Positions 1 through 64,000 of a DNA stretch of 64,000 bases are shown one piece after another. The DNA is from Deltaproteobacteria bacterium (GTDB lineage Bacteria; Desulfobacterota; Desulfomonilia; UBA1062), in assembly GCA_018433085.1 (NCBI GenBank), contig JAHDRW010000028.1:4804-68803 (forward strand), read 5' to 3'. The notes under the pieces are model-generated. The model was not told the origin of the DNA and did not search any database. It saw only the letters and a list, made by a program, of their open reading frames with translations. Position numbers and translations under genes: made by a program. Position 1 is the stretch's first letter; each line of letters starts with the position of its first letter.

Positions 1-180
1 TAATCTGATATAGATGATGTCATCCGTGTCCATGCCGAACGAGATCTCGGCAAGCACCCATCTTTCCGCTTCGCACTTGGAACCGAATATCACGATCTCG
101 CCGCATGAATCTCTCAGCCAGAAAAATTTTCCCTGTTCCATGTCGTAAGGCTCATATGCCACAGCCCATCGTTCGTACAT
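1..180 (-). CDS. hypothetical protein, partial (3' end runs off the window start)
   Basis: Not in the ORF track because it has no stop in the window. ATG at 180-178 on the minus strand with AAGGAGG-type SD directly upstream. Reads MYERWAVAYEPYDMEQGKFFWLRDSCGEIVIFGSKCEAERWVLAEISFGMDTDDIIYIRL. No family recognised. Confidence 0.35.
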   Translation of the reverse strand, partial: MYERWAVAYEPYDMEQGKFFWLRDSCGEIVIFGSKCEAERWVLAEISFGMDTDDIIYIRL

Positions 181-416
181 GCCCCCTCCTTACTACGCTG
201 GTCATGGGAGGAGCGCCTCCCCTGACATAATAATTATGCAACAGAAAGCATAAAGTACAGTTTGATACCACCCCTCTCTACAGATGCGGAGAGGTGCGGG
301 ATAAGGTTTTCCCGGTCGATTGACCTGCTCGAGCGTCTGTGGGTCACTGTGAAGGAAAGGACTTGTGTTGTTGGTTATATTATGACAAAAATAACATAAT
401 AAAGTTTGGCGGGAGG

Positions 417-980
417 ATGGTTATGAGGATAAAAACATCCTTGTTGATGGTACTAATAGTCCTCTTGTGTCTTCCCGCCACGGCGTCCGAGGGGAAGATC
501 CTTGTCGCGGTGGCGGCTAACTACATGATGCCCTTTGCCGAGATCGTGCTCTTCTCGGGGCAGCATGATTTTTGCAGCCGGTTCACAGACTGGACGGATG
601 CGGTGCAGTCGGACGCGGTCAGGAAGATCGCCATCGCCAAACCCGAAACCGCCCCGTATGGTGCCGCCGCCGTGACCGGTCTGAAAGAGTCGGGCCTGTA
701 CGACACCCTGTATGACAAGTATGTATTTCCCCAGGACATCGGGCAGGCATTTCAGTATGCCACCACAGGCTCTGTCCAGGCCGGGTTCTGCGCCCTCTCG
801 TCGGCCATGACCGATGAGGGGAGGAAGGGCTGCTGCTTCCCTGTGAAGCAGGCACCTCCGGTGACCCAGGCCGCCTGCGTCCTCAAAAGAACGCAAAACC
901 GCGAGGCCGCGAAGAAGTTTGCTGCCTTCCTTCTGACTCAGACCAGTGTCCGGATCAAGGAGAAGTATGGATACCGGTAG
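417..980 (+). CDS. modA: molybdate ABC transporter substrate-binding protein ModA-like, abnormally short (possible internal deletion)
   Basis: ATG at 417 after GGCGGGAGG SD, with a signal peptide (MVMRIKTSLLMVLIVLLCLPATASEG). The N-terminal GKILVAVAAN and the C-terminal half align by eye to ModA. The central block carrying the SSG..QI..GAP.D.F.SA oxyanion-binding region is absent (187 aa against about 250 typical). Confidence 0.6.
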   Translation: MVMRIKTSLLMVLIVLLCLPATASEGKILVAVAANYMMPFAEIVLFSGQHDFCSRFTDWTDAVQSDAVRKIAIAKPETAPYGAAAVTGLKESGLYDTLYDKYVFPQDIGQAFQYATTGSVQAGFCALSSAMTDEGRKGCCFPVKQAPPVTQAACVLKRTQNREAAKKFAAFLLTQTSVRIKEKYGYR

Positions 981-1650
981 CATCCTCGGGCCGCTCTGGA
1001 TCTCCTTCAAGCTCGCGACGGCCACCACGGTCGTGCTTCTTGCCGCAGGTGCCTTTCTTGCCTATCTTCTCGTGTACCGGAAGGTGCCGGCCAGACCCGT
1101 GGTGGAGTCCCTCATCAGCGTGCCCATCGTGCTTCCCCCCACGGTGCTGGGCTTTTACCTGCTGATCCTGATGGGTCCGAAGGGGGCTCTCGGCAAAGCG
1201 TGTGAAGGCCTTTTCGAATCATCCCTTCTTTTCACCTTTACGGGCATCGTTATCGCGTCGGTTTTTTATAGCCTGCCCTTTGCGGTACAGCCGCTCAAGA
1301 CCGCCTTTTCCAAGATAGACAGGAGGATTATCGAGAATGCCCATGTCCTGGGCCTATCACCCTTCAAGGCATTTTTCCGCGTGGTCGTGCCCAATTCGGC
1401 CGCCTGCTTTGCAGCCGCCGCGATCCTGGTGTTCCTCCACACCCTGGGCGAATTCGGGGTGATCCTCATGGTGGACGGCAGTATTCCGGGTGAGACAAGA
1501 GTTGCATCGATCGCGATCTTCGAGGCGGTGGAATCGCTCAGGTACCGGGATGCCTGGATACTCTCTCTGATCCTGGCTATGGTGAGCTTTTCGTTCCTTC
1601 TGGCGGTCAACGCACTGAACAAAGGGGAGCATGATGGCCTTAAGGGCTGA
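967..1650 (+). CDS. modB: molybdate ABC transporter permease ModB
   Basis: ATG at 967 overlaps the modA 3' end. Multi-TM protein with a ModB/CysTW-type permease signature (SVPIVLPPTVLGFYLL ... SLPFAVQPL ... ENAHVLGLSPFKAFFRVVVP). Confidence 0.85.
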   Translation: MDTGSILGPLWISFKLATATTVVLLAAGAFLAYLLVYRKVPARPVVESLISVPIVLPPTVLGFYLLILMGPKGALGKACEGLFESSLLFTFTGIVIASVFYSLPFAVQPLKTAFSKIDRRIIENAHVLGLSPFKAFFRVVVPNSAACFAAAAILVFLHTLGEFGVILMVDGSIPGETRVASIAIFEAVESLRYRDAWILSLILAMVSFSFLLAVNALNKGEHDGLKG

Positions 1651-2382
1651 GATCAAGAAGAGGCTGAACCACTTCAACCTGGATGTCTCCCTGGCGTGCG
1701 GCGAGGGGAAAATCGTTTCAGTCGTCGGGCCTTCGGGCTCGGGCAAGACCACAATATTGGGGATCATCGCGGGGCTGGACGCACCGGACGAGGGAATCAT
1801 CACCTGCGGGGAGAGTGTCTGGGTGGACACCGGGCCGGAATCTTCCTGCCGACACAGAAGCGGCGCCTTGCCATGGTTTTTCAGGACTTCGCCCTGTTTC
1901 CCCACTGCAGTGTGTTCAAAAACGTCTGTTTTGCCGCCAGGGACAGGTCCCTGGCCGAGGAACTCATGAAACGATTCGGGATCTGGCACCTGAAAGACAC
2001 CAGGCCACAGTCCATATCAGGGGGCGAGAGGCAGCGCACCGCCATCAGCCAGGCCCTGGCACGTGAGCCCGAGGTGCTCCTCATGGACGAGCCCTTTTCG
2101 GCGCTCGATCCGATCACCCGCAGAAAGCTCCGCATGGCCGTGGCGGATATGAAAGGCGAGCTCCCGGTCCCCATCATCCATGTCACCCATGATATCAGGG
2201 AGGCGCTCTTTCTGGGCGACGAGATCGTCCCGGTCGTCAGCGGGAAGATCTTTCATAAATGGCTTTTGCAGTTCATGCTCACGACACGGGGCGCGGGCAT
2301 ATGTCCGGACCGCACGGACCGGGAGAACCAGGGAGATATCGAACTTGAGATATTTGAAACGCGAAAGGGGTGGATAAGATGA
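1631..2382 (+). pseudogene. modC: molybdate ABC transporter ATP-binding protein ModC, split by a frameshift
   Basis: Walker A (GPSGSGKT) lies in the frame starting at 1631. The Q-loop (MVFQDFALFPH), signature (ISGGERQR) and Walker B (LLMDEPFSALD) lie in the frame of ORF 1696..2382. The frames must join near 1825-1845 (GGACACCGGGCCGGAATC). Confidence 0.75.
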
Positions 2383-3005
2383 ACATCGGGCCGTATTCGA
2401 TTGAAGACTACATGCATCTGGTAAAGTCGTTCCACGGCAGTATCGCGCCTGGGCTCATGATCGGCGGGTTTATGGTGGACCTCGCCAGGAGTGAGCTGCC
2501 GGACGGCGTGCTGTTCGACGCCATCAGCGAGACGAAAACCTGCCTTCCGGACGCTCTCCAGCTCCTCACGCCCTGCACGATCGGCAACGGCTGGCTCAAG
2601 GTCATGGACTTCGGCCGCTATGCCCTGTGTCTGTATGACAAGTATGAGGGCCAAGGGGTAAGGGTGTTTCTGGACCCGGAAAAACTGGAGTCCTGGCCGG
2701 AGATCAAGATGTGGTTCTTCAAGCTTAAGCCAAAGGCGGAACAGAATTCCAATGCCCTCAGGGACCAGATCATCGAGGCAGGGACCGACATCCTCACGGT
2801 GAAGCACGTCAGGGTGGATGCCGCATCTGTTCAGAAGAAGGGCAAAGGGGCAATCGCAGTCTGCCCGTCATGCAGGGAGGCATATCCCGCAAAGGATGGA
2901 GCGACCTGTCTGGCCTGTCAGGGGAACAGCCCGTACAGCAAGGAGACGCAGGATATGAACCCGGGTCTCAGGATTGTCTCCATGCCGGGGAAAGGCCGTG
3001 ACTAG
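2379..3005 (+). CDS. FmdE-domain protein with C-terminal Cys4 zinc-ribbon
   Basis: ATG at 2379, 8 nt after GAAAGGGG. FmdE-family N-terminal pattern (HG..APGLMIGG ... C..DA.Q..T.CT.G). C-terminal CPSC-x13-CLAC. Context is mod/Mop genes. Confidence 0.7.
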   Translation: MNIGPYSIEDYMHLVKSFHGSIAPGLMIGGFMVDLARSELPDGVLFDAISETKTCLPDALQLLTPCTIGNGWLKVMDFGRYALCLYDKYEGQGVRVFLDPEKLESWPEIKMWFFKLKPKAEQNSNALRDQIIEAGTDILTVKHVRVDAASVQKKGKGAIAVCPSCREAYPAKDGATCLACQGNSPYSKETQDMNPGLRIVSMPGKGRD

Positions 3006-3077
3006 AGGCATGTTTGTATGATGGATCTTGAAAGGGACGTCTTTATCACTACTCTCTAGAAATAAGGAGAAGCGGAT

Positions 3078-3290
3078 ATGATGAAGATAAGCGCACGGAA
3101 TGTTTTGAAGGGAAAGGTGAAGAAGGTCACTCCCGGAGCGGTCAATACCGAGGTGGTCGTAGAGCTGCCCGGAGGCGGTCAGATCGTTTCCATCATCACC
3201 AAGGAATCGGCGGAGAACATGCAGATAGCCGAGGGAAAGGATATAGCCGCGGTCATCAAGGCATCGAACGTGATGCTGGCCGTGGATTGA
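3078..3290 (+). CDS. mop: molybdopterin/molybdate-binding Mop (TOBE-domain molbindin)
   Basis: 70-aa protein MKISARNVLKGKVKKVTPGAVNTEVVVELPGGGQIVSIITKESAENMQIAEGKDIAAVIKASNVMLAV, the classic single Mop/TOBE domain. AAGGAGAAG SD upstream. Confidence 0.85.
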   Translation: MMKISARNVLKGKVKKVTPGAVNTEVVVELPGGGQIVSIITKESAENMQIAEGKDIAAVIKASNVMLAVD

Positions 3291-3324
3291 TAAAACCGGC
3301 CCGGAGACGAACCCCGAGCCGGTT
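3288..3324 (-). terminator. hairpin between convergent mop and hbd genes; intrinsic-terminator-like on the minus strand
   Basis: AACCGGCcCGG (3294-3304) pairs with CCGaGCCGGTT (3314-3324) across a 9-nt loop. On the minus strand the stem is followed by TTTTAT. There is no U-tract on the plus strand. Confidence 0.4.
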
Positions 3325-3329
3325 GCGCG

Positions 3330-4469
3330 TCAGATTTCTATCCTGCCTTCCTGGAGCGTCCCGGTGGGCCTGAAGGTTTCGATGCCGAACTTATCGGCGA
3401 GTTCGGTGCACTTGGCGACCAGGGTAGGGTAGCCGATGCTCTTGGCGAGCGTGAAGGGACCGACGCCGCCGCCTCCGTTGGCGATCGCGGTGTCGATGTC
3501 CTTCGGGTCGGTCACCACCCCTTCCTCCAGGAGCTTGGTGGCCTCGTTCGCCTGCAGCGCGATCATGTGCGTGGGGTCATACTCGCCGGTGGGGCTGGAT
3601 ACGTCGATCGCGGGCCTGCCAGCCGACCAGTCGTAAATCCCCCTGCCGGTCTTCTTGCCGAGCCGGCCCTGGTCCACGAGATCCTTCAGGGCCTTTCGCG
3701 GCGCATAGTCCGGGGAGAGGGTTTTGGCGTAGTAGCCTTGCGTGTGCAGCACGATGTCCATGCCCACGTAATCCAGCAGCTCGAACGGGGTCATGGGCAT
3801 TACCGGCTTGAAGGCCGCGTCGAAGTCGTTGGGGCTGGGCGATCCCTTGTCGAGAATGATCTGCAGGAGCAGGGCCGTGGGTGCGTTGACCCGGTTGTAG
3901 ATGAAGCCCGGCGAGTCCTTCTGCACGATCACCGGTACCTTGTTCATCTTTTGCGCCGTCTCATAGGTGGTTTTTATCGCCTCGGGCGAGGACTTTTCCG
4001 TGGAAATCACCTCCACCAGCTTGAGCAGCACGGCCGGGTTGAAGAAGTGCATTCCCACCACACTCTGAGGCCTCTTCGTGGCCGAGGCGATGGCGGTGAT
4101 GCTCATGGACGAGGTGTTGCTCGCGAGCACGGCGTGCCCGGGCGCAAGCGCGTCCAGGTCGGCGAAGAGCCTTTTCTTGATGTCCAGGTCTTCGAACACC
4201 GCCTCGATCACCAGGTCGGCGTCGCCCACCGCCTCCTTGAGGTCGGTGGTGGGCTTGAGGAGGGAAAACATCTCCTTGCCCTGGTCCCCGGTGATCTTGC
4301 CCTTGCCCGCGAATTTGGCCAGACTCTCCTTGATGGTGTTCACGCCCTTGTCCACAAAGCGCTGCTCGATGTCGTGCATGGCCACCGTGTAGCCCGCCAT
4401 GATCCCCGCCTGGGCAATGCCGTTGCCCATGGCGCCCGATCCGATTACTGCTATTTTCTTTACCTCCAT
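3330..4469 (-). CDS. 3-hydroxyacyl-CoA (3-hydroxybutyryl-CoA) dehydrogenase, long form with extra C-terminal domain
   Basis: N-terminal Rossmann motif KIAVIGSGAMGNGIA. Also NTSS and GMHFFNP motifs and a duplicated 3HCDH C-terminal region. 379 aa. Confidence 0.9.
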   Translation of the reverse strand: MEVKKIAVIGSGAMGNGIAQAGIMAGYTVAMHDIEQRFVDKGVNTIKESLAKFAGKGKITGDQGKEMFSLLKPTTDLKEAVGDADLVIEAVFEDLDIKKRLFADLDALAPGHAVLASNTSSMSITAIASATKRPQSVVGMHFFNPAVLLKLVEVISTEKSSPEAIKTTYETAQKMNKVPVIVQKDSPGFIYNRVNAPTALLLQIILDKGSPSPNDFDAAFKPVMPMTPFELLDYVGMDIVLHTQGYYAKTLSPDYAPRKALKDLVDQGRLGKKTGRGIYDWSAGRPAIDVSSPTGEYDPTHMIALQANEATKLLEEGVVTDPKDIDTAIANGGGGVGPFTLAKSIGYPTLVAKCTELADKFGIETFRPTGTLQEGRIEI

Positions 4470-4494
4470 GGTATCACCTCCTTACTCATTCATC

Positions 4495-5265
4495 TCACTC
4501 GCCCTTGAACTCGGGCTTCCTTTTCTGCAGAAATGCGGTGAAGCCCTCGACGGCATCCTTTGAGGTCGCGCAGATATTGCTCTGCTCGGCCTCCATCCTG
4601 AGCCCCTCGTCCATGCCCTTATCCAGGTGGGCCTGGACGGAGCAAAGGACGGCCCGCACCGCAAGGGGGGCCTTCTCGGAGAGTTCCATGGCGGTCTCCA
4701 TGACTCTGGGCATGAGCTGATCGGGCGGATAGACCCCGTCCACCAGGCCGATGGCGAGGGCCTCCCCCGGATTCAGGCGCCTGCTGAAGAGCATGAGCTC
4801 CAGGGCCTTCGACCTGCCCAGCAGACGGGTAAGCCGCTGGGTGCCTCCCCAGCCCGGGATGATGCCCAGGTTCAGCTCGGGGCAGCCCATTTTGGCTTTG
4901 TCGTTGGCAGCCATGTACCGGAAATGACACGCCAGGGCCAGCTCGCAGCCCCCGCCCAGGGCATGGCCGTTGATGGCCGCGATAACGGGCTTCTCGAACC
5001 GGTCGACCCTGGTCCACAATGCCCGGCCAACCGCACCCACGTCCGGGTGGCTCACCGCGTCCGACACGTCCATGCCCGCGCAGAACGACTTCTCACCGCT
5101 GCCCGTAATGACCAGCACCCGCACCTCGCTGTCCGAGGCAACCTCGTCGAGCGCACGGGCGATCTCGCCGAGCATGGCATAGCTCACCGCATTGTTTGAC
5201 GGACGGTTCAGGGTCAGTACCGCCACCTTTCCTCTTTTCTCCAATAACAGGGTTTCATAGGCCAT
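4495..5265 (-). CDS. enoyl-CoA hydratase/isomerase (crotonase family)
   Basis: Start moved to the ATG at 5265, preceded by a GGAGGA SD. Crotonase motifs present: LNRP...NA, FCAGMD, AAINGHALGGGCELALACH. Confidence 0.9.
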   Translation of the reverse strand: MAYETLLLEKRGKVAVLTLNRPSNNAVSYAMLGEIARALDEVASDSEVRVLVITGSGEKSFCAGMDVSDAVSHPDVGAVGRALWTRVDRFEKPVIAAINGHALGGGCELALACHFRYMAANDKAKMGCPELNLGIIPGWGGTQRLTRLLGRSKALELMLFSRRLNPGEALAIGLVDGVYPPDQLMPRVMETAMELSEKAPLAVRAVLCSVQAHLDKGMDEGLRMEAEQSNICATSKDAVEGFTAFLQKRKPEFKGE

Positions 5266-5374
5266 AAAGGGTCCTCCTTCCGCAGAGAAAATCAGGATCA
5301 CATAACTCATGTTATTTGAATGATTCGAATATACGTGTTTCCTGATCTGGAATCAACGGGTAATTTTTATGATC

Positions 5375-6157
5375 TCACAATGATTCGGGATTCTTCAGGT
5401 TTTTCAGGGAGAAAAAATCCCCGTCAATCTCCACCTCGAACCGGATCGCCTCGTAGGTGATCTCGGTGAATGCTCCATCGTTCCCCGCGGGTGTGATGCG
5501 GATCGTCGAAGGCAGCATTCGGGAGCCCAGCTTCCGGATATCCGAATAGGTCATGGTCCGCACCAAGTTCGCCTTGTCCCCGTAGAATTCGATCTCCAGC
5601 GGAATCAGGTCCGATCGGCGCACCGTTGCGACCACCTTGCTCCATACTGTCTGGGTAGAGGGTTCGGGTACGAGGGTGATCTCGATCACCCCGGTTCTTT
5701 CCCGGGTGCCCGAGAAGGTGATTTCCGCGATATAATCCTCGGAGAGCATGTCTCCCCTCACGGCGTCGTCGTTGGTGAGATGGCTCCCCAGCCACGGCGC
5801 GCCCGCCATGGAAAGCGGGAGCTTGATGACCCGGTCGACATCGGGCAGGTAGCTCCAGATGCTGTTCCCCAGTTTTACGATCGAGTGTCCCTGCTGCCCT
5901 GCCGGTTCCAGGGTCCTCACCAGGGTGTACTTTCTCCCCTTGCTCCATGCCTCGACCATTGTCTCCCGTGCGGAAGGACCGGTGAATACCTTGATTTTCA
6001 TGATCGCATGGCTGGAGCCTCCCCGGTAGAGATCATCGATGCGGCCGGCGATCTCTTGCGGGGACATATCCTGAGCGGACAGGGCCGCCCCGAGGGGAAG
6101 GACGGATATGAAAAGGAAAAAGAGCAGCAGGCAGAGAGCGTACTCCGGCCTTGTCAT
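5375..6157 (-). CDS. LolA-like outer-membrane lipoprotein-sorting family protein (secreted)
   Basis: Signal peptide (MTRPEYALCLLLFFLFISVLPLGAALSA). The overall pattern resembles the LolA_like family often annotated as outer membrane lipoprotein-sorting protein. Start is uncertain (6157 or 6178). Confidence 0.55.
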   Translation of the reverse strand: MTRPEYALCLLLFFLFISVLPLGAALSAQDMSPQEIAGRIDDLYRGGSSHAIMKIKVFTGPSARETMVEAWSKGRKYTLVRTLEPAGQQGHSIVKLGNSIWSYLPDVDRVIKLPLSMAGAPWLGSHLTNDDAVRGDMLSEDYIAEITFSGTRERTGVIEITLVPEPSTQTVWSKVVATVRRSDLIPLEIEFYGDKANLVRTMTYSDIRKLGSRMLPSTIRITPAGNDGAFTEITYEAIRFEVEIDGDFFSLKNLKNPESL

Positions 6158-6629
6158 GACACCACCTCCATGCTTCACGATGAAAAAAATGCGGGCTCTG
6201 TCCTGTACTCAGGAAAGAAGCCAAGGCCTCCCGCCGCCGCCCGGTCTTGCTCAAGGCGGGCCGGAGAGGTTTCCAGGTGCGTATTATTCCTGATTGCGGG
6301 TCTGAACATACATTTTGAGACAGTGCCCGAGCAAAAAATAAACTTTTCCCAAGAAATATAATAGACACGAAAGGCTGCATGACAAGCAGCGCGCGAGCAG
6401 CCGCGGAGCAGGATACCTTTCAGGTGGAGGCAGGTCCCCGCCCCGTGCCGGGCGTGCAGCAAAAGGCGCCCCGCGAGACCGGCGGAAACAGGACTCATAT
6501 TCCCGAGCCGGGCTCAGTGCTGGGGACGAAGCCGGGGAAGGACAGACCGTATCCGCCTCATCCATTGACGGGCGTGGTTCCGACGCCCGGGAAGGTGCCG
6601 GCCAGACCCTCATGTTCGAAACAAAGGTG

Positions 6630-7988
6630 TCATTTCAGGAGCGTTCGATAGAGCGCCACGAGCCCGGGATCGGCGTGCTTCTGGAAGATGCCGAAATGGA
6701 AGCTCAGCTGAGACGGTCCCTGGTCAACGATCTCGATGTTGATATTCTCCTGATAGAGCGCGGCCGACGCCCTGGCGAGAACCCCGGGAGTATCCCTCAT
6801 GCCGATACCCACGGGCGAGAGCAGGCACAGATCGTAGCGGATATCCAGAAAGTCAGGCGAAAGGCCCTTTGCGATGGTGTCCTTGAGATCGTCAGCCTTG
6901 TCCATGAGATCGTGCTGATCCACGATCACCGCGATATCGTCCTTGTCGGAAGGGTAGTGGTGCGTATTGATGCCGAAGTCTTTGAAGATATCGAGCAGTT
7001 CCTTGGTGAAGCCGATGGTCTCGCCGATCATGTCCTTTTCGATATATACATAGGCTATGCCGTCCATACGGGCGATGCCCACCGCTGTCTCGCCCGGGAT
7101 GCGCGAGCTCACGATCCTGGTGCCCGGGGCCGCGGGATTGTTGGTGTTGCGGATGTTGATGGGGATGTTCTTGTTCTTGCAGCTCACCATGGCGTCGAAG
7201 TGGAAGACATTGAATCCCCGCGACGAAAGCAGCCTGATCTCCTTGTAGGTCAGCTCCGGGATCACCGAGGCCTCGGTGATGATCCGGGGATCGACCTGGT
7301 AGACCCCGTCCGTGTCGGTCCAGTTTTCATAGCACGAGGCATCCACGGCATAGGCCACCTCGCCGCCCGTGAGGTCCGACCCGCCGCGGGAAAGGACCGC
7401 GATGTCTCCCTTGAGCGTAATACCGTAGTAGCCGGGGATGATATAGACCGGCCCGTCCTTCAGGCATTCCCGCATGCCGGAATGGGCTGCGGGAAGAACC
7501 TTTGCATTGCCGAACCGGTCGGAGACGAGGAAGCCCATGTCCTCGGGCAGCATAAGCTTCACGTCCATGCCCTTGCCCTGGAAATAGCGGGCAATGATCT
7601 TGGCATTGTAGTGCTCGCCGCGGGATGCAAAGAAATCGATCCTCTTCTTGTTGGAGATGTGCGACGCGAGATCCGACTCGAGATCCTCCAGGATATCGTC
7701 GCCTCTGATACCGAGGTCGACAACGAGGGATTTGAACTTGGCCAGCACCCGATCGAAGCTTTCACGTGCCGTGATGTTTTTTCCCCGTGACCCGAAATGG
7801 TGTCCGTGGGTGGCGACATTGAAGAGATGATCGGTAACCTTCTCCGGATCACTCCCGTCCTTGCCGGGCGCCGATACGACGACGAAACGGCGGTTCTCGT
7901 CGGCAGACACGATCCGGCGGACCTTTTCGATCTGGCCGGCGTTGGAAACAGAGCTCCCCCCGAACTTACATACGATCTTCGCGCCCAT
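6630..7988 (-). CDS. lysC: aspartate kinase
   Basis: N-terminal KFGGSSV kinase motif, the VVSA..G.T. pattern and C-terminal ACT-like regulatory region. AAGGGGG SD before the ATG at 7988. 452 aa. Confidence 0.9.
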   Translation of the reverse strand: MGAKIVCKFGGSSVSNAGQIEKVRRIVSADENRRFVVVSAPGKDGSDPEKVTDHLFNVATHGHHFGSRGKNITARESFDRVLAKFKSLVVDLGIRGDDILEDLESDLASHISNKKRIDFFASRGEHYNAKIIARYFQGKGMDVKLMLPEDMGFLVSDRFGNAKVLPAAHSGMRECLKDGPVYIIPGYYGITLKGDIAVLSRGGSDLTGGEVAYAVDASCYENWTDTDGVYQVDPRIITEASVIPELTYKEIRLLSSRGFNVFHFDAMVSCKNKNIPINIRNTNNPAAPGTRIVSSRIPGETAVGIARMDGIAYVYIEKDMIGETIGFTKELLDIFKDFGINTHHYPSDKDDIAVIVDQHDLMDKADDLKDTIAKGLSPDFLDIRYDLCLLSPVGIGMRDTPGVLARASAALYQENINIEIVDQGPSQLSFHFGIFQKHADPGLVALYRTLLK

Positions 7989-8242
7989 GGACCCAGCCCC
8001 CTTTCATGCTGAAGCTCTTCAGCACACCCTTCTATCCCAACTTCCCGCTCAGGGAAAGAGGCAATCAGAGGCTGGGATTCCGTATGGAGGGAGATGGACG
8101 ACGCGAGTGTCTGACCGGCAATCCCGGTAGCGGGGGCGAGAATATGGAAATGCGTGTGTTTTCTGGAAAAACAACGCGTACTCCAGGATGCCTTATGGAA
8201 ACGATCTGTGGATTCGTATCGTTATCCACGGGGCTTGCAAGG

Positions 8243-8269
8243 TTGCATTGCCTGTTCGGGGGATATAAT
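8243..8269 (+). promoter_or_regulatory. sigma70-like promoter candidate for the MscS gene
   Basis: TTGCAT (8243-8248), a 15-nt spacer, then TATAAT (8264-8269), about 60 nt upstream of the start at 8329. The spacer is shorter than optimal. Confidence 0.25.
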
Positions 8270-8328
8270 ATAGCCGGGTGTCAGAAATGCAGAAACCATA
8301 AGAAATGCATGGTCGGGGGAATGTGATT

Positions 8329-9264
8329 ATGTTTGATCAGGTCGTGAATTCCATCAATGCGGTGAGCTGGAACGGGCTGGGCCTTGTCGCGTTTCGTATT
8401 CTGCTCGTGCTCGTCATAGCCCTGGTGGTCTCCAAGGTGCTGGGCCGGTTCATGAATATCCTCAGGCAGAGGCTCGTCAGCGCCGGGTTGTCCAAAGGGG
8501 ATACGGCTACCGAGACCGCAAAGCGCACAGAGACCCTCATCAGGCTCGTCAGGCAGGCCTCGTACATTGTTCTGTGGGTCATGGTGGCCCTGGTCCTGCT
8601 CAAGGAGGTGGGGGTGGAGATCGCACCCATTCTCGCAGGCGCGGGCATCGTGGGACTGGCCGTGGGCTTTGGTGCTCAGAACCTGGTGAGGGACGTGATA
8701 TCGGGTTTTTTCTTCATTCTGGAGGACCAGGTCCGGGTGGGTGATGTGGCGGTGGTCAACGGCACCGGAGGGCTGGTGGAGGAAATAAACTTCCGGACCA
8801 TCATCCTGCGCGACATCTCCGGGGTGGTGCACGTTTTCCCCAACGGGGCCGTGACCACGCTCAGCAACATGACCAAAGACTGGTCTGCCTACCTGTTCGA
8901 TTTCAGCGTTGCCTACAAGGAGGACACGGACAAGGTGGCTCGGGTCATCGAGCAGGTGGGGAGAGAGATGGTCCATGACCCGAAGTTCGGTCCCCTCATG
9001 CTCGAAGTCCCGGAGATCTTCGGGGTAGACGCGTTCGCGGACTCTGCCGTGGTGATCCGGGGGCGCATCAAGACCAGGCCGATTCAGCAGTGGGCCGTGG
9101 GCCGGGAGTTCAACCGCAGGATCAAGTATGCCTTCGATGCAGCAGGAATCGAGATTCCTTTCCCCCACCGGACGGTCTATTTTGGTGACGCGAGCAAGCC
9201 CTTTGACTTGAGGATCACCGAGACTCATCAGGGGGCCGCAGTCGAGGAGGGCCGGAAGGAGTAG
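8329..9264 (+). CDS. mechanosensitive ion channel family protein (MscS-like)
   Basis: N-terminal TM helices, then the conserved MscS core ([36 protein letters not shown]...). The ATG at 8329 has a GGGGGA SD 8 nt upstream. Alternative start at 8305. Confidence 0.85.
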   Translation: [311 protein letters not shown]

Positions 9265-9367
9265 GGGACAGCGCAAGTCCCGGTGCGCATGCGTTTTTAG
9301 TCGCCGGGCCTTTTATAAGGGAAAGCAAAGCCCCAATCTTACCAGTTCAGCACTGTTCATAAACCCG

Positions 9368-10363
9368 TCAGATCGTCTTTGCGAGCTGGAGAATCTGAAG
9401 CGGCAGATCGATGCCGAGCTTCTTGGACGCATCCAGGTCGACGATGATATTCAGGTTCTCCTGCCGGGCAATGGGAACGTCCTCGGGCTTGAGCTTGTCA
9501 TTCAGGATCCGTGCAGCCTGATCCGAGGTCAGGTCGCCGATGTCGCGGAAGTCGGGGGCGATGTACAGGAGGGACCCCTTGATCTCCCCGGTTATGGACG
9601 AAACGCAGGGAACCTTGCTTTCATGAGATATCCTGCCTAGGTCGATGGCCTCCCTGAAGTTTCTCAACCCGTAGTACTTATCGATCGGGATAAAGAAGGC
9701 ATCGATCTTCTGCGCGAGCATTTCCTCGATTGCCGGGACAATGGAATCGCCCATGCCCACCTGCTTCGATATCACCTGGACGCCCAGCTGAGGGGCCTTG
9801 GCTGCGGTTTCTTCGGTATAGGCGACGGCGTTTTCGTCATCGCTGTGGATGATTCCGATCTTCTTCATGTTCGGAAGCGCCAGCTGGGAGATGCGGATCA
9901 CGTCGAGCGGATCCATGTAGATGGTCACCCCTGTCATGCCCTTGCCGGGTTTGGTTTTCGACGGACAGCCCACCAGCTCCGGTATGGCTACGCCGGTGAA
10001 CACCAGGGGAATGCCTGCCTTGAGGAACCTGTCCTTCGCATACTTGGTGGCCGGGGTCCCCACCGTAATGACCACATCGGGCTTGCGCGAGACGATGTCA
10101 CCGGCGGATCCCTTGATCTTTATGAGGATCTTGACCTTCTCCCACAGTCCTGCCTCGGCGTCGGCATCGATGACGGTGCGTCTGATGGTAAGGTTCTTTC
10201 CCTCCACGAGCCCGTGTTTTTCAAAACCCTTGACCGTGCCCTGGTAGAGATGGTCGAAGGCGAGCAGGTTTCCTACCTGGAGAACCTCCACCGAGTAGGC
10301 CTCCGCCCGGCACGGACCGAACATGATGAGCAGGGAAAACAGACAGAAAAGCATCCTTTTCAT
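9368..10363 (-). CDS. ABC transporter substrate-binding protein (ABC_sub_bind/BMP-like family), orphan
   Basis: Signal peptide MKRMLFCLFSLLIMFGPCRAEA after an AGGAGG SD. Periplasmic-binding-protein type I pattern (DVVITVGTPATKYAK ... IPLVFTGV). No permease or ATPase gene adjacent. Confidence 0.7.
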   Translation of the reverse strand: MKRMLFCLFSLLIMFGPCRAEAYSVEVLQVGNLLAFDHLYQGTVKGFEKHGLVEGKNLTIRRTVIDADAEAGLWEKVKILIKIKGSAGDIVSRKPDVVITVGTPATKYAKDRFLKAGIPLVFTGVAIPELVGCPSKTKPGKGMTGVTIYMDPLDVIRISQLALPNMKKIGIIHSDDENAVAYTEETAAKAPQLGVQVISKQVGMGDSIVPAIEEMLAQKIDAFFIPIDKYYGLRNFREAIDLGRISHESKVPCVSSITGEIKGSLLYIAPDFRDIGDLTSDQAARILNDKLKPEDVPIARQENLNIIVDLDASKKLGIDLPLQILQLAKTI

Positions 10364-10529
10364 AACCATCCTCCTAAAATACCGTGTATCCCCGATTGGT
10401 ACGAGGTAGATATCTTCCCATTCATCGGTAATCAGAGAAAATTTCTTGAAACGCCGACAAGGCAGTGATGGGGTGAACGGAACCGGCGCGGAGTCGCTCT
10501 TCATCGAAAAGACCAGCCCCGCGCTTCGA

Positions 10530-10853
10530 TCAGCTGCTCAGGTCCTTTTTCATCTCCTCGAATTCCGCCTTGGAGATCTCTCCCCTGGCATAGCGTTTCT
10601 TCGCGATGTCCAGAGGGGTTTCCCTTCCGGACTCATACGGAGCCGCAGGCCCTCTGGTGCTCCTGACGAAGAGATAGACCAGAAGCAGGATGAGAAGAAA
10701 GATGATGATCCACATGATCGCACCTCCGTACCACGAGTCCATCATGTGCCAGCCATGGTGGTCGTAATACCCCTGGGCCATGGCGGCGGTCGAAAACGTG
10801 AGCGTGAAGAGAGAAGCGAACCACAAGGCCGTGCCGGAATATGTCTTTTTCAC
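10530..10853 (-). CDS. SHOCT-domain membrane protein
   Basis: GTG at 10853, 7 nt after a GGAGG SD. Signal/TM segments are present. The C-terminal LDIAKKRYARGEISKAEFEEMKKDL matches the SHOCT short C-terminal domain. Confidence 0.7.
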   Translation of the reverse strand: MKKTYSGTALWFASLFTLTFSTAAMAQGYYDHHGWHMMDSWYGGAIMWIIIFLLILLLVYLFVRSTRGPAAPYESGRETPLDIAKKRYARGEISKAEFEEMKKDLSS

Positions 10854-11118
10854 ATGAACCTCCTTTCTTCTTCCGGCCTTTTCCGATGATCCCGATGCCG
10901 GTGGAATGGCGGGAAGAATCACGAGCTTCGGAAGGCCTTGGGAGTCGCCCGGAGCCCTTTTTTATTGTGAAATCATACACAGATTGGTAGTGCCGGGGCC
11001 TGGGAAAATCAACCACCGGCCTTGCCGCGTCAGAATGGCAGATCTCTCTTTGTGTGGTGCCGGGGCCGGGGAGCGGGGAGGTTCAGAAAGGGAAAGAAAA
11101 GGGTGTATCGGTTCGGGA

Positions 11119-11640
11119 CTACAGGGTCCCGTCGAGCATATCGGCCACCGGTGCCTTGCAGGCCCGGCAGCGCTGAGCCCCCCTGAAGAGCGGCTCCCCG
11201 CAGAAAGGGCAGTGATAGCGATCACACTCCGAGCGAGCCCAGTCCACGCTGCCCTTATCGTCTCCGAGCTCTGCGGTCTTCTGCCGCCAGATGGGTATCG
11301 TGCGCTTCATTACCCTGATGCCCGTGGCGATGCCGAAGTTTTCTATCAGGCTGCACGGCCAATCGCCGCACTGATGGCAGGAGTAGAATCCCCTGGACCT
11401 CACGCAGTCACGGATGGGGCAGAGCCTGCAGACCCCGTAGAGCATCCTGGGAGGGTCGGGCTGCATGCACCCGAGACATGCGGTCTCCTCCGGCCTGGTG
11501 CCGTATAGCCTGCCCATCACGGTCCTGAACTTCTCGTTGTTGTCGCGCGTGGCGATATATACGCCGCAGGCGCCGCAGTACAAACCGCAGGGCGCCATCA
11601 GCTCCCTGTTCCGAAACTCCTCTTCACTCCATCCCTTCAT
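11119..11640 (-). CDS. DUF3795-family Cys-rich protein
   Basis: ATG at 11640. Carries CGLYCGACGVY, CLGC, CRLCPIRDC, CHQC and CPFCG...CRAC cysteine clusters typical of DUF3795. Confidence 0.7.
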   Translation of the reverse strand: MKGWSEEEFRNRELMAPCGLYCGACGVYIATRDNNEKFRTVMGRLYGTRPEETACLGCMQPDPPRMLYGVCRLCPIRDCVRSRGFYSCHQCGDWPCSLIENFGIATGIRVMKRTIPIWRQKTAELGDDKGSVDWARSECDRYHCPFCGEPLFRGAQRCRACKAPVADMLDGTL

Positions 11641-11793
11641 GGCATCCCCTTCTCCTGTCCGGATAAAGCCACGGGTTCCCCGGACGGGAAAGCCGGCAAT
11701 TTCGCGCACATGGTTCACGAGCCGGTATGTATGGGAATATACCTGAATTTATGGGAAAATCCGAGCAGAAATCGCGTCCCCTCGGAAAAGGGC

Positions 11794-11869
11794 AAAAAAA
11801 TAGCCAGAAGAAAATTTGGAGTTAGAGCATAGAAAAGGAAGGCTATGCCCCTTCTTCTGGCTAAAAAAA
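11794..11869. terminator. nested hairpin flanked by A7/T7 runs; likely bidirectional terminator or structured RNA
   Basis: TAGCCAGAAGAA (11801-11812) pairs with TTCTTCTGGCTA (11852-11863). An inner stem GCATAG/CTATGC is present. A-runs on both sides give a U-tract on either strand. It lies downstream of the histidine kinase stop at 12082. Confidence 0.45.
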
Positions 11870-12081
11870 GGAGGTTTCTCTTACAGAGAGTGATCTTTTA
11901 CTAATCTATCACGAAATAATAGTGTATAGGTCATGAGCTGAAAGGTGTGTAATCTCTTGAGGGGCCGGAGGTGTAAGACTGAGACCTACAGGGGGGAGGA
12001 TGAATACCTGCTTGATAAGTTTATGAAATAACAAGGCAATGTTGCCTTCCGCCGGTCGGAGGGGGCCCGGCGCCCACCTCC

Positions 12082-15081
12082 TTATCTTCTGCTCGCCAGT
12101 ACCTGTTTTACGATCTCGCCGAGATTCTTTATGCTGTAGGGCTTCCTGATATATTTCTCCACGCCCAGGCGGATGGCCTCTTCCACCCGGATGTTCTCCG
12201 CATATCCGCTTGCAATGACCGCCTTCTGCCCGGGATGGTCCTGAATGATCCGGCGATAGGTTTCCAGTCCGTCCATGCCCGGGTCCATGATCATGTCCAG
12301 AAGCACCAGGTCCGCGGGGTTGCTTTTCAGGTATGCGACTGCCTCTTCCCCGCTGGCCGCGGTGACCACCAGGTAGTTCAGGCTTTTCAGTATCTCCGAC
12401 GCGATCTTTCTCTGCTGCTCGATATCATCCACCACGAGAATGGTTTCTCCGCTTCCCATGAGATCGCTCACTGGCGGGAGTTCACCGGTCTCCCCCCCGG
12501 CGGCATCCCTCGCGCTCGGAAAATAAAGTTCGAAGCAGGTTCCCCTGCCCACTTCGCTCTGGACGGTGATGTATCCACCATGATCATGGACCGTGCTCCA
12601 CACCACGGTCATACCAAGGCCGGTACCCTTTCTCTGGAGGTTTTTCTTGGTGTAGAACGGTTCGAAAATTTTCCTGATATCTTCCGGCAGAATGCCGATT
12701 CCGTTGTCGCTGACCTTTAAAACCACATAGCTGCCCTTGCAGATCGTATCATAGCCGGGCAGGGGCGAACCCACAAAACGGTTCTGTGTGGTTATGGTGA
12801 TCCAGCCTCCTTCGGGCTGCGCCTCCACGGCATTGATGAAGAGATTCGTGAGGGACTTTCTCAGATGGGCGAGGGAACCCCTCACGGGATGGAGGTCAGG
12901 GTCGAGCTCCGTCTTCACCCGGATGGCCGATCCTGCATTCTTCAGCCGCAGGCATTCCTGGGATTCGAGAAAATCGAGAACCACGTCCTTGTTCACATTC
13001 ACCAGAGACATGCCGGGCAGGTCCTGGCGGGCCAGGGTCAGGAGGTCCTCTACAATGGCGGCGGCCTTCAGGCCGGAATCTCTCATGAGCTGGATAGGCT
13101 CTCTCATGGGACTGTCCCCGGGCAGGCCGAGCAGGATCAGCTCAGGGTAGGTGACGATGCCCGACAGTACGTTGTTGAGATCGTGGGCAACACGGCCTGC
13201 CAGCATTCCCAGGGTTTCCATCTTTTTCGACCGGTCGAGCCTCTCCGCGAGCTCCTTTTTCTCCGCATCGGCGCGTTTCCGGGACGCGGTTTCACGCAGG
13301 AGCTGCTCGCTGCTTTGCATCAGCTCCTGCGAACGTTTTTCCACCATGTCCTCCAGGCGCTGGTTCATCCGCTCCAGGGCCTCCCGCGCCTCTTTTGCCT
13401 CGGTGATGTCGCGGATGAAAAACAGCACCGCCTCAGAGTTTTCCCAGGAGACCGGAAACCTGCTGGTCTCGATCCACCGGGTGGTGCCGTCCTTTCGTAT
13501 CAGCCTGCGCTGATCACCCTTCTTGCCCGAGGTGTCCGGCACCTGTCCGTGCAGGATGCCCAAGGACTTTCTGTCATCGGGATGGATGAAGCCCAGCGCA
13601 GGTCCGGGAACCAGCTCTTCCTCAGAGAAGCCGCTTATCTCCAGGATTTGGGGGTTTGCGTAGATGCAGGTTCCATGCCGTATCACCACTACGCCTTCGC
13701 TTGCATTCTCGACCAGAAGGCGATAATTCTGCTCGTACTGCCGGAGCCTGCGAAACAATCGGGACTGGTGCACGATCACGGCGATCTGCTGGGCAATCCC
13801 GGTGATCAGGTCCACGTCGCTCCGATTCAGGTCGCGCCGCGATACGGCAGGGTCGATGATCAGGAAGCCGGTTGGCTCGTGCCGGAAAACGATGGGTGCC
13901 ACGATGAACGACGAGATGCCTGTCTGCTCGGCGACCGGACCGAGGAGCTCACCGAGACCATCGGGAATATACCCCTCAGTGTCCGCGATAAAGGGCGTTG
14001 TCTGGGGGAACACGGTTTTCACCGTACGAAACAATCTTCTTCTCAGGCTGTCCTCTGCCTGGGGGCTTATACCGTACCCCTTGACAAGGTCGATCCGCCC
14101 CGGGTTTTTCTCGCTGACGAGCAGGATCATCGCCCGGTCGATGTCCATGTGCTCTTTCAGGCCCTCGAGGATCGAATCGAGGAGCTCCTCGGTGACGTAG
14201 GCCGAGGAGACCGCCGTGCCGATCTCCTGGATCAGGGCGGCGTTATCGTGCTTGCTGTCGACTTCCCTGAGAAACAGGTCGGCGGTCTCGGCCTGGTGCC
14301 GAATCTGTCTGTCCTGATCACGGTTCTCCAGATGTTCCTTGAACAGGCTGAAGCCCAGGAACAGCGCGAGCAGGGTCAGGCTCAGCTCCAGCCAGGAGTG
14401 ATATGGGAGAACGAAGAACGAGGAGGGAACAAGGGCGAGGATTGCCGCGAGGCCGTATGAGCGCACCATGTTGAGAAAATATTTGGGGCCATGGTCCCAG
14501 GATACGATATATCTGCAGCGCGAATCCCCCTGGTGTACACACTCGGGATGCTCTACCCGGGCATATTTGCCGGTAAACGGTTTTCCGAGGCCCTCGATAA
14601 AGCCCATGCGGTTTTTGCACTGGCGGGGTTTGTCTTTCACTCCCTCCCTGGGTGTGCACACGATCTCCACCTTGTTTTTTTCCAGCTTCCTTGTGGTGAT
14701 GGTTACCCCCCGGTTCAGTTTTGATGTGATGATTGCCGCACCCTTGTAAGCAGCGCACGGGGTAAGGAATCCGAGGAAAAACTGGCGAAAGGAGGTAAAC
14801 GAGTCTCCGTTTGCCACCATGCGGCCCGATTCTCGGGGGATGTCCGGGTTACCGGTCATCTCGATGCAGATATCACCGAATCTGTCTGCCTGTTCCTGGG
14901 TGAACCAGTATCCCGGGTCCTTGAAGTCGAGCGGCGAGATGCCGGCATACTCGAGGATGGAGTTGATGTCCACTTCCGGATGATGCTTCCGGATATACTC
15001 GATATAGCCCCAGGTGATCCTGATGTTGTACAAACGGGGCTCGTGCGCACTGGCGGCGCGACTCGTGTCAAGGGTATCCAT
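12082..15081 (-). CDS. hybrid sensor histidine kinase (N-terminal cytoplasmic sensor domain, 2 TM, GAF, PAS, HisKA, HATPase_c, REC)
   Basis: 999 aa. H-box VAHDLNNVLSGI; N/G boxes (NLFINAVEA, DNGIGI, GTGLGM); C-terminal receiver (ILVVDDIEQQR...LVLLDMIMDPGMDG...K). GAF-like and PAS-like segments sit between the TM pair and the H-box. Confidence 0.9.
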   Translation of the reverse strand: MDTLDTSRAASAHEPRLYNIRITWGYIEYIRKHHPEVDINSILEYAGISPLDFKDPGYWFTQEQADRFGDICIEMTGNPDIPRESGRMVANGDSFTSFRQFFLGFLTPCAAYKGAAIITSKLNRGVTITTRKLEKNKVEIVCTPREGVKDKPRQCKNRMGFIEGLGKPFTGKYARVEHPECVHQGDSRCRYIVSWDHGPKYFLNMVRSYGLAAILALVPSSFFVLPYHSWLELSLTLLALFLGFSLFKEHLENRDQDRQIRHQAETADLFLREVDSKHDNAALIQEIGTAVSSAYVTEELLDSILEGLKEHMDIDRAMILLVSEKNPGRIDLVKGYGISPQAEDSLRRRLFRTVKTVFPQTTPFIADTEGYIPDGLGELLGPVAEQTGISSFIVAPIVFRHEPTGFLIIDPAVSRRDLNRSDVDLITGIAQQIAVIVHQSRLFRRLRQYEQNYRLLVENASEGVVVIRHGTCIYANPQILEISGFSEEELVPGPALGFIHPDDRKSLGILHGQVPDTSGKKGDQRRLIRKDGTTRWIETSRFPVSWENSEAVLFFIRDITEAKEAREALERMNQRLEDMVEKRSQELMQSSEQLLRETASRKRADAEKKELAERLDRSKKMETLGMLAGRVAHDLNNVLSGIVTYPELILLGLPGDSPMREPIQLMRDSGLKAAAIVEDLLTLARQDLPGMSLVNVNKDVVLDFLESQECLRLKNAGSAIRVKTELDPDLHPVRGSLAHLRKSLTNLFINAVEAQPEGGWITITTQNRFVGSPLPGYDTICKGSYVVLKVSDNGIGILPEDIRKIFEPFYTKKNLQRKGTGLGMTVVWSTVHDHGGYITVQSEVGRGTCFELYFPSARDAAGGETGELPPVSDLMGSGETILVVDDIEQQRKIASEILKSLNYLVVTAASGEEAVAYLKSNPADLVLLDMIMDPGMDGLETYRRIIQDHPGQKAVIASGYAENIRVEEAIRLGVEKYIRKPYSIKNLGEIVKQVLASRR

Positions 15082-15243
15082 AAAAACACACTCCTCGGAA
15101 AGATATCAAGGTTCACGTGATTTCAATATGATAAGGAATTAAGCAGAAAACAATTATAATTTCAAGTCAAAGATACCCCCGGAAAAACGGCTGCCCAACG
15201 AGGGGGCGGAGCGCTTCCGCACGCCTGATGTACTGTATCGCCG

Positions 15244-15522
15244 TCAGCTGCCGGTATCCGGGGCATCGCCGGAGCCTTCCGGGGACGTCCCGGCCGATAC
15301 CTCGATGATCCGCACCTTTGCCGTCCTGTTCAGCGCCCATCTGAAAAATGGGAGGATCACCCCGTTCGGTCTGGAGATGTCCTCTATGACGAAGAGGGCG
15401 ACCGGCACGGCGAGGCCCCAGATGCCTCTGCCAGGGGTCCTCTTCCCGAGCCGCGACAGACCGCCTCCCAGAATGCCTCTTGCGATCCCGCTCAATGGTC
15501 CGGTGGTGAATATGCTTCTCAT
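15244..15522 (-). CDS. hypothetical small protein (92 aa)
   Basis: AAGGAG SD about 8 nt upstream of the ATG at 15522. Third-position G+C bias resembles that of neighbouring genes. Glycine/arginine-rich N-terminus with one hydrophobic segment. No family recognised. Confidence 0.4.
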   Translation of the reverse strand: MRSIFTTGPLSGIARGILGGGLSRLGKRTPGRGIWGLAVPVALFVIEDISRPNGVILPFFRWALNRTAKVRIIEVSAGTSPEGSGDAPDTGS

Positions 15523-15769
15523 GTATGTGCTCCTTGATGCGCGTCAACGGATAATATCAGATAAATCTCCGCGTGGAAAGCGCGCCCCTGGAAGAGGATG
15601 CGCCGTCCGTGATCCGGATGCAGAAAAAGTCTGTACAGGCACGGAATCCGGGTGTATTATCTATATTTATGACGTGAACGGCTTCCCGGTTCGGCCGGGT
15701 GTGTTCTGCCGGGTTCGGAGGGGTTGATCGCCCCCCAGATGAGAAGAAAACACGAACAGGAGGTGGGGT

Positions 15770-16498
15770 ATGAGAAAGGTTCTTTTGTCGGCGGTGGTCC
15801 TGATCGCCATGGTTCTGCCGGTGAGCGCCGTCGCGCAGGACGGGCTTGATGAGGCAAGGATTCTCCTGGAGAAGGATCACGATCTCGATGCGTTCCAGAA
15901 GGCCATCGATCTGTGCATGGCCGCTGCGGACAGTCAGCCGGAGAGCTTCGAGGCGAACTGGATGGCGGCCAAGGCCTACCGGCTGTACGCCGATGAGGTG
16001 AAGCAGCGGCAGCTGGCCGGCTGGCAGGACGTGTGCCGGGAGTACGGTAAAAAGGGTATGGGGTATGGAGAAAAGGCCATTGCCCTGGCACCTGAAAAGG
16101 TGGACGGCCATTTCTGGTACGGCACCTGCGTGGGCTCCTACTCGGACGGGGTGAGCATCTTCACCGCCCTGAAGGAAGGGCTCAAGGACAAGACCCAGAC
16201 CAGCTTGGAGACTGCGTACGAGATCGACAAGCAGTATTATGAGGCAGGCCCCATTCTCGCCATTGGCAGGTTCTGGTCGGTGCTTCCCTGGCCTCTGAAA
16301 GACAAGAAGAAGGCGCTGGCCTATATCGAGGAGTACCACCCCTACTATCCCGACAAGCCCGAGGGGCTCGTGTATCTCGGCGAGGCCTATCTCGACATGA
16401 AGGAAAAGGACAAGGCCAAGGCGGTCCTTCAGAAGGCTGCCGCTTCCGACGAGGAATATTACAGCGACTGGGCGAAGAGGCTCTTGGCAGATATGTAG
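15770..16498 (+). CDS. secreted TPR-like helical repeat protein
   Basis: AGGAGGTGG SD and signal peptide MRKVLLSAVVLIAMVLPVSAVAQ. Helical-repeat, TPR-like composition (..AYLDMKEKDKAKAVLQKA..). Confidence 0.6.
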   Translation: MRKVLLSAVVLIAMVLPVSAVAQDGLDEARILLEKDHDLDAFQKAIDLCMAAADSQPESFEANWMAAKAYRLYADEVKQRQLAGWQDVCREYGKKGMGYGEKAIALAPEKVDGHFWYGTCVGSYSDGVSIFTALKEGLKDKTQTSLETAYEIDKQYYEAGPILAIGRFWSVLPWPLKDKKKALAYIEEYHPYYPDKPEGLVYLGEAYLDMKEKDKAKAVLQKAAASDEEYYSDWAKRLLADM

Positions 16499-16533
16499 CG
16501 CCGGTACCGGAAGTTGTTGCCTGCAGAAGAATA

Positions 16534-16561
16534 GGCGCCCATGGCATGGGGCGCCTTTTTT
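16534..16561 (+). terminator. rho-independent terminator
   Basis: GGCGCCC (16534-16540) pairs with GGGCGCC (16549-16555) across an 8-nt loop, followed by TTTTTT (16556-16561). It sits 36 nt after the TPR gene stop. Confidence 0.75.
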
Positions 16562-16661
16562 CTGTCGCCTTTCCCGGCAGGAACGCGCAGGGTCCGGTCC
16601 GGAGACCCCGGCGTATTCTTCGGTCGCTGCGCTTCAAGGAAAATGCACTGGATGGGAAGAG

Positions 16662-17300
16662 CTACCTCCGGTACTTTCTGATCAGGCCGGCCAGGCCGGC
16701 CATGCCGGTGCCCAGAATCAGCAGTGTGGATGGCTCGGGCACCGGCTCGCTCCATTCATACTCGATATTGTCGATGCACAGGGTATGGGGGAAGTCCTCC
16801 AGGAAGCTCTCCACGGGAACGCCGTCCCCTGCCCACAGGGCGAAGAGGTTGATGTTCTGGAATCCGATCGGATAGCGGGTGAGCTGAAAGGCATCGTCGA
16901 CCAGGAAGGATTCCAGGTACTGTACGCGGTTGCCGGAGAGCCCGGCAGCGTACACCTCCTGGTCCTGAAAGAAGTACGAGCCGACACAAAGAGCCGTGAC
17001 GGTGAACGGCCGTACCTGGTTTGTCATGGACAGCTCGTCGGCGTACAGGTAGGTAAAACCGGTACCTTCCATCCACAGAAACGCCTCTGCCGTGGCACAG
17101 GAGGGTTTTCCCCCGAAGGGGTCCCCTGCCTTGTCCACAGACCAGGCGAAACCCGAGTAGCCGTCCGGAACGGGCTGCGTGTTTTCCAGGAACAGATCGG
17201 TCCCCGAAAGATATCGGGTGAGATCTTCAAAGTCGATGACCCCGGCAAAAGAACTGTTTGCAATCAGCAGGATCAAACCAATAAAAAACACCGTGCGCAT
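16662..17300 (-). CDS. PEP-CTERM sorting-domain secreted protein
   Basis: ATG at 17300 after an AAGGAGG SD, with signal peptide MRTVFFIGLILLIANSSFAG. The C-terminus VPEPSTLLILGTGMAGLAGLIRKYRR is a canonical PEP-CTERM motif: PEP, TM helix and Arg cluster. Confidence 0.8.
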   Translation of the reverse strand: MRTVFFIGLILLIANSSFAGVIDFEDLTRYLSGTDLFLENTQPVPDGYSGFAWSVDKAGDPFGGKPSCATAEAFLWMEGTGFTYLYADELSMTNQVRPFTVTALCVGSYFFQDQEVYAAGLSGNRVQYLESFLVDDAFQLTRYPIGFQNINLFALWAGDGVPVESFLEDFPHTLCIDNIEYEWSEPVPEPSTLLILGTGMAGLAGLIRKYRR

Positions 17301-17845
17301 GAGAACCTCCTTTGGTAGGTAAGATATTTCTCCGGTCACCACAGGGAGAAAGAGCGGCGCATGTGACTTTTCCATACATGGCTGAACAACCTTTTATGCA
17401 TCTAGTAAGGGTAACCTGTTTTTCACAACCGCGATCGAATACGAGCGCACGTTTTCGTGCAGCTCATTTACGAAAGCTCTCGAGCTATGGCCATATTTCT
17501 CGGAAATGGGGAGATCCCGGTGTCAACGCTGTTTTTCAGGGGATGCAGGCGTTCCCGGAAGATCGCTGACGCATCCCTTGCCAATCCATAGCATCACTCA
17601 GTAAATAGGATATTCACCCCCGGATGAAAAACAATGCCCTTTTCCCCTGTTCAGTCCTCAAGCAGCAGGAAAACGGGTGATTTGCCCTATCCTGATGTAG
17701 CGGGTGCAAACAGGGGGCTCTCGCACCATGTTCATGCTCGGGTAATATGTCTGTAAGGCATCGAATACATGATGAGTATCACATCACAGCTTACAGAGGG
17801 GCCGAACGTTCAGGAAAAAGCTCGGAATCCCCATGAACTTCCGGA

Positions 17846-17874
17846 TTGTGGACATGCGGCTCCTGGTATATAAT
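17846..17874 (+). promoter_or_regulatory. sigma70-like promoter candidate for the sbcD/yhaN-like operon
   Basis: TTGTGG (17846-17851), a 17-nt spacer, then TATAAT (17869-17874), about 75 nt upstream of the ATG at 17949. Confidence 0.3.
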
Positions 17875-17948
17875 TCTTTGTCAATATCTTCCGGCAGTTC
17901 GCGATCGTCGGCATTTGCTGTTGGGAAACCGCCAGGGGAGGCTATTCA

Positions 17949-19202
17949 ATGTTCAGGTTCATTCATGCGGCGGATATACACCTCGATAGTCCCATGAGGG
18001 GGCTGGCCCGGTACGAGGGCGCCCCTGTCGAAGAGATCCGCGAGGCCTCGAGGAGGGCGCTGGAAAATCTCATCCAGCTCGCATTGCAGGAGGGCGTGAG
18101 CTTCGTGGTGCTCTCGGGCGATGTCTTTGACGGCGACTGGCGGGACTACAATACCGGCCTGTTCTTTGTCAATCAGATGGCGAGGCTGAATCAGGCAGGG
18201 GTGCGGGTTTTTCTGGCCGCCGGAAACCACGATGCCGTAAGCCCGATCTCCCGGAGCCTCCATATGCCGGGCAACGTGCATGTCTTCTCCACCCGAACCT
18301 GTGAGTCCGTGCACATGGAAAAGCTGGGTGTGGTGATCCACGGCAGGGGATTTCCGGGGCGGGCGGTGGAGGAGAACTGGGTTCCGTCGTATCCCGATCC
18401 GGTTCGCGATGCCTTCAATATCGGTGTCCTGCATACCTCTCTGGCAGGCTATGCAGGTCACGACACCTATGCCCCCTGCACCATGGACGCCCTGATCGGC
18501 AAGGGGTACGACTACTGGGCCCTGGGCCATGTACACCACCGGGAGGTTCTGAGCACGTCGCCCCATATCGTGTTTCCCGGGAACATCCAGGGGCGGCACA
18601 TCCGGGAGACAGGTCCCAAGGGCTGCATGCTCGTGAGCGTGGACAACCGGGAGGTAATCGAAGCCGAATTCCGTGAGCTGGACGTGCTGCGCTGGTACAG
18701 TGTGAGCCTTGAGGCGAGGGACTTCAACGAAGACGAGCTCATGGCCGCGTTCCGAGACCGAATCCATGAGGTGATGGCCGATGCCGGCGGCAGGACAGCG
18801 GCGGTGCGCACCGTCATCGATACTGGAGAAAGGATTCACGGCACGTGGATGCAGGATCCCGACAGATGGCGGAACGAGCTCAGGGCCGCCGCCATCGATG
18901 CGGGCAGGGGGGACCTCTGGCTGGAAAAGATCGTTTTTGCCGCAGGCCCAGGCCGGAACAGTGCTCCCGACGGCCTGCTGGGCGAGCTTGTTGACGGCAT
19001 CCACCAGATGGGCGAGGACGAGGCCGCCCATATCCGGATCGGCAGGGCCGCGCTCAGGAAGCTGTTCGAAAAGCTGCCCGCCGAGCTCACCCTGGGCGAG
19101 GACGCCCTGTCGCCCGATGACGAGGAATGGATCGAGCAGGCACTCCGGGAGGGGCTGGATCTTTTCATGGCCCGCATTGCAGGCCCCGGGGGCCGGGGAT
19201 GA
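17949..19202 (+). CDS. DNA repair exonuclease, SbcD/Mre11-type metallophosphoesterase (YhaO-like)
   Basis: Calcineurin-like phosphoesterase motifs: FIHAADIHLD, LSGDVFD, AAGNHD, GHVH. 417 aa. Confidence 0.85.
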   Translation: MFRFIHAADIHLDSPMRGLARYEGAPVEEIREASRRALENLIQLALQEGVSFVVLSGDVFDGDWRDYNTGLFFVNQMARLNQAGVRVFLAAGNHDAVSPISRSLHMPGNVHVFSTRTCESVHMEKLGVVIHGRGFPGRAVEENWVPSYPDPVRDAFNIGVLHTSLAGYAGHDTYAPCTMDALIGKGYDYWALGHVHHREVLSTSPHIVFPGNIQGRHIRETGPKGCMLVSVDNREVIEAEFRELDVLRWYSVSLEARDFNEDELMAAFRDRIHEVMADAGGRTAAVRTVIDTGERIHGTWMQDPDRWRNELRAAAIDAGRGDLWLEKIVFAAGPGRNSAPDGLLGELVDGIHQMGEDEAAHIRIGRAALRKLFEKLPAELTLGEDALSPDDEEWIEQALREGLDLFMARIAGPGGRG

Positions 19203-22200
19203 AAATCCTGAGCCTCGATCTCCTTGCGTACGGGCCCTTTACCGCGCGGACACTGGATTTCTCCCGCGGCACGCACGGTCTCCACCTGGTCTACGGGCCA
19301 AACGAGGCGGGCAAGAGCGCGGCCCTGCGCGCCCTGATCTCGTTCTTTTACGGCATCCATCCCCAGACTCCGGACAATTTCGTGCACGATTACGACGCCC
19401 TGCGCATTGGTGCCCGGCTGAGGCTCTCTGACGGCACCGAACGTTCTTTCATCCGCCGCAAGGGCAGCAGGAACACCCTGCTGGACGAGACAGGCTCCAC
19501 CCTGGGCGAGCCGGAGATGGCACGGTTTCTCGACAATGTCTCGCAGGAGACCTTCACCCGGATGTACGGCATCGATTCGTCCTCGCTGGTCGAAGGGGGC
19601 AAGAAGCTCGTTCAGGGCGAAGGCGAGCTTGGCGCCGTGCTATTTGCCGCTGTCTCCGGAATTCCTGAGGTGCGGGAGATCGTCGCCGGGCTGGAGAAGG
19701 AGGCCTCCGGCCTGTTCAAGCCCACGGGCACGACGCCGGTGATCAACCGTCTTATCTCCGAATACCGGGAGCTCAAAAGGGCGTGCAAGGGGCATTCCCT
19801 CTCCGCTGTGGATTGGTCCCGCCTGGAAGACCGCATGTGCGAGGCAGTGGAAAGGCGCGATGCGTTCTCCCGCCGGGTACGTGAAAAGACTGCGCTGGCA
19901 AACCAGAGGAGACGGGTGTACGAGGCATACAAGGATGCCGGAGAACTCAGGGAGATCCAGGCCGAGCTCGATGCCATGGCGGGCACGTTCGTTCTTTCTC
20001 CAGGGTTCTCCTCGCGGCGCGAGCGGGCCGAAGAAAGGCTCAAGGACGCCGGGGAGGCGATCGCCGCAGGCACAAAGGAGCTCGCGCGCGTGCAGGAAGA
20101 GATCGCCGTTCTGAGCACACCTGACGCGCTTCTGGCGCACCGGGCTCGCATTACCGGGCTTTTCCAGTTGTCCGGGAACTATAAGCAGGCGTGCGAGCAG
20201 CTGCCCAGGCTCAAGGGCAATCTGCTGGAGATCGAACGAAGCGCCCGGAGGATCGTGAGGGATCTCCATCTCCCGGCAGGGAGCGACTTCGGCGAATACT
20301 GTCCTTCCCTCCGGGAGAGGACCCGTATCGAGGAGCTCTGCGAGGCGCACAGGGACCTGGTGGCGGCCCGGGCGCACCAGGATGAAATCCTGGCGAAGTA
20401 TAGCTCCGCCCTGGCCGCGCTCGGAGACAGGATTCGGTCGCTCCCTGAACCCCGGGACGTGAGCGGTCTCGAGGATCTGCTCAATGACTGCCGCCGGAGC
20501 GGGATCAGCGAGAGAGGACTTCGATCCCTGGAGGAGCAGGTGAGGGCGCTGGAAACGGCGCTATCTACAGGGTTGGACAGGCTCGGTCTCAATGGAGTGG
20601 TTTTCCAGGATTTTCTCTCGCTCCCCCTGCCCGGCAAACAGACCGTGAATATCTTTGCCAGGGATTTCATGGCATTGCAGCAGCAGATAAGAGAGACCGG
20701 AAACCGCGAGAAGGAAGAGCGCCTCACGCTTTCACGCACAATCGACGACATCAGGGCCCTGCAGATCCAGGGGGACATACCCACCGAGGACCAGCTCGCC
20801 CGGATCAGAGAGCGCAGGGACTTTCTCTGGAACCTGATCAGAAAGGCATGGGAGGAGCGGCGCGATATTCCCGAAGAGCTGTGGCGTCAGGAGGACGAGG
20901 CCGATGCCGATGCCGATGCGTCGGAGGCATTCGAACGCGCCGTGGCTGTGGCCGATGATATCAGCGACCGGCTGCGTCGCGAGTCCGATCGCGTTGCCCG
21001 GCTTGCCCGGCTCGTGGCAGGTAGAGAAGGCAGCCAGCGGATTCTGGAAGAGATCGTGCTCAGGAAACAGGGATTGTATGATCGGATGGAATCTTTGCAG
21101 CGTAAGTGGGAAGAGGCCTGGCGGCCTGCGGGCATCGAGCCCGGAAGTCCCGAGGAGATGAGCGAGTGGATGGACCTCGCCCGCGAATCTCTGAAAACCT
21201 GCCGGGAATGGAGCGAGCGGTCTGTCGAGCTGGAGGGAAAGACCCGCGAGCTCCGGGGCTTCAAAAAGGGCCTGGTCGATCTCCTGACCGCGGCCGGCCT
21301 TCAGGTCGAAGGCTGTTCCCTTTCTAGCCTCGACCGGAAGGCTGATGAGTTCCTCAAAAACCAGCGGGATGCGGATTTCAGGAAAAAAGAGCTGGAAGAG
21401 CGGATACGTGAAGGGCAGCAGCAGGTCCTGGCGCAGCAGAGAGAACTTTCGGCCTTATGCGAGCGCCTCGATGCATGGAAAAAGGCCTGGGCAGAGGCCC
21501 TGGTGCCCGTGGGTCTCGATGACGGCGCCACCCCGGAGCAGGCCCGGGCGGTTCTCGCCAGGTTTGCAGAGCTTGCCGGCCACGCGCGCGATATCGAGGA
21601 AAAGTCGAGCAGGGTCAGGGCCATCGAATCCGACAACGGCCGTTTCGAGGCGAGCGTGGAGGAGCTGTCGGGTGATCTGGGCAGAGAGATGGCGGGCGCC
21701 GGACATGCCGAATATATGGAGCAGTTGAACCGCGAGCTCCAGGAAGGCATTGAGATACGCGAGCGCCGGCTCGCCCTCGCCCGTAAGCAGCGGGACCTGA
21801 AGAAATCCCTGGAGTATCACCGGAGCATCGTATCCGTGAACGAAGAGGAAATCCGGGCCCTCCTGATCGAGGCCGGCTGTGACGATCCTTCTCTGCTCCC
21901 GGGGAGGGAGGCCCTTTCGGCCGAGTACCGGGAAAAGACCGGCCGGGCCGATGAGCTCAGGCGCATCATCAGCAGGTCTGCGGGCGGCACCGACCTCGAC
22001 GGTTTTCTGAAGGAGATCGCCGCTGCCGACGCGGACGTGCTTCCCCGGGAGATCGCGGAGATTCAGGAAGAGATCGAAGAGCTGGAGAGAGAGCGCAACG
22101 AGCTCAGCCAGGAGATCGGCAGGCTGGAAAAGGAAAGGGAGGGGATGGCCGGGACGAGCGCGGCATCCCGCGTGTCGCAGGAAATGGAGTCCGTGCTTGC

Positions 22201-22699
22201 CGCGATCAGGGATGCCGTACAGGATTATGCCCGGCTCGTCATGGCGGTATCCGGGATCAGGGGTAGTCTGGAGCGCTACCGCAGGAAGAACCAGGGGCAG
22301 GTGCTCACCCGCGCGGGCGAGTTCTTCAGGAAAATCACCCTGGGGAGTCTCCACGGGCTTGCCGCAGACTTCGACGGCAGCGACCGCCAGGTGCTCGTGG
22401 GCCTGCGCAACGGGAGCAGGGTGCCCGTGGAGGCCATGAGCGAAGGAACCTGCGATCAGCTTTTTCTGGCCCTTCGGCTGGCGAGCCTGGAGCAGCGTCT
22501 CATGGAGCGCGAACCCATGCCGCTCATCCTGGACGATATCCTGGTCAATTTCGACGACCCCCGCGCCGTGCAGACGCTGCGGATCCTCGCTGACATTTCG
22601 AACCGTACCCAGGTGATACTCTTCACCCACCATCGCCATCTCTGCGACCTGGCCGGGGAGAGCATTCCTCCAGATATCCTCCACATCCAGGAGCTCTAG
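19199..22699 (+). CDS. SMC/Rad50-like AAA ATPase with long coiled coil (YhaN/SbcC-like)
   Basis: The ATG at 19199 overlaps the upstream stop (ATGA). N-terminal Walker A GPNEAGKSA, about 900 aa rich in E/R/L/A heptad-like sequence, a C-terminal signature-like MSEGTCDQLFLALRLA and Walker B PLILDDILVNFDD. Confidence 0.85.
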   Translation: MKILSLDLLAYGPFTARTLDFSRGTHGLHLVYGPNEAGKSAALRALISFFYGIHPQTPDNFVHDYDALRIGARLRLSDGTERSFIRRKGSRNTLLDETGSTLGEPEMARFLDNVSQETFTRMYGIDSSSLVEGGKKLVQGEGELGAVLFAAVSGIPEVREIVAGLEKEASGLFKPTGTTPVINRLISEYRELKRACKGHSLSAVDWSRLEDRMCEAVERRDAFSRRVREKTALANQRRRVYEAYKDAGELREIQAELDAMAGTFVLSPGFSSRRERAEERLKDAGEAIAAGTKELARVQEEIAVLSTPDALLAHRARITGLFQLSGNYKQACEQLPRLKGNLLEIERSARRIVRDLHLPAGSDFGEYCPSLRERTRIEELCEAHRDLVAARAHQDEILAKYSSALAALGDRIRSLPEPRDVSGLEDLLNDCRRSGISERGLRSLEEQVRALETALSTGLDRLGLNGVVFQDFLSLPLPGKQTVNIFARDFMALQQQIRETGNREKEERLTLSRTIDDIRALQIQGDIPTEDQLARIRERRDFLWNLIRKAWEERRDIPEELWRQEDEADADADASEAFERAVAVADDISDRLRRESDRVARLARLVAGREGSQRILEEIVLRKQGLYDRMESLQRKWEEAWRPAGIEPGSPEEMSEWMDLARESLKTCREWSERSVELEGKTRELRGFKKGLVDLLTAAGLQVEGCSLSSLDRKADEFLKNQRDADFRKKELEERIREGQQQVLAQQRELSALCERLDAWKKAWAEALVPVGLDDGATPEQARAVLARFAELAGHARDIEEKSSRVRAIESDNGRFEASVEELSGDLGREMAGAGHAEYMEQLNRELQEGIEIRERRLALARKQRDLKKSLEYHRSIVSVNEEEIRALLIEAGCDDPSLLPGREALSAEYREKTGRADELRRIISRSAGGTDLDGFLKEIAAADADVLPREIAEIQEEIEELERERNELSQEIGRLEKEREGMAGTSAASRVSQEMESVLAAIRDAVQDYARLVMAVSGIRGSLERYRRKNQGQVLTRAGEFFRKITLGSLHGLAADFDGSDRQVLVGLRNGSRVPVEAMSEGTCDQLFLALRLASLEQRLMEREPMPLILDDILVNFDDPRAVQTLRILADISNRTQVILFTHHRHLCDLAGESIPPDILHIQEL

Positions 22700-22794
22700 C
22701 CTTTTCTGCCAGCTCTGTACGTTGAGAACGATATCAGCGGGCATATCATTCATCGGTAGAGGCACAGAAAAAGAGAGGTACGGAGGTAAGGAGA

Positions 22795-22983
22795 ATGGTA
22801 AGTGCTGCTGAGGTGCTGGAGGCCATAAAAGGTGCAGGCCTGCCAAAGAGCAAATCCGAACTGGTGGACTATGCCCGGAGCAGGAATGCGTCACAGGACG
22901 TCGTGGACATGCTGAGCAGACTGCCCGACCGGCAGTATAGAACCGCCTCGGATATCACCCAGGCAATGGGCGATATTGAGTAA
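22795..22983 (+). CDS. DUF2795-family small protein
   Basis: 62 aa after a GGAGGTAAGGAG SD. The pattern L.G..LPKSKSELVDYA...A...V...L..LP...Y.....I..A.G matches DUF2795. Confidence 0.65.
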   Translation: MVSAAEVLEAIKGAGLPKSKSELVDYARSRNASQDVVDMLSRLPDRQYRTASDITQAMGDIE

Positions 22984-23138
22984 TGGAAAGGGGACGGATT
23001 TATTTTCTGGAATGATCTTTTCTTGAGGTTCCCGAATAAGCTTAAGAAAATATTCTGTATTTTGACTGTCCCCCGAGTATTCCCTGGTTAGGCGGCCTTG
23101 CGGAAGGAACAAAGCAAAACCAATAATTGAGAATAGCC

Positions 23139-23741
23139 ATGCGAAAAATCATCGTCCTTACGTTTGTTACCCTTGACGGGGTCATGCAAGCGCCGGGCGG
23201 GCCGCAGGAGGATACCGACGGCGGCTTCGAGTATGGCGGCTGGGTTGTGCCACATTTTGACGAGCGTATTGGCGCTATCATGCACGAACAGATGACCGTA
23301 CCGCTTGATCTTTTACTCGGAAGAAAGACCTACGAAATATTCGCCTCCTACTGGCCGACACACGAAGGCGAGTGGCCGGGCATCAATTCGGCGACAAAGT
23401 ATGTTGTTTCGGACACTCGCACAGATTCGCTTTGGGACAATACTGTCTTTATCAAAGATAACGTCGTGGAAGAAATATGCAGAATGAAGCAGCAAGACGG
23501 TCCTGATTTACAGGTGCATGGCAGCAGCCAGCTTCTCCAGACGCTCTTTAAGCACGACCTGGTAGATGATCTGTGGATCAAGATTTTTCCTATTACCCTC
23601 GGCACGGGCAAGCGTCTCTTCGGCGAAGGTACCATGCCGGCGGCATTCAAGCTCACACACTCTGAGCCAACGCCAAGCGGTGTCATCGTCGCTAGATACG
23701 AGCGTGCCGGAGAGGTGAAGACGGGCTCTTTCGGGGCTTAA
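23139..23741 (+). CDS. dihydrofolate reductase family protein (RibD C-terminal domain type)
   Basis: MRKIIVLTFVTLDGVMQAPGGPQED...LLLGRKTYEIFASYWP...LQVHGSSQLLQTLFKHDLVDDLWIKIFPITLGTGKRLF is a typical RibD_C/DHFR-like pattern. It lies in visibly lower-G+C DNA. Confidence 0.8.
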   Translation: MRKIIVLTFVTLDGVMQAPGGPQEDTDGGFEYGGWVVPHFDERIGAIMHEQMTVPLDLLLGRKTYEIFASYWPTHEGEWPGINSATKYVVSDTRTDSLWDNTVFIKDNVVEEICRMKQQDGPDLQVHGSSQLLQTLFKHDLVDDLWIKIFPITLGTGKRLFGEGTMPAAFKLTHSEPTPSGVIVARYERAGEVKTGSFGA

Positions 23742-23879
23742 ACGTACATGGTAATTCGCACAGCTAAGCATATCACTGCCTAACGGATTGCAGTCTATGT
23801 TGCTCCGTTGCGCTCCCGCAACGCGGCTGAACCCGAGTGTTATATTTTTTCGCCGCAGGGCGGTTCGCTGGTTTTCTTT

Positions 23880-24857
23880 TCAATGAGAAGTCTCCCCGGC
23901 ACACCTGGCGACATACTCCTTGAAATCCAGTTTTTCCCTGATGATCTTTCTCATGTCCGATCGCTTGAGCCATCTGGTGTAGAGCCAGAACCACTGTTCC
24001 GGATGCTTCTCGACCACCGAGACCACCCATGACTGCATGAAGTCGCTCAGTTTCCGGACAGCCTCGCCCCCATCACCGAACCGGGCGGAATCTATTGCCC
24101 TGGAAAAGCACCAGTGGTAAGACCCGCCCTGCTTCACGGTATACACCGGCAGCACCAGGGCATTTCCCCTGATCGCTATGGATGCGGGCGCGGATTTGGT
24201 GGGCGCCTGCATGCCGAAGACATCGCACATCAGGTCGTTTTCCTGATCGCCACGCATGTCGACAACCATGCCGATGGTCCTGCCCTTTTGCAGCTCGTCG
24301 ACGAGCAGGTGAAAGGTTCCGGTGGGGGGAAGGACGGTGGCGCCGCAGCGGTCCCGGATTTTGTTCACGATTGCCTCGAGCTTCGGGTCCTTGCGGATAT
24401 CGGCCATGACGCAGAACCGCGTTCCCAGGACCCTCGGTATATGCCCCAGGATCTCCCAGTTGCCGATGTGGCCGGTTATCATCATGACCCCCCTGCCGGA
24501 TGCCAGGGCCTCATCCAGATGCTCCCTTCCTTCCACCACGATCCGGTTACTGATCTCCTCGTCGCTCATATATGCATACCGGATCGTGTCCACGAGGATC
24601 TCTGCCTGGTTCATGAAAACCTTGAGCACCATGCGCCGGATATGCGTAAGCCCTAGAGCGGCCCGCATCTGGACCCCGGCTGCCTTGCGGTGGAAGGGGT
24701 CCGCGAGCCAGGCGATTATGCCCAGAGACCGGAAAAAACCCAGGACAAGGGAGTAGGGCAGGTGCCGGATAAGCCCGATCAGGGCGAGAAGTGCTGAATA
24801 TTTCAGGTTCCCTGCGGATGCGGGGAGTATTTTCGTGACCACTGATGGTCTCTTCAT
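23880..24857 (-). CDS. lipid A biosynthesis (LpxL/HtrB-like) lysophospholipid acyltransferase family protein
   Basis: N-terminal membrane anchor and acyltransferase motif ITGHIGNWE. Overall LpxL-family layout. 325 aa. Confidence 0.75.
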   Translation of the reverse strand: MKRPSVVTKILPASAGNLKYSALLALIGLIRHLPYSLVLGFFRSLGIIAWLADPFHRKAAGVQMRAALGLTHIRRMVLKVFMNQAEILVDTIRYAYMSDEEISNRIVVEGREHLDEALASGRGVMMITGHIGNWEILGHIPRVLGTRFCVMADIRKDPKLEAIVNKIRDRCGATVLPPTGTFHLLVDELQKGRTIGMVVDMRGDQENDLMCDVFGMQAPTKSAPASIAIRGNALVLPVYTVKQGGSYHWCFSRAIDSARFGDGGEAVRKLSDFMQSWVVSVVEKHPEQWFWLYTRWLKRSDMRKIIREKLDFKEYVARCAGETSH

Positions 24858-25148
24858 CGCTGGTGCCTATCCCTTTCCGCCCTGGCGGCGCGTCTTTCAG
24901 GCGTCCACTGGTGAGCGCATGAACGTCCTGACGTGGTCACTCCCCATGGATGCGACTCCTTATCCCGCAGGCGCTCACATAAATACACCCTCTTCCATAC
25001 CCGATACAAACAGCGCATACAATCACCGATTCCACAAGGGCCCGTTTTCTGCCGGATAGCCCCCTGTCCCCCCGCCTGAAGGCAGGCGGACCGTCCGGGG
25101 GACGCACGTTGAGAAAACGATCGCGCAGGCCTTGAGATGACCCGTGCA

Positions 25149-25769
25149 TCAGGTAACGGGCAGCACCGCGAAGATGAACGCGCTCCACACCGAGTGGCAC
25201 ACGATAAGGGTGTCCAGCCGTTTCAGCTTCATATAGAGCAGACCCCAGAACGCCCCTCCCACCGCCGCGGCCCCGAACAGCATGAGGTTGAACGAGAGGA
25301 TGTGCACGCCGGCGTAGACCGCGGTCGCCAGGACCCAGCCCCTCGTTTCGCCATAGCGGAGCATGAGGTTTCTCTGAAGAAAGCCCCGCCAGTAGATCTC
25401 TTCACACGGGCCGGTGACAAAGAGCAGGAGCAGGAACACGACCCCCAGAGGGAACCCCTCCCCCCTGGCGTAGATGGCGCCCACCTGCTGCTGGGCAAAG
25501 GGGAAGATCAGCGACGATATCTCGTTGCCGAGCCAGAAGATGCCGTAGAGCATGGCGGCGCAGAGCAGGCCCTGGAACACGGCGGTGGCGTCGAAGTCGA
25601 GACGGTTGTGAGCCGCGGTGCCCGCCCGCAGGGCAAGGGCGGCGAGAAGGACGGCGGAAAGGGATATCTTGATCCAGAAGCCGGACCCCGGCAGCGAGAA
25701 GGTCACGAACCACAGGGCAGAGGCCAGGCCGACAGTGGGCCAGAGGAGACGCTGCCCGGGCTCGCTCAT
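25149..25769 (-). CDS. CPBP family intramembrane glutamic endopeptidase (CAAX protease-like)
   Basis: The ATG at 25769 overlaps the upstream stop (ATGA). Multi-TM protein with motif 1 EEIYWRG and the later H-containing motifs (AVYAGVH, CHSVWSAF). Confidence 0.8.
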   Translation of the reverse strand: MSEPGQRLLWPTVGLASALWFVTFSLPGSGFWIKISLSAVLLAALALRAGTAAHNRLDFDATAVFQGLLCAAMLYGIFWLGNEISSLIFPFAQQQVGAIYARGEGFPLGVVFLLLLFVTGPCEEIYWRGFLQRNLMLRYGETRGWVLATAVYAGVHILSFNLMLFGAAAVGGAFWGLLYMKLKRLDTLIVCHSVWSAFIFAVLPVT

Positions 25770-26662
25770 CCCGTGAGCCCCTGAATGATCAGGGCTGTCA
25801 CCAGAAGCACGCCGAAGGCGGTGTCGAGCTTGGCGGTCCGGGCATCTGCGTCCGGGGGGACGCCGCGCTTCATCTGACGCAGGAGTTGCGCCGCCAGCGG
25901 CAGGGAGAGAAACACCAGGAACGCCCAAGGGGAGAGCATGCCCGAGAGGGTGATGAAGAGCATGCTCACATACGCGAGCACCATGAGCAGGAGATAGGCC
26001 TGAATGCCCCTGCTCGGACCGAGCCGGATGGCCAGCGTACTGATGTGCCGGCTGTTGTCGTGGTCGATGTCGCGGATGTTGTTGGCGAATATCGTCAACG
26101 CCACCAGGACCCCGAAGGGAATGGAGACCAGGAGGGCCTTGACGCTCAACGTCTGCATCTGCACGTAGTACGCGCCCTCCACCATCAGAGGGCCCCACAT
26201 GAGAAATACCGCGGCCTCGCCCAGCGCGATATACTTATACTTCATGGGAGGCGCGGTGTAGCCTATCCCGGCTGCAACACCCAGCGCCCCGATGGCCAGG
26301 ACCATCCACCCGCTCGCCACGGTGAGGAAGATGCCGATGAGGGCGGCCGCGCAGAAGAGCCCGTAGGAGGCCCACAACACCTGACGTGCAGGGATCAGCC
26401 CGTGGACGATCGGGTGAGGCCGGTACTGCGTTGTCGCGGCCGATTCCGTATCCAGACCGTTTTTCACGTCATAGTAGTCGTTCAGCAGATTGGTGCCCGC
26501 ATGCATGAAGACCGCTCCGGCAGCGGCCAGAAGATAAAGCGCCGGGGAAAACCGGCCGTCGAGGGCGGCAAGGGCGCTGCCTACGCTCACCGAGATGAAG
26601 GTCATGGTAAAAGACCAGGGCCGGGGCGCGATGAACCAGTTTTTCAGCAGCTCTTTTGACAC
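25766..26662 (-). CDS. UbiA-family aromatic prenyltransferase (MenA-like)
   Basis: GTG at 26662 after a GGGAGG SD. 8-9 TM helices, a first Asp-rich motif NLLNDYYD and a second region NNIRDIDHD. Confidence 0.85.
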   Translation of the reverse strand: MSKELLKNWFIAPRPWSFTMTFISVSVGSALAALDGRFSPALYLLAAAGAVFMHAGTNLLNDYYDVKNGLDTESAATTQYRPHPIVHGLIPARQVLWASYGLFCAAALIGIFLTVASGWMVLAIGALGVAAGIGYTAPPMKYKYIALGEAAVFLMWGPLMVEGAYYVQMQTLSVKALLVSIPFGVLVALTIFANNIRDIDHDNSRHISTLAIRLGPSRGIQAYLLLMVLAYVSMLFITLSGMLSPWAFLVFLSLPLAAQLLRQMKRGVPPDADARTAKLDTAFGVLLVTALIIQGLTG

Positions 26663-27195
26663 CCGGGCCTCCCGTGCACATTTTTATTTAGACCAGCACC
26701 GCATCTGCTCACGGATACTGATACGCGAGGAGGTCGTACACTGTCAATATGCTGGTTGCGTCAGTCTACGGGGCGCGAGCAGGGCCGGCACAGTATCTCC
26801 TGCCCGGAAGAGAACCGGGCAGCCGACTGACGCCGTTCTTTCCTTCAAGCGGCAACAAAAGGGAGTGAACCCGGGCCGGAAGCCTGGTCCCGGGAATCCT
26901 CCTTCTAAGGCCGCTTTTTGAGGATTTTGAAGGTGAGGTTGCATTCCCCTTAAGCTTTTAGGCTTCAGGAGGGTCCAAGGCTTGCCCTTAAGGTTTATAC
27001 CATTGATTGAGCCGGAGGAATGCCGACCGCGTTTATCGGGCCGCTTAAAAAGGGGATCTACTTCGGGCCCGTGCAACGAGGACAACCGTCCGGGCATAAA
27101 ACAGTGTCTCCGCCCCGGGGTACGGTGGACAGGCGGCCTCTGCGGGCATCCGGGATGTGCATGCACGGCCCGAAGCAGGATCGAAGAGTCCTTTG

Positions 27196-35944: not shown

Positions 35945-37584
35945 TGATTTCCTCCATCCTCCTGTTTTGTTGTGGTGCCGGGGCCGGGTACCGTGCATAC
36001 CGGAGGTGTCTTTCTGTTCACGCGCGCGCAGATCTTTTTGTGGGACTGGTAGAGCTGAAGAAAATCAGCGAAGATCTCATCGTAAATCCTGCGGTTGCCA
36101 TGGTCGGGGAGATACTCCCTTTTGGCTCGGATATACCCGGGGATGTCCTCCGCCGTGATGTGGCCCAGTGCGATCGAGGCGAGGAAGGCCGCACCCCGGG
36201 CATTGGCATGCACCGGATCCGTCGCCTGGCGTATGGGTCTGTCCAGAACGTCGGAGAGGATCTGGGACCAGACGTCCGAGTTGGCGCCGCCGCCGATGAA
36301 GTTCAGGTATTCGAAGCGCCTGCCCATGAATCTCTCCACGGACTCAAGGAGCCATTTCTGGTTGAAGGCCACACCCTCGAACACGGCCCGGGCGATATCC
36401 TCGCGGGTGTTCTGAAGCGACAGGTTGAACAGCGAAGACCGGATGTGGCAGTCCTCCACCGGCGTGCGCTCGCCATAGAGCCAGGGGGTGAAAATCACGC
36501 CGTTTGCGCCAGCAGGGACCCGCGATACGATCCGGTCCAGGAACTTGAAGATGTCCGGGGCGTTTTCCTCCTGCATGAGCTCGTCCTTGTGGTACAGCAC
36601 ATTGTCCCTGAGCCAGGTCAGGCACTTGCCCGCGCACTCCTGCTCGTCCAGGATCATATAGCGCCCGGGCAGCGGGCTCGGGAACGATCCGAAGCTGTGG
36701 AAGAGATCGGTTTTCTTGAAGGGCACATGGGCGGATATCCAGGACGAGGTGCCGATGTAGAGGTGACCTTCGTAATCCCGCACCGCCCCTGACCCGACGC
36801 ATGCGGAATGCACGTCCGGGGTGCCGCCGATCACGGGCGTGCCGGGTTTGAGCCCCAGCTCGGCCGCCACCTCGTCCTTCACCGGTCCGAGCACGTCCAC
36901 GGCGCGGATCAGGTCCGGGAGCTTTTCGCGCTTAAGCCCTGCCATCTTCAGCAGTTTGTCGTGGTAGACCACCCGGGCGGGGTCGCGGTTGTCCGTGACC
37001 CAGTGGAGCAGGATGGAGTCGTAGGTGGCCGCGAACCTGCCCGTGAGGCAAAGGTTGATATAGTCCTTGGGTTCCAGGAACTTGTACGTTCGATCAAAGA
37101 TGCCCGGGCGCTCTTTCTTGATCCAGAGGATATGGGCCAGGGGGTCCTTTCCCGAGAGTGCCGGCGCCCCGCCGGTGAGCCTGAGCCAGGTAAGCGCCTT
37201 CCACAGCGGGTAGCCCCCGAACCGGGGCACTCCCTGGAGGATATCCTGAAGCGCTTCGCAGCCCCGGCAGTCCATCCAGGTGATGGCGTTCATGAGATTC
37301 CCGCCTTCTTTGTCCACCGGAACCGTGCCGGACCACTGGGTGGTCACGCTCACGGCCACGATATCGTCGGGAGACACCATGCCCCTGGCCAGCACCCTGC
37401 CGGACGTGGCCACAATGGCCTGCCACCAGAGCCCGGGGTCCTGTTCGGCGCCTCCGCCCGGAAGCAGGATCACGGGTATTGCCTGAAACTCGCTGTGGGC
37501 CACCTCTCCACGCACGGAAACAAGGGCGGCCTTGGGCCCGGACGTCCCCAGATCGATGGCCAGAACATGCTTGTCTTTGTTCAT
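35923..37584 (-). CDS. FGGY-family carbohydrate kinase (xylulokinase-like)
   Basis: N-terminal LAIDLGTSGPKAAL, mid-region GTSSW and C-terminal FIGGGANSDVWSQILSDV motifs of FGGY kinases. 553 aa. The 3' end overlaps the next gene start by 22 nt. Confidence 0.85.
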   Translation of the reverse strand: MNKDKHVLAIDLGTSGPKAALVSVRGEVAHSEFQAIPVILLPGGGAEQDPGLWWQAIVATSGRVLARGMVSPDDIVAVSVTTQWSGTVPVDKEGGNLMNAITWMDCRGCEALQDILQGVPRFGGYPLWKALTWLRLTGGAPALSGKDPLAHILWIKKERPGIFDRTYKFLEPKDYINLCLTGRFAATYDSILLHWVTDNRDPARVVYHDKLLKMAGLKREKLPDLIRAVDVLGPVKDEVAAELGLKPGTPVIGGTPDVHSACVGSGAVRDYEGHLYIGTSSWISAHVPFKKTDLFHSFGSFPSPLPGRYMILDEQECAGKCLTWLRDNVLYHKDELMQEENAPDIFKFLDRIVSRVPAGANGVIFTPWLYGERTPVEDCHIRSSLFNLSLQNTREDIARAVFEGVAFNQKWLLESVERFMGRRFEYLNFIGGGANSDVWSQILSDVLDRPIRQATDPVHANARGAAFLASIALGHITAEDIPGYIRAKREYLPDHGNRRIYDEIFADFLQLYQSHKKICARVNRKTPPVCTVPGPGTTTKQEDGGNQWNTRKS

Positions 37585-38172
37585 TACCGGCTACTCAAGA
37601 TATCCCTGCCCGGCGTACCGGGCAAATGCGCCATCCACCATGGTGCAGCGGGTACAGGTCTCATCGGCGGGGAAGTTTTTCACCCTTGTTCCCTGTTTCT
37701 GAACCAGAGACCTTCCTGCGATTTTACGATAAGACCGCCCAACCGAACACTTCATGATTTTACCGATAACCCGGAACACCAGGGGATGAATAGTGCCGAT
37801 CAGGTCAAAAACATGAGAAATCGGGCCAAAAGAGATCGTGGACCACCCATTGGCCGGTGCCCTGCCGCCTTGCATCTTTCGTCTGTTTGACTTGTACGGT
37901 AAATCATCGTAAAATTAACGACGTGCTCTTTTCGGGGACGGGTTCTCATTTAAGGTTGCTGGAACTTGAAGGTCACACCCTGCCTGCCGAGGTGGATATG
38001 GCGGGGTTTCCATTCGTTTGAAGCGGCGAATAAAACCGCTGCTTATGAGTCCTCTCCGCTGGTGGCCGCGAGTGCCGGCGACTCGCGAGAGTGCTTGATA
38101 CTTGGGGTCTCGCGGGTTGGCCGAGGGGATTGGCTGCCGCGCTTGACAGTATTGATTGAACGAGGTTTTAAG

Positions 38173-39204
38173 GTGAGGGAAAAGATTCCGTCGGACAGCG
38201 CCAGGTGGCTGGTGAGGGAGATGGCCTCGATGGGAATACCTCCCGATCGTATCCTGAAGGGCACGAACCTGCCGGAGGAATGGCTGCAGGACACGGGCGC
38301 GCTGATCACCCCTTCCCAGTACTTAAGCGTTGTGACCAATGCGCTTGAAGAGAGCGGGGATCCGGCCCTGGGGCTCCATGTGGGTCCGAGGCAGCAGCTG
38401 GGCGAGCTGGGTTTCTGGGGTTACGCCATCATCAGCAGTCCGACCCTGAGGGAGGCAAACCAGGTCGCCCTGCAGTTCTGGGAGCTGAACGGTTCCCTGG
38501 TCACCCTCGATTTCCGGGAGGGGCCGGACTATGTGGCCTGGCGGATTCTCCCCGCGTTTCCCATGGAAGACGAGCGTTTGTGGATTTTCGCCGTGGAAGA
38601 GCTTCTCACCACCTTCCATACCGCTGCCTCCTTTCTTACGAACCACGAGTTCCGCTATGCCCGGATCGATCTGTCGTACCCTGATCCCGGGCATGGGCTT
38701 AGGTATCGCGAGCTGTTTGAATGCCCGGTCTGTTTCGGATCGGAGGAGGATATATTCCGGGTGGTCGTTACCGATACGGACCGCCCCACCTTCACGGGCC
38801 ATCCCCGGATGGCGCTCGTCTGCCGGGAGCAGTGCCGCGAGCTCCAGGCCAGGCTCAGGTGGGGCGATGAGCTGACAGGGGCCATCCGGGAGATCATCAT
38901 CTCCTCCATGGGCCGGATTCCCCACCTGCCCGAGGTCGCCCGCAGGCTCGCCATGAGTCCCCGCACCCTGCGGAGGAGACTCCAGGGGCGCGGCACCACC
39001 TATCAGCACATCCTCGACGAGGTGAGGATCGAGCTGGCGAAGGAGTACCTGGCCTCCACGGGCTTGAGTGTCGACCAGATCGCGGGCCGGATCGGATTCA
39101 CCGAGGCTACCACCTTCCGCAGGGCGTTCAAGAAGTGGACCGGGAAGAACATCAGGGAGTTCCGGATGATTCGGGCGGAGCAGCAAAGGGCGGGCGTAAC
39201 CTGA
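38173..39204 (+). CDS. AraC-family transcriptional regulator with N-terminal AraC-type ligand-binding (Arabinose_bd-like) domain
   Basis: C-terminal HTH_18 pattern (LPEVARRLAMSPRTLRRRLQ..GTTYQHILDEVRIELAKEYL....SVDQIAGRIGFTEATTFRRAFKKWTG). The GTG at 38173 with a GAGG SD is proposed as the start. The ORF is open from 37966, so the start is uncertain. Confidence 0.8.
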   Translation: MREKIPSDSARWLVREMASMGIPPDRILKGTNLPEEWLQDTGALITPSQYLSVVTNALEESGDPALGLHVGPRQQLGELGFWGYAIISSPTLREANQVALQFWELNGSLVTLDFREGPDYVAWRILPAFPMEDERLWIFAVEELLTTFHTAASFLTNHEFRYARIDLSYPDPGHGLRYRELFECPVCFGSEEDIFRVVVTDTDRPTFTGHPRMALVCREQCRELQARLRWGDELTGAIREIIISSMGRIPHLPEVARRLAMSPRTLRRRLQGRGTTYQHILDEVRIELAKEYLASTGLSVDQIAGRIGFTEATTFRRAFKKWTGKNIREFRMIRAEQQRAGVT

Positions 39205-39279
39205 CGCGCCGGGGCCAGGTTCGCCTGGAGAACAGCCGGCAGGCGCCGCCGCGGGTTCCCTCGATGGTCAAGGGAAATT

Positions 39280-40704
39280 CTATCCGGGGTTGCGGTCTCC
39301 GAGCCATTTGGAGACGATCCGGAAGCGGTCTGCTCCGGGTGCCCCTTTCAGAAAACCGCCCTCCTTCATGACCATCCTGACCTTGCTGACGACACCCAGA
39401 TCCTCCAGGGGGTTTCCCTCCACAGCGATCATGTCCGCGATCCTGCCCGGACCAATGGTGCCGATCCGGTCGCCCATGCCCAGGATCGAGGCGTTGCCCG
39501 ACGTGGCGAGCACGAGCACCTGTGCAGGGGTGAGGCCTGCGAGTTGGAGCCGTTTGAGCTCTTCGGCATAGAAAACCCCGAACAGGGCGGTGGGAAGGCC
39601 GCCCGAGTCGGTGCCCACGCCCACACGGCCTCCCGCATGGAGGATCCGGCCAACGTTGGCCAGGGCATGGGGGAACCCGCGAGCGATGAGGGGCAGATCG
39701 AAACAGGGTTTCGTCCGGTATGTGCTCTGCGGAGGCGGGTAAGGGTCTGTGCGGTAGTTGCGGATGTGCTGCCTCACCTGCCGTAAGGGTTCGGTCTCCA
39801 GGAAGGCCGGCCCTTGCTCGTCAAGCACGGCATCCACGGTTTGCCAGAGCTCGTCGCTCCCGACGTCCAGGCAGGCCAGCGTGGGGTTCAGAACCATTCC
39901 CCGCGCCGCAAACTCGACGGCAACCTCGTCGGGGATCTCCTCCAGCGGGCTGTGCTCGAAGGTGTCGACCCCCATGGACATGGCGTACTCCAGGTCTTCG
40001 AGCCCGCTGATGTGGCAGCACACCTTTCTGCCAAAGCGCCGGGCCGTGTCCATGACCGCCCGGAAGGTGTCCCGGTCGAGCACGGGAAGCTCGCCGCCTC
40101 CCAGCAGCCACGAGCGGTTCTGGCAGTAGACCTTGATCCACTGAGCGCCCCGCCGGATCATCTCGCCTGTCTGCCGGGCCGCCTCTTCGGGACTGCCGAC
40201 CCGTTCGGCGTACTGCCCGCCGAGAAAGGCCTTCACGAAATACCCGAACGAGGGCACCCAGTCCGGGCATCCCCCGGGTGCGGCGATGCACGAGTTGCAT
40301 CGGATGATCCGGGGCCCGGGGATGTCGCCGCTGTCGATCGCGGAGGCGAGACTCGAGAGCCTCCCGAGGAAGCCGCCGGCATCCCGCACCGTGGTGATGC
40401 CCGCCTCGATGCAAGCCCTGGCGTTGCGCTCGATCTGGCGCCCCATGGCAAAGAGTGCCCGGGGAGTCACCTGGTGCATGAAGGGGACGGTGATATGTAC
40501 GTGGGTGTCGATGAGACCGGGCATGAGCGTGAGCCCTCCGAGGTCCACCGGGGTGAATGCCCCGGCCCCGTCAGCCGCATTGCCTTTCTCCACGGCCTTG
40601 ATCTTCCCGTCCTCCACCAGCACCGATCTGTTATCCAGGAGTCTGCCCCGCACGCTGTCGAAGAGCCGGCAATTGAAGAGAACAAGCCGGTTGTCGAATT
40701 TCAT
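39280..40704 (-). CDS. metal-dependent amidohydrolase family protein
   Basis: AGGAGGA SD. N-terminal beta-sandwich (V.DG.I.AV) followed by LMPGLIDTHVHI (the HxH metal motif). Later His/Asp motifs are present (VCCHISG, GTDSG). 474 aa. Confidence 0.8.
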   Translation of the reverse strand: MKFDNRLVLFNCRLFDSVRGRLLDNRSVLVEDGKIKAVEKGNAADGAGAFTPVDLGGLTLMPGLIDTHVHITVPFMHQVTPRALFAMGRQIERNARACIEAGITTVRDAGGFLGRLSSLASAIDSGDIPGPRIIRCNSCIAAPGGCPDWVPSFGYFVKAFLGGQYAERVGSPEEAARQTGEMIRRGAQWIKVYCQNRSWLLGGGELPVLDRDTFRAVMDTARRFGRKVCCHISGLEDLEYAMSMGVDTFEHSPLEEIPDEVAVEFAARGMVLNPTLACLDVGSDELWQTVDAVLDEQGPAFLETEPLRQVRQHIRNYRTDPYPPPQSTYRTKPCFDLPLIARGFPHALANVGRILHAGGRVGVGTDSGGLPTALFGVFYAEELKRLQLAGLTPAQVLVLATSGNASILGMGDRIGTIGPGRIADMIAVEGNPLEDLGVVSKVRMVMKEGGFLKGAPGADRFRIVSKWLGDRNPG

Positions 40705-40782
40705 CCATCCTCCTGTGCGCCGGAAAAGATCCGTTCGGGAAAGTGCGCAGAGACAGGGTGCGAGGTCATTGTTCCCGGGCCC

Positions 40783-41985
40783 TCATGCCGGGAAGGCGGT
40801 CGTCTCTGTCAGACGTTTTCTCAGGTCGTCCTGCACGTTCCCGTCAACCGGCTCGATAACGACCCCCGGTACCCCGCCCGATATCCGGCAGGCATGCATG
40901 AGGACCCGGTCGTCCCAGAGCGTGTGGATGTCGTTCTTGGTGAATGTCTCGGAAAACAGGGCCTGGCCCATGCCGCCCAGCATGCTCACCACATAGCGGT
41001 TGCCCATTCTTGCGACCAGCCGGCTGGTGTCCAGGAACCCGTCCTTTTTTGAAGAGGGCATCACCTGCCTGTTTTCCAGCAGCCATGCCAGCGATACCAT
41101 GTCATGAGCGGGCAGCGACGACGACGCGATGACCAGCCCGTTTTGGGGCTCGGAGACATACCCGTCATCCGGCCCGAAGGTGGCGAGGATCTTGTCGGCA
41201 GCGGTCACGACCAGGCGCTGCTTTGTGCGCAGGGTTTCCACCGTGTTGCCTTCCGCGGTCTTTTCCTGGAGGGTGGACGCCTCCCGGTGATACTCCAGAC
41301 GCGTGTCGGTACGCCAGTAGCCGACCGCGGCCTTCAGGCCGAGGGTGCTGCCTGCCAACACGTGACGGGCGCATCTGGGCATGAGCACGATGTGATCCAT
41401 CTGTTTGAGGATGACGGGCATCATGATGCCGGTTCTCCAGTGCGACCCTGCCGCCGGAGCTTCCTCATAAAAGGCGTCCCAGCCCGCCTCTTCGAAGAAA
41501 TGCAGTTCTCCGCCCGCGGCAAGCACGGCCCGGGCCATGCCGGATGCCTCCATCAGGCTCCGCGAGCTGCCGGAGAGCTTTTCCGGAGAGAGCTTTACGT
41601 GCTCGATGCCTGACATGTCCCCCACCACCACCCGCCCGGCACCTCGGTCCTTGAGGAGCTCGATCATGGCCCCGATGGCTGCAGGGCTGGTGGTGGCCGG
41701 GTAGGGATTGCCGGAATTCAGGACCGGCTTGATAAACACGCTATCCCCCCTGGACAGCCAGGAGAAATCCGAAGCCGCCTCCGCGGCTGCGCGAACGGCG
41801 CGGCGGACAATTTCCTCACCGGATCCCCTGCTCACTCCCGCCAGGAACACGGTTGCATCCCTTCCCCGGGCAGGCACACCAAGGTCCGGTGCCTTGGCGC
41901 TGGTCTCCAGGGTTCCCCCTGCACATGAAGAAACAGCCGCGGCCGCCGAGCCTGCCACCAGTCTCAGAAAGTCTCTCCGTTTCAT
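40783..41985 (-). CDS. Tat-exported DUF362-domain protein
   Basis: ATG at 41985 after a GGAGGGGG SD. Twin-arginine signal MKRRDFLRLVAGSAAAAVSSCAGG. DUF362-like core (VFIKPVLNSG.PYPATTSP...IVLMPRCARHVLAGSTLGLKAAVG). Confidence 0.6.
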   Translation of the reverse strand: MKRRDFLRLVAGSAAAAVSSCAGGTLETSAKAPDLGVPARGRDATVFLAGVSRGSGEEIVRRAVRAAAEAASDFSWLSRGDSVFIKPVLNSGNPYPATTSPAAIGAMIELLKDRGAGRVVVGDMSGIEHVKLSPEKLSGSSRSLMEASGMARAVLAAGGELHFFEEAGWDAFYEEAPAAGSHWRTGIMMPVILKQMDHIVLMPRCARHVLAGSTLGLKAAVGYWRTDTRLEYHREASTLQEKTAEGNTVETLRTKQRLVVTAADKILATFGPDDGYVSEPQNGLVIASSSLPAHDMVSLAWLLENRQVMPSSKKDGFLDTSRLVARMGNRYVVSMLGGMGQALFSETFTKNDIHTLWDDRVLMHACRISGGVPGVVIEPVDGNVQDDLRKRLTETTAFPA

Positions 41986-42472
41986 TGGGTCCCCCTCCAT
42001 GGCGCCGGCATTGTAATTTCTCTCATCTGTGCATACAGGCCCCTTATCCGCGAACCGGTCCCCGGGCATGTTTTTTCTCGGATGTCCGCAGCCAGGATGA
42101 CCGGTCTTTGCCGTTGGATCGGGTGAGCTCGTTTCGTTGCCGGCTGGATAATTATACTCCCTTCAGGCCTTTTCTCAAAACATGATTTTTCCGGTCCACT
42201 GTTCTGAAGATCCCCTTCCGGCCGGTCAACAGGGTTGCATGAGGAAACCGGAAGGCGCTTGTAGACTATCCGGGTGCATGCCCCGTCATAGTGGAAAAGA
42301 AACCCTGTACAAGCCCTGTTCTTTGTGATCGGATGCGTGATTACGGCCCTGAGAGGCATTAAGGGCCGGCCGGGACGGGCACAGGGTCCAGGGGGAAAGG
42401 AAAGCCCCCTGAGTTCGCGGCGGGAGAATCTGGAAAGAAACGGGACAAAAGGAAAGGGAACTCGAGGCGGGA

Positions 42473-43930
42473 ATGAAGAAAATCCTCATGGGAAGAAAAG
42501 AGAAGCACCGGACCCGGGCGTGCCTCCTCCTGTTGCCAGCGATTCTGTTGCTCGCCGGGTGCATGACCGTGGGGCCCGATTATATCGTTCCGGAGCCCGG
42601 TGCGCCTCCGGCGTGGAACGCCGGGCTCGGCGACCGCCTGATAACCGGGAAGACAGACCCGGAAGAGCTGGCGCGCTGGTGGGAGACCTTTGAGGACCCG
42701 GTGCTGGCCTCCCTGATGGACCGGGCGGTGAAGGGAAACCCGGACCTGAAGGAGGCGTCGGCCCGGGTTCGCGAGGCGCGAGCCAGGCGGGCCGCCGCAG
42801 GCGCAGGGATGTTCCCTGCGCTCGACTCCACGGCCTCCTTTCAGCGGAGCGGCGACAGCGAGTCGGCGCGCAACCTCTATTCAACGGGGTTCGATGCCCG
42901 GTGGGAGATCGACCTGTTCGGCGGGGTCCGCAGGTCCGTGGAGGCTGCGGGCGCAGATCTCCAGGCCGCGGGAGAGGCGATGAACGACACCCTGGTTAGC
43001 CTGACCGCCGAGGTGGCCCTGAACTATGTGGAGGTGCGGGCTTTTCAGGCCCGGTTGGAAACCGCCGAGGCGAACCTGGCTCTCCAGGAGGAGACCTACC
43101 GGCTTCAGCAGGCTCTCGTGCAGGCCGGGCTCAGCGATGGGCTCGCGCTCCAGCGGGCCCGGTCCAACCTGGAGAGCACCCGAGCCCTGGTCCCGTCTCT
43201 GCGCGCCTCTCTCGAAGGGGCCAAGAACCGGCTCGCCGTGCTCCTGGGCGAACGCCCCGGAGCGGTTCACGAAGAGCTCGCCCGGAGCAGGCCCGTGCCC
43301 ATGGTGCCCCCGGAGGTTTCCGTTGACGCCCCCGCCGACATCCTCAGGCGCAGGCCCGACGTGCGGCGTGCGGAGCGCGAGCTCGCGGCCCAGAGCGCGC
43401 GGGTGGGCGTGGCCATGGCGGATCTCTATCCCAGGATCACGCTGAACGGCTCCATCGGCCTGAGCGCCCTCTCCTCCGGGGATCTCCTCACGGCCGGAAG
43501 CCGGACCTTCGGCTACGGACCCCGCATCACTTTGCCCATCTTCTCCGCAGGCTCGATCCGTGCGGGGATCGATGCCCGGTCCGCGCTGCAGGAGCAGGCG
43601 CTTATCCGGTATGAGGCTGCGGTTCTAATCGCCCTGGAGGAGGTGGAGAACGCCCTCACCGCCTACGCGCAGGAACAGGTGCGGAGAGTCTCTCTCCAGG
43701 AATCCGCGCAGGCGGCTCAGGAAGCGGCTGAGCTCGCGGAATACCAGTACCGCTCAGGGATGGTCGATTTCACCGTTCTGCTCGACACCCAGCGCTCCCT
43801 TCTGTCCGCCCAGGACGAGCTGGCCCGGAACAGCGGCGCGCTCGCGTCCAACCTGGTGAGATTGTACAAGGCGCTCGGAGGCGGGTGGCCGGCACACGAG
43901 GCTGAAGAGTACGAAAGGGGAAAACCATGA
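42473..43930 (+). CDS. efflux transporter outer membrane factor lipoprotein (NodT/TolC family)
   Basis: Lipobox LLLAGC. Opening GPDY..P, W.W..F.D..L..L is typical of NodT. Two TolC-like repeats. 485 aa. Confidence 0.85.
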   Translation: MKKILMGRKEKHRTRACLLLLPAILLLAGCMTVGPDYIVPEPGAPPAWNAGLGDRLITGKTDPEELARWWETFEDPVLASLMDRAVKGNPDLKEASARVREARARRAAAGAGMFPALDSTASFQRSGDSESARNLYSTGFDARWEIDLFGGVRRSVEAAGADLQAAGEAMNDTLVSLTAEVALNYVEVRAFQARLETAEANLALQEETYRLQQALVQAGLSDGLALQRARSNLESTRALVPSLRASLEGAKNRLAVLLGERPGAVHEELARSRPVPMVPPEVSVDAPADILRRRPDVRRAERELAAQSARVGVAMADLYPRITLNGSIGLSALSSGDLLTAGSRTFGYGPRITLPIFSAGSIRAGIDARSALQEQALIRYEAAVLIALEEVENALTAYAQEQVRRVSLQESAQAAQEAAELAEYQYRSGMVDFTVLLDTQRSLLSAQDELARNSGALASNLVRLYKALGGGWPAHEAEEYERGKP

Positions 43931-45228
43931 TGAAGGAACACGAACACCCCCAGGCCGACATCGCGAAGATTCTGGAAAACGGCGGCGCGGGTCCTGCCGG
44001 ACATCTGAAACGCCGGATCGTCTGGTCTTTCCTGGTGCTGGCCGCTGTTCTGGCGGTTTTCGCGTGGGGATTCTCCGGCGGCAAGGAGCAGGTCACCTAC
44101 CGTTTTCAGGAGGCCCGGCGCGGGGATCTCACCATCACCGTGAGCGCGACCGGAAACCTCCAGCCCTTGAACCAGGTGGATGTTGGAAGCGAACGCTCCG
44201 GGATCATCCGGAGCGTGGAGGCGGACTACAACGATCAGGTGAAGGTGGGCCAGGTTCTGGCGCGTCTCGATACCGCTATGCTCGAAGCCGAGGTCAGGAA
44301 GGCGTCCGCGGCCCTGGAATCGGCGAAGGCCAAGGTCCTGCAGGCCCAGGCGACCCTGAGGCAGGCCGGTGCGGAACTGGACCGGATGAGGCAGGCCCAC
44401 GAGCTCACCGGCGGCAGGGTGCCGTCCGCCAGGGAGCTGGATGTGGCGGAAGCCGCCCTTGCGAGGGCCAGGGCCGACGAGGCCGCAGCGCGTGCCCAGG
44501 TCTCACAGGCCCGGGCGACCCTGGAGTCGAATCAGACCGATTTTTCCAAGGCCCTGATCCTCTCCCCCATAAACGGCATCGTGCTTTCGCGGAGCGTGGA
44601 GCCGGGCCAGACCGTGGCCGCATCGCTGCAGGCGCCGATCCTGTTCACCCTGGCCGAGGATCTCGCCCGCATGGAGCTGCACGTGGACCTGGACGAGGCG
44701 GACGTGGGCAGGGTAAGGCCGGGGCAGCAGGCGGCGTTCACGGTGGATGCCTATCCGGAGAGGGTATTCCCGGCAGAGGTCGTCCAGGTACGGTACAGCG
44801 CAAAGGCGGAGGCAGGGGTGGTCACCTACGAGACCGTGCTCAGGGTGGACAACACGGAGCTGCTCCTGCGGCCGGGCATGACCGCCACGGCGGATATCAC
44901 GGTCAACGAGATCAATGATGCCGTGCTGGTGCCCAACAGCGCCCTGCGTTTTATGCCCCGCGAGGAAGGAAAAGAGACCCAGGAGAAAAGCAGCATGCTG
45001 AGCAAGCTCATGCCGCGTCCGCCGAGGCACGCCAGGGGAGATTCTCAGAACGGGCGCACCACCGGTGCGGGCAGGACCGAACAGACGGTCTGGATGCTTC
45101 GGCAGGGTTCCCTCGTGTCCCTCCAGGTCACCACCGGGGCCACGGACGGAGTCATGACCGAGATCGTCAAAGGGGAGGTGGAGCCGGGCATGAGCGTCGT
45201 CACGGGAAGCATGAGCATCCACAAATGA
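43927..45228 (+). CDS. efflux periplasmic adaptor subunit (HlyD/MacA-like membrane fusion protein)
   Basis: ATGA overlap with the upstream gene. N-terminal TM, lipoyl-like motif (G.L.P...V.VGSE.SG.I..V), coiled-coil hairpin and beta-barrel (V.F.VDAYP...F.A.V..V). Confidence 0.85.
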   Translation: MMKEHEHPQADIAKILENGGAGPAGHLKRRIVWSFLVLAAVLAVFAWGFSGGKEQVTYRFQEARRGDLTITVSATGNLQPLNQVDVGSERSGIIRSVEADYNDQVKVGQVLARLDTAMLEAEVRKASAALESAKAKVLQAQATLRQAGAELDRMRQAHELTGGRVPSARELDVAEAALARARADEAAARAQVSQARATLESNQTDFSKALILSPINGIVLSRSVEPGQTVAASLQAPILFTLAEDLARMELHVDLDEADVGRVRPGQQAAFTVDAYPERVFPAEVVQVRYSAKAEAGVVTYETVLRVDNTELLLRPGMTATADITVNEINDAVLVPNSALRFMPREEGKETQEKSSMLSKLMPRPPRHARGDSQNGRTTGAGRTEQTVWMLRQGSLVSLQVTTGATDGVMTEIVKGEVEPGMSVVTGSMSIHK

Positions 45229-45953
45229 GTGCGACGACCCCTGAATCCATTGAAAGCCCTCTCATCCGGCTGGAGGGCATCACCAAGGTGTACGGCTCGG
45301 GCACTGCGGCGGTTCACGCGCTCAAGGGCGTGGACCTGAAGATCGACAAGGGTGAGTTCGTTGCCGTGATGGGCCCCAGCGGATCGGGCAAGTCCACCTG
45401 CATGAACATTCTGGGTTGCCTGGACACGCCCACCGCGGGCGCTTACCGGTTCAAGGGCGCGGATGTGGGCGTCCTGTCGCGCGACCAGCGGGCGCTCCTG
45501 CGCAGGACCTTTCTCGGCTTCGTTTTTCAGGGCTTCAATCTCCTCAGTCGCACCTCGGCCCTGGAAAATGTCGAGCTCCCCCTGATCTATCGCGGCATCC
45601 CGGCCAGGGAGCGGCATGCAAAGGCACGGGACGCGCTTAAGGCGGTGGGGCTCGACGGGTGGGAATACCACACCCCGGCCGAGCTCTCGGGCGGACAGCA
45701 GCAGCGGGTGGCCATCGCCCGGGCCATGGTGATCGAGCCCGAGGTGCTCATGGCGGACGAGCCTACCGGCAACCTGGACTCCACCAGGAGCCGCGAGATC
45801 ATGGATCTGCTCTGCTCCTTCAACAGGGACAGGGGGGTGACCATCGTCATGGTCACCCACGATGCCCGCATGGCCGGATATGCCGGGCGCATCATCCGGT
45901 TCCTGGACGGCCTCATCGATTCGGAGGAACCCGGCAGGAGACACGCCTTATGA
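45225..45953 (+). CDS. ABC transporter ATP-binding protein (MacB/LolD-type)
   Basis: ATGA overlap. Walker A GPSGSGKST, Q-loop FVFQGFNL, signature LSGGQQQRVAIARA, Walker B LMADEPTGNLD. Confidence 0.9.
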   Translation: MSATTPESIESPLIRLEGITKVYGSGTAAVHALKGVDLKIDKGEFVAVMGPSGSGKSTCMNILGCLDTPTAGAYRFKGADVGVLSRDQRALLRRTFLGFVFQGFNLLSRTSALENVELPLIYRGIPARERHAKARDALKAVGLDGWEYHTPAELSGGQQQRVAIARAMVIEPEVLMADEPTGNLDSTRSREIMDLLCSFNRDRGVTIVMVTHDARMAGYAGRIIRFLDGLIDSEEPGRRHAL

Positions 45954-47161
45954 TCTGGGAGACCGTCATACTGGCGCTGCGCGCCATCCGGCGCAATGTT
46001 CTGCGGTCGTTTCTCACCGTTTTGGGCATCGTGATCGGCGTGGCCGCGGTCATCACCATGGTCACCCTGGGAGACGGTGCCACCGAGCAGGTGAGGGCCG
46101 ACATATCGAGCCTGGGCAGCAACATGCTCCAGGTCCGGCCCGGTCAGGGGTTCCGGGGACCCGGCGGCGTGAGGATGTTTGCCGAGAGGTTCGAGATCTC
46201 CGACGCGCAGGCCATCGAACGGGAGATCGCGGGTCTCCAGGCCGTGGCGCCCATGACGGATCAGTCCGCGCAGGCCATCTATGGAAACCGGAACTGGTCC
46301 ACCTCGGTCATGGGAAGCACGAATGACTATCTCGCTGTCCGCGACTGGCCGCTCGAACAGGGACGTGTCTTTACCGAAGCCGAGCTGAAATCCGGCAGGG
46401 CGGTGTGCATCCTGGGTGCCACCATTGTCAAAGAGCTCTTCGGGGATCAGGACCCCCTGGGGGCCTTTATCCGGCTGGACAGGCTCTCCTGCCAGGTGGT
46501 GGGCGTTCTTGCGTCAAAGGGTCAGTCGAGCTTCGGACAGGATCAGGACGATCTGGTGATGGTTCCCATCAGGACGCTGCAGAGGCGCATTGCAGGCAAT
46601 ACGGACGTGAAGGCGGTCATGGTCTCCGCCATGGACGGTGTTTCCACCGAGACGGTAAAGGGGGATATCGAACGCCTGATGCGCGAGCGGCGCCGCATCC
46701 CTGTGGGACAGGACGACGATTTTCACGTTCGCGACATGCAGGAGATCGTAAGCGCGCTCACGAGCACCACCCGGGTGCTCACCGCCCTGCTGGGCGCGGT
46801 GGCTGCGGTGAGCCTGCTGGTGGGCGGCATCGGGATCATGAACATCATGCTGGTCTCGGTCACGGAGCGCACACGCGAGATCGGCACGCGCCTGGCGATC
46901 GGCGCCCGGGAGAACGAAGTGCTCATGCAGTTCCTGATCGAGGCGGTGGTGCTCTCGTCCCTGGGCGGGCTCTTCGGCATCGCCCTGGGCCTCGGCGCAG
47001 CGGCCCTGGGGGCCCACCTGCTCGGGATGCCCTTTGTGCTCAACCCGGGCATCGTGGTCCTGGCCTTTGTGTTCTCCGCCTCTGTGGGGGTGGTCTTCGG
47101 GTTTTTCCCGGCACGCCGGGCGGCACGCATGGACCCCATCGAGGCCCTGCGGCACGAGTGA
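45950..47161 (+). CDS. ABC transporter permease (MacB/FtsX-type with periplasmic MacB_PCD domain)
   Basis: ATGA overlap at 45950. MIWETVILALRAIRRNVLRSFLTVLGIVIGVAAV opening and C-terminal FtsX motif (ERTREIGTRLAIGAR..VL.QFL.EA). Confidence 0.9.
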   Translation: MIWETVILALRAIRRNVLRSFLTVLGIVIGVAAVITMVTLGDGATEQVRADISSLGSNMLQVRPGQGFRGPGGVRMFAERFEISDAQAIEREIAGLQAVAPMTDQSAQAIYGNRNWSTSVMGSTNDYLAVRDWPLEQGRVFTEAELKSGRAVCILGATIVKELFGDQDPLGAFIRLDRLSCQVVGVLASKGQSSFGQDQDDLVMVPIRTLQRRIAGNTDVKAVMVSAMDGVSTETVKGDIERLMRERRRIPVGQDDDFHVRDMQEIVSALTSTTRVLTALLGAVAAVSLLVGGIGIMNIMLVSVTERTREIGTRLAIGARENEVLMQFLIEAVVLSSLGGLFGIALGLGAAALGAHLLGMPFVLNPGIVVLAFVFSASVGVVFGFFPARRAARMDPIEALRHE

Positions 47162-47482
47162 GACGCCCCGGCTCCGGGAATTCAGCCTATCCCCTATTTC
47201 AAGCCCGGTTCTTCGCGGTATTCCTCTGGTATCGTCAAGAGGGGGCCTTGTTTTCAAGTGACATTGGCTTTCCGTTCCCAGAGCTTATCATGAATTACAT
47301 CCAGGGCTCCAAAAAGACCGCACACCCTTAAAAACCGGAGGATGCCCGGAATGTGCGTCGTGATGAGTGTACGTAAGTGAGACCAAAGTGCGCCCCCGGG
47401 TGTCCGTGGAATGAGCGGAGCGACGCCCGGTTCCCCTTCTCGAGGGAAAGGGCGGCTCTTTTCGCGAACCAGGAGGACATGC

Positions 47483-48319
47483 ATGAACGATGCCTGGAAC
47501 ATACTGTGGTTGCTGCTCATTGCAGCCATCCTCGTCCCCGTCGTCCAGCAGAAACTGATGCGGGTCAGACGGATGCGGCTCATCAGGACCATCGAGAAGA
47601 AGCGCAGTTCCCGCGTCATCACCCTCATCCACCGGCAGGAAACCATGAAGCTCTTCGGGATCCCCCTCATGAGGTACATCGACATCAACGACTCCGAGGA
47701 TATCCTGCGGGCGATCAGGTTCACGCCTGAGGACATGCCCATTGACGTTATCGTCCACACCCCGGGCGGGCTCGTGCTCTCATCGGAGCAGATCGCCATG
47801 GCCCTGAAGCGGCACAGGGCAAAGGTGACCATCTTCGTCCCGCACTACGCCATGTCCGGCGGAACCCTGCTGTGCCTTGCGGCAGACGAGGTTGCCATGG
47901 ACGGCAACGCTGTTCTGGGACCGGTGGACCCCCAGGTGGGAAAGTACCCGGCCGTTTCCGTCTTGGCGGCGGTGGAGAAAAAGGAACCCAAGGACATCGA
48001 CGATGAGACCTACATCATGGCCGATATCTCGCACAAGGCGCTCAGGCAGATGAGGGAGTTCGTGGAAATCATTCTCTCGGGCGAGAGAGGCCACGAAGAT
48101 GTGGAAAAGATCGTGAAGGCCCTCACCGAAGGCAGGCGGACGCACGATCACCCGATCTTCCTCGAGGATGCGAAAAGGCTGGGGATCAACGTGACCGACC
48201 GCGTCCCGGGCGACATCTACCGGCTCATGGAGCTGTTCCCCCAGGCCGAGCAGCAACGGCCCTCGGTACAGTACGTACCCGTTCCCTACAAGGATGACGG
48301 GCGCGAACCAAAGGAATAG
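47483..48319 (+). CDS. SDH-family ClpP-fold serine protease (membrane-anchored)
   Basis: AGGAGG SD 6 nt before the ATG at 47483. N-terminal TM, then ITLIHRQE...IDINDSEDILRAIR......PIDVIVHTPGGLVLSSEQIA.AL..H...VTIFVPHYAMSGGTLLCLAADE, characteristic of the serine dehydrogenase proteinase family. Confidence 0.7.
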   Translation: MNDAWNILWLLLIAAILVPVVQQKLMRVRRMRLIRTIEKKRSSRVITLIHRQETMKLFGIPLMRYIDINDSEDILRAIRFTPEDMPIDVIVHTPGGLVLSSEQIAMALKRHRAKVTIFVPHYAMSGGTLLCLAADEVAMDGNAVLGPVDPQVGKYPAVSVLAAVEKKEPKDIDDETYIMADISHKALRQMREFVEIILSGERGHEDVEKIVKALTEGRRTHDHPIFLEDAKRLGINVTDRVPGDIYRLMELFPQAEQQRPSVQYVPVPYKDDGREPKE

Positions 48320-48528
48320 CGCGCAGGCCGGGTTTTTCTTCCTGTGCTTCCCGGGAAGGACCGGTTGATTTTCTTATCGCCCGTGTTACTTAACTCACTA
48401 TATCTCGAAAGAAGCACATCTCTCCCTTCATGCTGGAACATGATTGCCGGCGTGAATTCTCCAAGCAGCGGCTTCATGCCCGCGAATGCGCGCGGTCCTC
48501 TTTTCGGGAGAGATCCAAGGAGGTACGG

Positions 48529-48816
48529 ATGCAGACGTATATAATCCTGAGCAAGCTGTCCCCCGATGCGCTCAAAGAGCCTGTCATCTACCGGGAGATG
48601 GCGGCCAGGGTTTCGAAGAAGATCAAGGATGAATGCCCCGAGGTCCACTGGAAGCAGAGCTTTGCCGTGCTGGGACGCTTCGATGTGGTGGATGTCGTGG
48701 AGTCGGACAACCCCAAGCAGGTGGAGAAGGCCGCCATGATCATCCGGGCCTTCGGCAACTCCACCACCGAGACCCTGTTCGCCACCCCGTGGCATGAGTT
48801 TCTTGACATGCTGTAA
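48529..48816 (+). CDS. GYD-domain protein
   Basis: AAGGAGG SD. 95 aa. MQTYIILSKLSP......E...............CPEV.W..SFAVLGRFDVVDVVE.D......KAAMIIRAFGNSTTETL fits the GYD family. Confidence 0.7.
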   Translation: MQTYIILSKLSPDALKEPVIYREMAARVSKKIKDECPEVHWKQSFAVLGRFDVVDVVESDNPKQVEKAAMIIRAFGNSTTETLFATPWHEFLDML

Positions 48817-49118
48817 CCGGCTCCGGTATCAGCGGCAAGGAATTTTTGAGAACATTTGCCATGCCACGATTGCCTCAGACAGGCCGACCGCCCGGATGTG
48901 CGTTCACGGGCCGGTCGTGACCGGCCTGTATCTCCGGTCTGCCATTCCGTTTCGTACTTCCGCTCTGCCTTCCTCCGGCAGGTTTTTAAGCCGCAGGGGA
49001 CTGTTTCTTCTGAATAAATTTCCTCGGGCAGGGCCGGACACGCTATTCTTCCCCTGCCGTTGTTCTTGATATGAAAGGGCAGGGTACTTAGTATTTAGCT
49101 TACTGGAGGAGGTTTACC

Positions 49119-50339
49119 ATGATGTACCTATTTCACATTCGATCTCTCAAATCACTCGCCTTTCTCACACTCGCGGTTCTCCTCTCGTCGTGCAGCAGCG
49201 ACAGCCACGATCACGATCCCCAGGCGGAGAGCAGCACCGGTCCCGGAGGCGTGCTCTCATCCATCGCCGTCACCCCGGGAAACTCGAGCATCGGCATGCA
49301 GCAGACCAGGCAGTTTACCGCCGTGGGCATCTACAGCAACGGCTCTTCCGAGAATCTGACAGATTCCGTGACCTGGTCCACATCCGACGAGAATATCGTC
49401 AGCATCAGCGAAACCGGCCTGGCCACCGCCCATGCGGAAGGCGACGCGACCATCACCGCCACCATGGACGGCGCCTCGGGCTCTACCCTCGTGAGGGTGT
49501 CTCTCTCGGACGCCACGGACCCCTCACCTCCGGAAAATCCCGATTCTCTCCCCGGCGTCTCGACCGTCATTATCGACCACACCGCCACGAATATCGATGC
49601 CGTGCCGGCTGAATGGATCGAGAAGGCCGCAGAGAGCCTGTGCATCGCCTATGGCCATACCTCCCACGGGAGCCAGATCATCGACGGCATGACCGGGCTG
49701 GTGGATTTCAGGGGAAGCAGCTATGCCTTCAACGCAAGCGGCGCCGGAGGCGCGCTCGAGCTACGCGACACGCCGTTTCCGGGAGCGAACGATCTCGGCA
49801 GCCCGAGCCGCACTGCATGGGCCGGGGCCACCCGGACCTATCTGGACGCGCACCCCGAGGTCAATGTGGTCATGTGGTCATGGTGCGGCCAGGTTTCCGA
49901 CGCCACGGAGGCGGACATCAATACCTATCTGAACCTCATGGATACCCTGGAGGGTGAGTATCCCGAGGTGCGGTTCGTCTACATGACCGGCCATCTCGAC
50001 GGTACCGGTCTCGAAGGGAACCTGCACCGGAGGAACGAGCAGATCCGGCAATACTGCAGGGAGAACGGTAAAATACTCTATGATTTTGAAGACATCGAAA
50101 CCTACGACCCGGACGGCGTCTTCTACGGCGACAGGTATCCGAACGACGCCTGCGCGTACGACTCCGACGGCGACGGGAGCCGTGATGCAAACTGGGCCAT
50201 CCAGTGGCAAAATGCCCATGTGGAGGGCCAGGACTGGTATGACTGCTATTCGGCGCACTCCCAGCCGCTCAATGCAAATCTCAAGGCCTATGCGGCATGG
50301 TCGCTCTGGGCGAGGATCGCGGGGTGGAACGGGCGGTAG
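49119..50339 (+). CDS. lipoprotein with Big_2 (bacterial Ig-like) domain and uncharacterised C-terminal domain
   Basis: GGAGGAGG SD and lipobox LLSSC. The Big_2 pattern is IAVTPGNSSIGMQQTRQFTAVGIYSNGSSENLTDSVTWSTSDENIVSISETGLATAHAEGDATITAT. The C-terminal ~270 aa were not recognised. Confidence 0.65.
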   Translation: MMYLFHIRSLKSLAFLTLAVLLSSCSSDSHDHDPQAESSTGPGGVLSSIAVTPGNSSIGMQQTRQFTAVGIYSNGSSENLTDSVTWSTSDENIVSISETGLATAHAEGDATITATMDGASGSTLVRVSLSDATDPSPPENPDSLPGVSTVIIDHTATNIDAVPAEWIEKAAESLCIAYGHTSHGSQIIDGMTGLVDFRGSSYAFNASGAGGALELRDTPFPGANDLGSPSRTAWAGATRTYLDAHPEVNVVMWSWCGQVSDATEADINTYLNLMDTLEGEYPEVRFVYMTGHLDGTGLEGNLHRRNEQIRQYCRENGKILYDFEDIETYDPDGVFYGDRYPNDACAYDSDGDGSRDANWAIQWQNAHVEGQDWYDCYSAHSQPLNANLKAYAAWSLWARIAGWNGR

Positions 50340-50369
50340 CGGAACATCCGCCGGGAGAGGGTGCAAGGC

Positions 50370-51542
50370 ATGGGTCTCCATCTTTTCGGAGAGGCCCTTC
50401 AAAGAACCGACATGTACCTTTTGCCTGAAGACACGGCCGGGGCGGCTGTCCACCCAATCAACGGGATTGCCCGGATGCCGCTTTCGCAGATCGGACGTCT
50501 CTGCTGCATGATCGACCGGGACAGGCGCCGGCGGGGCAGGGCGCTCGACACGATAGGGCTCGGCCCCAGGGAGACCCCGTCGGAGACCGTGCTGGCAGGG
50601 CCGTCGTTCACGCTGAGGTCGTATGGAGACGCAGGGAGCGAAGGGCGAGCGGTGCTCATTGTTCCGGCGCCCATCAAACGGGCGTATATCTGGGATCTCG
50701 ATCCGCAGATCAGCGTGGTGAGGCGGTTCCTGAAGCAGGGTATCCGGGTCCGGCTCATCCGCTGGGAGATGCCGGGGATTCGGGAGCAGGGGCTCGGTCT
50801 GGCCCATTATGCCGGGCAATGCATCCTCGACTGCCTGGACGCCATGAAACCCGGGTTGGGGGAAAAAAAGCCTTTTCTGGCAGGGCATTCTCTGGGTGGC
50901 ACCTTTGCCGCGATCTTCGCCTCCCTGCATCCCGATATGGTCGGGGGGCTCGTTCTGCTTGGCGCCCCGATCAGGTTCGGACCCGGTATGGGGGCGATCG
51001 ATTCTCTGGTGGCCTGTGCCCCGGATGCCCGAGTGTTCCCCTTTGTGCCGGGAAATGTCCCTGGCTGGTTACTCAGCGCCATGAGCACCTTGGCATCTCC
51101 ATCGAGTTTTCAGACCGAACGGTGGGTCGACTGGCAGGCGAGCCTGCCTGACCCCCGGCTGCTGGCGACGCACGTGAAGGTACAGCGCTGGACCTTGGAC
51201 GAGCTGCCCATGCCCGGGTTGATCTTCCAAGAGATCATGGAAAGGCTCTACCGCCGGGACTGCTTTATGAGCTCCACGCTCGAGATCGACGGTACACTCG
51301 CCTCGCCCCTGAACGTCAGGGCCCCGATCCTCACGGTGGCGGACAGGCGCTCGGTGCTGGTTCCGCCGGAGGCATCCCTGCCGCTGCACGACATCGCCGG
51401 GAGCCAGGCGAACCGGGTGCTCTGGTACGAGGAAGAGCAGGGGGTCGCATTGCAGCACGTGGGGATGCTGGTGGGCAGGAAGGCCCACCGCTCACTGTGG
51501 CCCGGGATCCTCAGGTGGATCGAAGAGTGTGATGAGGCCTGA
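50370..51542 (+). CDS. alpha/beta hydrolase related to PHA synthase (PhaC) N-terminal family, Ser in place of the catalytic Cys
   Basis: VLIVPAPIKRAYIWDLDPQISVVRRFLKQGIRVRLIRW resembles the PhaC core. The lipase box is GHSLGG, not GxCxG. Candidate Asp (VADRRS) and His (LQHVG) residues lie downstream. Start uncertain (50361, 50370 or later). Confidence 0.6.
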   Translation: MGLHLFGEALQRTDMYLLPEDTAGAAVHPINGIARMPLSQIGRLCCMIDRDRRRRGRALDTIGLGPRETPSETVLAGPSFTLRSYGDAGSEGRAVLIVPAPIKRAYIWDLDPQISVVRRFLKQGIRVRLIRWEMPGIREQGLGLAHYAGQCILDCLDAMKPGLGEKKPFLAGHSLGGTFAAIFASLHPDMVGGLVLLGAPIRFGPGMGAIDSLVACAPDARVFPFVPGNVPGWLLSAMSTLASPSSFQTERWVDWQASLPDPRLLATHVKVQRWTLDELPMPGLIFQEIMERLYRRDCFMSSTLEIDGTLASPLNVRAPILTVADRRSVLVPPEASLPLHDIAGSQANRVLWYEEEQGVALQHVGMLVGRKAHRSLWPGILRWIEECDEA

Positions 51543-51543
51543 A

Positions 51544-53877
51544 TCAGCCGCGTTTCCGACCCGAAGAGGCCGGAACGGGTTCCGCGAGGGTTTCCCATGG
51601 CGAATCACCCGGTCTCCCTGTCTCCTTCTCGAAGAATCTCCTGAAAACCAGGAGCAGGGACGAGAGCACGAACAGGTCGCAGATCAGCGCGATGAACAGT
51701 GTGAGCGAGAGCAGCAGCCCGAAATCACGTGAAGGCTGGAAGCCGGAGACGATCACCACGGAGAAGCTCGCCACGATGATCACCGTGGTGAAGATCAGGG
51801 CCCTGCCCACGAGGATGGTGGCCTTTCTCAGAGCGACGTGGAACGTGTTCCTTCCCCCCGCGAGCTCCCTGCGGAACCGGGAGATCAGATGGATGGTGTC
51901 GTCCACGGCAATCCCTAATGCCACGGAAGAGATCATGACCGTTCCCACGTTCAGGCTGATGCCCGCCCAGCCCATGATTCCGATGACGAACATGATGGGG
52001 AGCAGGTTGGGAAGCAGGGACAAAAGACCGAACCGTATCGAGAACAGGATGAGAAAGAGCATCCCGAACACCAGGACGAACGCCAGCGAGAACGACTTGA
52101 TCTGGCTCTCCACGATGTACTTGTCCAGCATGCTCAGGAGGTACGACGAGCCGGTGACGGATATGCGCAGGCCCTCCACCCCGGCGTACGCTGTCTTTGC
52201 CAGGGCGAGTATCTTATCGGAGATGATGCGGCCTTGCTCGGAGCTTCCGTAGGAGAGCTTTACGGCGATCCTTCCCTTGGAGAAGTCATGGCTCGCCACC
52301 CGCTCCAGCTCCTCGGTTCCGGTTTCCGAGAAGCTCAGCAGCAGGATTTCCTGGGCGATGAGCTCCCGTGAGTCCGGAATCCGGTACTCGTCGGGCGAGC
52401 CTTCGTTCAGCGCCCTGTTGAGCGCCTTGACGTAACCGGCAAGCGAGATGACCTTCTTCACCTCGGGCATTGCCTCGATATCCAGCACCAGCGCGTCCAT
52501 GCGGGAGAGGATGCCGGGTTGCATCATGAGATCGCTTTCACCCTCGATGATGACCTCCAGGGTGCCGATACCGGTGAGCTCCCGGTCCAGGGTTTTGGCG
52601 TTGCGGTACATGGCGCTGTCCCGGGGGAACCACTCCAGCTCGTTGGTCTCGATCCGCACCCGGTTCATGCCGAGCACCGCGATGGCAAGGGCTGCCGCGG
52701 TCATGAAGAGAATGAGCCGGGAGTGCCTTTCGTTGATCCGGAACACCGTGGCCAGCAGATGTCCCCAGTACTTGTGCGGTATCTTCCGGTGTGCTGGCGT
52801 CAGCGAAAGCATGAGCGGCACGATGCACAGGGAGATGACGAAGCCGAACATCACCCCTGCCGCGGAAACCATACCGAAGTGCCGCACCGCGCTGATGGGG
52901 CTGGTGGTCAGCGACAGCAGCCCCATGGACGTGGTGATGGAGGTGTGGAAACAGGGTGTGGTGATGTAGGAGACCGCATTGATGAACGAGCGTTCCGCGC
53001 TCCCCTTCTCCCGCACCTCTTCGAAATATTCCATGATATGGACCGTGTTGGACACGGAGAGTATGATGATCAGCGGGATGATCATCCCGCTCAGGGCATT
53101 GAAGCTCAAGCCGAGAAGCGAGTGGAACCCGAGTGTCCAGCAGAGGCTCATGAGAATGACGGCCACGGCAATGCCGATTTTGACCGGGGACCGGAAGAGT
53201 ACATAAACGATGACCACGATAATGGAAAGGCCGAGTATGGGCAGGATGGTCTCGTTCTGCTCGGTCACCCGGTTGAACTCGTGGTTGACCATGATATCGC
53301 CGGAGAGGAAGGTGTCGACCCCCGCCGGCCTGCCCTGCTCCATGCATGCCTCCACCTGGCTGACGGTCTGCGCCATCTCCCGGGCGTCCATGTCGTCGAA
53401 AACCAGCACGATGGCGCCCAGCGTGCCCGACCGCGAGACGAGATACCCGGCGAAGAGCTCGTCCTCGAGCGCATACCGTCTGATCGTGTCCGTGTCCGTA
53501 CTCTCGAGGTTTTTTAGCAGGGGGTTGATCTCCATGCCCTCGGCGGTTCCGATGATCTTGCTGGCCGTGGCCAGGCTGTAGGCCTGCTTTACGCGTTCAA
53601 GACCCTTGAGTTCCTCGGTCTTCAGGCGGAGATAGCCCAGGCTCTCCCGGGTGAAGAGCTCCCCGGCCTGCACGGCAACGATGAGATACCTGCTTCCCTC
53701 GAAGGTGTCCCGGAAGGCCTGGTAGTTGACGGAAACCGGGTCGTCGGGTGAAAACCACGAGCTGATAGAGTTTTCCATCTCCATGGAGATGGACAGCCCG
53801 AAGAAGGCGGTCAGGGCGAGGGTCAGGACACACAGGGCGTATCTGGCCCGGAAGAGGATGTGCGCGATAATTTCCAC
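51544..53877 (-). CDS. MMPL/RND-superfamily transporter (HpnN-like, two SSD-type 6-TM bundles)
   Basis: 777 aa with a duplicated architecture: TM, large loop, then 5 TM, twice. MMPL-like motifs are present (SLCWTLGFHSLLGLSFNALSGMIIPLIIILSVSNTVH; GIAVDDTIH). GTG start with a weak SD. Confidence 0.85.
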   Translation of the reverse strand: MEIIAHILFRARYALCVLTLALTAFFGLSISMEMENSISSWFSPDDPVSVNYQAFRDTFEGSRYLIVAVQAGELFTRESLGYLRLKTEELKGLERVKQAYSLATASKIIGTAEGMEINPLLKNLESTDTDTIRRYALEDELFAGYLVSRSGTLGAIVLVFDDMDAREMAQTVSQVEACMEQGRPAGVDTFLSGDIMVNHEFNRVTEQNETILPILGLSIIVVIVYVLFRSPVKIGIAVAVILMSLCWTLGFHSLLGLSFNALSGMIIPLIIILSVSNTVHIMEYFEEVREKGSAERSFINAVSYITTPCFHTSITTSMGLLSLTTSPISAVRHFGMVSAAGVMFGFVISLCIVPLMLSLTPAHRKIPHKYWGHLLATVFRINERHSRLILFMTAAALAIAVLGMNRVRIETNELEWFPRDSAMYRNAKTLDRELTGIGTLEVIIEGESDLMMQPGILSRMDALVLDIEAMPEVKKVISLAGYVKALNRALNEGSPDEYRIPDSRELIAQEILLLSFSETGTEELERVASHDFSKGRIAVKLSYGSSEQGRIISDKILALAKTAYAGVEGLRISVTGSSYLLSMLDKYIVESQIKSFSLAFVLVFGMLFLILFSIRFGLLSLLPNLLPIMFVIGIMGWAGISLNVGTVMISSVALGIAVDDTIHLISRFRRELAGGRNTFHVALRKATILVGRALIFTTVIIVASFSVVIVSGFQPSRDFGLLLSLTLFIALICDLFVLSSLLLVFRRFFEKETGRPGDSPWETLAEPVPASSGRKRG

Positions 53878-54407
53878 TTTCCAGCACTAACTGCGCGAAA
53901 TCCGCATGTCTTAAAAACCCTCCTCGCGGGCTCAACCCGCCCTCGGGCGGGATCTCTCCCGGCGGACGGGGATGCCCGCCGCCGGAGGCCCTCCCTGGTA
54001 ACCCCGGGGTCTCGTCGCTTCGAGGCCCTGCTGTTTTCCCGCTGACGCGAAAGGATTCGTCGACCAGGGGAAAAGAGTTCCCCGCATGCCCCTCTCCCCT
54101 TTGGCCGGGTAATCCATCGAGGGCCTTCCCGGGCCCGGATTTGACGGGTGCATGCCCCGGACAACAGCACCATAGTCCAATAAATACAGATATCATAATA
54201 TCACAGGATCCTATGAAATCCAGGGCATAGATTGGGCCGGCATATTTTTCTGGCATCCGGGAAGACGAAAGTTTGCCCTTTCCATCCGGGCGGGTCCTGG
54301 GATAATACTGATCCGGAAAATAAAGCACTGAACCGAATTCCGGGAAGGAACCGTGTGTAATCCGGAAGAATCGGATACCGGGGCGGTAAGGCGCATTGAG
54401 AAAGATT

Positions 54408-54890
54408 ATGGGGGTGTTGACTACCGTGAACGTACAGCCTGCGACCATCGAGGATTTCGAGAGCTGGCTCGACCTGGCCGGCGAAGTGGAGCACCTGTTC
54501 GGGGCCATGGTCGACGAGCCGTCGTTTCGCGACGCCCTGAAGGAGTCGATCCGAGAAGGGCGATCGTTCTGTGTGAGAGAGGGCGATGCCGGGCCCGGCG
54601 CGCCTCTGCTCGGCGGTATCGTGATCATATTTTCCCGCAACGAGATCGAGTGGTTCGCCGTGTCCGGGAGGTGCCGCGGCAAAGGGGTGGGGAAGGCCCT
54701 GCTGACCCATGTCCTCACCTTGCTGGATGCCCGCAGGGACATCACGGTCAGGACCTTTGACCACTCGTCGGAAGAGGGGAGGCCGGCGCGCCGGCTCTAC
54801 CGCGCGTTCGGCTTCCGCGATCACGGCTCGTACGGACCCACCCCAACGGGATTTTCCACCGTGGTCATGCTTCGGCAGAAAGAGGGGTAG
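54408..54890 (+). CDS. GNAT family N-acetyltransferase
   Basis: Acetyl-CoA binding motif FAVSGRCRGKGVGKALL and C-terminal RLYRAFGF. The ATG at 54408 is preferred over the TTG at 54396. Confidence 0.8.
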   Translation: MGVLTTVNVQPATIEDFESWLDLAGEVEHLFGAMVDEPSFRDALKESIREGRSFCVREGDAGPGAPLLGGIVIIFSRNEIEWFAVSGRCRGKGVGKALLTHVLTLLDARRDITVRTFDHSSEEGRPARRLYRAFGFRDHGSYGPTPTGFSTVVMLRQKEG

Positions 54891-54997
54891 CGCGGCATGC
54901 CGTCCGGACGGGCGGAAACAGGGTGTATCCGGGCGTGATCGGCAAGCGCTGGAGGTGACGGCCTAGAGGAGTTGTCCCTTTTCTCCTTATCTTATAC

Positions 54998-55606
54998 TTA
55001 TGCACCCGGTGTGGCCGCGCAATACCGGTCACCCTCCCGGAACACCCGGCCCATCCGCATGAGCCTGTCCAGGTGCTTGTGCATCATGTGCCGCTCCGAT
55101 ACGGCCAGGTTCCAGGCCCCGATGCTCTCTGCCCGTCCATGGATGATCCCCTGGTCCGTTATCCGGTCCAGGGTCGCGGGCCCCTGGCGAAGGAATTCCA
55201 GCGGCCGCTCTTCACGTGTCGCTATGCTTCCGAGGTACTGCTCGATGAGTTCCGGGTCTCCCTCGTGCACCCCTTTCCCGTGAGCGGTGAGGTAGACATC
55301 GGCGGGGATGGTCTTGAGGCGCTTTAAGGACGAGATAGTCTGGTCCAGGTCCGAGACCGGGTCTCCGTAATACGGCCCTGATTTTACCAGGTCCCAGTCC
55401 GCGAGATAGAGAATTCGCTCTTGGGGGAAATAAAAGGAACAGTGCCCCGGGGTGTGGCCGGGCGAGTGCACTACCCGGCACAGTGTGCCGCCCGGATTCA
55501 ACTCAAGGGTCTCGAACGGACACCGTACACCGTCCGTCTCCGCGCCCGTCCATGACCCCGCTCCACGCTTCCGCTTGCGCCGACCGCCGGCATCATCAGG
55601 AAACAC
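54998..55606 (-). pseudogene. MBL-fold metallo-hydrolase, apparently 5'-truncated
   Basis: Contains the distal MBL motifs (HSPGHTPGH, LADWDL, LTAHG) and a C-terminal helical extension. No HxHxDH motif is present. The first ~25 codons (MFPDDAGGRRKRKRGAGSW) look non-native, and no continuation appears in other frames upstream. Confidence 0.5.
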
Positions 55607-55794
55607 CGGTCATTGTAGTATAGAAGATAGCCAGGGGAAACACCAATGATGAGATACTCCGGCGACCGGAAGCGCCCTTTCCCCGGGCAGAAGGATGAGG
55701 CCCCTGGACAATTATCGGCAGAAGGACACGGCGCACTTGTTTTTTATTAGTTATTCAACTAAATTAAATATTGACAACCCCGGCGGGATTCATA

Positions 55795-55812
55795 ATTAGT
55801 CATGTGACTAAT
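55795..55812. promoter_or_regulatory. perfect 8+2+8 palindrome (candidate operator) upstream of ald
   Basis: ATTAGTCA-TG-TGACTAAT at 55795-55812, 3 nt upstream of the ald SD (GAAGGAGG, 55816-55823). A TTGACA hexamer lies at 55771-55776 in AT-rich DNA. Confidence 0.45.
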
Positions 55813-55828
55813 ATTGAAGGAGGTTGCC

Positions 55829-56941
55829 ATGAAGGTTGGTGTCCCCAGGGAGATCAAGGAGCGTGAAGGGAGGGTTGCCATAACCCCGGCAGGGGTGTCG
55901 GCGCTGACCGGCCACGGGCATGTGGTGTATGTGGAGAAGGGCGCCGGGGCGGGCTCAGGCATAACGGACGAGGCCTTTGAAAAGGCGGGTGCGTTCATGG
56001 CCTCGGATTCCGAGTCCCTCTGGGATTCCTCAGAAATGATCGTCAAGGTCAAGGAGCCCGTGGAAGCGGAGTTCGAGCGGATGCGCGAGGGGCAGGTCCT
56101 CTTTACCTACCTGCATCTCGCCGCATCGGAAAAACTGACGGACAAGCTTCTCGAGCGTGGGATCATCGGGATTGCATACGAGACCATCCAGCTCGAGGAC
56201 GGTTCGCTCCCCCTGCTGGCACCCATGAGCGCCGTGGCCGGAAGGTTGTCCATTCAGGTCGGGTGCGCATGCCTGGAGGCGAAAAACAGGGGCAAGGGCA
56301 TCCTGCTCTCGGGTGTCCCCGGGGTGCATCCCGGCAAGGTCACCATCCTGGGCGGAGGCATTTCCGGCCTTAACGCGGCACACCTGGCCGCGGGCATGGG
56401 TGCCCTGGTCACCTTGCTGGACATCAGCCAGAAAAGGCTCGGCTACCTTTCCGACCTCTTCCACTCACGGGCCGTCACCCTCATGTCAACCCCTGCCAAT
56501 GTGGAACGGAGCGTGGTGGAGGCGGACCTGGTCATCGGCTCAGTTCTCGTCCCGGGGGCAAAAGCTCCCCATCTCATCACCCGGGAGCTCCTCAGGAAGA
56601 TGGAACCAGGGTCCGCCCTGGTGGACATCGCCATAGACCAGGGAGGGTGTGCCGAAACGAGCAGGCCCACCACCCACGACAATCCAGTCTACATCGAAGA
56701 GAACATTGTGCATTATTGCGTGTCCAACATGCCCGGCGCGGTGCCCCGTACCTCCACCCAGGCACTGACCAATGTGTCTCTGCCCTATGTGGTGGAACTG
56801 GCGAACAAAGGATGGCCCAGGGCCCTGCGGGAGAACAGCGCCCTGGCAAAGGGGCTGAACGTCATGAAGGGGAGCCTCGCCAACAGGAAGGTGGCCGAGG
56901 CTTTCGACCGGGAGTATACCGACTGCCGGTCGCTCCTGTAA
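55829..56941 (+). CDS. ald: alanine dehydrogenase
   Basis: MKVGVPREIKEREGRVAITPAGV opening, NAD motif ILGGGISGLNAAHLAAGMGA and MPGAVPRTST. 370 aa. The ATG at 55829 follows GAAGGAGG. Confidence 0.92.
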   Translation: MKVGVPREIKEREGRVAITPAGVSALTGHGHVVYVEKGAGAGSGITDEAFEKAGAFMASDSESLWDSSEMIVKVKEPVEAEFERMREGQVLFTYLHLAASEKLTDKLLERGIIGIAYETIQLEDGSLPLLAPMSAVAGRLSIQVGCACLEAKNRGKGILLSGVPGVHPGKVTILGGGISGLNAAHLAAGMGALVTLLDISQKRLGYLSDLFHSRAVTLMSTPANVERSVVEADLVIGSVLVPGAKAPHLITRELLRKMEPGSALVDIAIDQGGCAETSRPTTHDNPVYIEENIVHYCVSNMPGAVPRTSTQALTNVSLPYVVELANKGWPRALRENSALAKGLNVMKGSLANRKVAEAFDREYTDCRSLL

Positions 56942-57152
56942 AGGCTGTATGCCTGAGCGGGAGCACACCGACCGTGGCTCGGCGGGACGATCTGTGGGCA
57001 GGTGCCCGCCCGGACAGGAGGCACCGGTTCCCGGGTGAGCATTGGTGGAGCCGGCATCGGTTCCTGCGCCCCGGGGCGCAGGTTGAACATGTGCGTGGAA
57101 CGGTTCCAGTGTCTGTGCTGGGCCGGATATTTCATGAACGGGGAGGTTTGCA

Positions 57153-58790
57153 GTGGAATATTGTCAGGAAACGGCATTCCTAAACGCGGTCATATGGGCG
57201 GGCAGTCCCATCAGGAAAATGCAGGGAACCATGCGGATCGGGGGCGGGAAGATCCTGGGTATTGCCGCAAACGGACAGGCCCCGGGTGATGACCGGGATG
57301 CCCGGGACCTCACGGGAAGGCACATCATCCCCGGGCTCATCGACGCGCACCGGCATTTTTTCATATCAGCGCTTATCGCCCGGCACCGGGACGCGGGCGG
57401 ATGGAAGTCCAAATCCGATGCCCTGGACGCCATCCGTGAGGCGTGCCGCGGGGACCGGTCACCGGCCGGGTGGGTGTTTTTCTCGCGCATGGATCATACG
57501 AAGTGGAAGAATCCCGTACTGCCCACCTTAAGAGAGATGGACGCCATAGCCGGGTCGCGGCCGGTATTCGTTACGGACCTTACGCTGCACCGGTCGCTGG
57601 CTTCCACCGAGGCGATGCGGCGTGCGCAGCTCAGCAGGGATAGTCTCCGCTTTGCCGGGGACATGGATGTCCGCCGAAACGGCGAGCTCAAGGGCACCGT
57701 GTGGGAGGAGGCCCTTGGCAGAATTCTGTCCACCATGTACCGGGAGACGCTCCGGCATGCAACCGGGCAGGAAAAGCGGGAGATCATCCTCCAGGAGGCG
57801 AGCCGGTGCATCCGGATGGGTATCACCCATGTCCATGACCCGGGTGTCTCTTCCGACGTGCAGGTTCTCCTGGACGACGCGGGCAGGCATACCCCCCTGA
57901 AAATCAGCTGGGCGGTCGCTTCCGGGCAGTGCCTGTATACGCCGCCGTGCAGCGATGACGAGGCCGAGGCCGTCCATTCCCCCCATGCTCCCAGGAGCGT
58001 GAAATTCTTCCTGGACGGAGCCCATCGCACCGCGGCCAGCATGCCGGTCATGGCGGGCCTCAAGGCAACGATCCGGGCGGGGTTCGACAGCGTGTCCCAG
58101 ATGAACCTCGCCCCCGTGAAGCTCCTGCTCGAGCAGAAGATTCTCCTGAAGGGCGGGCGTCTGGTCATGCCGTATCTGCGGTTCGAAGATGCCCGTGATC
58201 TCCAGAAGCGGGCATCCGTGTTCTCCGAAAAAGGCTACCGGCTGGTGATTCACGCACTGGGAAATGTGGCCGTCCGGCAGGCGGCCGAGCTCATCAGGAC
58301 GATCCGGCCCGCCGGCGGTGCTTCGGTGGAGCACCTGCTCGTCATGGACGACGAAGACCTGGACATATTCGCCGGATGCGGGGCCGTGGCGTCGGTCCAG
58401 CCGGGCTTCATTCCCGGGTACGCCGAGACCATCGAGCGCATGGGGGCCATACCTTATCTGAAAACCTTTGCCCTGGGCAGCATGAAAAGGCGGGGCATCC
58501 CTGTCTGCATCAGTTCGGATGGACCCTGCGGGCCGGACGATCCCCTGTACAACGCCAGAAGGGCCGCAGACCGGAGAAAACCCGACGGCACCATGCTGGA
58601 TCCCGACGAACGGCTTTCCCAAGAAGACGCCCTGGCCGCCGCCAGCATCGGGGGAAGTCTCTCCATGGGCATGGCCAATGGGGGGCTGTGCACGGGAGCA
58701 CCTGCAACGTTCTGCGTGGTGGACGGAGACCCCTTCTCCGATGCGAGCCGCGTGATCCAGACCTGGATCGACGGGGTGAGGGTATATTGA
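57153..58790 (+). CDS. amidohydrolase family protein (Amidohydro_3-type, TIM-barrel metal hydrolase)
   Basis: GTG at 57153, 6 nt after GGGGAGG. IIPGLIDAHRHFF (HxH motif), a later VHDPG, IHALGN and SSDGPCG motifs, and the C-terminal W.DG..V. Confidence 0.8.
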   Translation: MEYCQETAFLNAVIWAGSPIRKMQGTMRIGGGKILGIAANGQAPGDDRDARDLTGRHIIPGLIDAHRHFFISALIARHRDAGGWKSKSDALDAIREACRGDRSPAGWVFFSRMDHTKWKNPVLPTLREMDAIAGSRPVFVTDLTLHRSLASTEAMRRAQLSRDSLRFAGDMDVRRNGELKGTVWEEALGRILSTMYRETLRHATGQEKREIILQEASRCIRMGITHVHDPGVSSDVQVLLDDAGRHTPLKISWAVASGQCLYTPPCSDDEAEAVHSPHAPRSVKFFLDGAHRTAASMPVMAGLKATIRAGFDSVSQMNLAPVKLLLEQKILLKGGRLVMPYLRFEDARDLQKRASVFSEKGYRLVIHALGNVAVRQAAELIRTIRPAGGASVEHLLVMDDEDLDIFAGCGAVASVQPGFIPGYAETIERMGAIPYLKTFALGSMKRRGIPVCISSDGPCGPDDPLYNARRAADRRKPDGTMLDPDERLSQEDALAAASIGGSLSMGMANGGLCTGAPATFCVVDGDPFSDASRVIQTWIDGVRVY

Positions 58791-58856
58791 GGTAAAGTGA
58801 ACAGTGGAGTGGCAATAAACCATGCGTGAGAAAATCATGCAGTGAAGGAGGATTGT

Positions 58857-60260
58857 ATGGGATACAGCGGGTGTAGGAAAATGGATGTCCAGGAGCGTGA
58901 CTATGTCCAGCACCTTTTCGGCAGGCATATCTCCAGAGGCCAGGTGAGATACCTGAGGTGCGCGCACCTGGATATCTATGAGCGCGACCGGCAGGGCTGC
59001 ACGGTGACGGATGCGGTTTCGGGGAAGCGATTCTTCGACTGCTTCAGCTCCGCCGGGTGCTTCAACGTGGGCAGGGGCAACCCGAAGATCAGGGAGACCC
59101 TGGAGAGAGCCCTGGACGACTGGGACATGGGGTCGCACCGGATGCTCTCGGAGCCCAAGATCAGGTTTGCGGAGAAGCTTGCATCGCTCTGTCCGGGCGA
59201 CCTCAAGAAGGTGGTGCTCTGCGCGACGGGCGCGGACGCGTGTGCGGCGGCCATAAAGCTGGCCAAGGGCGCCACGGGCAGGAACGACGTGATCACCATG
59301 GACAAGGCGTACCACGGGCACGAGGGCTTCAGCCTTTCCGCCAACGGCAAAGACTACTACAAGGAGCTGTTTCTGCCCCTGATGCCGGGATTCCACGTCG
59401 TTCCGTTCAACGACCTGGAGGCGGTAAGGAAGGTGGCGTCAAAGGACACCGCAGCCATCGTGCTGGAGCCGGTGCAGGGTGAGGGCGGCATTCACGTGGC
59501 CACCCGGGAGTTCATGAACGGCTTGAGGAAGCTTTGCGACGAACTGGGCATCATGCTCATCTTCGACGAAGTCCAGACCGGCTTCGGCCGTACGGGCAAG
59601 CTATGGGGGATGGAGCACTATGGGCTTGTCCCGGACATCATGTTCATCGCCAAGTCAATCAGCGGTGGGTTCTACCCCAACGGCGCGGTGGTCTACCGTG
59701 ATACTGAACGACTCACCGGCTACGTGGAACAGAATCCCCTTTTTCACTCATCCCACTCGGGCGGATCGGACTTGGGCTGCATCGTTTCCTCGGCCGTGTT
59801 GGACTACCTGGCCGAGAACAAGGTCTGGGACCACGCGGCAGAGATCGGGGCGCGGTTCAAGGAAGGGCTCATGGAAATATGGAGGGAAAACAGCCACGTG
59901 GTTCGGGAGGTGAGGGGGCTCGGCCTCATGATCGGCATTGAGTACAAATACGAGTTCCTGGGCGCGCTCATGGCCGACTGTCTGGCAAAGCAGGGCGTCT
60001 GGGCGGTGTACTCGGGCAACGCCCCGCAGGTCATGCGATTCCAGATCCCCGTCACCGCCGCCATGGACGAGGTGGAGGAGCTCCTGGCCCGCATCAGGGC
60101 CGCGGTGGACTCCATGAAGATATACCTGGTTCTTCTCCTTCCTCTGGCGAAGGTTCCCCTGTTCCGAATGGCTCTCGACAACCTGAAGGTGCAGATCATC
60201 GCATTCAACCTCGTGCGGGATCTGGAAGAGTTCGTCTTCAAGTATGTACTGAAGCGGTAA
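58857..60260 (+). CDS. class-III PLP-dependent aminotransferase (catalytic lysine present) with C-terminal hydrophobic extension
   Basis: ATG at 58857, 5 nt after GAAGGAGG. Motifs ATGADACAAAIKLAKG, YHGH, LEPVQGEGG, IFDEVQTGFGRTG and PLP lysine in FIAKSISGG. About 45 extra residues follow the fold (KIYLVLLLPLAKVPLF...). Confidence 0.85.
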   Translation: MGYSGCRKMDVQERDYVQHLFGRHISRGQVRYLRCAHLDIYERDRQGCTVTDAVSGKRFFDCFSSAGCFNVGRGNPKIRETLERALDDWDMGSHRMLSEPKIRFAEKLASLCPGDLKKVVLCATGADACAAAIKLAKGATGRNDVITMDKAYHGHEGFSLSANGKDYYKELFLPLMPGFHVVPFNDLEAVRKVASKDTAAIVLEPVQGEGGIHVATREFMNGLRKLCDELGIMLIFDEVQTGFGRTGKLWGMEHYGLVPDIMFIAKSISGGFYPNGAVVYRDTERLTGYVEQNPLFHSSHSGGSDLGCIVSSAVLDYLAENKVWDHAAEIGARFKEGLMEIWRENSHVVREVRGLGLMIGIEYKYEFLGALMADCLAKQGVWAVYSGNAPQVMRFQIPVTAAMDEVEELLARIRAAVDSMKIYLVLLLPLAKVPLFRMALDNLKVQIIAFNLVRDLEEFVFKYVLKR

Positions 60261-60273
60261 GGGAGGTGCGGAA

Positions 60274-61536
60274 ATGAAAAAGGCAGTTTCGACCAAACAA
60301 ACGGACAGGGACACGAAACAGACCGACAGGGACAATCTCTTTGCAGCAGCGGAGCGGGTGTTTTCCAAAAGTTTTGTGGATGATATCCGGAGCAGGGGGC
60401 ATGGCTTCCTGGAGGCAGGCCGGGAGGGTTCGTATATCTTCGATGAAGAGGGCAACCGGTATCTCGACTGCTTCACTTCAGCCGGGACCTTCAACCTGGG
60501 CAGAAAGAATCCGGCCATAGCGGCGCAGCTTAAAAAGGCACTCTTTGAAACCGACCAGGGCAACTTCGTGATGCCCTCCGAAGAAAAGGCCCTGCTTGCC
60601 AGAAGGATCGCCGAATTTGTGCCTGGCAGTCTGGAGTGCGTCCTCTTCGGGGTGACCAGGGGCGAGTCCATGGATGCGGCCTGCAAGCTCGCCCGGGGGT
60701 TCACGGAGAGGCCTGAGCTCATAACGGTGGACGGAGGGTGCTACGGAGAATCCGGGTTTGCCTTGAGCCTCTCCGCCAGAAAGGGCAAGGAACAGTTCGG
60801 CGCACTGATCCCCGAGGTGAAGGTCGTGCCGTTCGGCGATGCGGATGCGGCACGCTCGGCAATCAGCCCCCGGACAGCGGCCTTCATCATGGAGCCCGTG
60901 CAGGCGGAGAACGGCTGCCGGGAGGCCGAAAAGGCGTACTACGCCCAAATCCGCTCCCTGTGCGACCGGCACGGTGCAAAGCTCATCTTCGATGAAACCC
61001 AGAGCGGTTTCGGGAGAACCGGCGCCCGGTTCTTCTTCGAACACATCGGTGTGGAGCCGGACATCCTCATCGTGGGAGAGGCCATCACCGGAGGCGTCTT
61101 TCCCATGACGGCCATGGTTTTCACCCCTGAGCTCAAGGGGTTTTTCGACATACACCCGCTCATCCATCTCTGCACCTTCGGCGGACACGATCTGGGCTGC
61201 AGGGTGGCCATGACCGCGCTTGACGAGTATGACCGGGAGTGCCCCTGGGGGAACGCCCGGGAAACGGGCGAGAAGCTGATCAAGAACCTGGGAGGGCTGG
61301 CGGGCGGAAACAAGCCCCTGAAGTCGGTGACAGGCAGAGGACTGCTCATCTCGCTCAATTTCGGTGCAGAGGAAACCGCCGGCGCATTCTGTTCCCATGC
61401 GGCAAAGAACGGGCTGTTTGCTGACACCGGCAGGGTGGACGGCTCATGCGTGCTGCTGAGGCCGAGCCTGCTCATAGGCGGGGAAGAGGCGGCCGCTGTC
61501 ACGGATGCGGTGGAGCGCACGCTGAAATCGCTGTAA
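60274..61536 (+). CDS. class-III aminotransferase paralogue lacking the PLP-binding lysine (Glu at that position)
   Basis: Aligns along its length with the upstream gene (FDCFSSAGCFNVGRGNP vs LDCFTSAGTFNLGRKNP; IFDEVQTGFGRTG vs IFDETQSGFGRTG). It has IVGEAITGG where the partner has FIAKSISGG (GAG codon at 61078-61080), and CYGE instead of YHGH. Confidence 0.8.
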   Translation: MKKAVSTKQTDRDTKQTDRDNLFAAAERVFSKSFVDDIRSRGHGFLEAGREGSYIFDEEGNRYLDCFTSAGTFNLGRKNPAIAAQLKKALFETDQGNFVMPSEEKALLARRIAEFVPGSLECVLFGVTRGESMDAACKLARGFTERPELITVDGGCYGESGFALSLSARKGKEQFGALIPEVKVVPFGDADAARSAISPRTAAFIMEPVQAENGCREAEKAYYAQIRSLCDRHGAKLIFDETQSGFGRTGARFFFEHIGVEPDILIVGEAITGGVFPMTAMVFTPELKGFFDIHPLIHLCTFGGHDLGCRVAMTALDEYDRECPWGNARETGEKLIKNLGGLAGGNKPLKSVTGRGLLISLNFGAEETAGAFCSHAAKNGLFADTGRVDGSCVLLRPSLLIGGEEAAAVTDAVERTLKSL

Positions 61537-61740
61537 TCAGATCCTCGGGCAAACCACGTACCGGCATACCAGAAGGGGGGGCAACTTCACTTCAGGTCCC
61601 CCCCCTTCCCGCTTTTCCTCCGAGAGCGGAACCCCGAGCCCGGAGGGCCACGGGCGACCGTGATCCGGTCCTGTTGATTCACAGGGAGTAATGTGCCATA
61701 CTCTGGGGCACTGATAGCACCGGAGAAAGGTGGCCGAATC

Positions 61741-62331
61741 GTGGCAAGGAAACCGGTACGGGAAGAGCGGAAAAAGCAGATACTCAAGGCGCTGGACCAG
61801 TGCCTTCGGGAGAAATCCTTTCAGAAGACCTCCATCAAGGATATCTCCCGGGTTGCTGGCGTAAACCACGGTGTGCTGCACTATTATTTCGCGAACAAGG
61901 AAGACATCCTCCTGCAGTATATCGATTACGTGGTGAAGGACTTCAAATCGCAGATGCAGGAGCTGACGGCATCCGGAAACATGCCAGGCATGTCGCAGGC
62001 CGATTTCGTCAGGGAGGTCTTCGGCTTCGTGAACCACAGGATCACGCTCGACCGGAATCTCTCGAAGATCTTCGTGGAGATCTGGGAGATCGGGCTGTAT
62101 AATGATGCGGTGCGCGCAAAACTGCGGCAGGCGTATGTCGAGTGGATTCAGACCCTGGCCGGGAATATCGGCGGCGGCTCGACGGACACGGATGCCGCGT
62201 CCGTCATGAGTGTCGCCATGGTTGCCTTCTGGGAGGGAATGGCGCTGCTCTCCACGGTATTCGAAAACGGGGAGATACGGTTCGAAGAGGTCCTTGAGAG
62301 ATTTCAGCAGCAGATCATCGAGATTCTGTAA
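61741..62331 (+). CDS. TetR/AcrR-family transcriptional regulator
   Basis: HTH region ILKALDQCLREKSFQKTSIKDISRVAGVNHGVLHYYFANKEDIL. The frame is open from the GTG at 61693. The GTG at 61741 after GGAGAAAGG is preferred, but the start is uncertain. Confidence 0.8.
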   Translation: MARKPVREERKKQILKALDQCLREKSFQKTSIKDISRVAGVNHGVLHYYFANKEDILLQYIDYVVKDFKSQMQELTASGNMPGMSQADFVREVFGFVNHRITLDRNLSKIFVEIWEIGLYNDAVRAKLRQAYVEWIQTLAGNIGGGSTDTDAASVMSVAMVAFWEGMALLSTVFENGEIRFEEVLERFQQQIIEIL

Positions 62332-62489
62332 AATGTTTCCGGCCTCCACCGGCCCATGCCGGGGACGGGTGAGATGATCCGCCCGCCCGTTTCTTCTCGG
62401 GCCGGCGGGTTGTGGTGCTGTTCATGGAATTGGGGCACGGGGAAAGGGGATGCCCTTCCCCCTCTCTCCCGCGCCGGATGAAGGTATGG

Positions 62490-63350
62490 CTACAGAGGAT
62501 AGAATCTGACCTGGAGCAGCTTTGCCCCGTTGTTGTCCATGTTCCAGAGATAGTCGACGTAATCTCCGATGTTAAACACCCACTCGTTCAGATACTCCAT
62601 GCAGTAGACCGGAGTCCCTTCGCACAGGGAATCCTCGGTCATGGGGGAGCACTCGTCGAATATCCCGTCTGAGTCCAGGTCCACACAGCAGGAATCCGGC
62701 GGCGTGAACTCGTCGGGGGCGGTGAGATAGCAGACGCTTCCCGACCATTGGAACAGACCGGTGATATCGGTTGCCCGGGACTTTCCCGAGGTGCGGACAA
62801 AGCTGGCAGAGGTCGTCAGGAAGCCCCTGTCCGTGACCAGGCCGAGATAGAGCAGGTCGTTGCCGAACTCATCCTGCACCATGACGAACCCGGGGTCGTA
62901 GATCTCGATGGTTCTGAGATCGCCGGTATCTTTCGAGGGTTTTCCCAGGACCCGGGCATAGACCCGGTAGCCGTTCTTGTTTTTCGGCAGGCGCAGGGTC
63001 GCGGGATCGTTCGGGGTAAAGCCGGTGCAGGTATCCGTCACCTGCAGCCCCGTTACATCGGGTGCGCTCTTGGGACCCTTCTTGCCCGATTCCATGACGA
63101 TCTGCACATTATACTCAGGATATTCCGGCATGAAGATAACGTTTCCATAGACCGGGTCGCCATACTCGTCACAGGAGACACCGGGGCAGGAGAAGTCGCC
63201 TTTCTTGGCGATGATGGTGAGATTGAAGTGCCCGCCCGAGGGGAATCCGTTGGGGTTGACCTCGCTGCCCGGTCCGGTGCAGTGCGCATAGCCGGTAATG
63301 AGGAGAATCAGTACGCATGCCAGGATTGCCTCTTTTATCAGCTTGCCCAT
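62490..63350 (-). CDS. hypothetical secreted Cys-rich protein
   Basis: AAGGAGG SD and signal peptide MGKLIKEAILACVLILLITGYAHC. 286 aa with about 13 Cys, including CCVDLDSDGIFDEC. No family recognised. Confidence 0.55.
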   Translation of the reverse strand: MGKLIKEAILACVLILLITGYAHCTGPGSEVNPNGFPSGGHFNLTIIAKKGDFSCPGVSCDEYGDPVYGNVIFMPEYPEYNVQIVMESGKKGPKSAPDVTGLQVTDTCTGFTPNDPATLRLPKNKNGYRVYARVLGKPSKDTGDLRTIEIYDPGFVMVQDEFGNDLLYLGLVTDRGFLTTSASFVRTSGKSRATDITGLFQWSGSVCYLTAPDEFTPPDSCCVDLDSDGIFDECSPMTEDSLCEGTPVYCMEYLNEWVFNIGDYVDYLWNMDNNGAKLLQVRFYPL

Positions 63351-63867
63351 TTCTCGCGCCTCCTTATGTGATCTTTGCCCGCTTCGGGCGAAGAACCTTG
63401 CTCCGGTATTCCCCGGTTCTCTCTTCCCTGAAGAAAGGTACCCGGTCTTCGATGTATCGTCCGGAGCGATTCCGGTATATCAATAACTGTGCCGCATGAA
63501 AGGTGTTAATATAAGAGGCCTTATTATAAATTATAGTCTTCACTGGTACACGATATCGTATTCCGTGTTTCAAGATTGGCAGGGAAGGGGAGTGGGGAAA
63601 AAGGACGGATATCGCCAGTGAAAACCGTTGTCTCGTTTCCCGCTCCCGTCCAAGGATGCGTTCCCGTGGCCCTGCACTGACTTCCCCTTTCCCGAAGGAG
63701 CGAAAGACGCATCCTTATGAAAGGAACTCCTTTTGAAGACAGGTCGCCCGGGTACGTTCACCATCTCCCTGAAGCAGGGCCGAGAAAAGAAGTCGTGCAT
63801 TGACTCTCGTTTGAATGCGTGTCAGTCATTCGGTAACGAAGGAAAAGGCGAAAGGAGATCAGCGTCC

Positions 63868-64000: not shown

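Follow-up and report, generated by a model that had tools for sequence, protein, structure and literature searches.

A conserved tandem pair of class-III aminotransferase paralogues, one without the Schiff-base lysine, as a probable heteromeric enzyme

Introduction

Class-III aminotransferases, among them the omega-transaminases and the enzymes acting on GABA, ornithine and putrescine, are textbook symmetric homodimers and key industrial biocatalysts. Asymmetric assemblies are known elsewhere among the fold-type-I enzymes. The two-chain P-protein of glycine decarboxylase is a heterodimer in which one chain has no lysine and a single site lies at the interface. Eukaryotic SPT (LCB1/LCB2) is likewise a heterodimer of paralogous chains, one of them lysine-less, with its active site at the interface (PMC3794620). 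SPT is an alpha-oxoamine synthase and the P-protein belongs to glycine cleavage; i.e., both represent other families with different chemistry, and neither is class III. The closest parallel among aminotransferases is SerTA (Ser4/Ser5) of Serratia sp. ATCC 39006, a heterooligomeric aminotransferase described in 2024, in which a single active site per heterodimer is built from both chains and the subunits are soluble only if co-expressed (PMC11726168). SerTA is encoded by tandem genes and one of its subunits has no Schiff-base lysine; it differs from class-III enzymes in that it belongs to the sugar-aminotransferase (DegT-type) branch, has a truncated Ser4 subunit (~210 residues) and occurs in one biosynthetic cluster. 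In the literature that we searched, no class-III transaminase is described as heteromeric, and the sole heteromeric aminotransferase described there is SerTA, of another class.

The nearest characterised relative of the proteins considered here is YgjG (PatA) of Escherichia coli, which has identical subunits and two equivalent sites per dimer. Gly150 and Thr151 bind the phosphate of its PLP together with Thr332, which the other subunit contributes, and its second half-reaction is described with 2-oxoglutarate (PMC4244111). A published functional analogue of the surrounding operon is the route in which PF07969 hydrolases free taurine for Tpa and Ald (PMC13081988). Tpa is not described as a heteromer.

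Results

Gene organization and structural models

The locus was analysed in a window of 64,000 nucleotides of a Deltaproteobacteria contig. An amidohydrolase gene is followed on the plus strand by the genes for two class-III paralogues, hereafter AT1 and AT2, with gaps of 66 nt and 13 nt (Table 1). These positions and gaps are as given in the first-pass annotation, which had also placed ald upstream and a TetR gene downstream; both neighbors match the expected families. The longest ORF of AT1 opens at a GTG at position 58842, and the real start is the ATG at 58857, which has AAGGAGG in front and gives a protein of 467 aa identical to entry P0271 of an NCBI-sourced collection. The ATG of AT2 has GGGAGG in front, and its product is identical to entry P0001 of the protein collection.

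Table 1. Features of the aminotransferase locus, in window positions
Feature	Positions	Strand	Remarks
Palindrome, probable TetR operator	55795..55812	.	perfect 18 bp, ATTAGTCA-TG-TGACTAAT
ald, alanine dehydrogenase	55829..56941	+	370 aa, first operon gene; TIGR00518
Amidohydrolase	57153..58790	+	545 aa; Pfam Amidohydro_3 (PF07969) E=6.8e-47, full length
AT1, class-III aminotransferase, proposed catalytic subunit	58857..60260	+	467 aa; Aminotran_3 E=6e-86
AT1 H300 codon	59754..59756	+	aligned to YgjG Thr332 of the other subunit; degenerate
AT1 C-terminal tail, residues 420-467	60114..60257	+	hydrophobic/amphipathic, conserved motif
AT2, lysine-less class-III paralogue	60274..61536	+	420 aa; Aminotran_3 E=1.7e-64
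AT2 E269 codon	61078..61080	+	GAG; replaces Schiff-base lysine
AT2 T301 codon	61174..61176	+	trans-acting Thr, proposed to complete AT1 site
TetR-family regulator	61693..62331	+	PF00440 E=1.9e-10, TetR_N helix-turn-helix
Terminator-like hairpin	62366-62385		after TetR gene; terminator scan

Both proteins match Aminotran_3 (PF00202) over their full length, with 289 bits for AT1 and 218 bits for AT2 (cut-off 30.5), and they align with each other at 37% identity over 377 residues (E=8e-77), in agreement with the end-to-end alignment first reported for them. Single-chain AF2 models give a complete class-III fold for AT1 (pLDDT 86.5) as well as AT2 (pLDDT 85.8), and the best fold match of AT1 is YgjG (4uox, TM 0.84). 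YgjG is the best match of both in fold and also in sequence (E=1e-70 for AT1, 3.6e-51 for AT2), sharing with them an extended N-terminal helix region and the set of PLP motifs, including the partner-donated Thr; in contrast to its identical subunits, the pair consists of diverged paralogues, one of them lysine-less. AT1 is nevertheless not a PatA orthologue, since it scores 296.9 bits against a cut-off of 612 for the PatA/YgjG equivalog NF008570, and 249.5 against 658.65 for TIGR03372; AT2 reaches 217.2 against 612. For neither aminotransferase, nor for the amidohydrolase, did any NCBIfam equivalog score above its cut-off, all scores being far below, so no substrate can be assigned from these families.

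A further difference from YgjG is the 47-residue C-terminal tail of AT1, which the first-pass annotation had recorded as a hydrophobic extension of ~45 aa. The tail is conserved across phyla, with the motif MK.YL..LLPLA+IP..R..LDN..VQI..FN..RD.EE. Its highest Kyte-Doolittle value over a 19-residue window is 1.84, at residues 422-440, and the C-terminal helices are modelled at 403-431, 434-440 and 443-463 with pLDDT of 76-87.

Complementary loss of active-site residues

Active-site residues of the locus-derived orthologues were read from HMM-based alignment columns, and those of AT2 were also compared in its best 120 database homologues. AT1 carries the Schiff-base lysine, K266 (codon AAG, 59652-59654), within FIAKSISGG; the aligned position of AT2 is E269, within IVGEAITGG. 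That is, one paralogue is intact and the other is not, as had been proposed from the window alone. The substitution is invariant: Glu occupies this position in 120/120 of the best database homologues and 123/123 of the locus-derived orthologues. The rest of the cis PLP set (Asp, Gln, aromatic stacker, phosphate loop) is likewise complete in AT1, with D237, Q240, Y152-H153 and G125, together with R394. Among AT1 orthologues, the lysine is found in 124/124, and Y-H, Asp, Gln and G125 in all of the 117-124 sequences aligned per column. AT2 departs from this set not only at the lysine; its phosphate loop reads R129-G130 in place of the Gly (128/128 orthologues), and C156-Y157 stands where F/Y-H is expected, so that the aromatic stacker is gone. 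AT2 retains D240, Q243, E212 and R396.

The residue donated across the interface shows the opposite pattern. At the position of the trans-acting Thr, 129 of 131 canonical class-III relatives have T or S. AT2 keeps it as T301, which is Thr in 119/120 of the best database homologues and 122/122 of the locus-derived orthologues, whereas AT1 has H300, at a position that drifts among 123 orthologues (T 5, H 41, S 19, Y 14, F 11, M 9, L 9, I 8). The four or five AT1s that have kept the Thr are basal. Thus, a full set of PLP-binding residues is found only across the pair, with contributions from both chains and reciprocal losses in each, the roles of the residues being those established for YgjG (PMC4244111). 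These losses are complementary, and at the level of sequence they read as the signature of an obligate heterodimer; one composite active site per heterodimer is therefore predicted.

Two natural variants bear on this pattern. At one locus (L153), the AT2-like protein keeps the Lys and its AT1-like partner keeps the Thr. In an unrelated, DUF6206-linked family of pairs, the lysine-less member keeps the Thr and the lysine-bearing member has E, D and E instead (3/3 pairs). The pair architecture has arisen independently at least twice, with L153 as a natural variant and putative intermediate.

In GabT- and OAT-type enzymes, an Arg that follows the Y-H-G motif binds the distal carboxylate of 2-oxoglutarate. 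AT1 has a His at this place.

Conservation of the pair

Genomes were surveyed with both AT2-centred and AT1-centred searches. The first-pass annotation had proposed a survey for tandem pairs with the K-to-E change, and such pairs were present at every informative locus among a total of 147. These loci represent some ten lineages at the level of phyla, and one of them belongs to the cultured Desulfococcus oleovorans Hxd3 (CP000859.1, pair at about 1,264,439-1,267,059). AT1 always lies directly 5' of AT2 in the surveyed loci. The tandem was found in 65/65 genome loci in which upstream DNA was included and in 75/75 metagenome loci with room downstream, an arrangement far beyond chance. Of 126 pairs, 121 have a spacing of -25 to +34 nt between the genes, and in 34 the genes overlap by 4 nt; from this overlap of stop and start codons, AT1 and AT2 are probably made in equimolar amounts.

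The two proteins also diverge together. Mirror-tree correlation is r=0.92, compared to 0.00 with shuffled partners, and AT2 evolves at only 1.2 times the rate of AT1. More than 130 distinct AT2 orthologues, at 45-78% identity, are full-length, intact ORFs. In a rough NJ tree, AT1 and AT2 are not sister clades. As in SerTA and SPT, then, paralogous chains co-occur of which one has no Schiff-base lysine; unlike Ser4 and Ser5, both chains here are full-length class-III proteins, found in many phyla and in a catabolic-looking operon.

Operon neighbors

The first gene, ald, scores 525.9 bits against the TIGR00518 equivalog (cut-off 391.85) and contains AlaDh_PNT_N and AlaDh_PNT_C domains; its ATG has GAAGGAGG in front. 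Between its ribosome-binding site and a TTGACA hexamer (55771-55776) sits the perfect palindrome of Table 1, which occurs once in the window compared to 0.05 occurrences expected by chance. A consensus promoter scan detected no sigma-70 site before ald, and no promoter role is assigned to the hexamer. About 22 related loci have palindromes of the TTAGTnnnnnnnnACTAA type, placed immediately 5' of ald, of AT1 or of an Amidohydro_2 gene. The adjacent TetR protein probably binds the palindrome and represses the operon.

Neighbors were counted in 62 loci with full flanks. TetR genes accompany the pair in 39, ald in 32, amidohydrolase genes in 29 and Zn-ADH genes in 8. The recurring amidohydrolases come from two different families, Amidohydro_3 being present in 19/62. 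The gene is missing from the closest relatives of this locus (L002 and L004), and elsewhere Amidohydro_2 (as in D. oleovorans Hxd3) or Zn-ADH takes its place. The amidohydrolase is thus an accessory and not a core gene of the module, and since L002 and L004 do not have it, the pair does not depend on its step. The enzyme in the window is a metal-dependent, YtcJ/Nsfd-like hydrolase with HxH (64-68), K284, H367, H393 and D456, which we take to be the binuclear-metal ligands of the amidohydrolase superfamily. Its nearest PDB structures, 3igh and 3icj, are weak matches and represent uncharacterised Pyrococcus hydrolases.

Taken together, the recurring ald, TetR gene with its operator palindrome, and amidohydrolases suggest a module for amine:pyruvate deamination that is inducible. 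The nitrogen-handling module proposed earlier is supported by the recurring ald and TetR genes and by the palindrome, but the amidohydrolase is not a core member of it. Two observations speak against the pyruvate route: roughly half of the loci have no ald beside the pair, and YgjG, the nearest characterised relative, is described with 2-oxoglutarate in its second half-reaction.

Discussion

Our preferred reading, to which we assign a probability of about 0.75, is that AT1 (alpha) and AT2 (beta) together make up an obligately heteromeric, YgjG-like class-III aminotransferase, encoded in a pyruvate-linked operon under TetR control. That a catalytic chain is partnered by a non-catalytic one had been suggested at first from the gene layout, and this idea gains support from the tandem conservation, the co-divergence and the complementary losses; on these grounds the two proteins most likely associate physically. 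A heterodimer would then contain a single working PLP site, to which AT1 would supply the cis residues (the Schiff base at K266, D237, Q240, Y152/H153, the phosphate loop at G125, and R394) and AT2 would supply Thr301 and neighboring loops from across the interface. The reciprocal site would be switched off, with Glu for Lys, Arg for the phosphate-loop Gly, no stacker, and an AT1 reach-in residue free of constraint. The complex would most likely transfer the amino group of a primary amine to pyruvate, which the co-transcribed Ald would regenerate with release of ammonium and NADH. In this genome, the YtcJ/Nsfd-type amidohydrolase would probably first free the amine from an N-acyl conjugate, and the adjacent TetR protein would probably repress the operon through the palindrome before ald. 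The organization so proposed would be new for class III, as had been suspected, although lysine-less heteromers as such have precedents in SerTA and SPT.

It is also conceivable, though unlikely, that AT1 is an ordinary homodimeric transaminase and that AT2 forms a separate homodimer with a role other than transamination, such as ligand binding, sensing or chaperoning. Co-occurrence by itself shows only a common pathway, AT2 is strongly conserved down to its pocket (D240, Q243, E212, R396), and AT1 homodimers might form because a hydrogen bond to the phosphate could still come from the H, S or Y found at position 300 in 74/123. However, AT2 keeps T301, a residue with no known role other than at the PLP site of a partner, while AT1 drifts at this position; an AT2 homodimer would present this Thr to a lysine-less site. 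This complementarity is seen independently in the second pair family and reverts jointly in L153, and the overlapping stop and start codons, with the equimolar synthesis that they suggest, also argue against two independent homodimers. That AT2 is a decaying duplicate, or its K-to-E change a sequencing error, we reject on conservation: AAG and GAG do differ by a single base, but the Glu is invariant in more than 130 diverged orthologues with intact ORFs, the full fold of AT2 is modelled with confidence, and its rate is close to that of AT1.

The state of the AT2 pocket raises a different question. Its strong conservation, with D240, Q243, E212 and R396 kept, speaks against a protein that is only a scaffold; because the pocket is conserved beyond what a scaffold needs, the AT2 site may bind something. 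Fold-type-I enzymes of the ColD/E1 type, in which a His has taken the position of the Lys, use PMP and are active. AT2 might by analogy be active without lysine, in a PMP-dependent or Glu-based manner, such that each complex has two different sites, and the invariant E269, R129, D240, N213 and DQGNF motif do indicate selection on the pocket. We consider such activity quite unlikely, as Glu is unable to form an aldimine, the phosphate-loop Gly-Thr is now Arg-Gly, the ring-stacking aromatic is gone, and the trans residue of AT1 is unconstrained, which argues against a cofactor phosphate bound there. A broader and still rather speculative idea is that the AT2 pocket is a second, lysine-independent site, used for allostery, for anchoring of the substrate, or for a distinct reaction on the aldehyde or the amide partner. 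With such a site the complex would combine two functions, and the conserved tail of AT1 might clamp or gate it; if so, class-III PLP enzymes would gain a new principle of design, in a type of pair that has arisen at least twice.

For the heteromer with a single composite site, the data point to a widespread and conserved asymmetric form of class-III aminotransferase. If this is correct, many metagenomic genes annotated as 'aspartate aminotransferase family' are probably mis-annotated as stand-alone enzymes, and failed expression of such genes one at a time could be accounted for. The pair would also offer a clean natural system in which to follow the evolution of pseudoenzyme partners from homodimers, and, for engineering, active sites of asymmetric architecture. 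In digester and sediment anaerobes, it also draws attention to an inducible module for amine deamination that is so far uncharacterised, and the presence of the pair in the cultured, genome-sequenced D. oleovorans Hxd3 makes the hypothesis directly testable.

As to the amine, taurine is a candidate only; AT1 is far nearer to YgjG than to the solved taurine aminotransferase 6jix (1e-70 vs 4e-35), and among the window ORFs scanned no sulfonate-cleaving (desulfonation) genes were seen. The leads to taurine are the name that UniRef gives to the AT1 of D. oleovorans and the analogy to the mBSH of B. massiliensis, whose taurine-sulfonate-binding residues are S144, Q290, N337 and H393 (PMC13081988). 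In the published taurine route, as in the module proposed here, an Nsfd/3ICJ-like Amidohydro_3 enzyme frees the amine, a class-III enzyme transfers the amino group to pyruvate, and Ald recycles pyruvate (PMC13081988). An alcohol dehydrogenase may reduce the aldehyde in that route; in some clades, a Zn-ADH gene follows that of AT2.

Organisation of the aminotransferase pair

ORF and Pfam analysis confirms that an amidohydrolase gene and two class-III aminotransferase paralogues, here termed AT1 and AT2, follow one another on the plus strand with gaps of 66 and 13 nt, and profile matches place ald upstream and a TetR gene downstream, as the first-pass annotation had described. Read from its ATG codon, AT1 exactly matches a 467-residue NCBI-sourced sequence (P0271). 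The paralogues are 37% identical across 377 residues (E=8e-77), and both belong to class III by fold. That one is catalytically intact and the other is not is also borne out: AT1 carries the Schiff-base lysine, Lys266, within FIAKSISGG, and AT2 has Glu269 at the aligned position, within IVGEAITGG, and thus lacks the lysine expected of the class.

Features of the window and of surveyed loci (L-numbers, with coordinates of the respective locus)
Feature	Position	Strand	Remarks
RuBisCO-like protein	within 33168-42069	-	separate cluster
Third class-III aminotransferase	34535-35998	-	33168-42069 cluster
FGGY sugar kinase	within 33168-42069	-	separate cluster
AraC regulator	within 33168-42069	+	after FGGY kinase
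Amidohydro_1 enzyme, DUF362 protein	within 33168-42069	-	after AraC regulator
Big_2-domain lipoprotein-like gene	49119-50339	+	upstream of module
Alpha/beta hydrolase	50361-51542	+	upstream of module
MMPL/RND-type transporter	51544-53877	-	upstream of module
Metallo-beta-lactamase-fold ORF	54998-55606	-	C-terminal half only (Pfam profile positions 104-196)
ald-amidohydrolase segment	55493-58846		3.35 kb
18-bp perfect palindrome	55795-55812		between TTGACA hexamer and ald ribosome-binding site
ald	upstream of pair		TIGR00518, 525.9 bits (cut-off 391.85)
20-nt perfect palindrome	57063-57082		GC-rich; in 211-nt ald-amidohydrolase spacer
Amidohydrolase	57153-58790	+	545 aa; Pfam Amidohydro_3 end to end, E=6.8e-47
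AT1	longest ORF from GTG 58842; ATG 58857	+	467 aa; full-length Aminotran_3; ATG after AAGGAGG
AT2	ATG 60274, end 61536	+	420 aa; full-length Aminotran_3; ATG after GGGAGG
21-nt tandem duplication	60295-60334		AT2 5' end
TetR gene	downstream of pair
L057 AT1 ORF	5788-8001		Thermoleophilia
L152 TetR-AT1-AT2-Ald unit	3039-7167		complete genome
L153 pair	192-2833		AT2-like member P0136
DUF6206-linked pair, L154	552-3061
DUF6206-linked pair, L155	5001-7477
DUF6206-linked pair, L157	3047-5652

Homologues of AT2 number in the thousands, and the best 120 (51-100% identical) all have Glu in place of the Schiff-base lysine, which rules out a sequencing error. With one representative per 50% cluster, about ten clusters make up the AT2 clade, and each has an Arg-Gly phosphate loop, Glu instead of Lys, and Thr301; the nearest relatives outside it, at the same clustering, are ordinary Lys-bearing enzymes. 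The predicted structure of AT2 is a complete class-III fold (pLDDT 85.8), and its evolutionary rate is only about 1.2 times that of AT1. Conservation, fold and rate together rule out a pseudogene. AT2 has 420 residues here and 413 in close relatives because the tandem duplication encodes TKQTDRD twice, in a region that is disordered in the model.

The tandem pair is conserved across phyla

An AT2-centred scan, limited to one genome per species, yielded 67 loci with at least nine phylum-level labels: Thermodesulfobacteriota (including Desulfomonilia-type MAGs and Desulfosudis), Spirochaetota, Bacteroidota, Nitrospirota, Hydrogenedentota, SAR324, Myxococcota, Actinomycetota and Synergistota. Every one of these loci with upstream DNA has a Lys-bearing AT1-type gene immediately 5' of AT2 on the same strand. 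A query of metagenomes with YSGNAPQVMRF plus the tail, a C-terminal signature specific to AT1, yielded 80 additional loci, and AT2 is present in 75/75 of those with room downstream. The survey for tandem pairs with the K-to-E change that had been suggested as a check thus finds the pair in every informative locus of both scans. Of 126 pairs, 121 have an intergenic distance of -25 to +34 nt; a 4-nt overlap occurs in 34 pairs. Pairwise divergences of AT1 and AT2 are correlated (r=0.92; 0.00 with shuffled partners). Desulfococcus (Desulfosudis) oleovorans Hxd3 is a cultured carrier.

Complementary losses in the active sites

Among solved structures, both proteins are closest to YgjG, the E. coli putrescine aminotransferase PatA; neither is a PatA orthologue. 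We read the columns that correspond to the PLP site of YgjG (PMC4244111) in 135 distinct AT1 and 132 distinct AT2 sequences, leaving gapped sequences out of each denominator.

Active-site columns in AT1 and AT2
YgjG residue	Role in YgjG (PMC4244111)	AT1	AT2
Lys300	Schiff base	K 124/124	E 123/123
Gly150	phosphate, with Thr151	G in all aligned there	R 128/128
Phe180	ring stacking	Y-H in all aligned there	aromatic stacker replaced
Asp271	pyridine nitrogen	D in all aligned there	D in all aligned there
Gln274		Q in all aligned there	Q 115/124
Thr332*	phosphate of the other subunit's PLP	T 5/123; H 41, S 19, Y 14, F 11, M 9, L 9, I 8	T 122/122

The trans position is Thr or Ser in 129 of 131 canonical Lys-bearing relatives. 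It follows from these counts that the site composed of AT1 cis residues and the AT2 trans Thr is fully conserved, and that the reciprocal site has broken down in AT1 and AT2 alike. Such a pattern is expected if AT1 and AT2 function as a heterodimer that has one active site. If each protein instead formed its own homodimer, the retention of one composite site and the loss of its reciprocal would be hard to account for. Tandem conservation and complementary losses therefore provide strong comparative evidence for the heteromer of a catalytic and a non-catalytic subunit proposed in the first-pass annotation, to which we assign a probability of about 0.75.

A second, unrelated clade of class-III pairs, one of two natural controls, consists of a DUF6206 gene, a lysine-less Aminotran_3 gene and a Lys-bearing paralogue. 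In all three pairs, the lysine-less member has Arg, Arg or His for Lys and keeps the trans Thr, and the Lys-bearing member has Glu, Asp or Glu in its place. The pattern is complementary as in AT1-AT2, with the gene order reversed; thus, the pair architecture arose at least twice, together with its residue signature. In the other control, the pair L153, the AT2-like protein has the Arg-Gly signature yet keeps the Schiff-base Lys, and its AT1-like partner (463 aa, with a tail similar to that of AT1) keeps the trans Thr; both sites may work in this pair, which could represent an intermediate in the evolution of such pairs.

The organisation resembles that of SerTA Ser4/Ser5 and eukaryotic SPT, fold-type-I PLP heteromers with one lysine-less chain; two-chain GcvP is a further such enzyme. 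A 2024 paper (PMC11726168) presents SerTA as the first heterooligomeric aminotransferase to have been studied. Beyond these precedents, the literature searched yielded no heteromeric or heterodimeric class-III transaminase. The AT1-AT2 organisation, widespread and uncharacterised, is therefore new for class III and conceptually anticipated.

The C-terminal tail of AT1

The unusual hydrophobic tail noticed earlier corresponds to residues 420-467, conserved family-wide as MK.YL..LLPLA+IP..R..LDN..VQI..FN..RD.EE. In the AF2 monomer model (pLDDT 86.5), the last canonical helix (403-431) is extended and helices 434-440 and 443-463 are added, with pLDDT values of 76-87 for these helices. The peak 19-residue Kyte-Doolittle window (422-440, score 1.84) contains two Pro, one Lys and one Arg. 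The tail could serve as a heterodimer clamp, a lid, or a membrane or lipid contact. In L057, the AT1 ORF runs about 270 Ala/Arg/Gly-rich residues past the tail and overlaps the start of AT2 by 4 nt; this extension may be real or a high-GC ORF artefact.

Genomic context and proposed function

Over all 147 loci, the genes that recur as neighbours are TetR (68), alanine dehydrogenase (51), Amidohydro_3 (27), a distinct Amidohydro_2-family hydrolase of about 305 aa (20) and a Zn-dependent alcohol dehydrogenase (13), which immediately follows AT2 in Hydrogenedentota, Nitrospiraceae and Myxococcota. Of the 62 loci flanked on both sides by at least 3.5 kb, TetR occurs in 39, Ald in 32, any amidohydrolase in 29, Zn-ADH in 8, and none of these in 13. 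The order in D. oleovorans is TetR(-), Ald, Amidohydro_2, AT1, AT2; in another genome a sigma-54 activator is followed by AT1, AT2 and Amidohydro_3, with stop and start codons that overlap. About 22 other loci have TTAGT-N8-ACTAA palindromes, related to that at 55795-55812, ahead of the operon's first gene. The palindrome in the ald-amidohydrolase spacer (CCTGCGCCCCGGGGCGCAGG) is not followed by a T-tract.

In the favoured scheme, a predicted TetR-controlled ald-hydrolase-AT1-AT2 operon would encode a heteromeric enzyme that transfers the amino group of an amine to pyruvate, with Ald recycling the pyruvate and setting ammonium free. Where present, the amidohydrolase-superfamily hydrolase would free the amine from a conjugate, and in some clades the ADH would reduce the aldehyde. 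We consider amine:pyruvate deamination a plausible role; the deacylation step is tentative. Of the small nitrogen-handling catabolic module suggested previously, the ald and TetR components recur at many loci, but the amidohydrolase is dispensable, since the closest relatives (L002 and L004, flanks 86-90% identical) lack the ald-amidohydrolase segment. A functional analogue is the taurine route of a preprint (PMC13081988), in which Nsfd/3ICJ-like PF07969 hydrolases free taurine from bile-acid amides in organisms with Tpa, Ald and SarD. YgjG and PigE are nearer relatives of AT1 than taurine aminotransferases are, and for AT1, AT2 and the amidohydrolase NCBIfam equivalog models all score far below their cut-offs and so name no substrate. 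In L152, the unit adjoins an operon for AdoMet decarboxylase, a FemAB-like acetyltransferase, an ATP-grasp enzyme and an Orn/Arg/DAP decarboxylase, with ectoine genes downstream, a weak hint of polyamine or compatible-solute amines as substrates.

In L002 and L004, 1.06 kb stands in place of the 3.35-kb segment, which therefore resembles a cassette that was gained or lost. The 1.06 kb holds the missing half of the metallo-beta-lactamase-fold gene, whose relatives have 296-377 aa. The aminotransferase pair itself shows 80% nucleotide similarity to these relatives, below that of the flanks. Synteny of the transporter, alpha/beta hydrolase and Big_2 genes is limited to close relatives, and these are therefore probably unrelated to the pair. 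The separate cluster at 33168-42069 may encode an RLP-dependent sugar or amino-sugar route.

Follow-up and report, generated by a model that had tools for sequence, protein, structure and literature searches.

The stretch of DNA analysed (the window) comprised 64,000 nucleotides from Deltaproteobacteria bacterium (GCA_018433085.1 JAHDRW010000028.1:4804-68803). Two genes for homologues of class III aminotransferases, AT1 (gene 1) and AT2 (gene 2), lie in tandem on the plus strand, with genes for an alanine dehydrogenase, a metal hydrolase and a TetR-family regulator as neighbours (Table 1). A ribosome-binding site for AT2, GGGAGGTG, was located at 60261-60268, 5 nt upstream of the ATG. For AT1, the NCBI call (P0121) begins at Met6 (position 58857) and gives a protein of 467 aa. 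A promoter and terminator scan returned sites no more numerous than in shuffled sequence, and Rfam and tRNA scans found no RNA genes in the window. The window's own protein had no exact match on record from which further flanking DNA could be taken.

Table 1. Features of the AT1-AT2 locus. Positions are counted from the first nucleotide of the window.
Feature	Position	Strand	Basis or remarks
Alanine dehydrogenase, frequent cassette member	55814..56941	+	TIGR00518, 526 bits (cut-off 392)
Amidohydro_3 metal hydrolase, variable cassette member	57153..58790	+	Pfam PF07969, 161 bits
AT1 (gene 1), proposed catalytic class III aminotransferase subunit	58842..60260	+	472 aa from GTG
AT1 Lys271 codon, predicted Schiff-base lysine	59652..59654	+	Aligned with YgjG Lys300
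AT1 residue 305 (His), position of the donated Thr (YgjG Thr332*)	59754..59756	+	Alignment
AT1 C-terminal extension, residues ~426-472	60117..60257	+	Conserved motif, ~45 residues
AT1-AT2 spacer, 13 nt	60261..60273	+	Between AT1 stop TAA (60258-60260) and AT2 ATG
AT2 (gene 2), lysine-less class III aminotransferase homologue	60274..61536	+	Intact ORF, 420 aa
AT2 residues 92-102 (ETDQGNFVMPS), interface loop proposed to line the AT1 substrate pocket	60547..60579	+	
AT2 Arg129-Gly130, replacing YgjG phosphate-binding Gly150-Thr151	60658..60663	+	Arg 120/120, Gly 120/120 listed homologues
AT2 Glu269 codon GAG, Schiff-base lysine position	61078..61080	+	Window sequence and alignment
AT2 residues 284-306, proposed donated loops	61123..61191	+	Leu296 (Phe327*), Thr301 (Thr332*), Phe302, His305
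TetR-family regulator, frequent neighbour	61693..62331	+	Pfam TetR_N

Both proteins were matched to the Pfam family Aminotran_3 (PF00202), AT2 with 218 bits (cut-off 30.5) across profile positions 17-403 of 403, and AT1 with 289 bits over the whole domain. The two were aligned by BLASTP at 37% identity over 377 residues. E. coli YgjG (PatA; PDB 4uox) was the best match of both AT1 and AT2, in sequence and in fold. An AlphaFold2 monomer model of AT2 was obtained with a pLDDT of 90.2 and a pTM of 0.89. YgjG was the top fold match of this model (TM 0.93), and the YgjG-type extra N-terminal helices were included in the match.

AT2 Glu269 was aligned by HMMER with Lys300 of YgjG, the Schiff-base lysine of that enzyme (PMC4244111). 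An initial annotation of the window had reported a glutamate codon at the PLP-lysine position of gene 2, and this is borne out by the sequence: codon 269 reads GAG, and the BLASTP alignment pairs PDIMFIAKSISGG of AT1 with PDILIVGEAITGG of AT2. The other departures from consensus that it listed for gene 2 were also found, namely CYGE in place of YHGH, EPVQAENG in place of EPVQGEGG, and TRGESMDAA as against TGADACAAA, all within a single uninterrupted reading frame.

In class III enzymes both active sites are located at the dimer interface. The subunit to which a site belongs supplies the lysine, the phosphate-binding glycine, the ring-stacking aromatic residue, the aspartate and the substrate arginine, and the other subunit gives a threonine to the cofactor phosphate together with loops that wall the substrate cleft. 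Individual residue roles were taken from the YgjG structure paper (PMC4244111) and transferred by alignment. Eighty-three ordinary class III aminotransferases from unrelated loci were used as the comparison set.

At the YgjG Gly150 position, AT2 carries an invariant arginine (Arg129), as against glycine in 83/83 ordinary enzymes. The position of Phe180, which stacks on the PLP ring, was aromatic in 83/83 ordinary enzymes; it is Cys156 in AT2 and varies among C, S, W, L and Y. His181, present in all 83, corresponds to Tyr157, and Lys300, likewise present in 83/83, to Glu269. Because the lysine, the phosphate glycine, the ring-stacking aromatic and His181 were each uniform across the ordinary enzymes, the departures of gene 2 go beyond chance. 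One further change, outside those given in the initial annotation, was observed at the position of the carboxylate-binding Arg426 of YgjG, which is Leu394 in AT2 (66% conserved) and arginine in 34/83 ordinary enzymes. Other residues were retained. Asp240, equivalent to YgjG Asp271 (hydrogen-bonded to the pyridine nitrogen), is invariant in AT2, Glu241, Glu207 and Glu212 are invariant or nearly so, and Gln243 is conserved at 94%. The AT2-specific residues Arg129, Tyr157, Glu269, His294 and His305 were conserved at 99-100%.

AT2 homologues were collected from a search of 5.8 billion proteins, and the 120 listed matches (51-100% identity) were used as the homologue set. Gly268, Glu269, Arg129 and Gly130 were each invariant in these 120 listed homologues, so the orthologues share the glutamate. 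The same held at the DNA level in 14/14 loci, where Glu269 was encoded by GAG (10 loci) or GAA (4 loci), and the Arg129 codon differed between loci (CGG, AGG, AGA). Given this variety of synonymous codons, the two residues are under selection and not merely inherited. Nei-Gojobori estimates from unsaturated pairs (dS 0.12-0.5) gave a dN/dS of 0.09-0.17 for AT2, indicating purifying selection, and of 0.05-0.13 for AT1. Mean pairwise identity was equal in the two sets of 120 (AT2, 0.61; AT1, 0.60).

These data also bear on whether the glutamate arose by sequencing or assembly error, or whether gene 2 is a decaying pseudogene. GAG is one base from AAG, and the window is probably from a metagenome-assembled genome. 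An error is nevertheless difficult to reconcile with a glutamate found in all 120 listed homologues and all 14 codon-aligned loci, in both synonymous codons, and a pseudogene is difficult to reconcile with a dN/dS of approximately 0.1-0.17, an intact frame, a strong ribosome-binding site and the other family-specific invariant residues. Conservation, synonymous codon turnover and dN/dS leave both so improbable that they were ruled out. The earlier proposals that canonical catalysis was lost long ago, and that a non-catalytic or altered function was retained, were thus upheld by the conservation of the glutamate and by dN/dS.

HMMER was also run exhaustively against 1.84 billion cluster representatives and recovered approximately 10 AT2-type clusters, the lowest at 44% identity. 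Glu269 was present in 9/9 AT2-clade representatives covering the position, and Arg129-Gly130, Glu269 and Thr301 were present in every AT2-type cluster representative covering those positions. The boundary of the family was sharp: matches at 40% identity or below carried Gly and Lys. One representative, P0256, combined an arginine at the AT2 Arg129 position with the lysine. In a simple neighbour-joining tree the AT2 homologues formed a monophyletic clade; in this crude tree AT1 and AT2 each formed a clade of their own, and the two were not sister clades.

Residues contributed across the interface to the partner subunit were then considered separately from those serving a subunit's own site. YgjG Thr332* crosses the dimer interface to bind the PLP phosphate of the other subunit, and Phe327* helps to form the entrance to the partner's cleft (PMC4244111). 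Among the 120 listed AT2 homologues the corresponding residues were almost without exception conserved (Thr301, 119/120; Leu296, 120/120), as was the adjacent Phe302 (119/120). When entropy differences between AT2 and AT1 were ranked over 413 aligned columns, Leu296 and Thr301 fell at percentiles 99.8 and 98.8, respectively. The AT2 loop at residues 92-102 was 97-100% conserved, against a variable counterpart in AT1. This loop may be donated as well, to judge from its homology with Phe85*/Phe86* of omega-transaminase.

A scan that made no use of residue roles gave the same regions. Columns that do not vary in AT2 but do in AT1 clustered at AT2 residues 92-100 and 284-302. The reverse set clustered in the C-terminal small domain (AT1 residues 358-396), with the addition of Tyr157 and Ala71, and all of these are own-site cofactor or substrate positions. 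Residues 91-100 and 291-310 were the only internal stretches of low confidence in the AlphaFold2 monomer model of AT2. Loops that are invariant yet modelled with low confidence in the monomer may become ordered only against a partner, which is weak but consistent evidence for an interface role.

AT1 presents the opposite pattern. Lys271 was lysine in 120/120 orthologues (AAG in nine and AAA in five of the codons compared), and Gly130, Tyr157, His158, Glu214, Asp242, Gln245, Lys271 and Arg399 were conserved at 98-100% across the same 120. A change in gene 1 that the initial annotation had not recorded is the absence of an equivalent of the near-universal Thr332. Residue 305 of AT1 was never threonine (0/120), being His in 46 orthologues, Ser in 31, Phe in 18, Leu in 11 and others, including Tyr and Met, in the remainder; ordinary class III enzymes have Thr (81/83) or Ser (2/83) at this position. 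The Phe327* position was also variable in the AT1 orthologues. As read from these alignments, the active-site losses of AT1 and AT2 are complementary, with the own-site residues intact in AT1 and the donated ones intact in AT2. AT1 in addition carries a C-terminal extension that neither AT2 nor YgjG has. Its residues Y428, L429, P434, R442, L445 and R459 (98%) were conserved in the orthologue alignment, and it was predicted by AlphaFold2 to be helical (pLDDT 80-88). It is speculated that this extension clasps AT2.

Gene order was compared in 20 loci (L001-L014 and L086-L091; approximately 17 non-redundant). Fourteen (L001-L014) were found through AT2, another three (in Desulfosudis oleivorans Hxd3, a Spirochaetota MAG and a 6.9-Mb contig) through remote homologues of AT1, and three were chosen as carriers of the most divergent AT2-like proteins. 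An AT1 orthologue lay directly upstream of AT2 in 20/20, separated by 13-120 nt or, in the three loci with the most divergent AT2-like proteins, overlapping it by 4 nt (ATGA). Loci with the pair came from Desulfobacterota, Bacteroidales and Spirochaetota and included the isolate D. oleivorans Hxd3, whose AT2 is ABW66880.1 and whose AT1 gene occupies CP000859 1264439-1265821. The pair reaches Desulfomonilia, Syntrophia, Desulfobacteria, Bacteroidales and Spirochaetota, and further matches were labelled Omnitrophota.

The pair was the sole constant among the loci examined, and the other neighbours differed. Alanine dehydrogenase was found beside it in approximately two thirds of loci (the window, L001/L012, L002, L004, L006, L011, L086 and L087) and was absent from that position in L007-L010, L088 and L091. 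The Amidohydro_3 protein was replaced by an Amidohydro_2 protein (PF04909) in L004, L086 and L087, and some loci had neither; solved structures matching these hydrolases were only uncharacterised or very distant. A TetR regulator was present in most loci, with a sigma-54 activator instead in L088. A Zn-alcohol dehydrogenase lay near the pair in one locus, L091.

Constant pairing and complementary losses together argue that AT2 has a non-catalytic role as the partner subunit of AT1. The retained function of AT2, on this evidence, points to a tie with gene 1. From the sequence comparisons, AT1 and AT2 probably make up an obligate class III aminotransferase heterodimer with a single active site, in which AT1 is the catalytic subunit and AT2 the non-catalytic one. 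The sole intact site would be formed by the own-site residues of AT1, with PLP on Lys271, together with Thr301 and the two loops of AT2. The reciprocal site is degenerate: Arg129 lies in its phosphate cup, and Glu269 stands where the lysine would be. An ion pair between Arg129 and Glu269 may fill the space of the PLP phosphate and the lysine-aldimine and so keep the empty pocket folded, and each AT1-AT2 dimer would then hold one PLP. The contribution of AT2 would thereby be to stabilise its partner, to complete the PLP site of AT1 and to give the substrate pocket of AT1 its shape. An AT1 homodimer is disfavoured because the near-universal phosphate ligand would be missing, and an AT2 homodimer is disfavoured because its conserved loops would point into dead sites.

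AT2 could instead function without AT1, for example as a binding protein, sensor or chaperone made of two AT2 chains, and be co-transcribed with it only because both serve one pathway. Adjacency of genes is by itself no proof of a complex, and AT2 is modelled with confidence as a complete class III subunit with YgjG-type N-terminal helices. Against this, the Thr301, Phe302 and Leu296 loops of a homodimer would face a dead site, so that nothing would explain their conservation, AT1 as a homodimer would be without its near-universal phosphate-binding threonine, and the pairing has outlasted the full turnover of all other neighbours. Independent function was accordingly considered very unlikely.

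A second alternative concerns the AT2 pocket, which might still work by holding PMP, PLP or another anion non-covalently through Arg129, Asp240 and Gln243, as a second catalytic or allosteric site with Glu269 as general base or ligand contact. A heterodimer with AT1 would still be possible in that case. Natural fold-type I enzymes with the lysine replaced do occur, the PMP-dependent sugar dehydratases having histidine, and they provide a precedent. Asp240, Glu241, Glu207, Glu212 and, to 94%, Gln243 have been kept, and the AT2-specific residues conserved at 99-100% exceed the apparent needs of a passive scaffold. These retained residues may have a structural role or may indicate a pocket that still binds a ligand; since the heterodimer model does not account for the invariance of Asp240, Gln243 and Glu212, it leaves room for the latter. 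Several features oppose a working pocket. The ring-stacking position is variable, the carboxylate arginine is gone and Leu394 in its place is conserved at only 66%, AT2 varies most at the C-terminal substrate-domain columns where AT1 is invariant, and the residue that AT1 would donate to the AT2 site is unconstrained. Moreover, the site of AT1 accounts for several of the AT2-specific invariant residues (294-305), which sit in the donated loops. A working pocket was therefore judged unlikely, and continued binding of a B6 vitamer or other ligand by the remodelled pocket was likewise thought improbable. Arg129 could nevertheless bind phosphate or another anion rather than pair with Glu269. There is also a small chance that the Arg129/Glu269 pocket is a newly evolved ligand site, which would either sense a pathway metabolite allosterically or catalyse a second reaction on the aldehyde or imine that AT1 produces. 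The pair would in that event be an asymmetric bifunctional enzyme derived from one fold, with sites a few angstroms apart.

The substrate of the proposed AT1-AT2 heterodimer was considered from family assignment and neighbourhood. The closest families of AT1 and AT2 were putrescine aminotransferase, PigE and ArgD. The NF008570 putrescine aminotransferase model (cut-off 612) scored 297 bits against AT1 and 217 bits against AT2, and TIGR03372 (cut-off 659) scored 250 and 182 bits, respectively. Equivalog membership of putrescine aminotransferase, PigE or ArgD was rejected, as scores were far under the cut-offs. The closest families, together with the alanine dehydrogenase and Zn-alcohol dehydrogenase neighbours, suggest an amine/aldehyde:pyruvate transaminase. 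The alanine dehydrogenase suggests pyruvate and alanine as the co-substrate pair, resemblance to PigE and YgjG, like the alcohol dehydrogenase of L091, suggests an amine or aldehyde substrate, and the interchangeable hydrolases suggest that the amine is released from a conjugate.

The proposed arrangement was compared with known systems. Both sites of the YgjG homodimer are complete; AT2 lacks the equivalents of its Lys300, Gly150, Phe180, His181 and Arg426, and AT1 lacks that of Thr332. In serine palmitoyltransferase, the LCB1 subunit of the LCB1/LCB2 (SPTLC1/SPTLC2) pair is without the lysine, and a single-active-site heterodimer has been modelled (PMC3794620). This pair of fold-type I homologues resembles AT1-AT2 in that one subunit alone carries the PLP lysine and the main catalytic residues, and its lysine-less subunit keeps residues thought to aid catalysis, as is proposed for AT2 (PMC3794620). 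Unlike AT1-AT2, LCB1/LCB2 is a eukaryotic, membrane-bound enzyme of the alpha-oxoamine synthase family that has small accessory subunits. It also differs in its substitutions, AT2 having Arg and Glu for the phosphate glycine and the lysine.

Another parallel is SerTA of Serratia sp. ATCC 39006, in which Ser4 is without the catalytic lysine and the complex is active; residues of the inactive chain help to bind the PLP phosphate and are required for activity (PMC11726168). In December 2024 its authors called it the first heterooligomeric aminotransferase to be studied (PMC11726168). Like Ser4 and Ser5, AT1 and AT2 are encoded by tandem aminotransferase-like genes with one partner lacking the catalytic lysine. 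Ser4 and Ser5 are annotated as sugar aminotransferases and not under Pfam Aminotran_3, the family that AT1 and AT2 have in common. Ser4 is truncated at both ends, whereas AT2 is of full length. SerTA forms a heterotetramer and belongs to a biosynthetic cluster that depends on a carrier protein, whereas AT1-AT2 is widespread in anaerobes, in variable neighbourhoods of catabolic appearance.

A putatively dead paralogue beside a catalytic one also recalls the prozymes. In trypanosomatid deoxyhypusine synthase, activity requires a hetero-oligomer in which a dead paralogue joins a catalytic one that is itself impaired (PMC3663545). Prozymes of this kind occur in eukaryotic parasites and are unrelated to AT1-AT2 in fold and chemistry. 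AT1-AT2 is set apart from serine palmitoyltransferase and SerTA by its class III membership, its full-length dead subunit, the Arg/Glu signature and the matching loss of the threonine from the catalytic chain, and its wide occurrence in anaerobes. No description of a heteromeric class III aminotransferase, or of the AT1 and AT2 proteins, was found in the literature searched, outside which most subscription journals lie.

Textbooks present class III aminotransferases as homodimers, and the enzymes have wide use in biocatalysis. If the heterodimer reading is correct, the principle of a dead paralogue as partner, shown so far only in serine palmitoyltransferase and in one sugar-type aminotransferase (2024), would be extended to class III. 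The pair would be recognisable from a sequence signature, namely an arginine at the phosphate glycine and a glutamate at the lysine in one chain, with the donated threonine lost in the other. This signature could be used by annotation pipelines, in which both genes are currently named as ordinary enzymes; AT2 of D. oleivorans, for example, bears the UniRef name "Taurine--pyruvate aminotransferase". Either gene expressed alone would be likely to fail. Desulfosudis oleivorans Hxd3 is a cultured, fully sequenced host of the pair, and makes the heterodimer reading directly testable.

Two elements of AT1, the class III aminotransferase proposed as the catalytic subunit, were distinguished from conservation and structure prediction. 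The C-terminal extension, which is missing from both AT2 (the lysine-less homologue proposed as its non-catalytic partner) and the E. coli putrescine aminotransferase YgjG, comprised two or three predicted helices (pLDDT 80-88), with conserved positions at Y428, L429, P434, R442, L445 and R459 (98%). This extension could act as a clasp holding the partner subunit. The internal AT1 segment listed below showed nearly no variation among orthologues and had the lowest internal confidence of the monomer model (pLDDT 53-65). It could form a lid or interface element.

Features located in the window and in two loci carrying the AT1-AT2 pair (L086 and L091).
Feature	Location	Strand	Basis or identifier
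Metallo-beta-lactamase-fold gene remnant, 5'-truncated	window 55001-55501, in ORF 54998..55606	-	match to orthologue in locus L007
AT1 segment AYHGHxGFSLSANGKDYYKELFxPLMPG	AT1 residues ~156-185, window 59307-59396		near-invariance and model confidence
AT1 C-terminal extension, ~45 residues	AT1 residues 426-472, window 60117-60257	+	conservation and structure prediction
Candidate terminator hairpin	window 61575-61612	+	read from sequence, ~40 nt 3' of AT2 stop codon
AT2 orthologue, Desulfosudis oleivorans Hxd3 (cultured strain)	L086 11413-12618	+	ABW66880.1 / WP_012174498.1 / UniRef100_A8ZX24
AT2-like protein P0244	L091 6001-7515	+	most divergent AT2-like, 46% identity
Zn-dependent alcohol dehydrogenase	L091 7531-8733	+	follows P0244 gene

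Downstream of AT2, stretches of seven G and eight C, able to pair over a loop of ~16 nt, were followed by TTCCCGCTTTTCC. As read, this hairpin could be a terminator; it was absent from the output of a simple terminator scan. Upstream of the cassette, the match of the metallo-beta-lactamase-fold gene was limited to residues 130-296 of the 296-residue L007 orthologue (88% identity), and the remnant lacked the N-terminal part in which the HAHEDH metal motif sits. The break adjoins the alanine dehydrogenase and Amidohydro_3 hydrolase genes, both of which are missing from the matching site in four other loci carrying the pair (L007-L010), suggesting an insertion or deletion event at this point.

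The AT1 and AT2 matches in a Bacteroidales MAG (L014, 7310-9704) were both in pieces in different frames, and were taken to be assembly frameshifts rather than real pseudogenes. P0244 carried a Lys/Ala/Pro-rich C-terminal tail of approximately 100 residues that matched Pfam HC2 (histone H1-like).

The lysine-less D. oleivorans orthologue is named 'Taurine--pyruvate aminotransferase' in UniRef and PLP-dependent aminotransferase at NCBI. Both names imply a catalytic activity of which this protein alone is probably incapable. The Schiff-base lysine was also missing from some class III representatives beyond the AT2 clade, being replaced by Arg in P0257 and P0268 and by His in P0296. P0256, likewise outside the clade, retained the lysine yet had Arg at the phosphate-Gly position. 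These four proteins may represent independent lysine-less or intermediate lineages.
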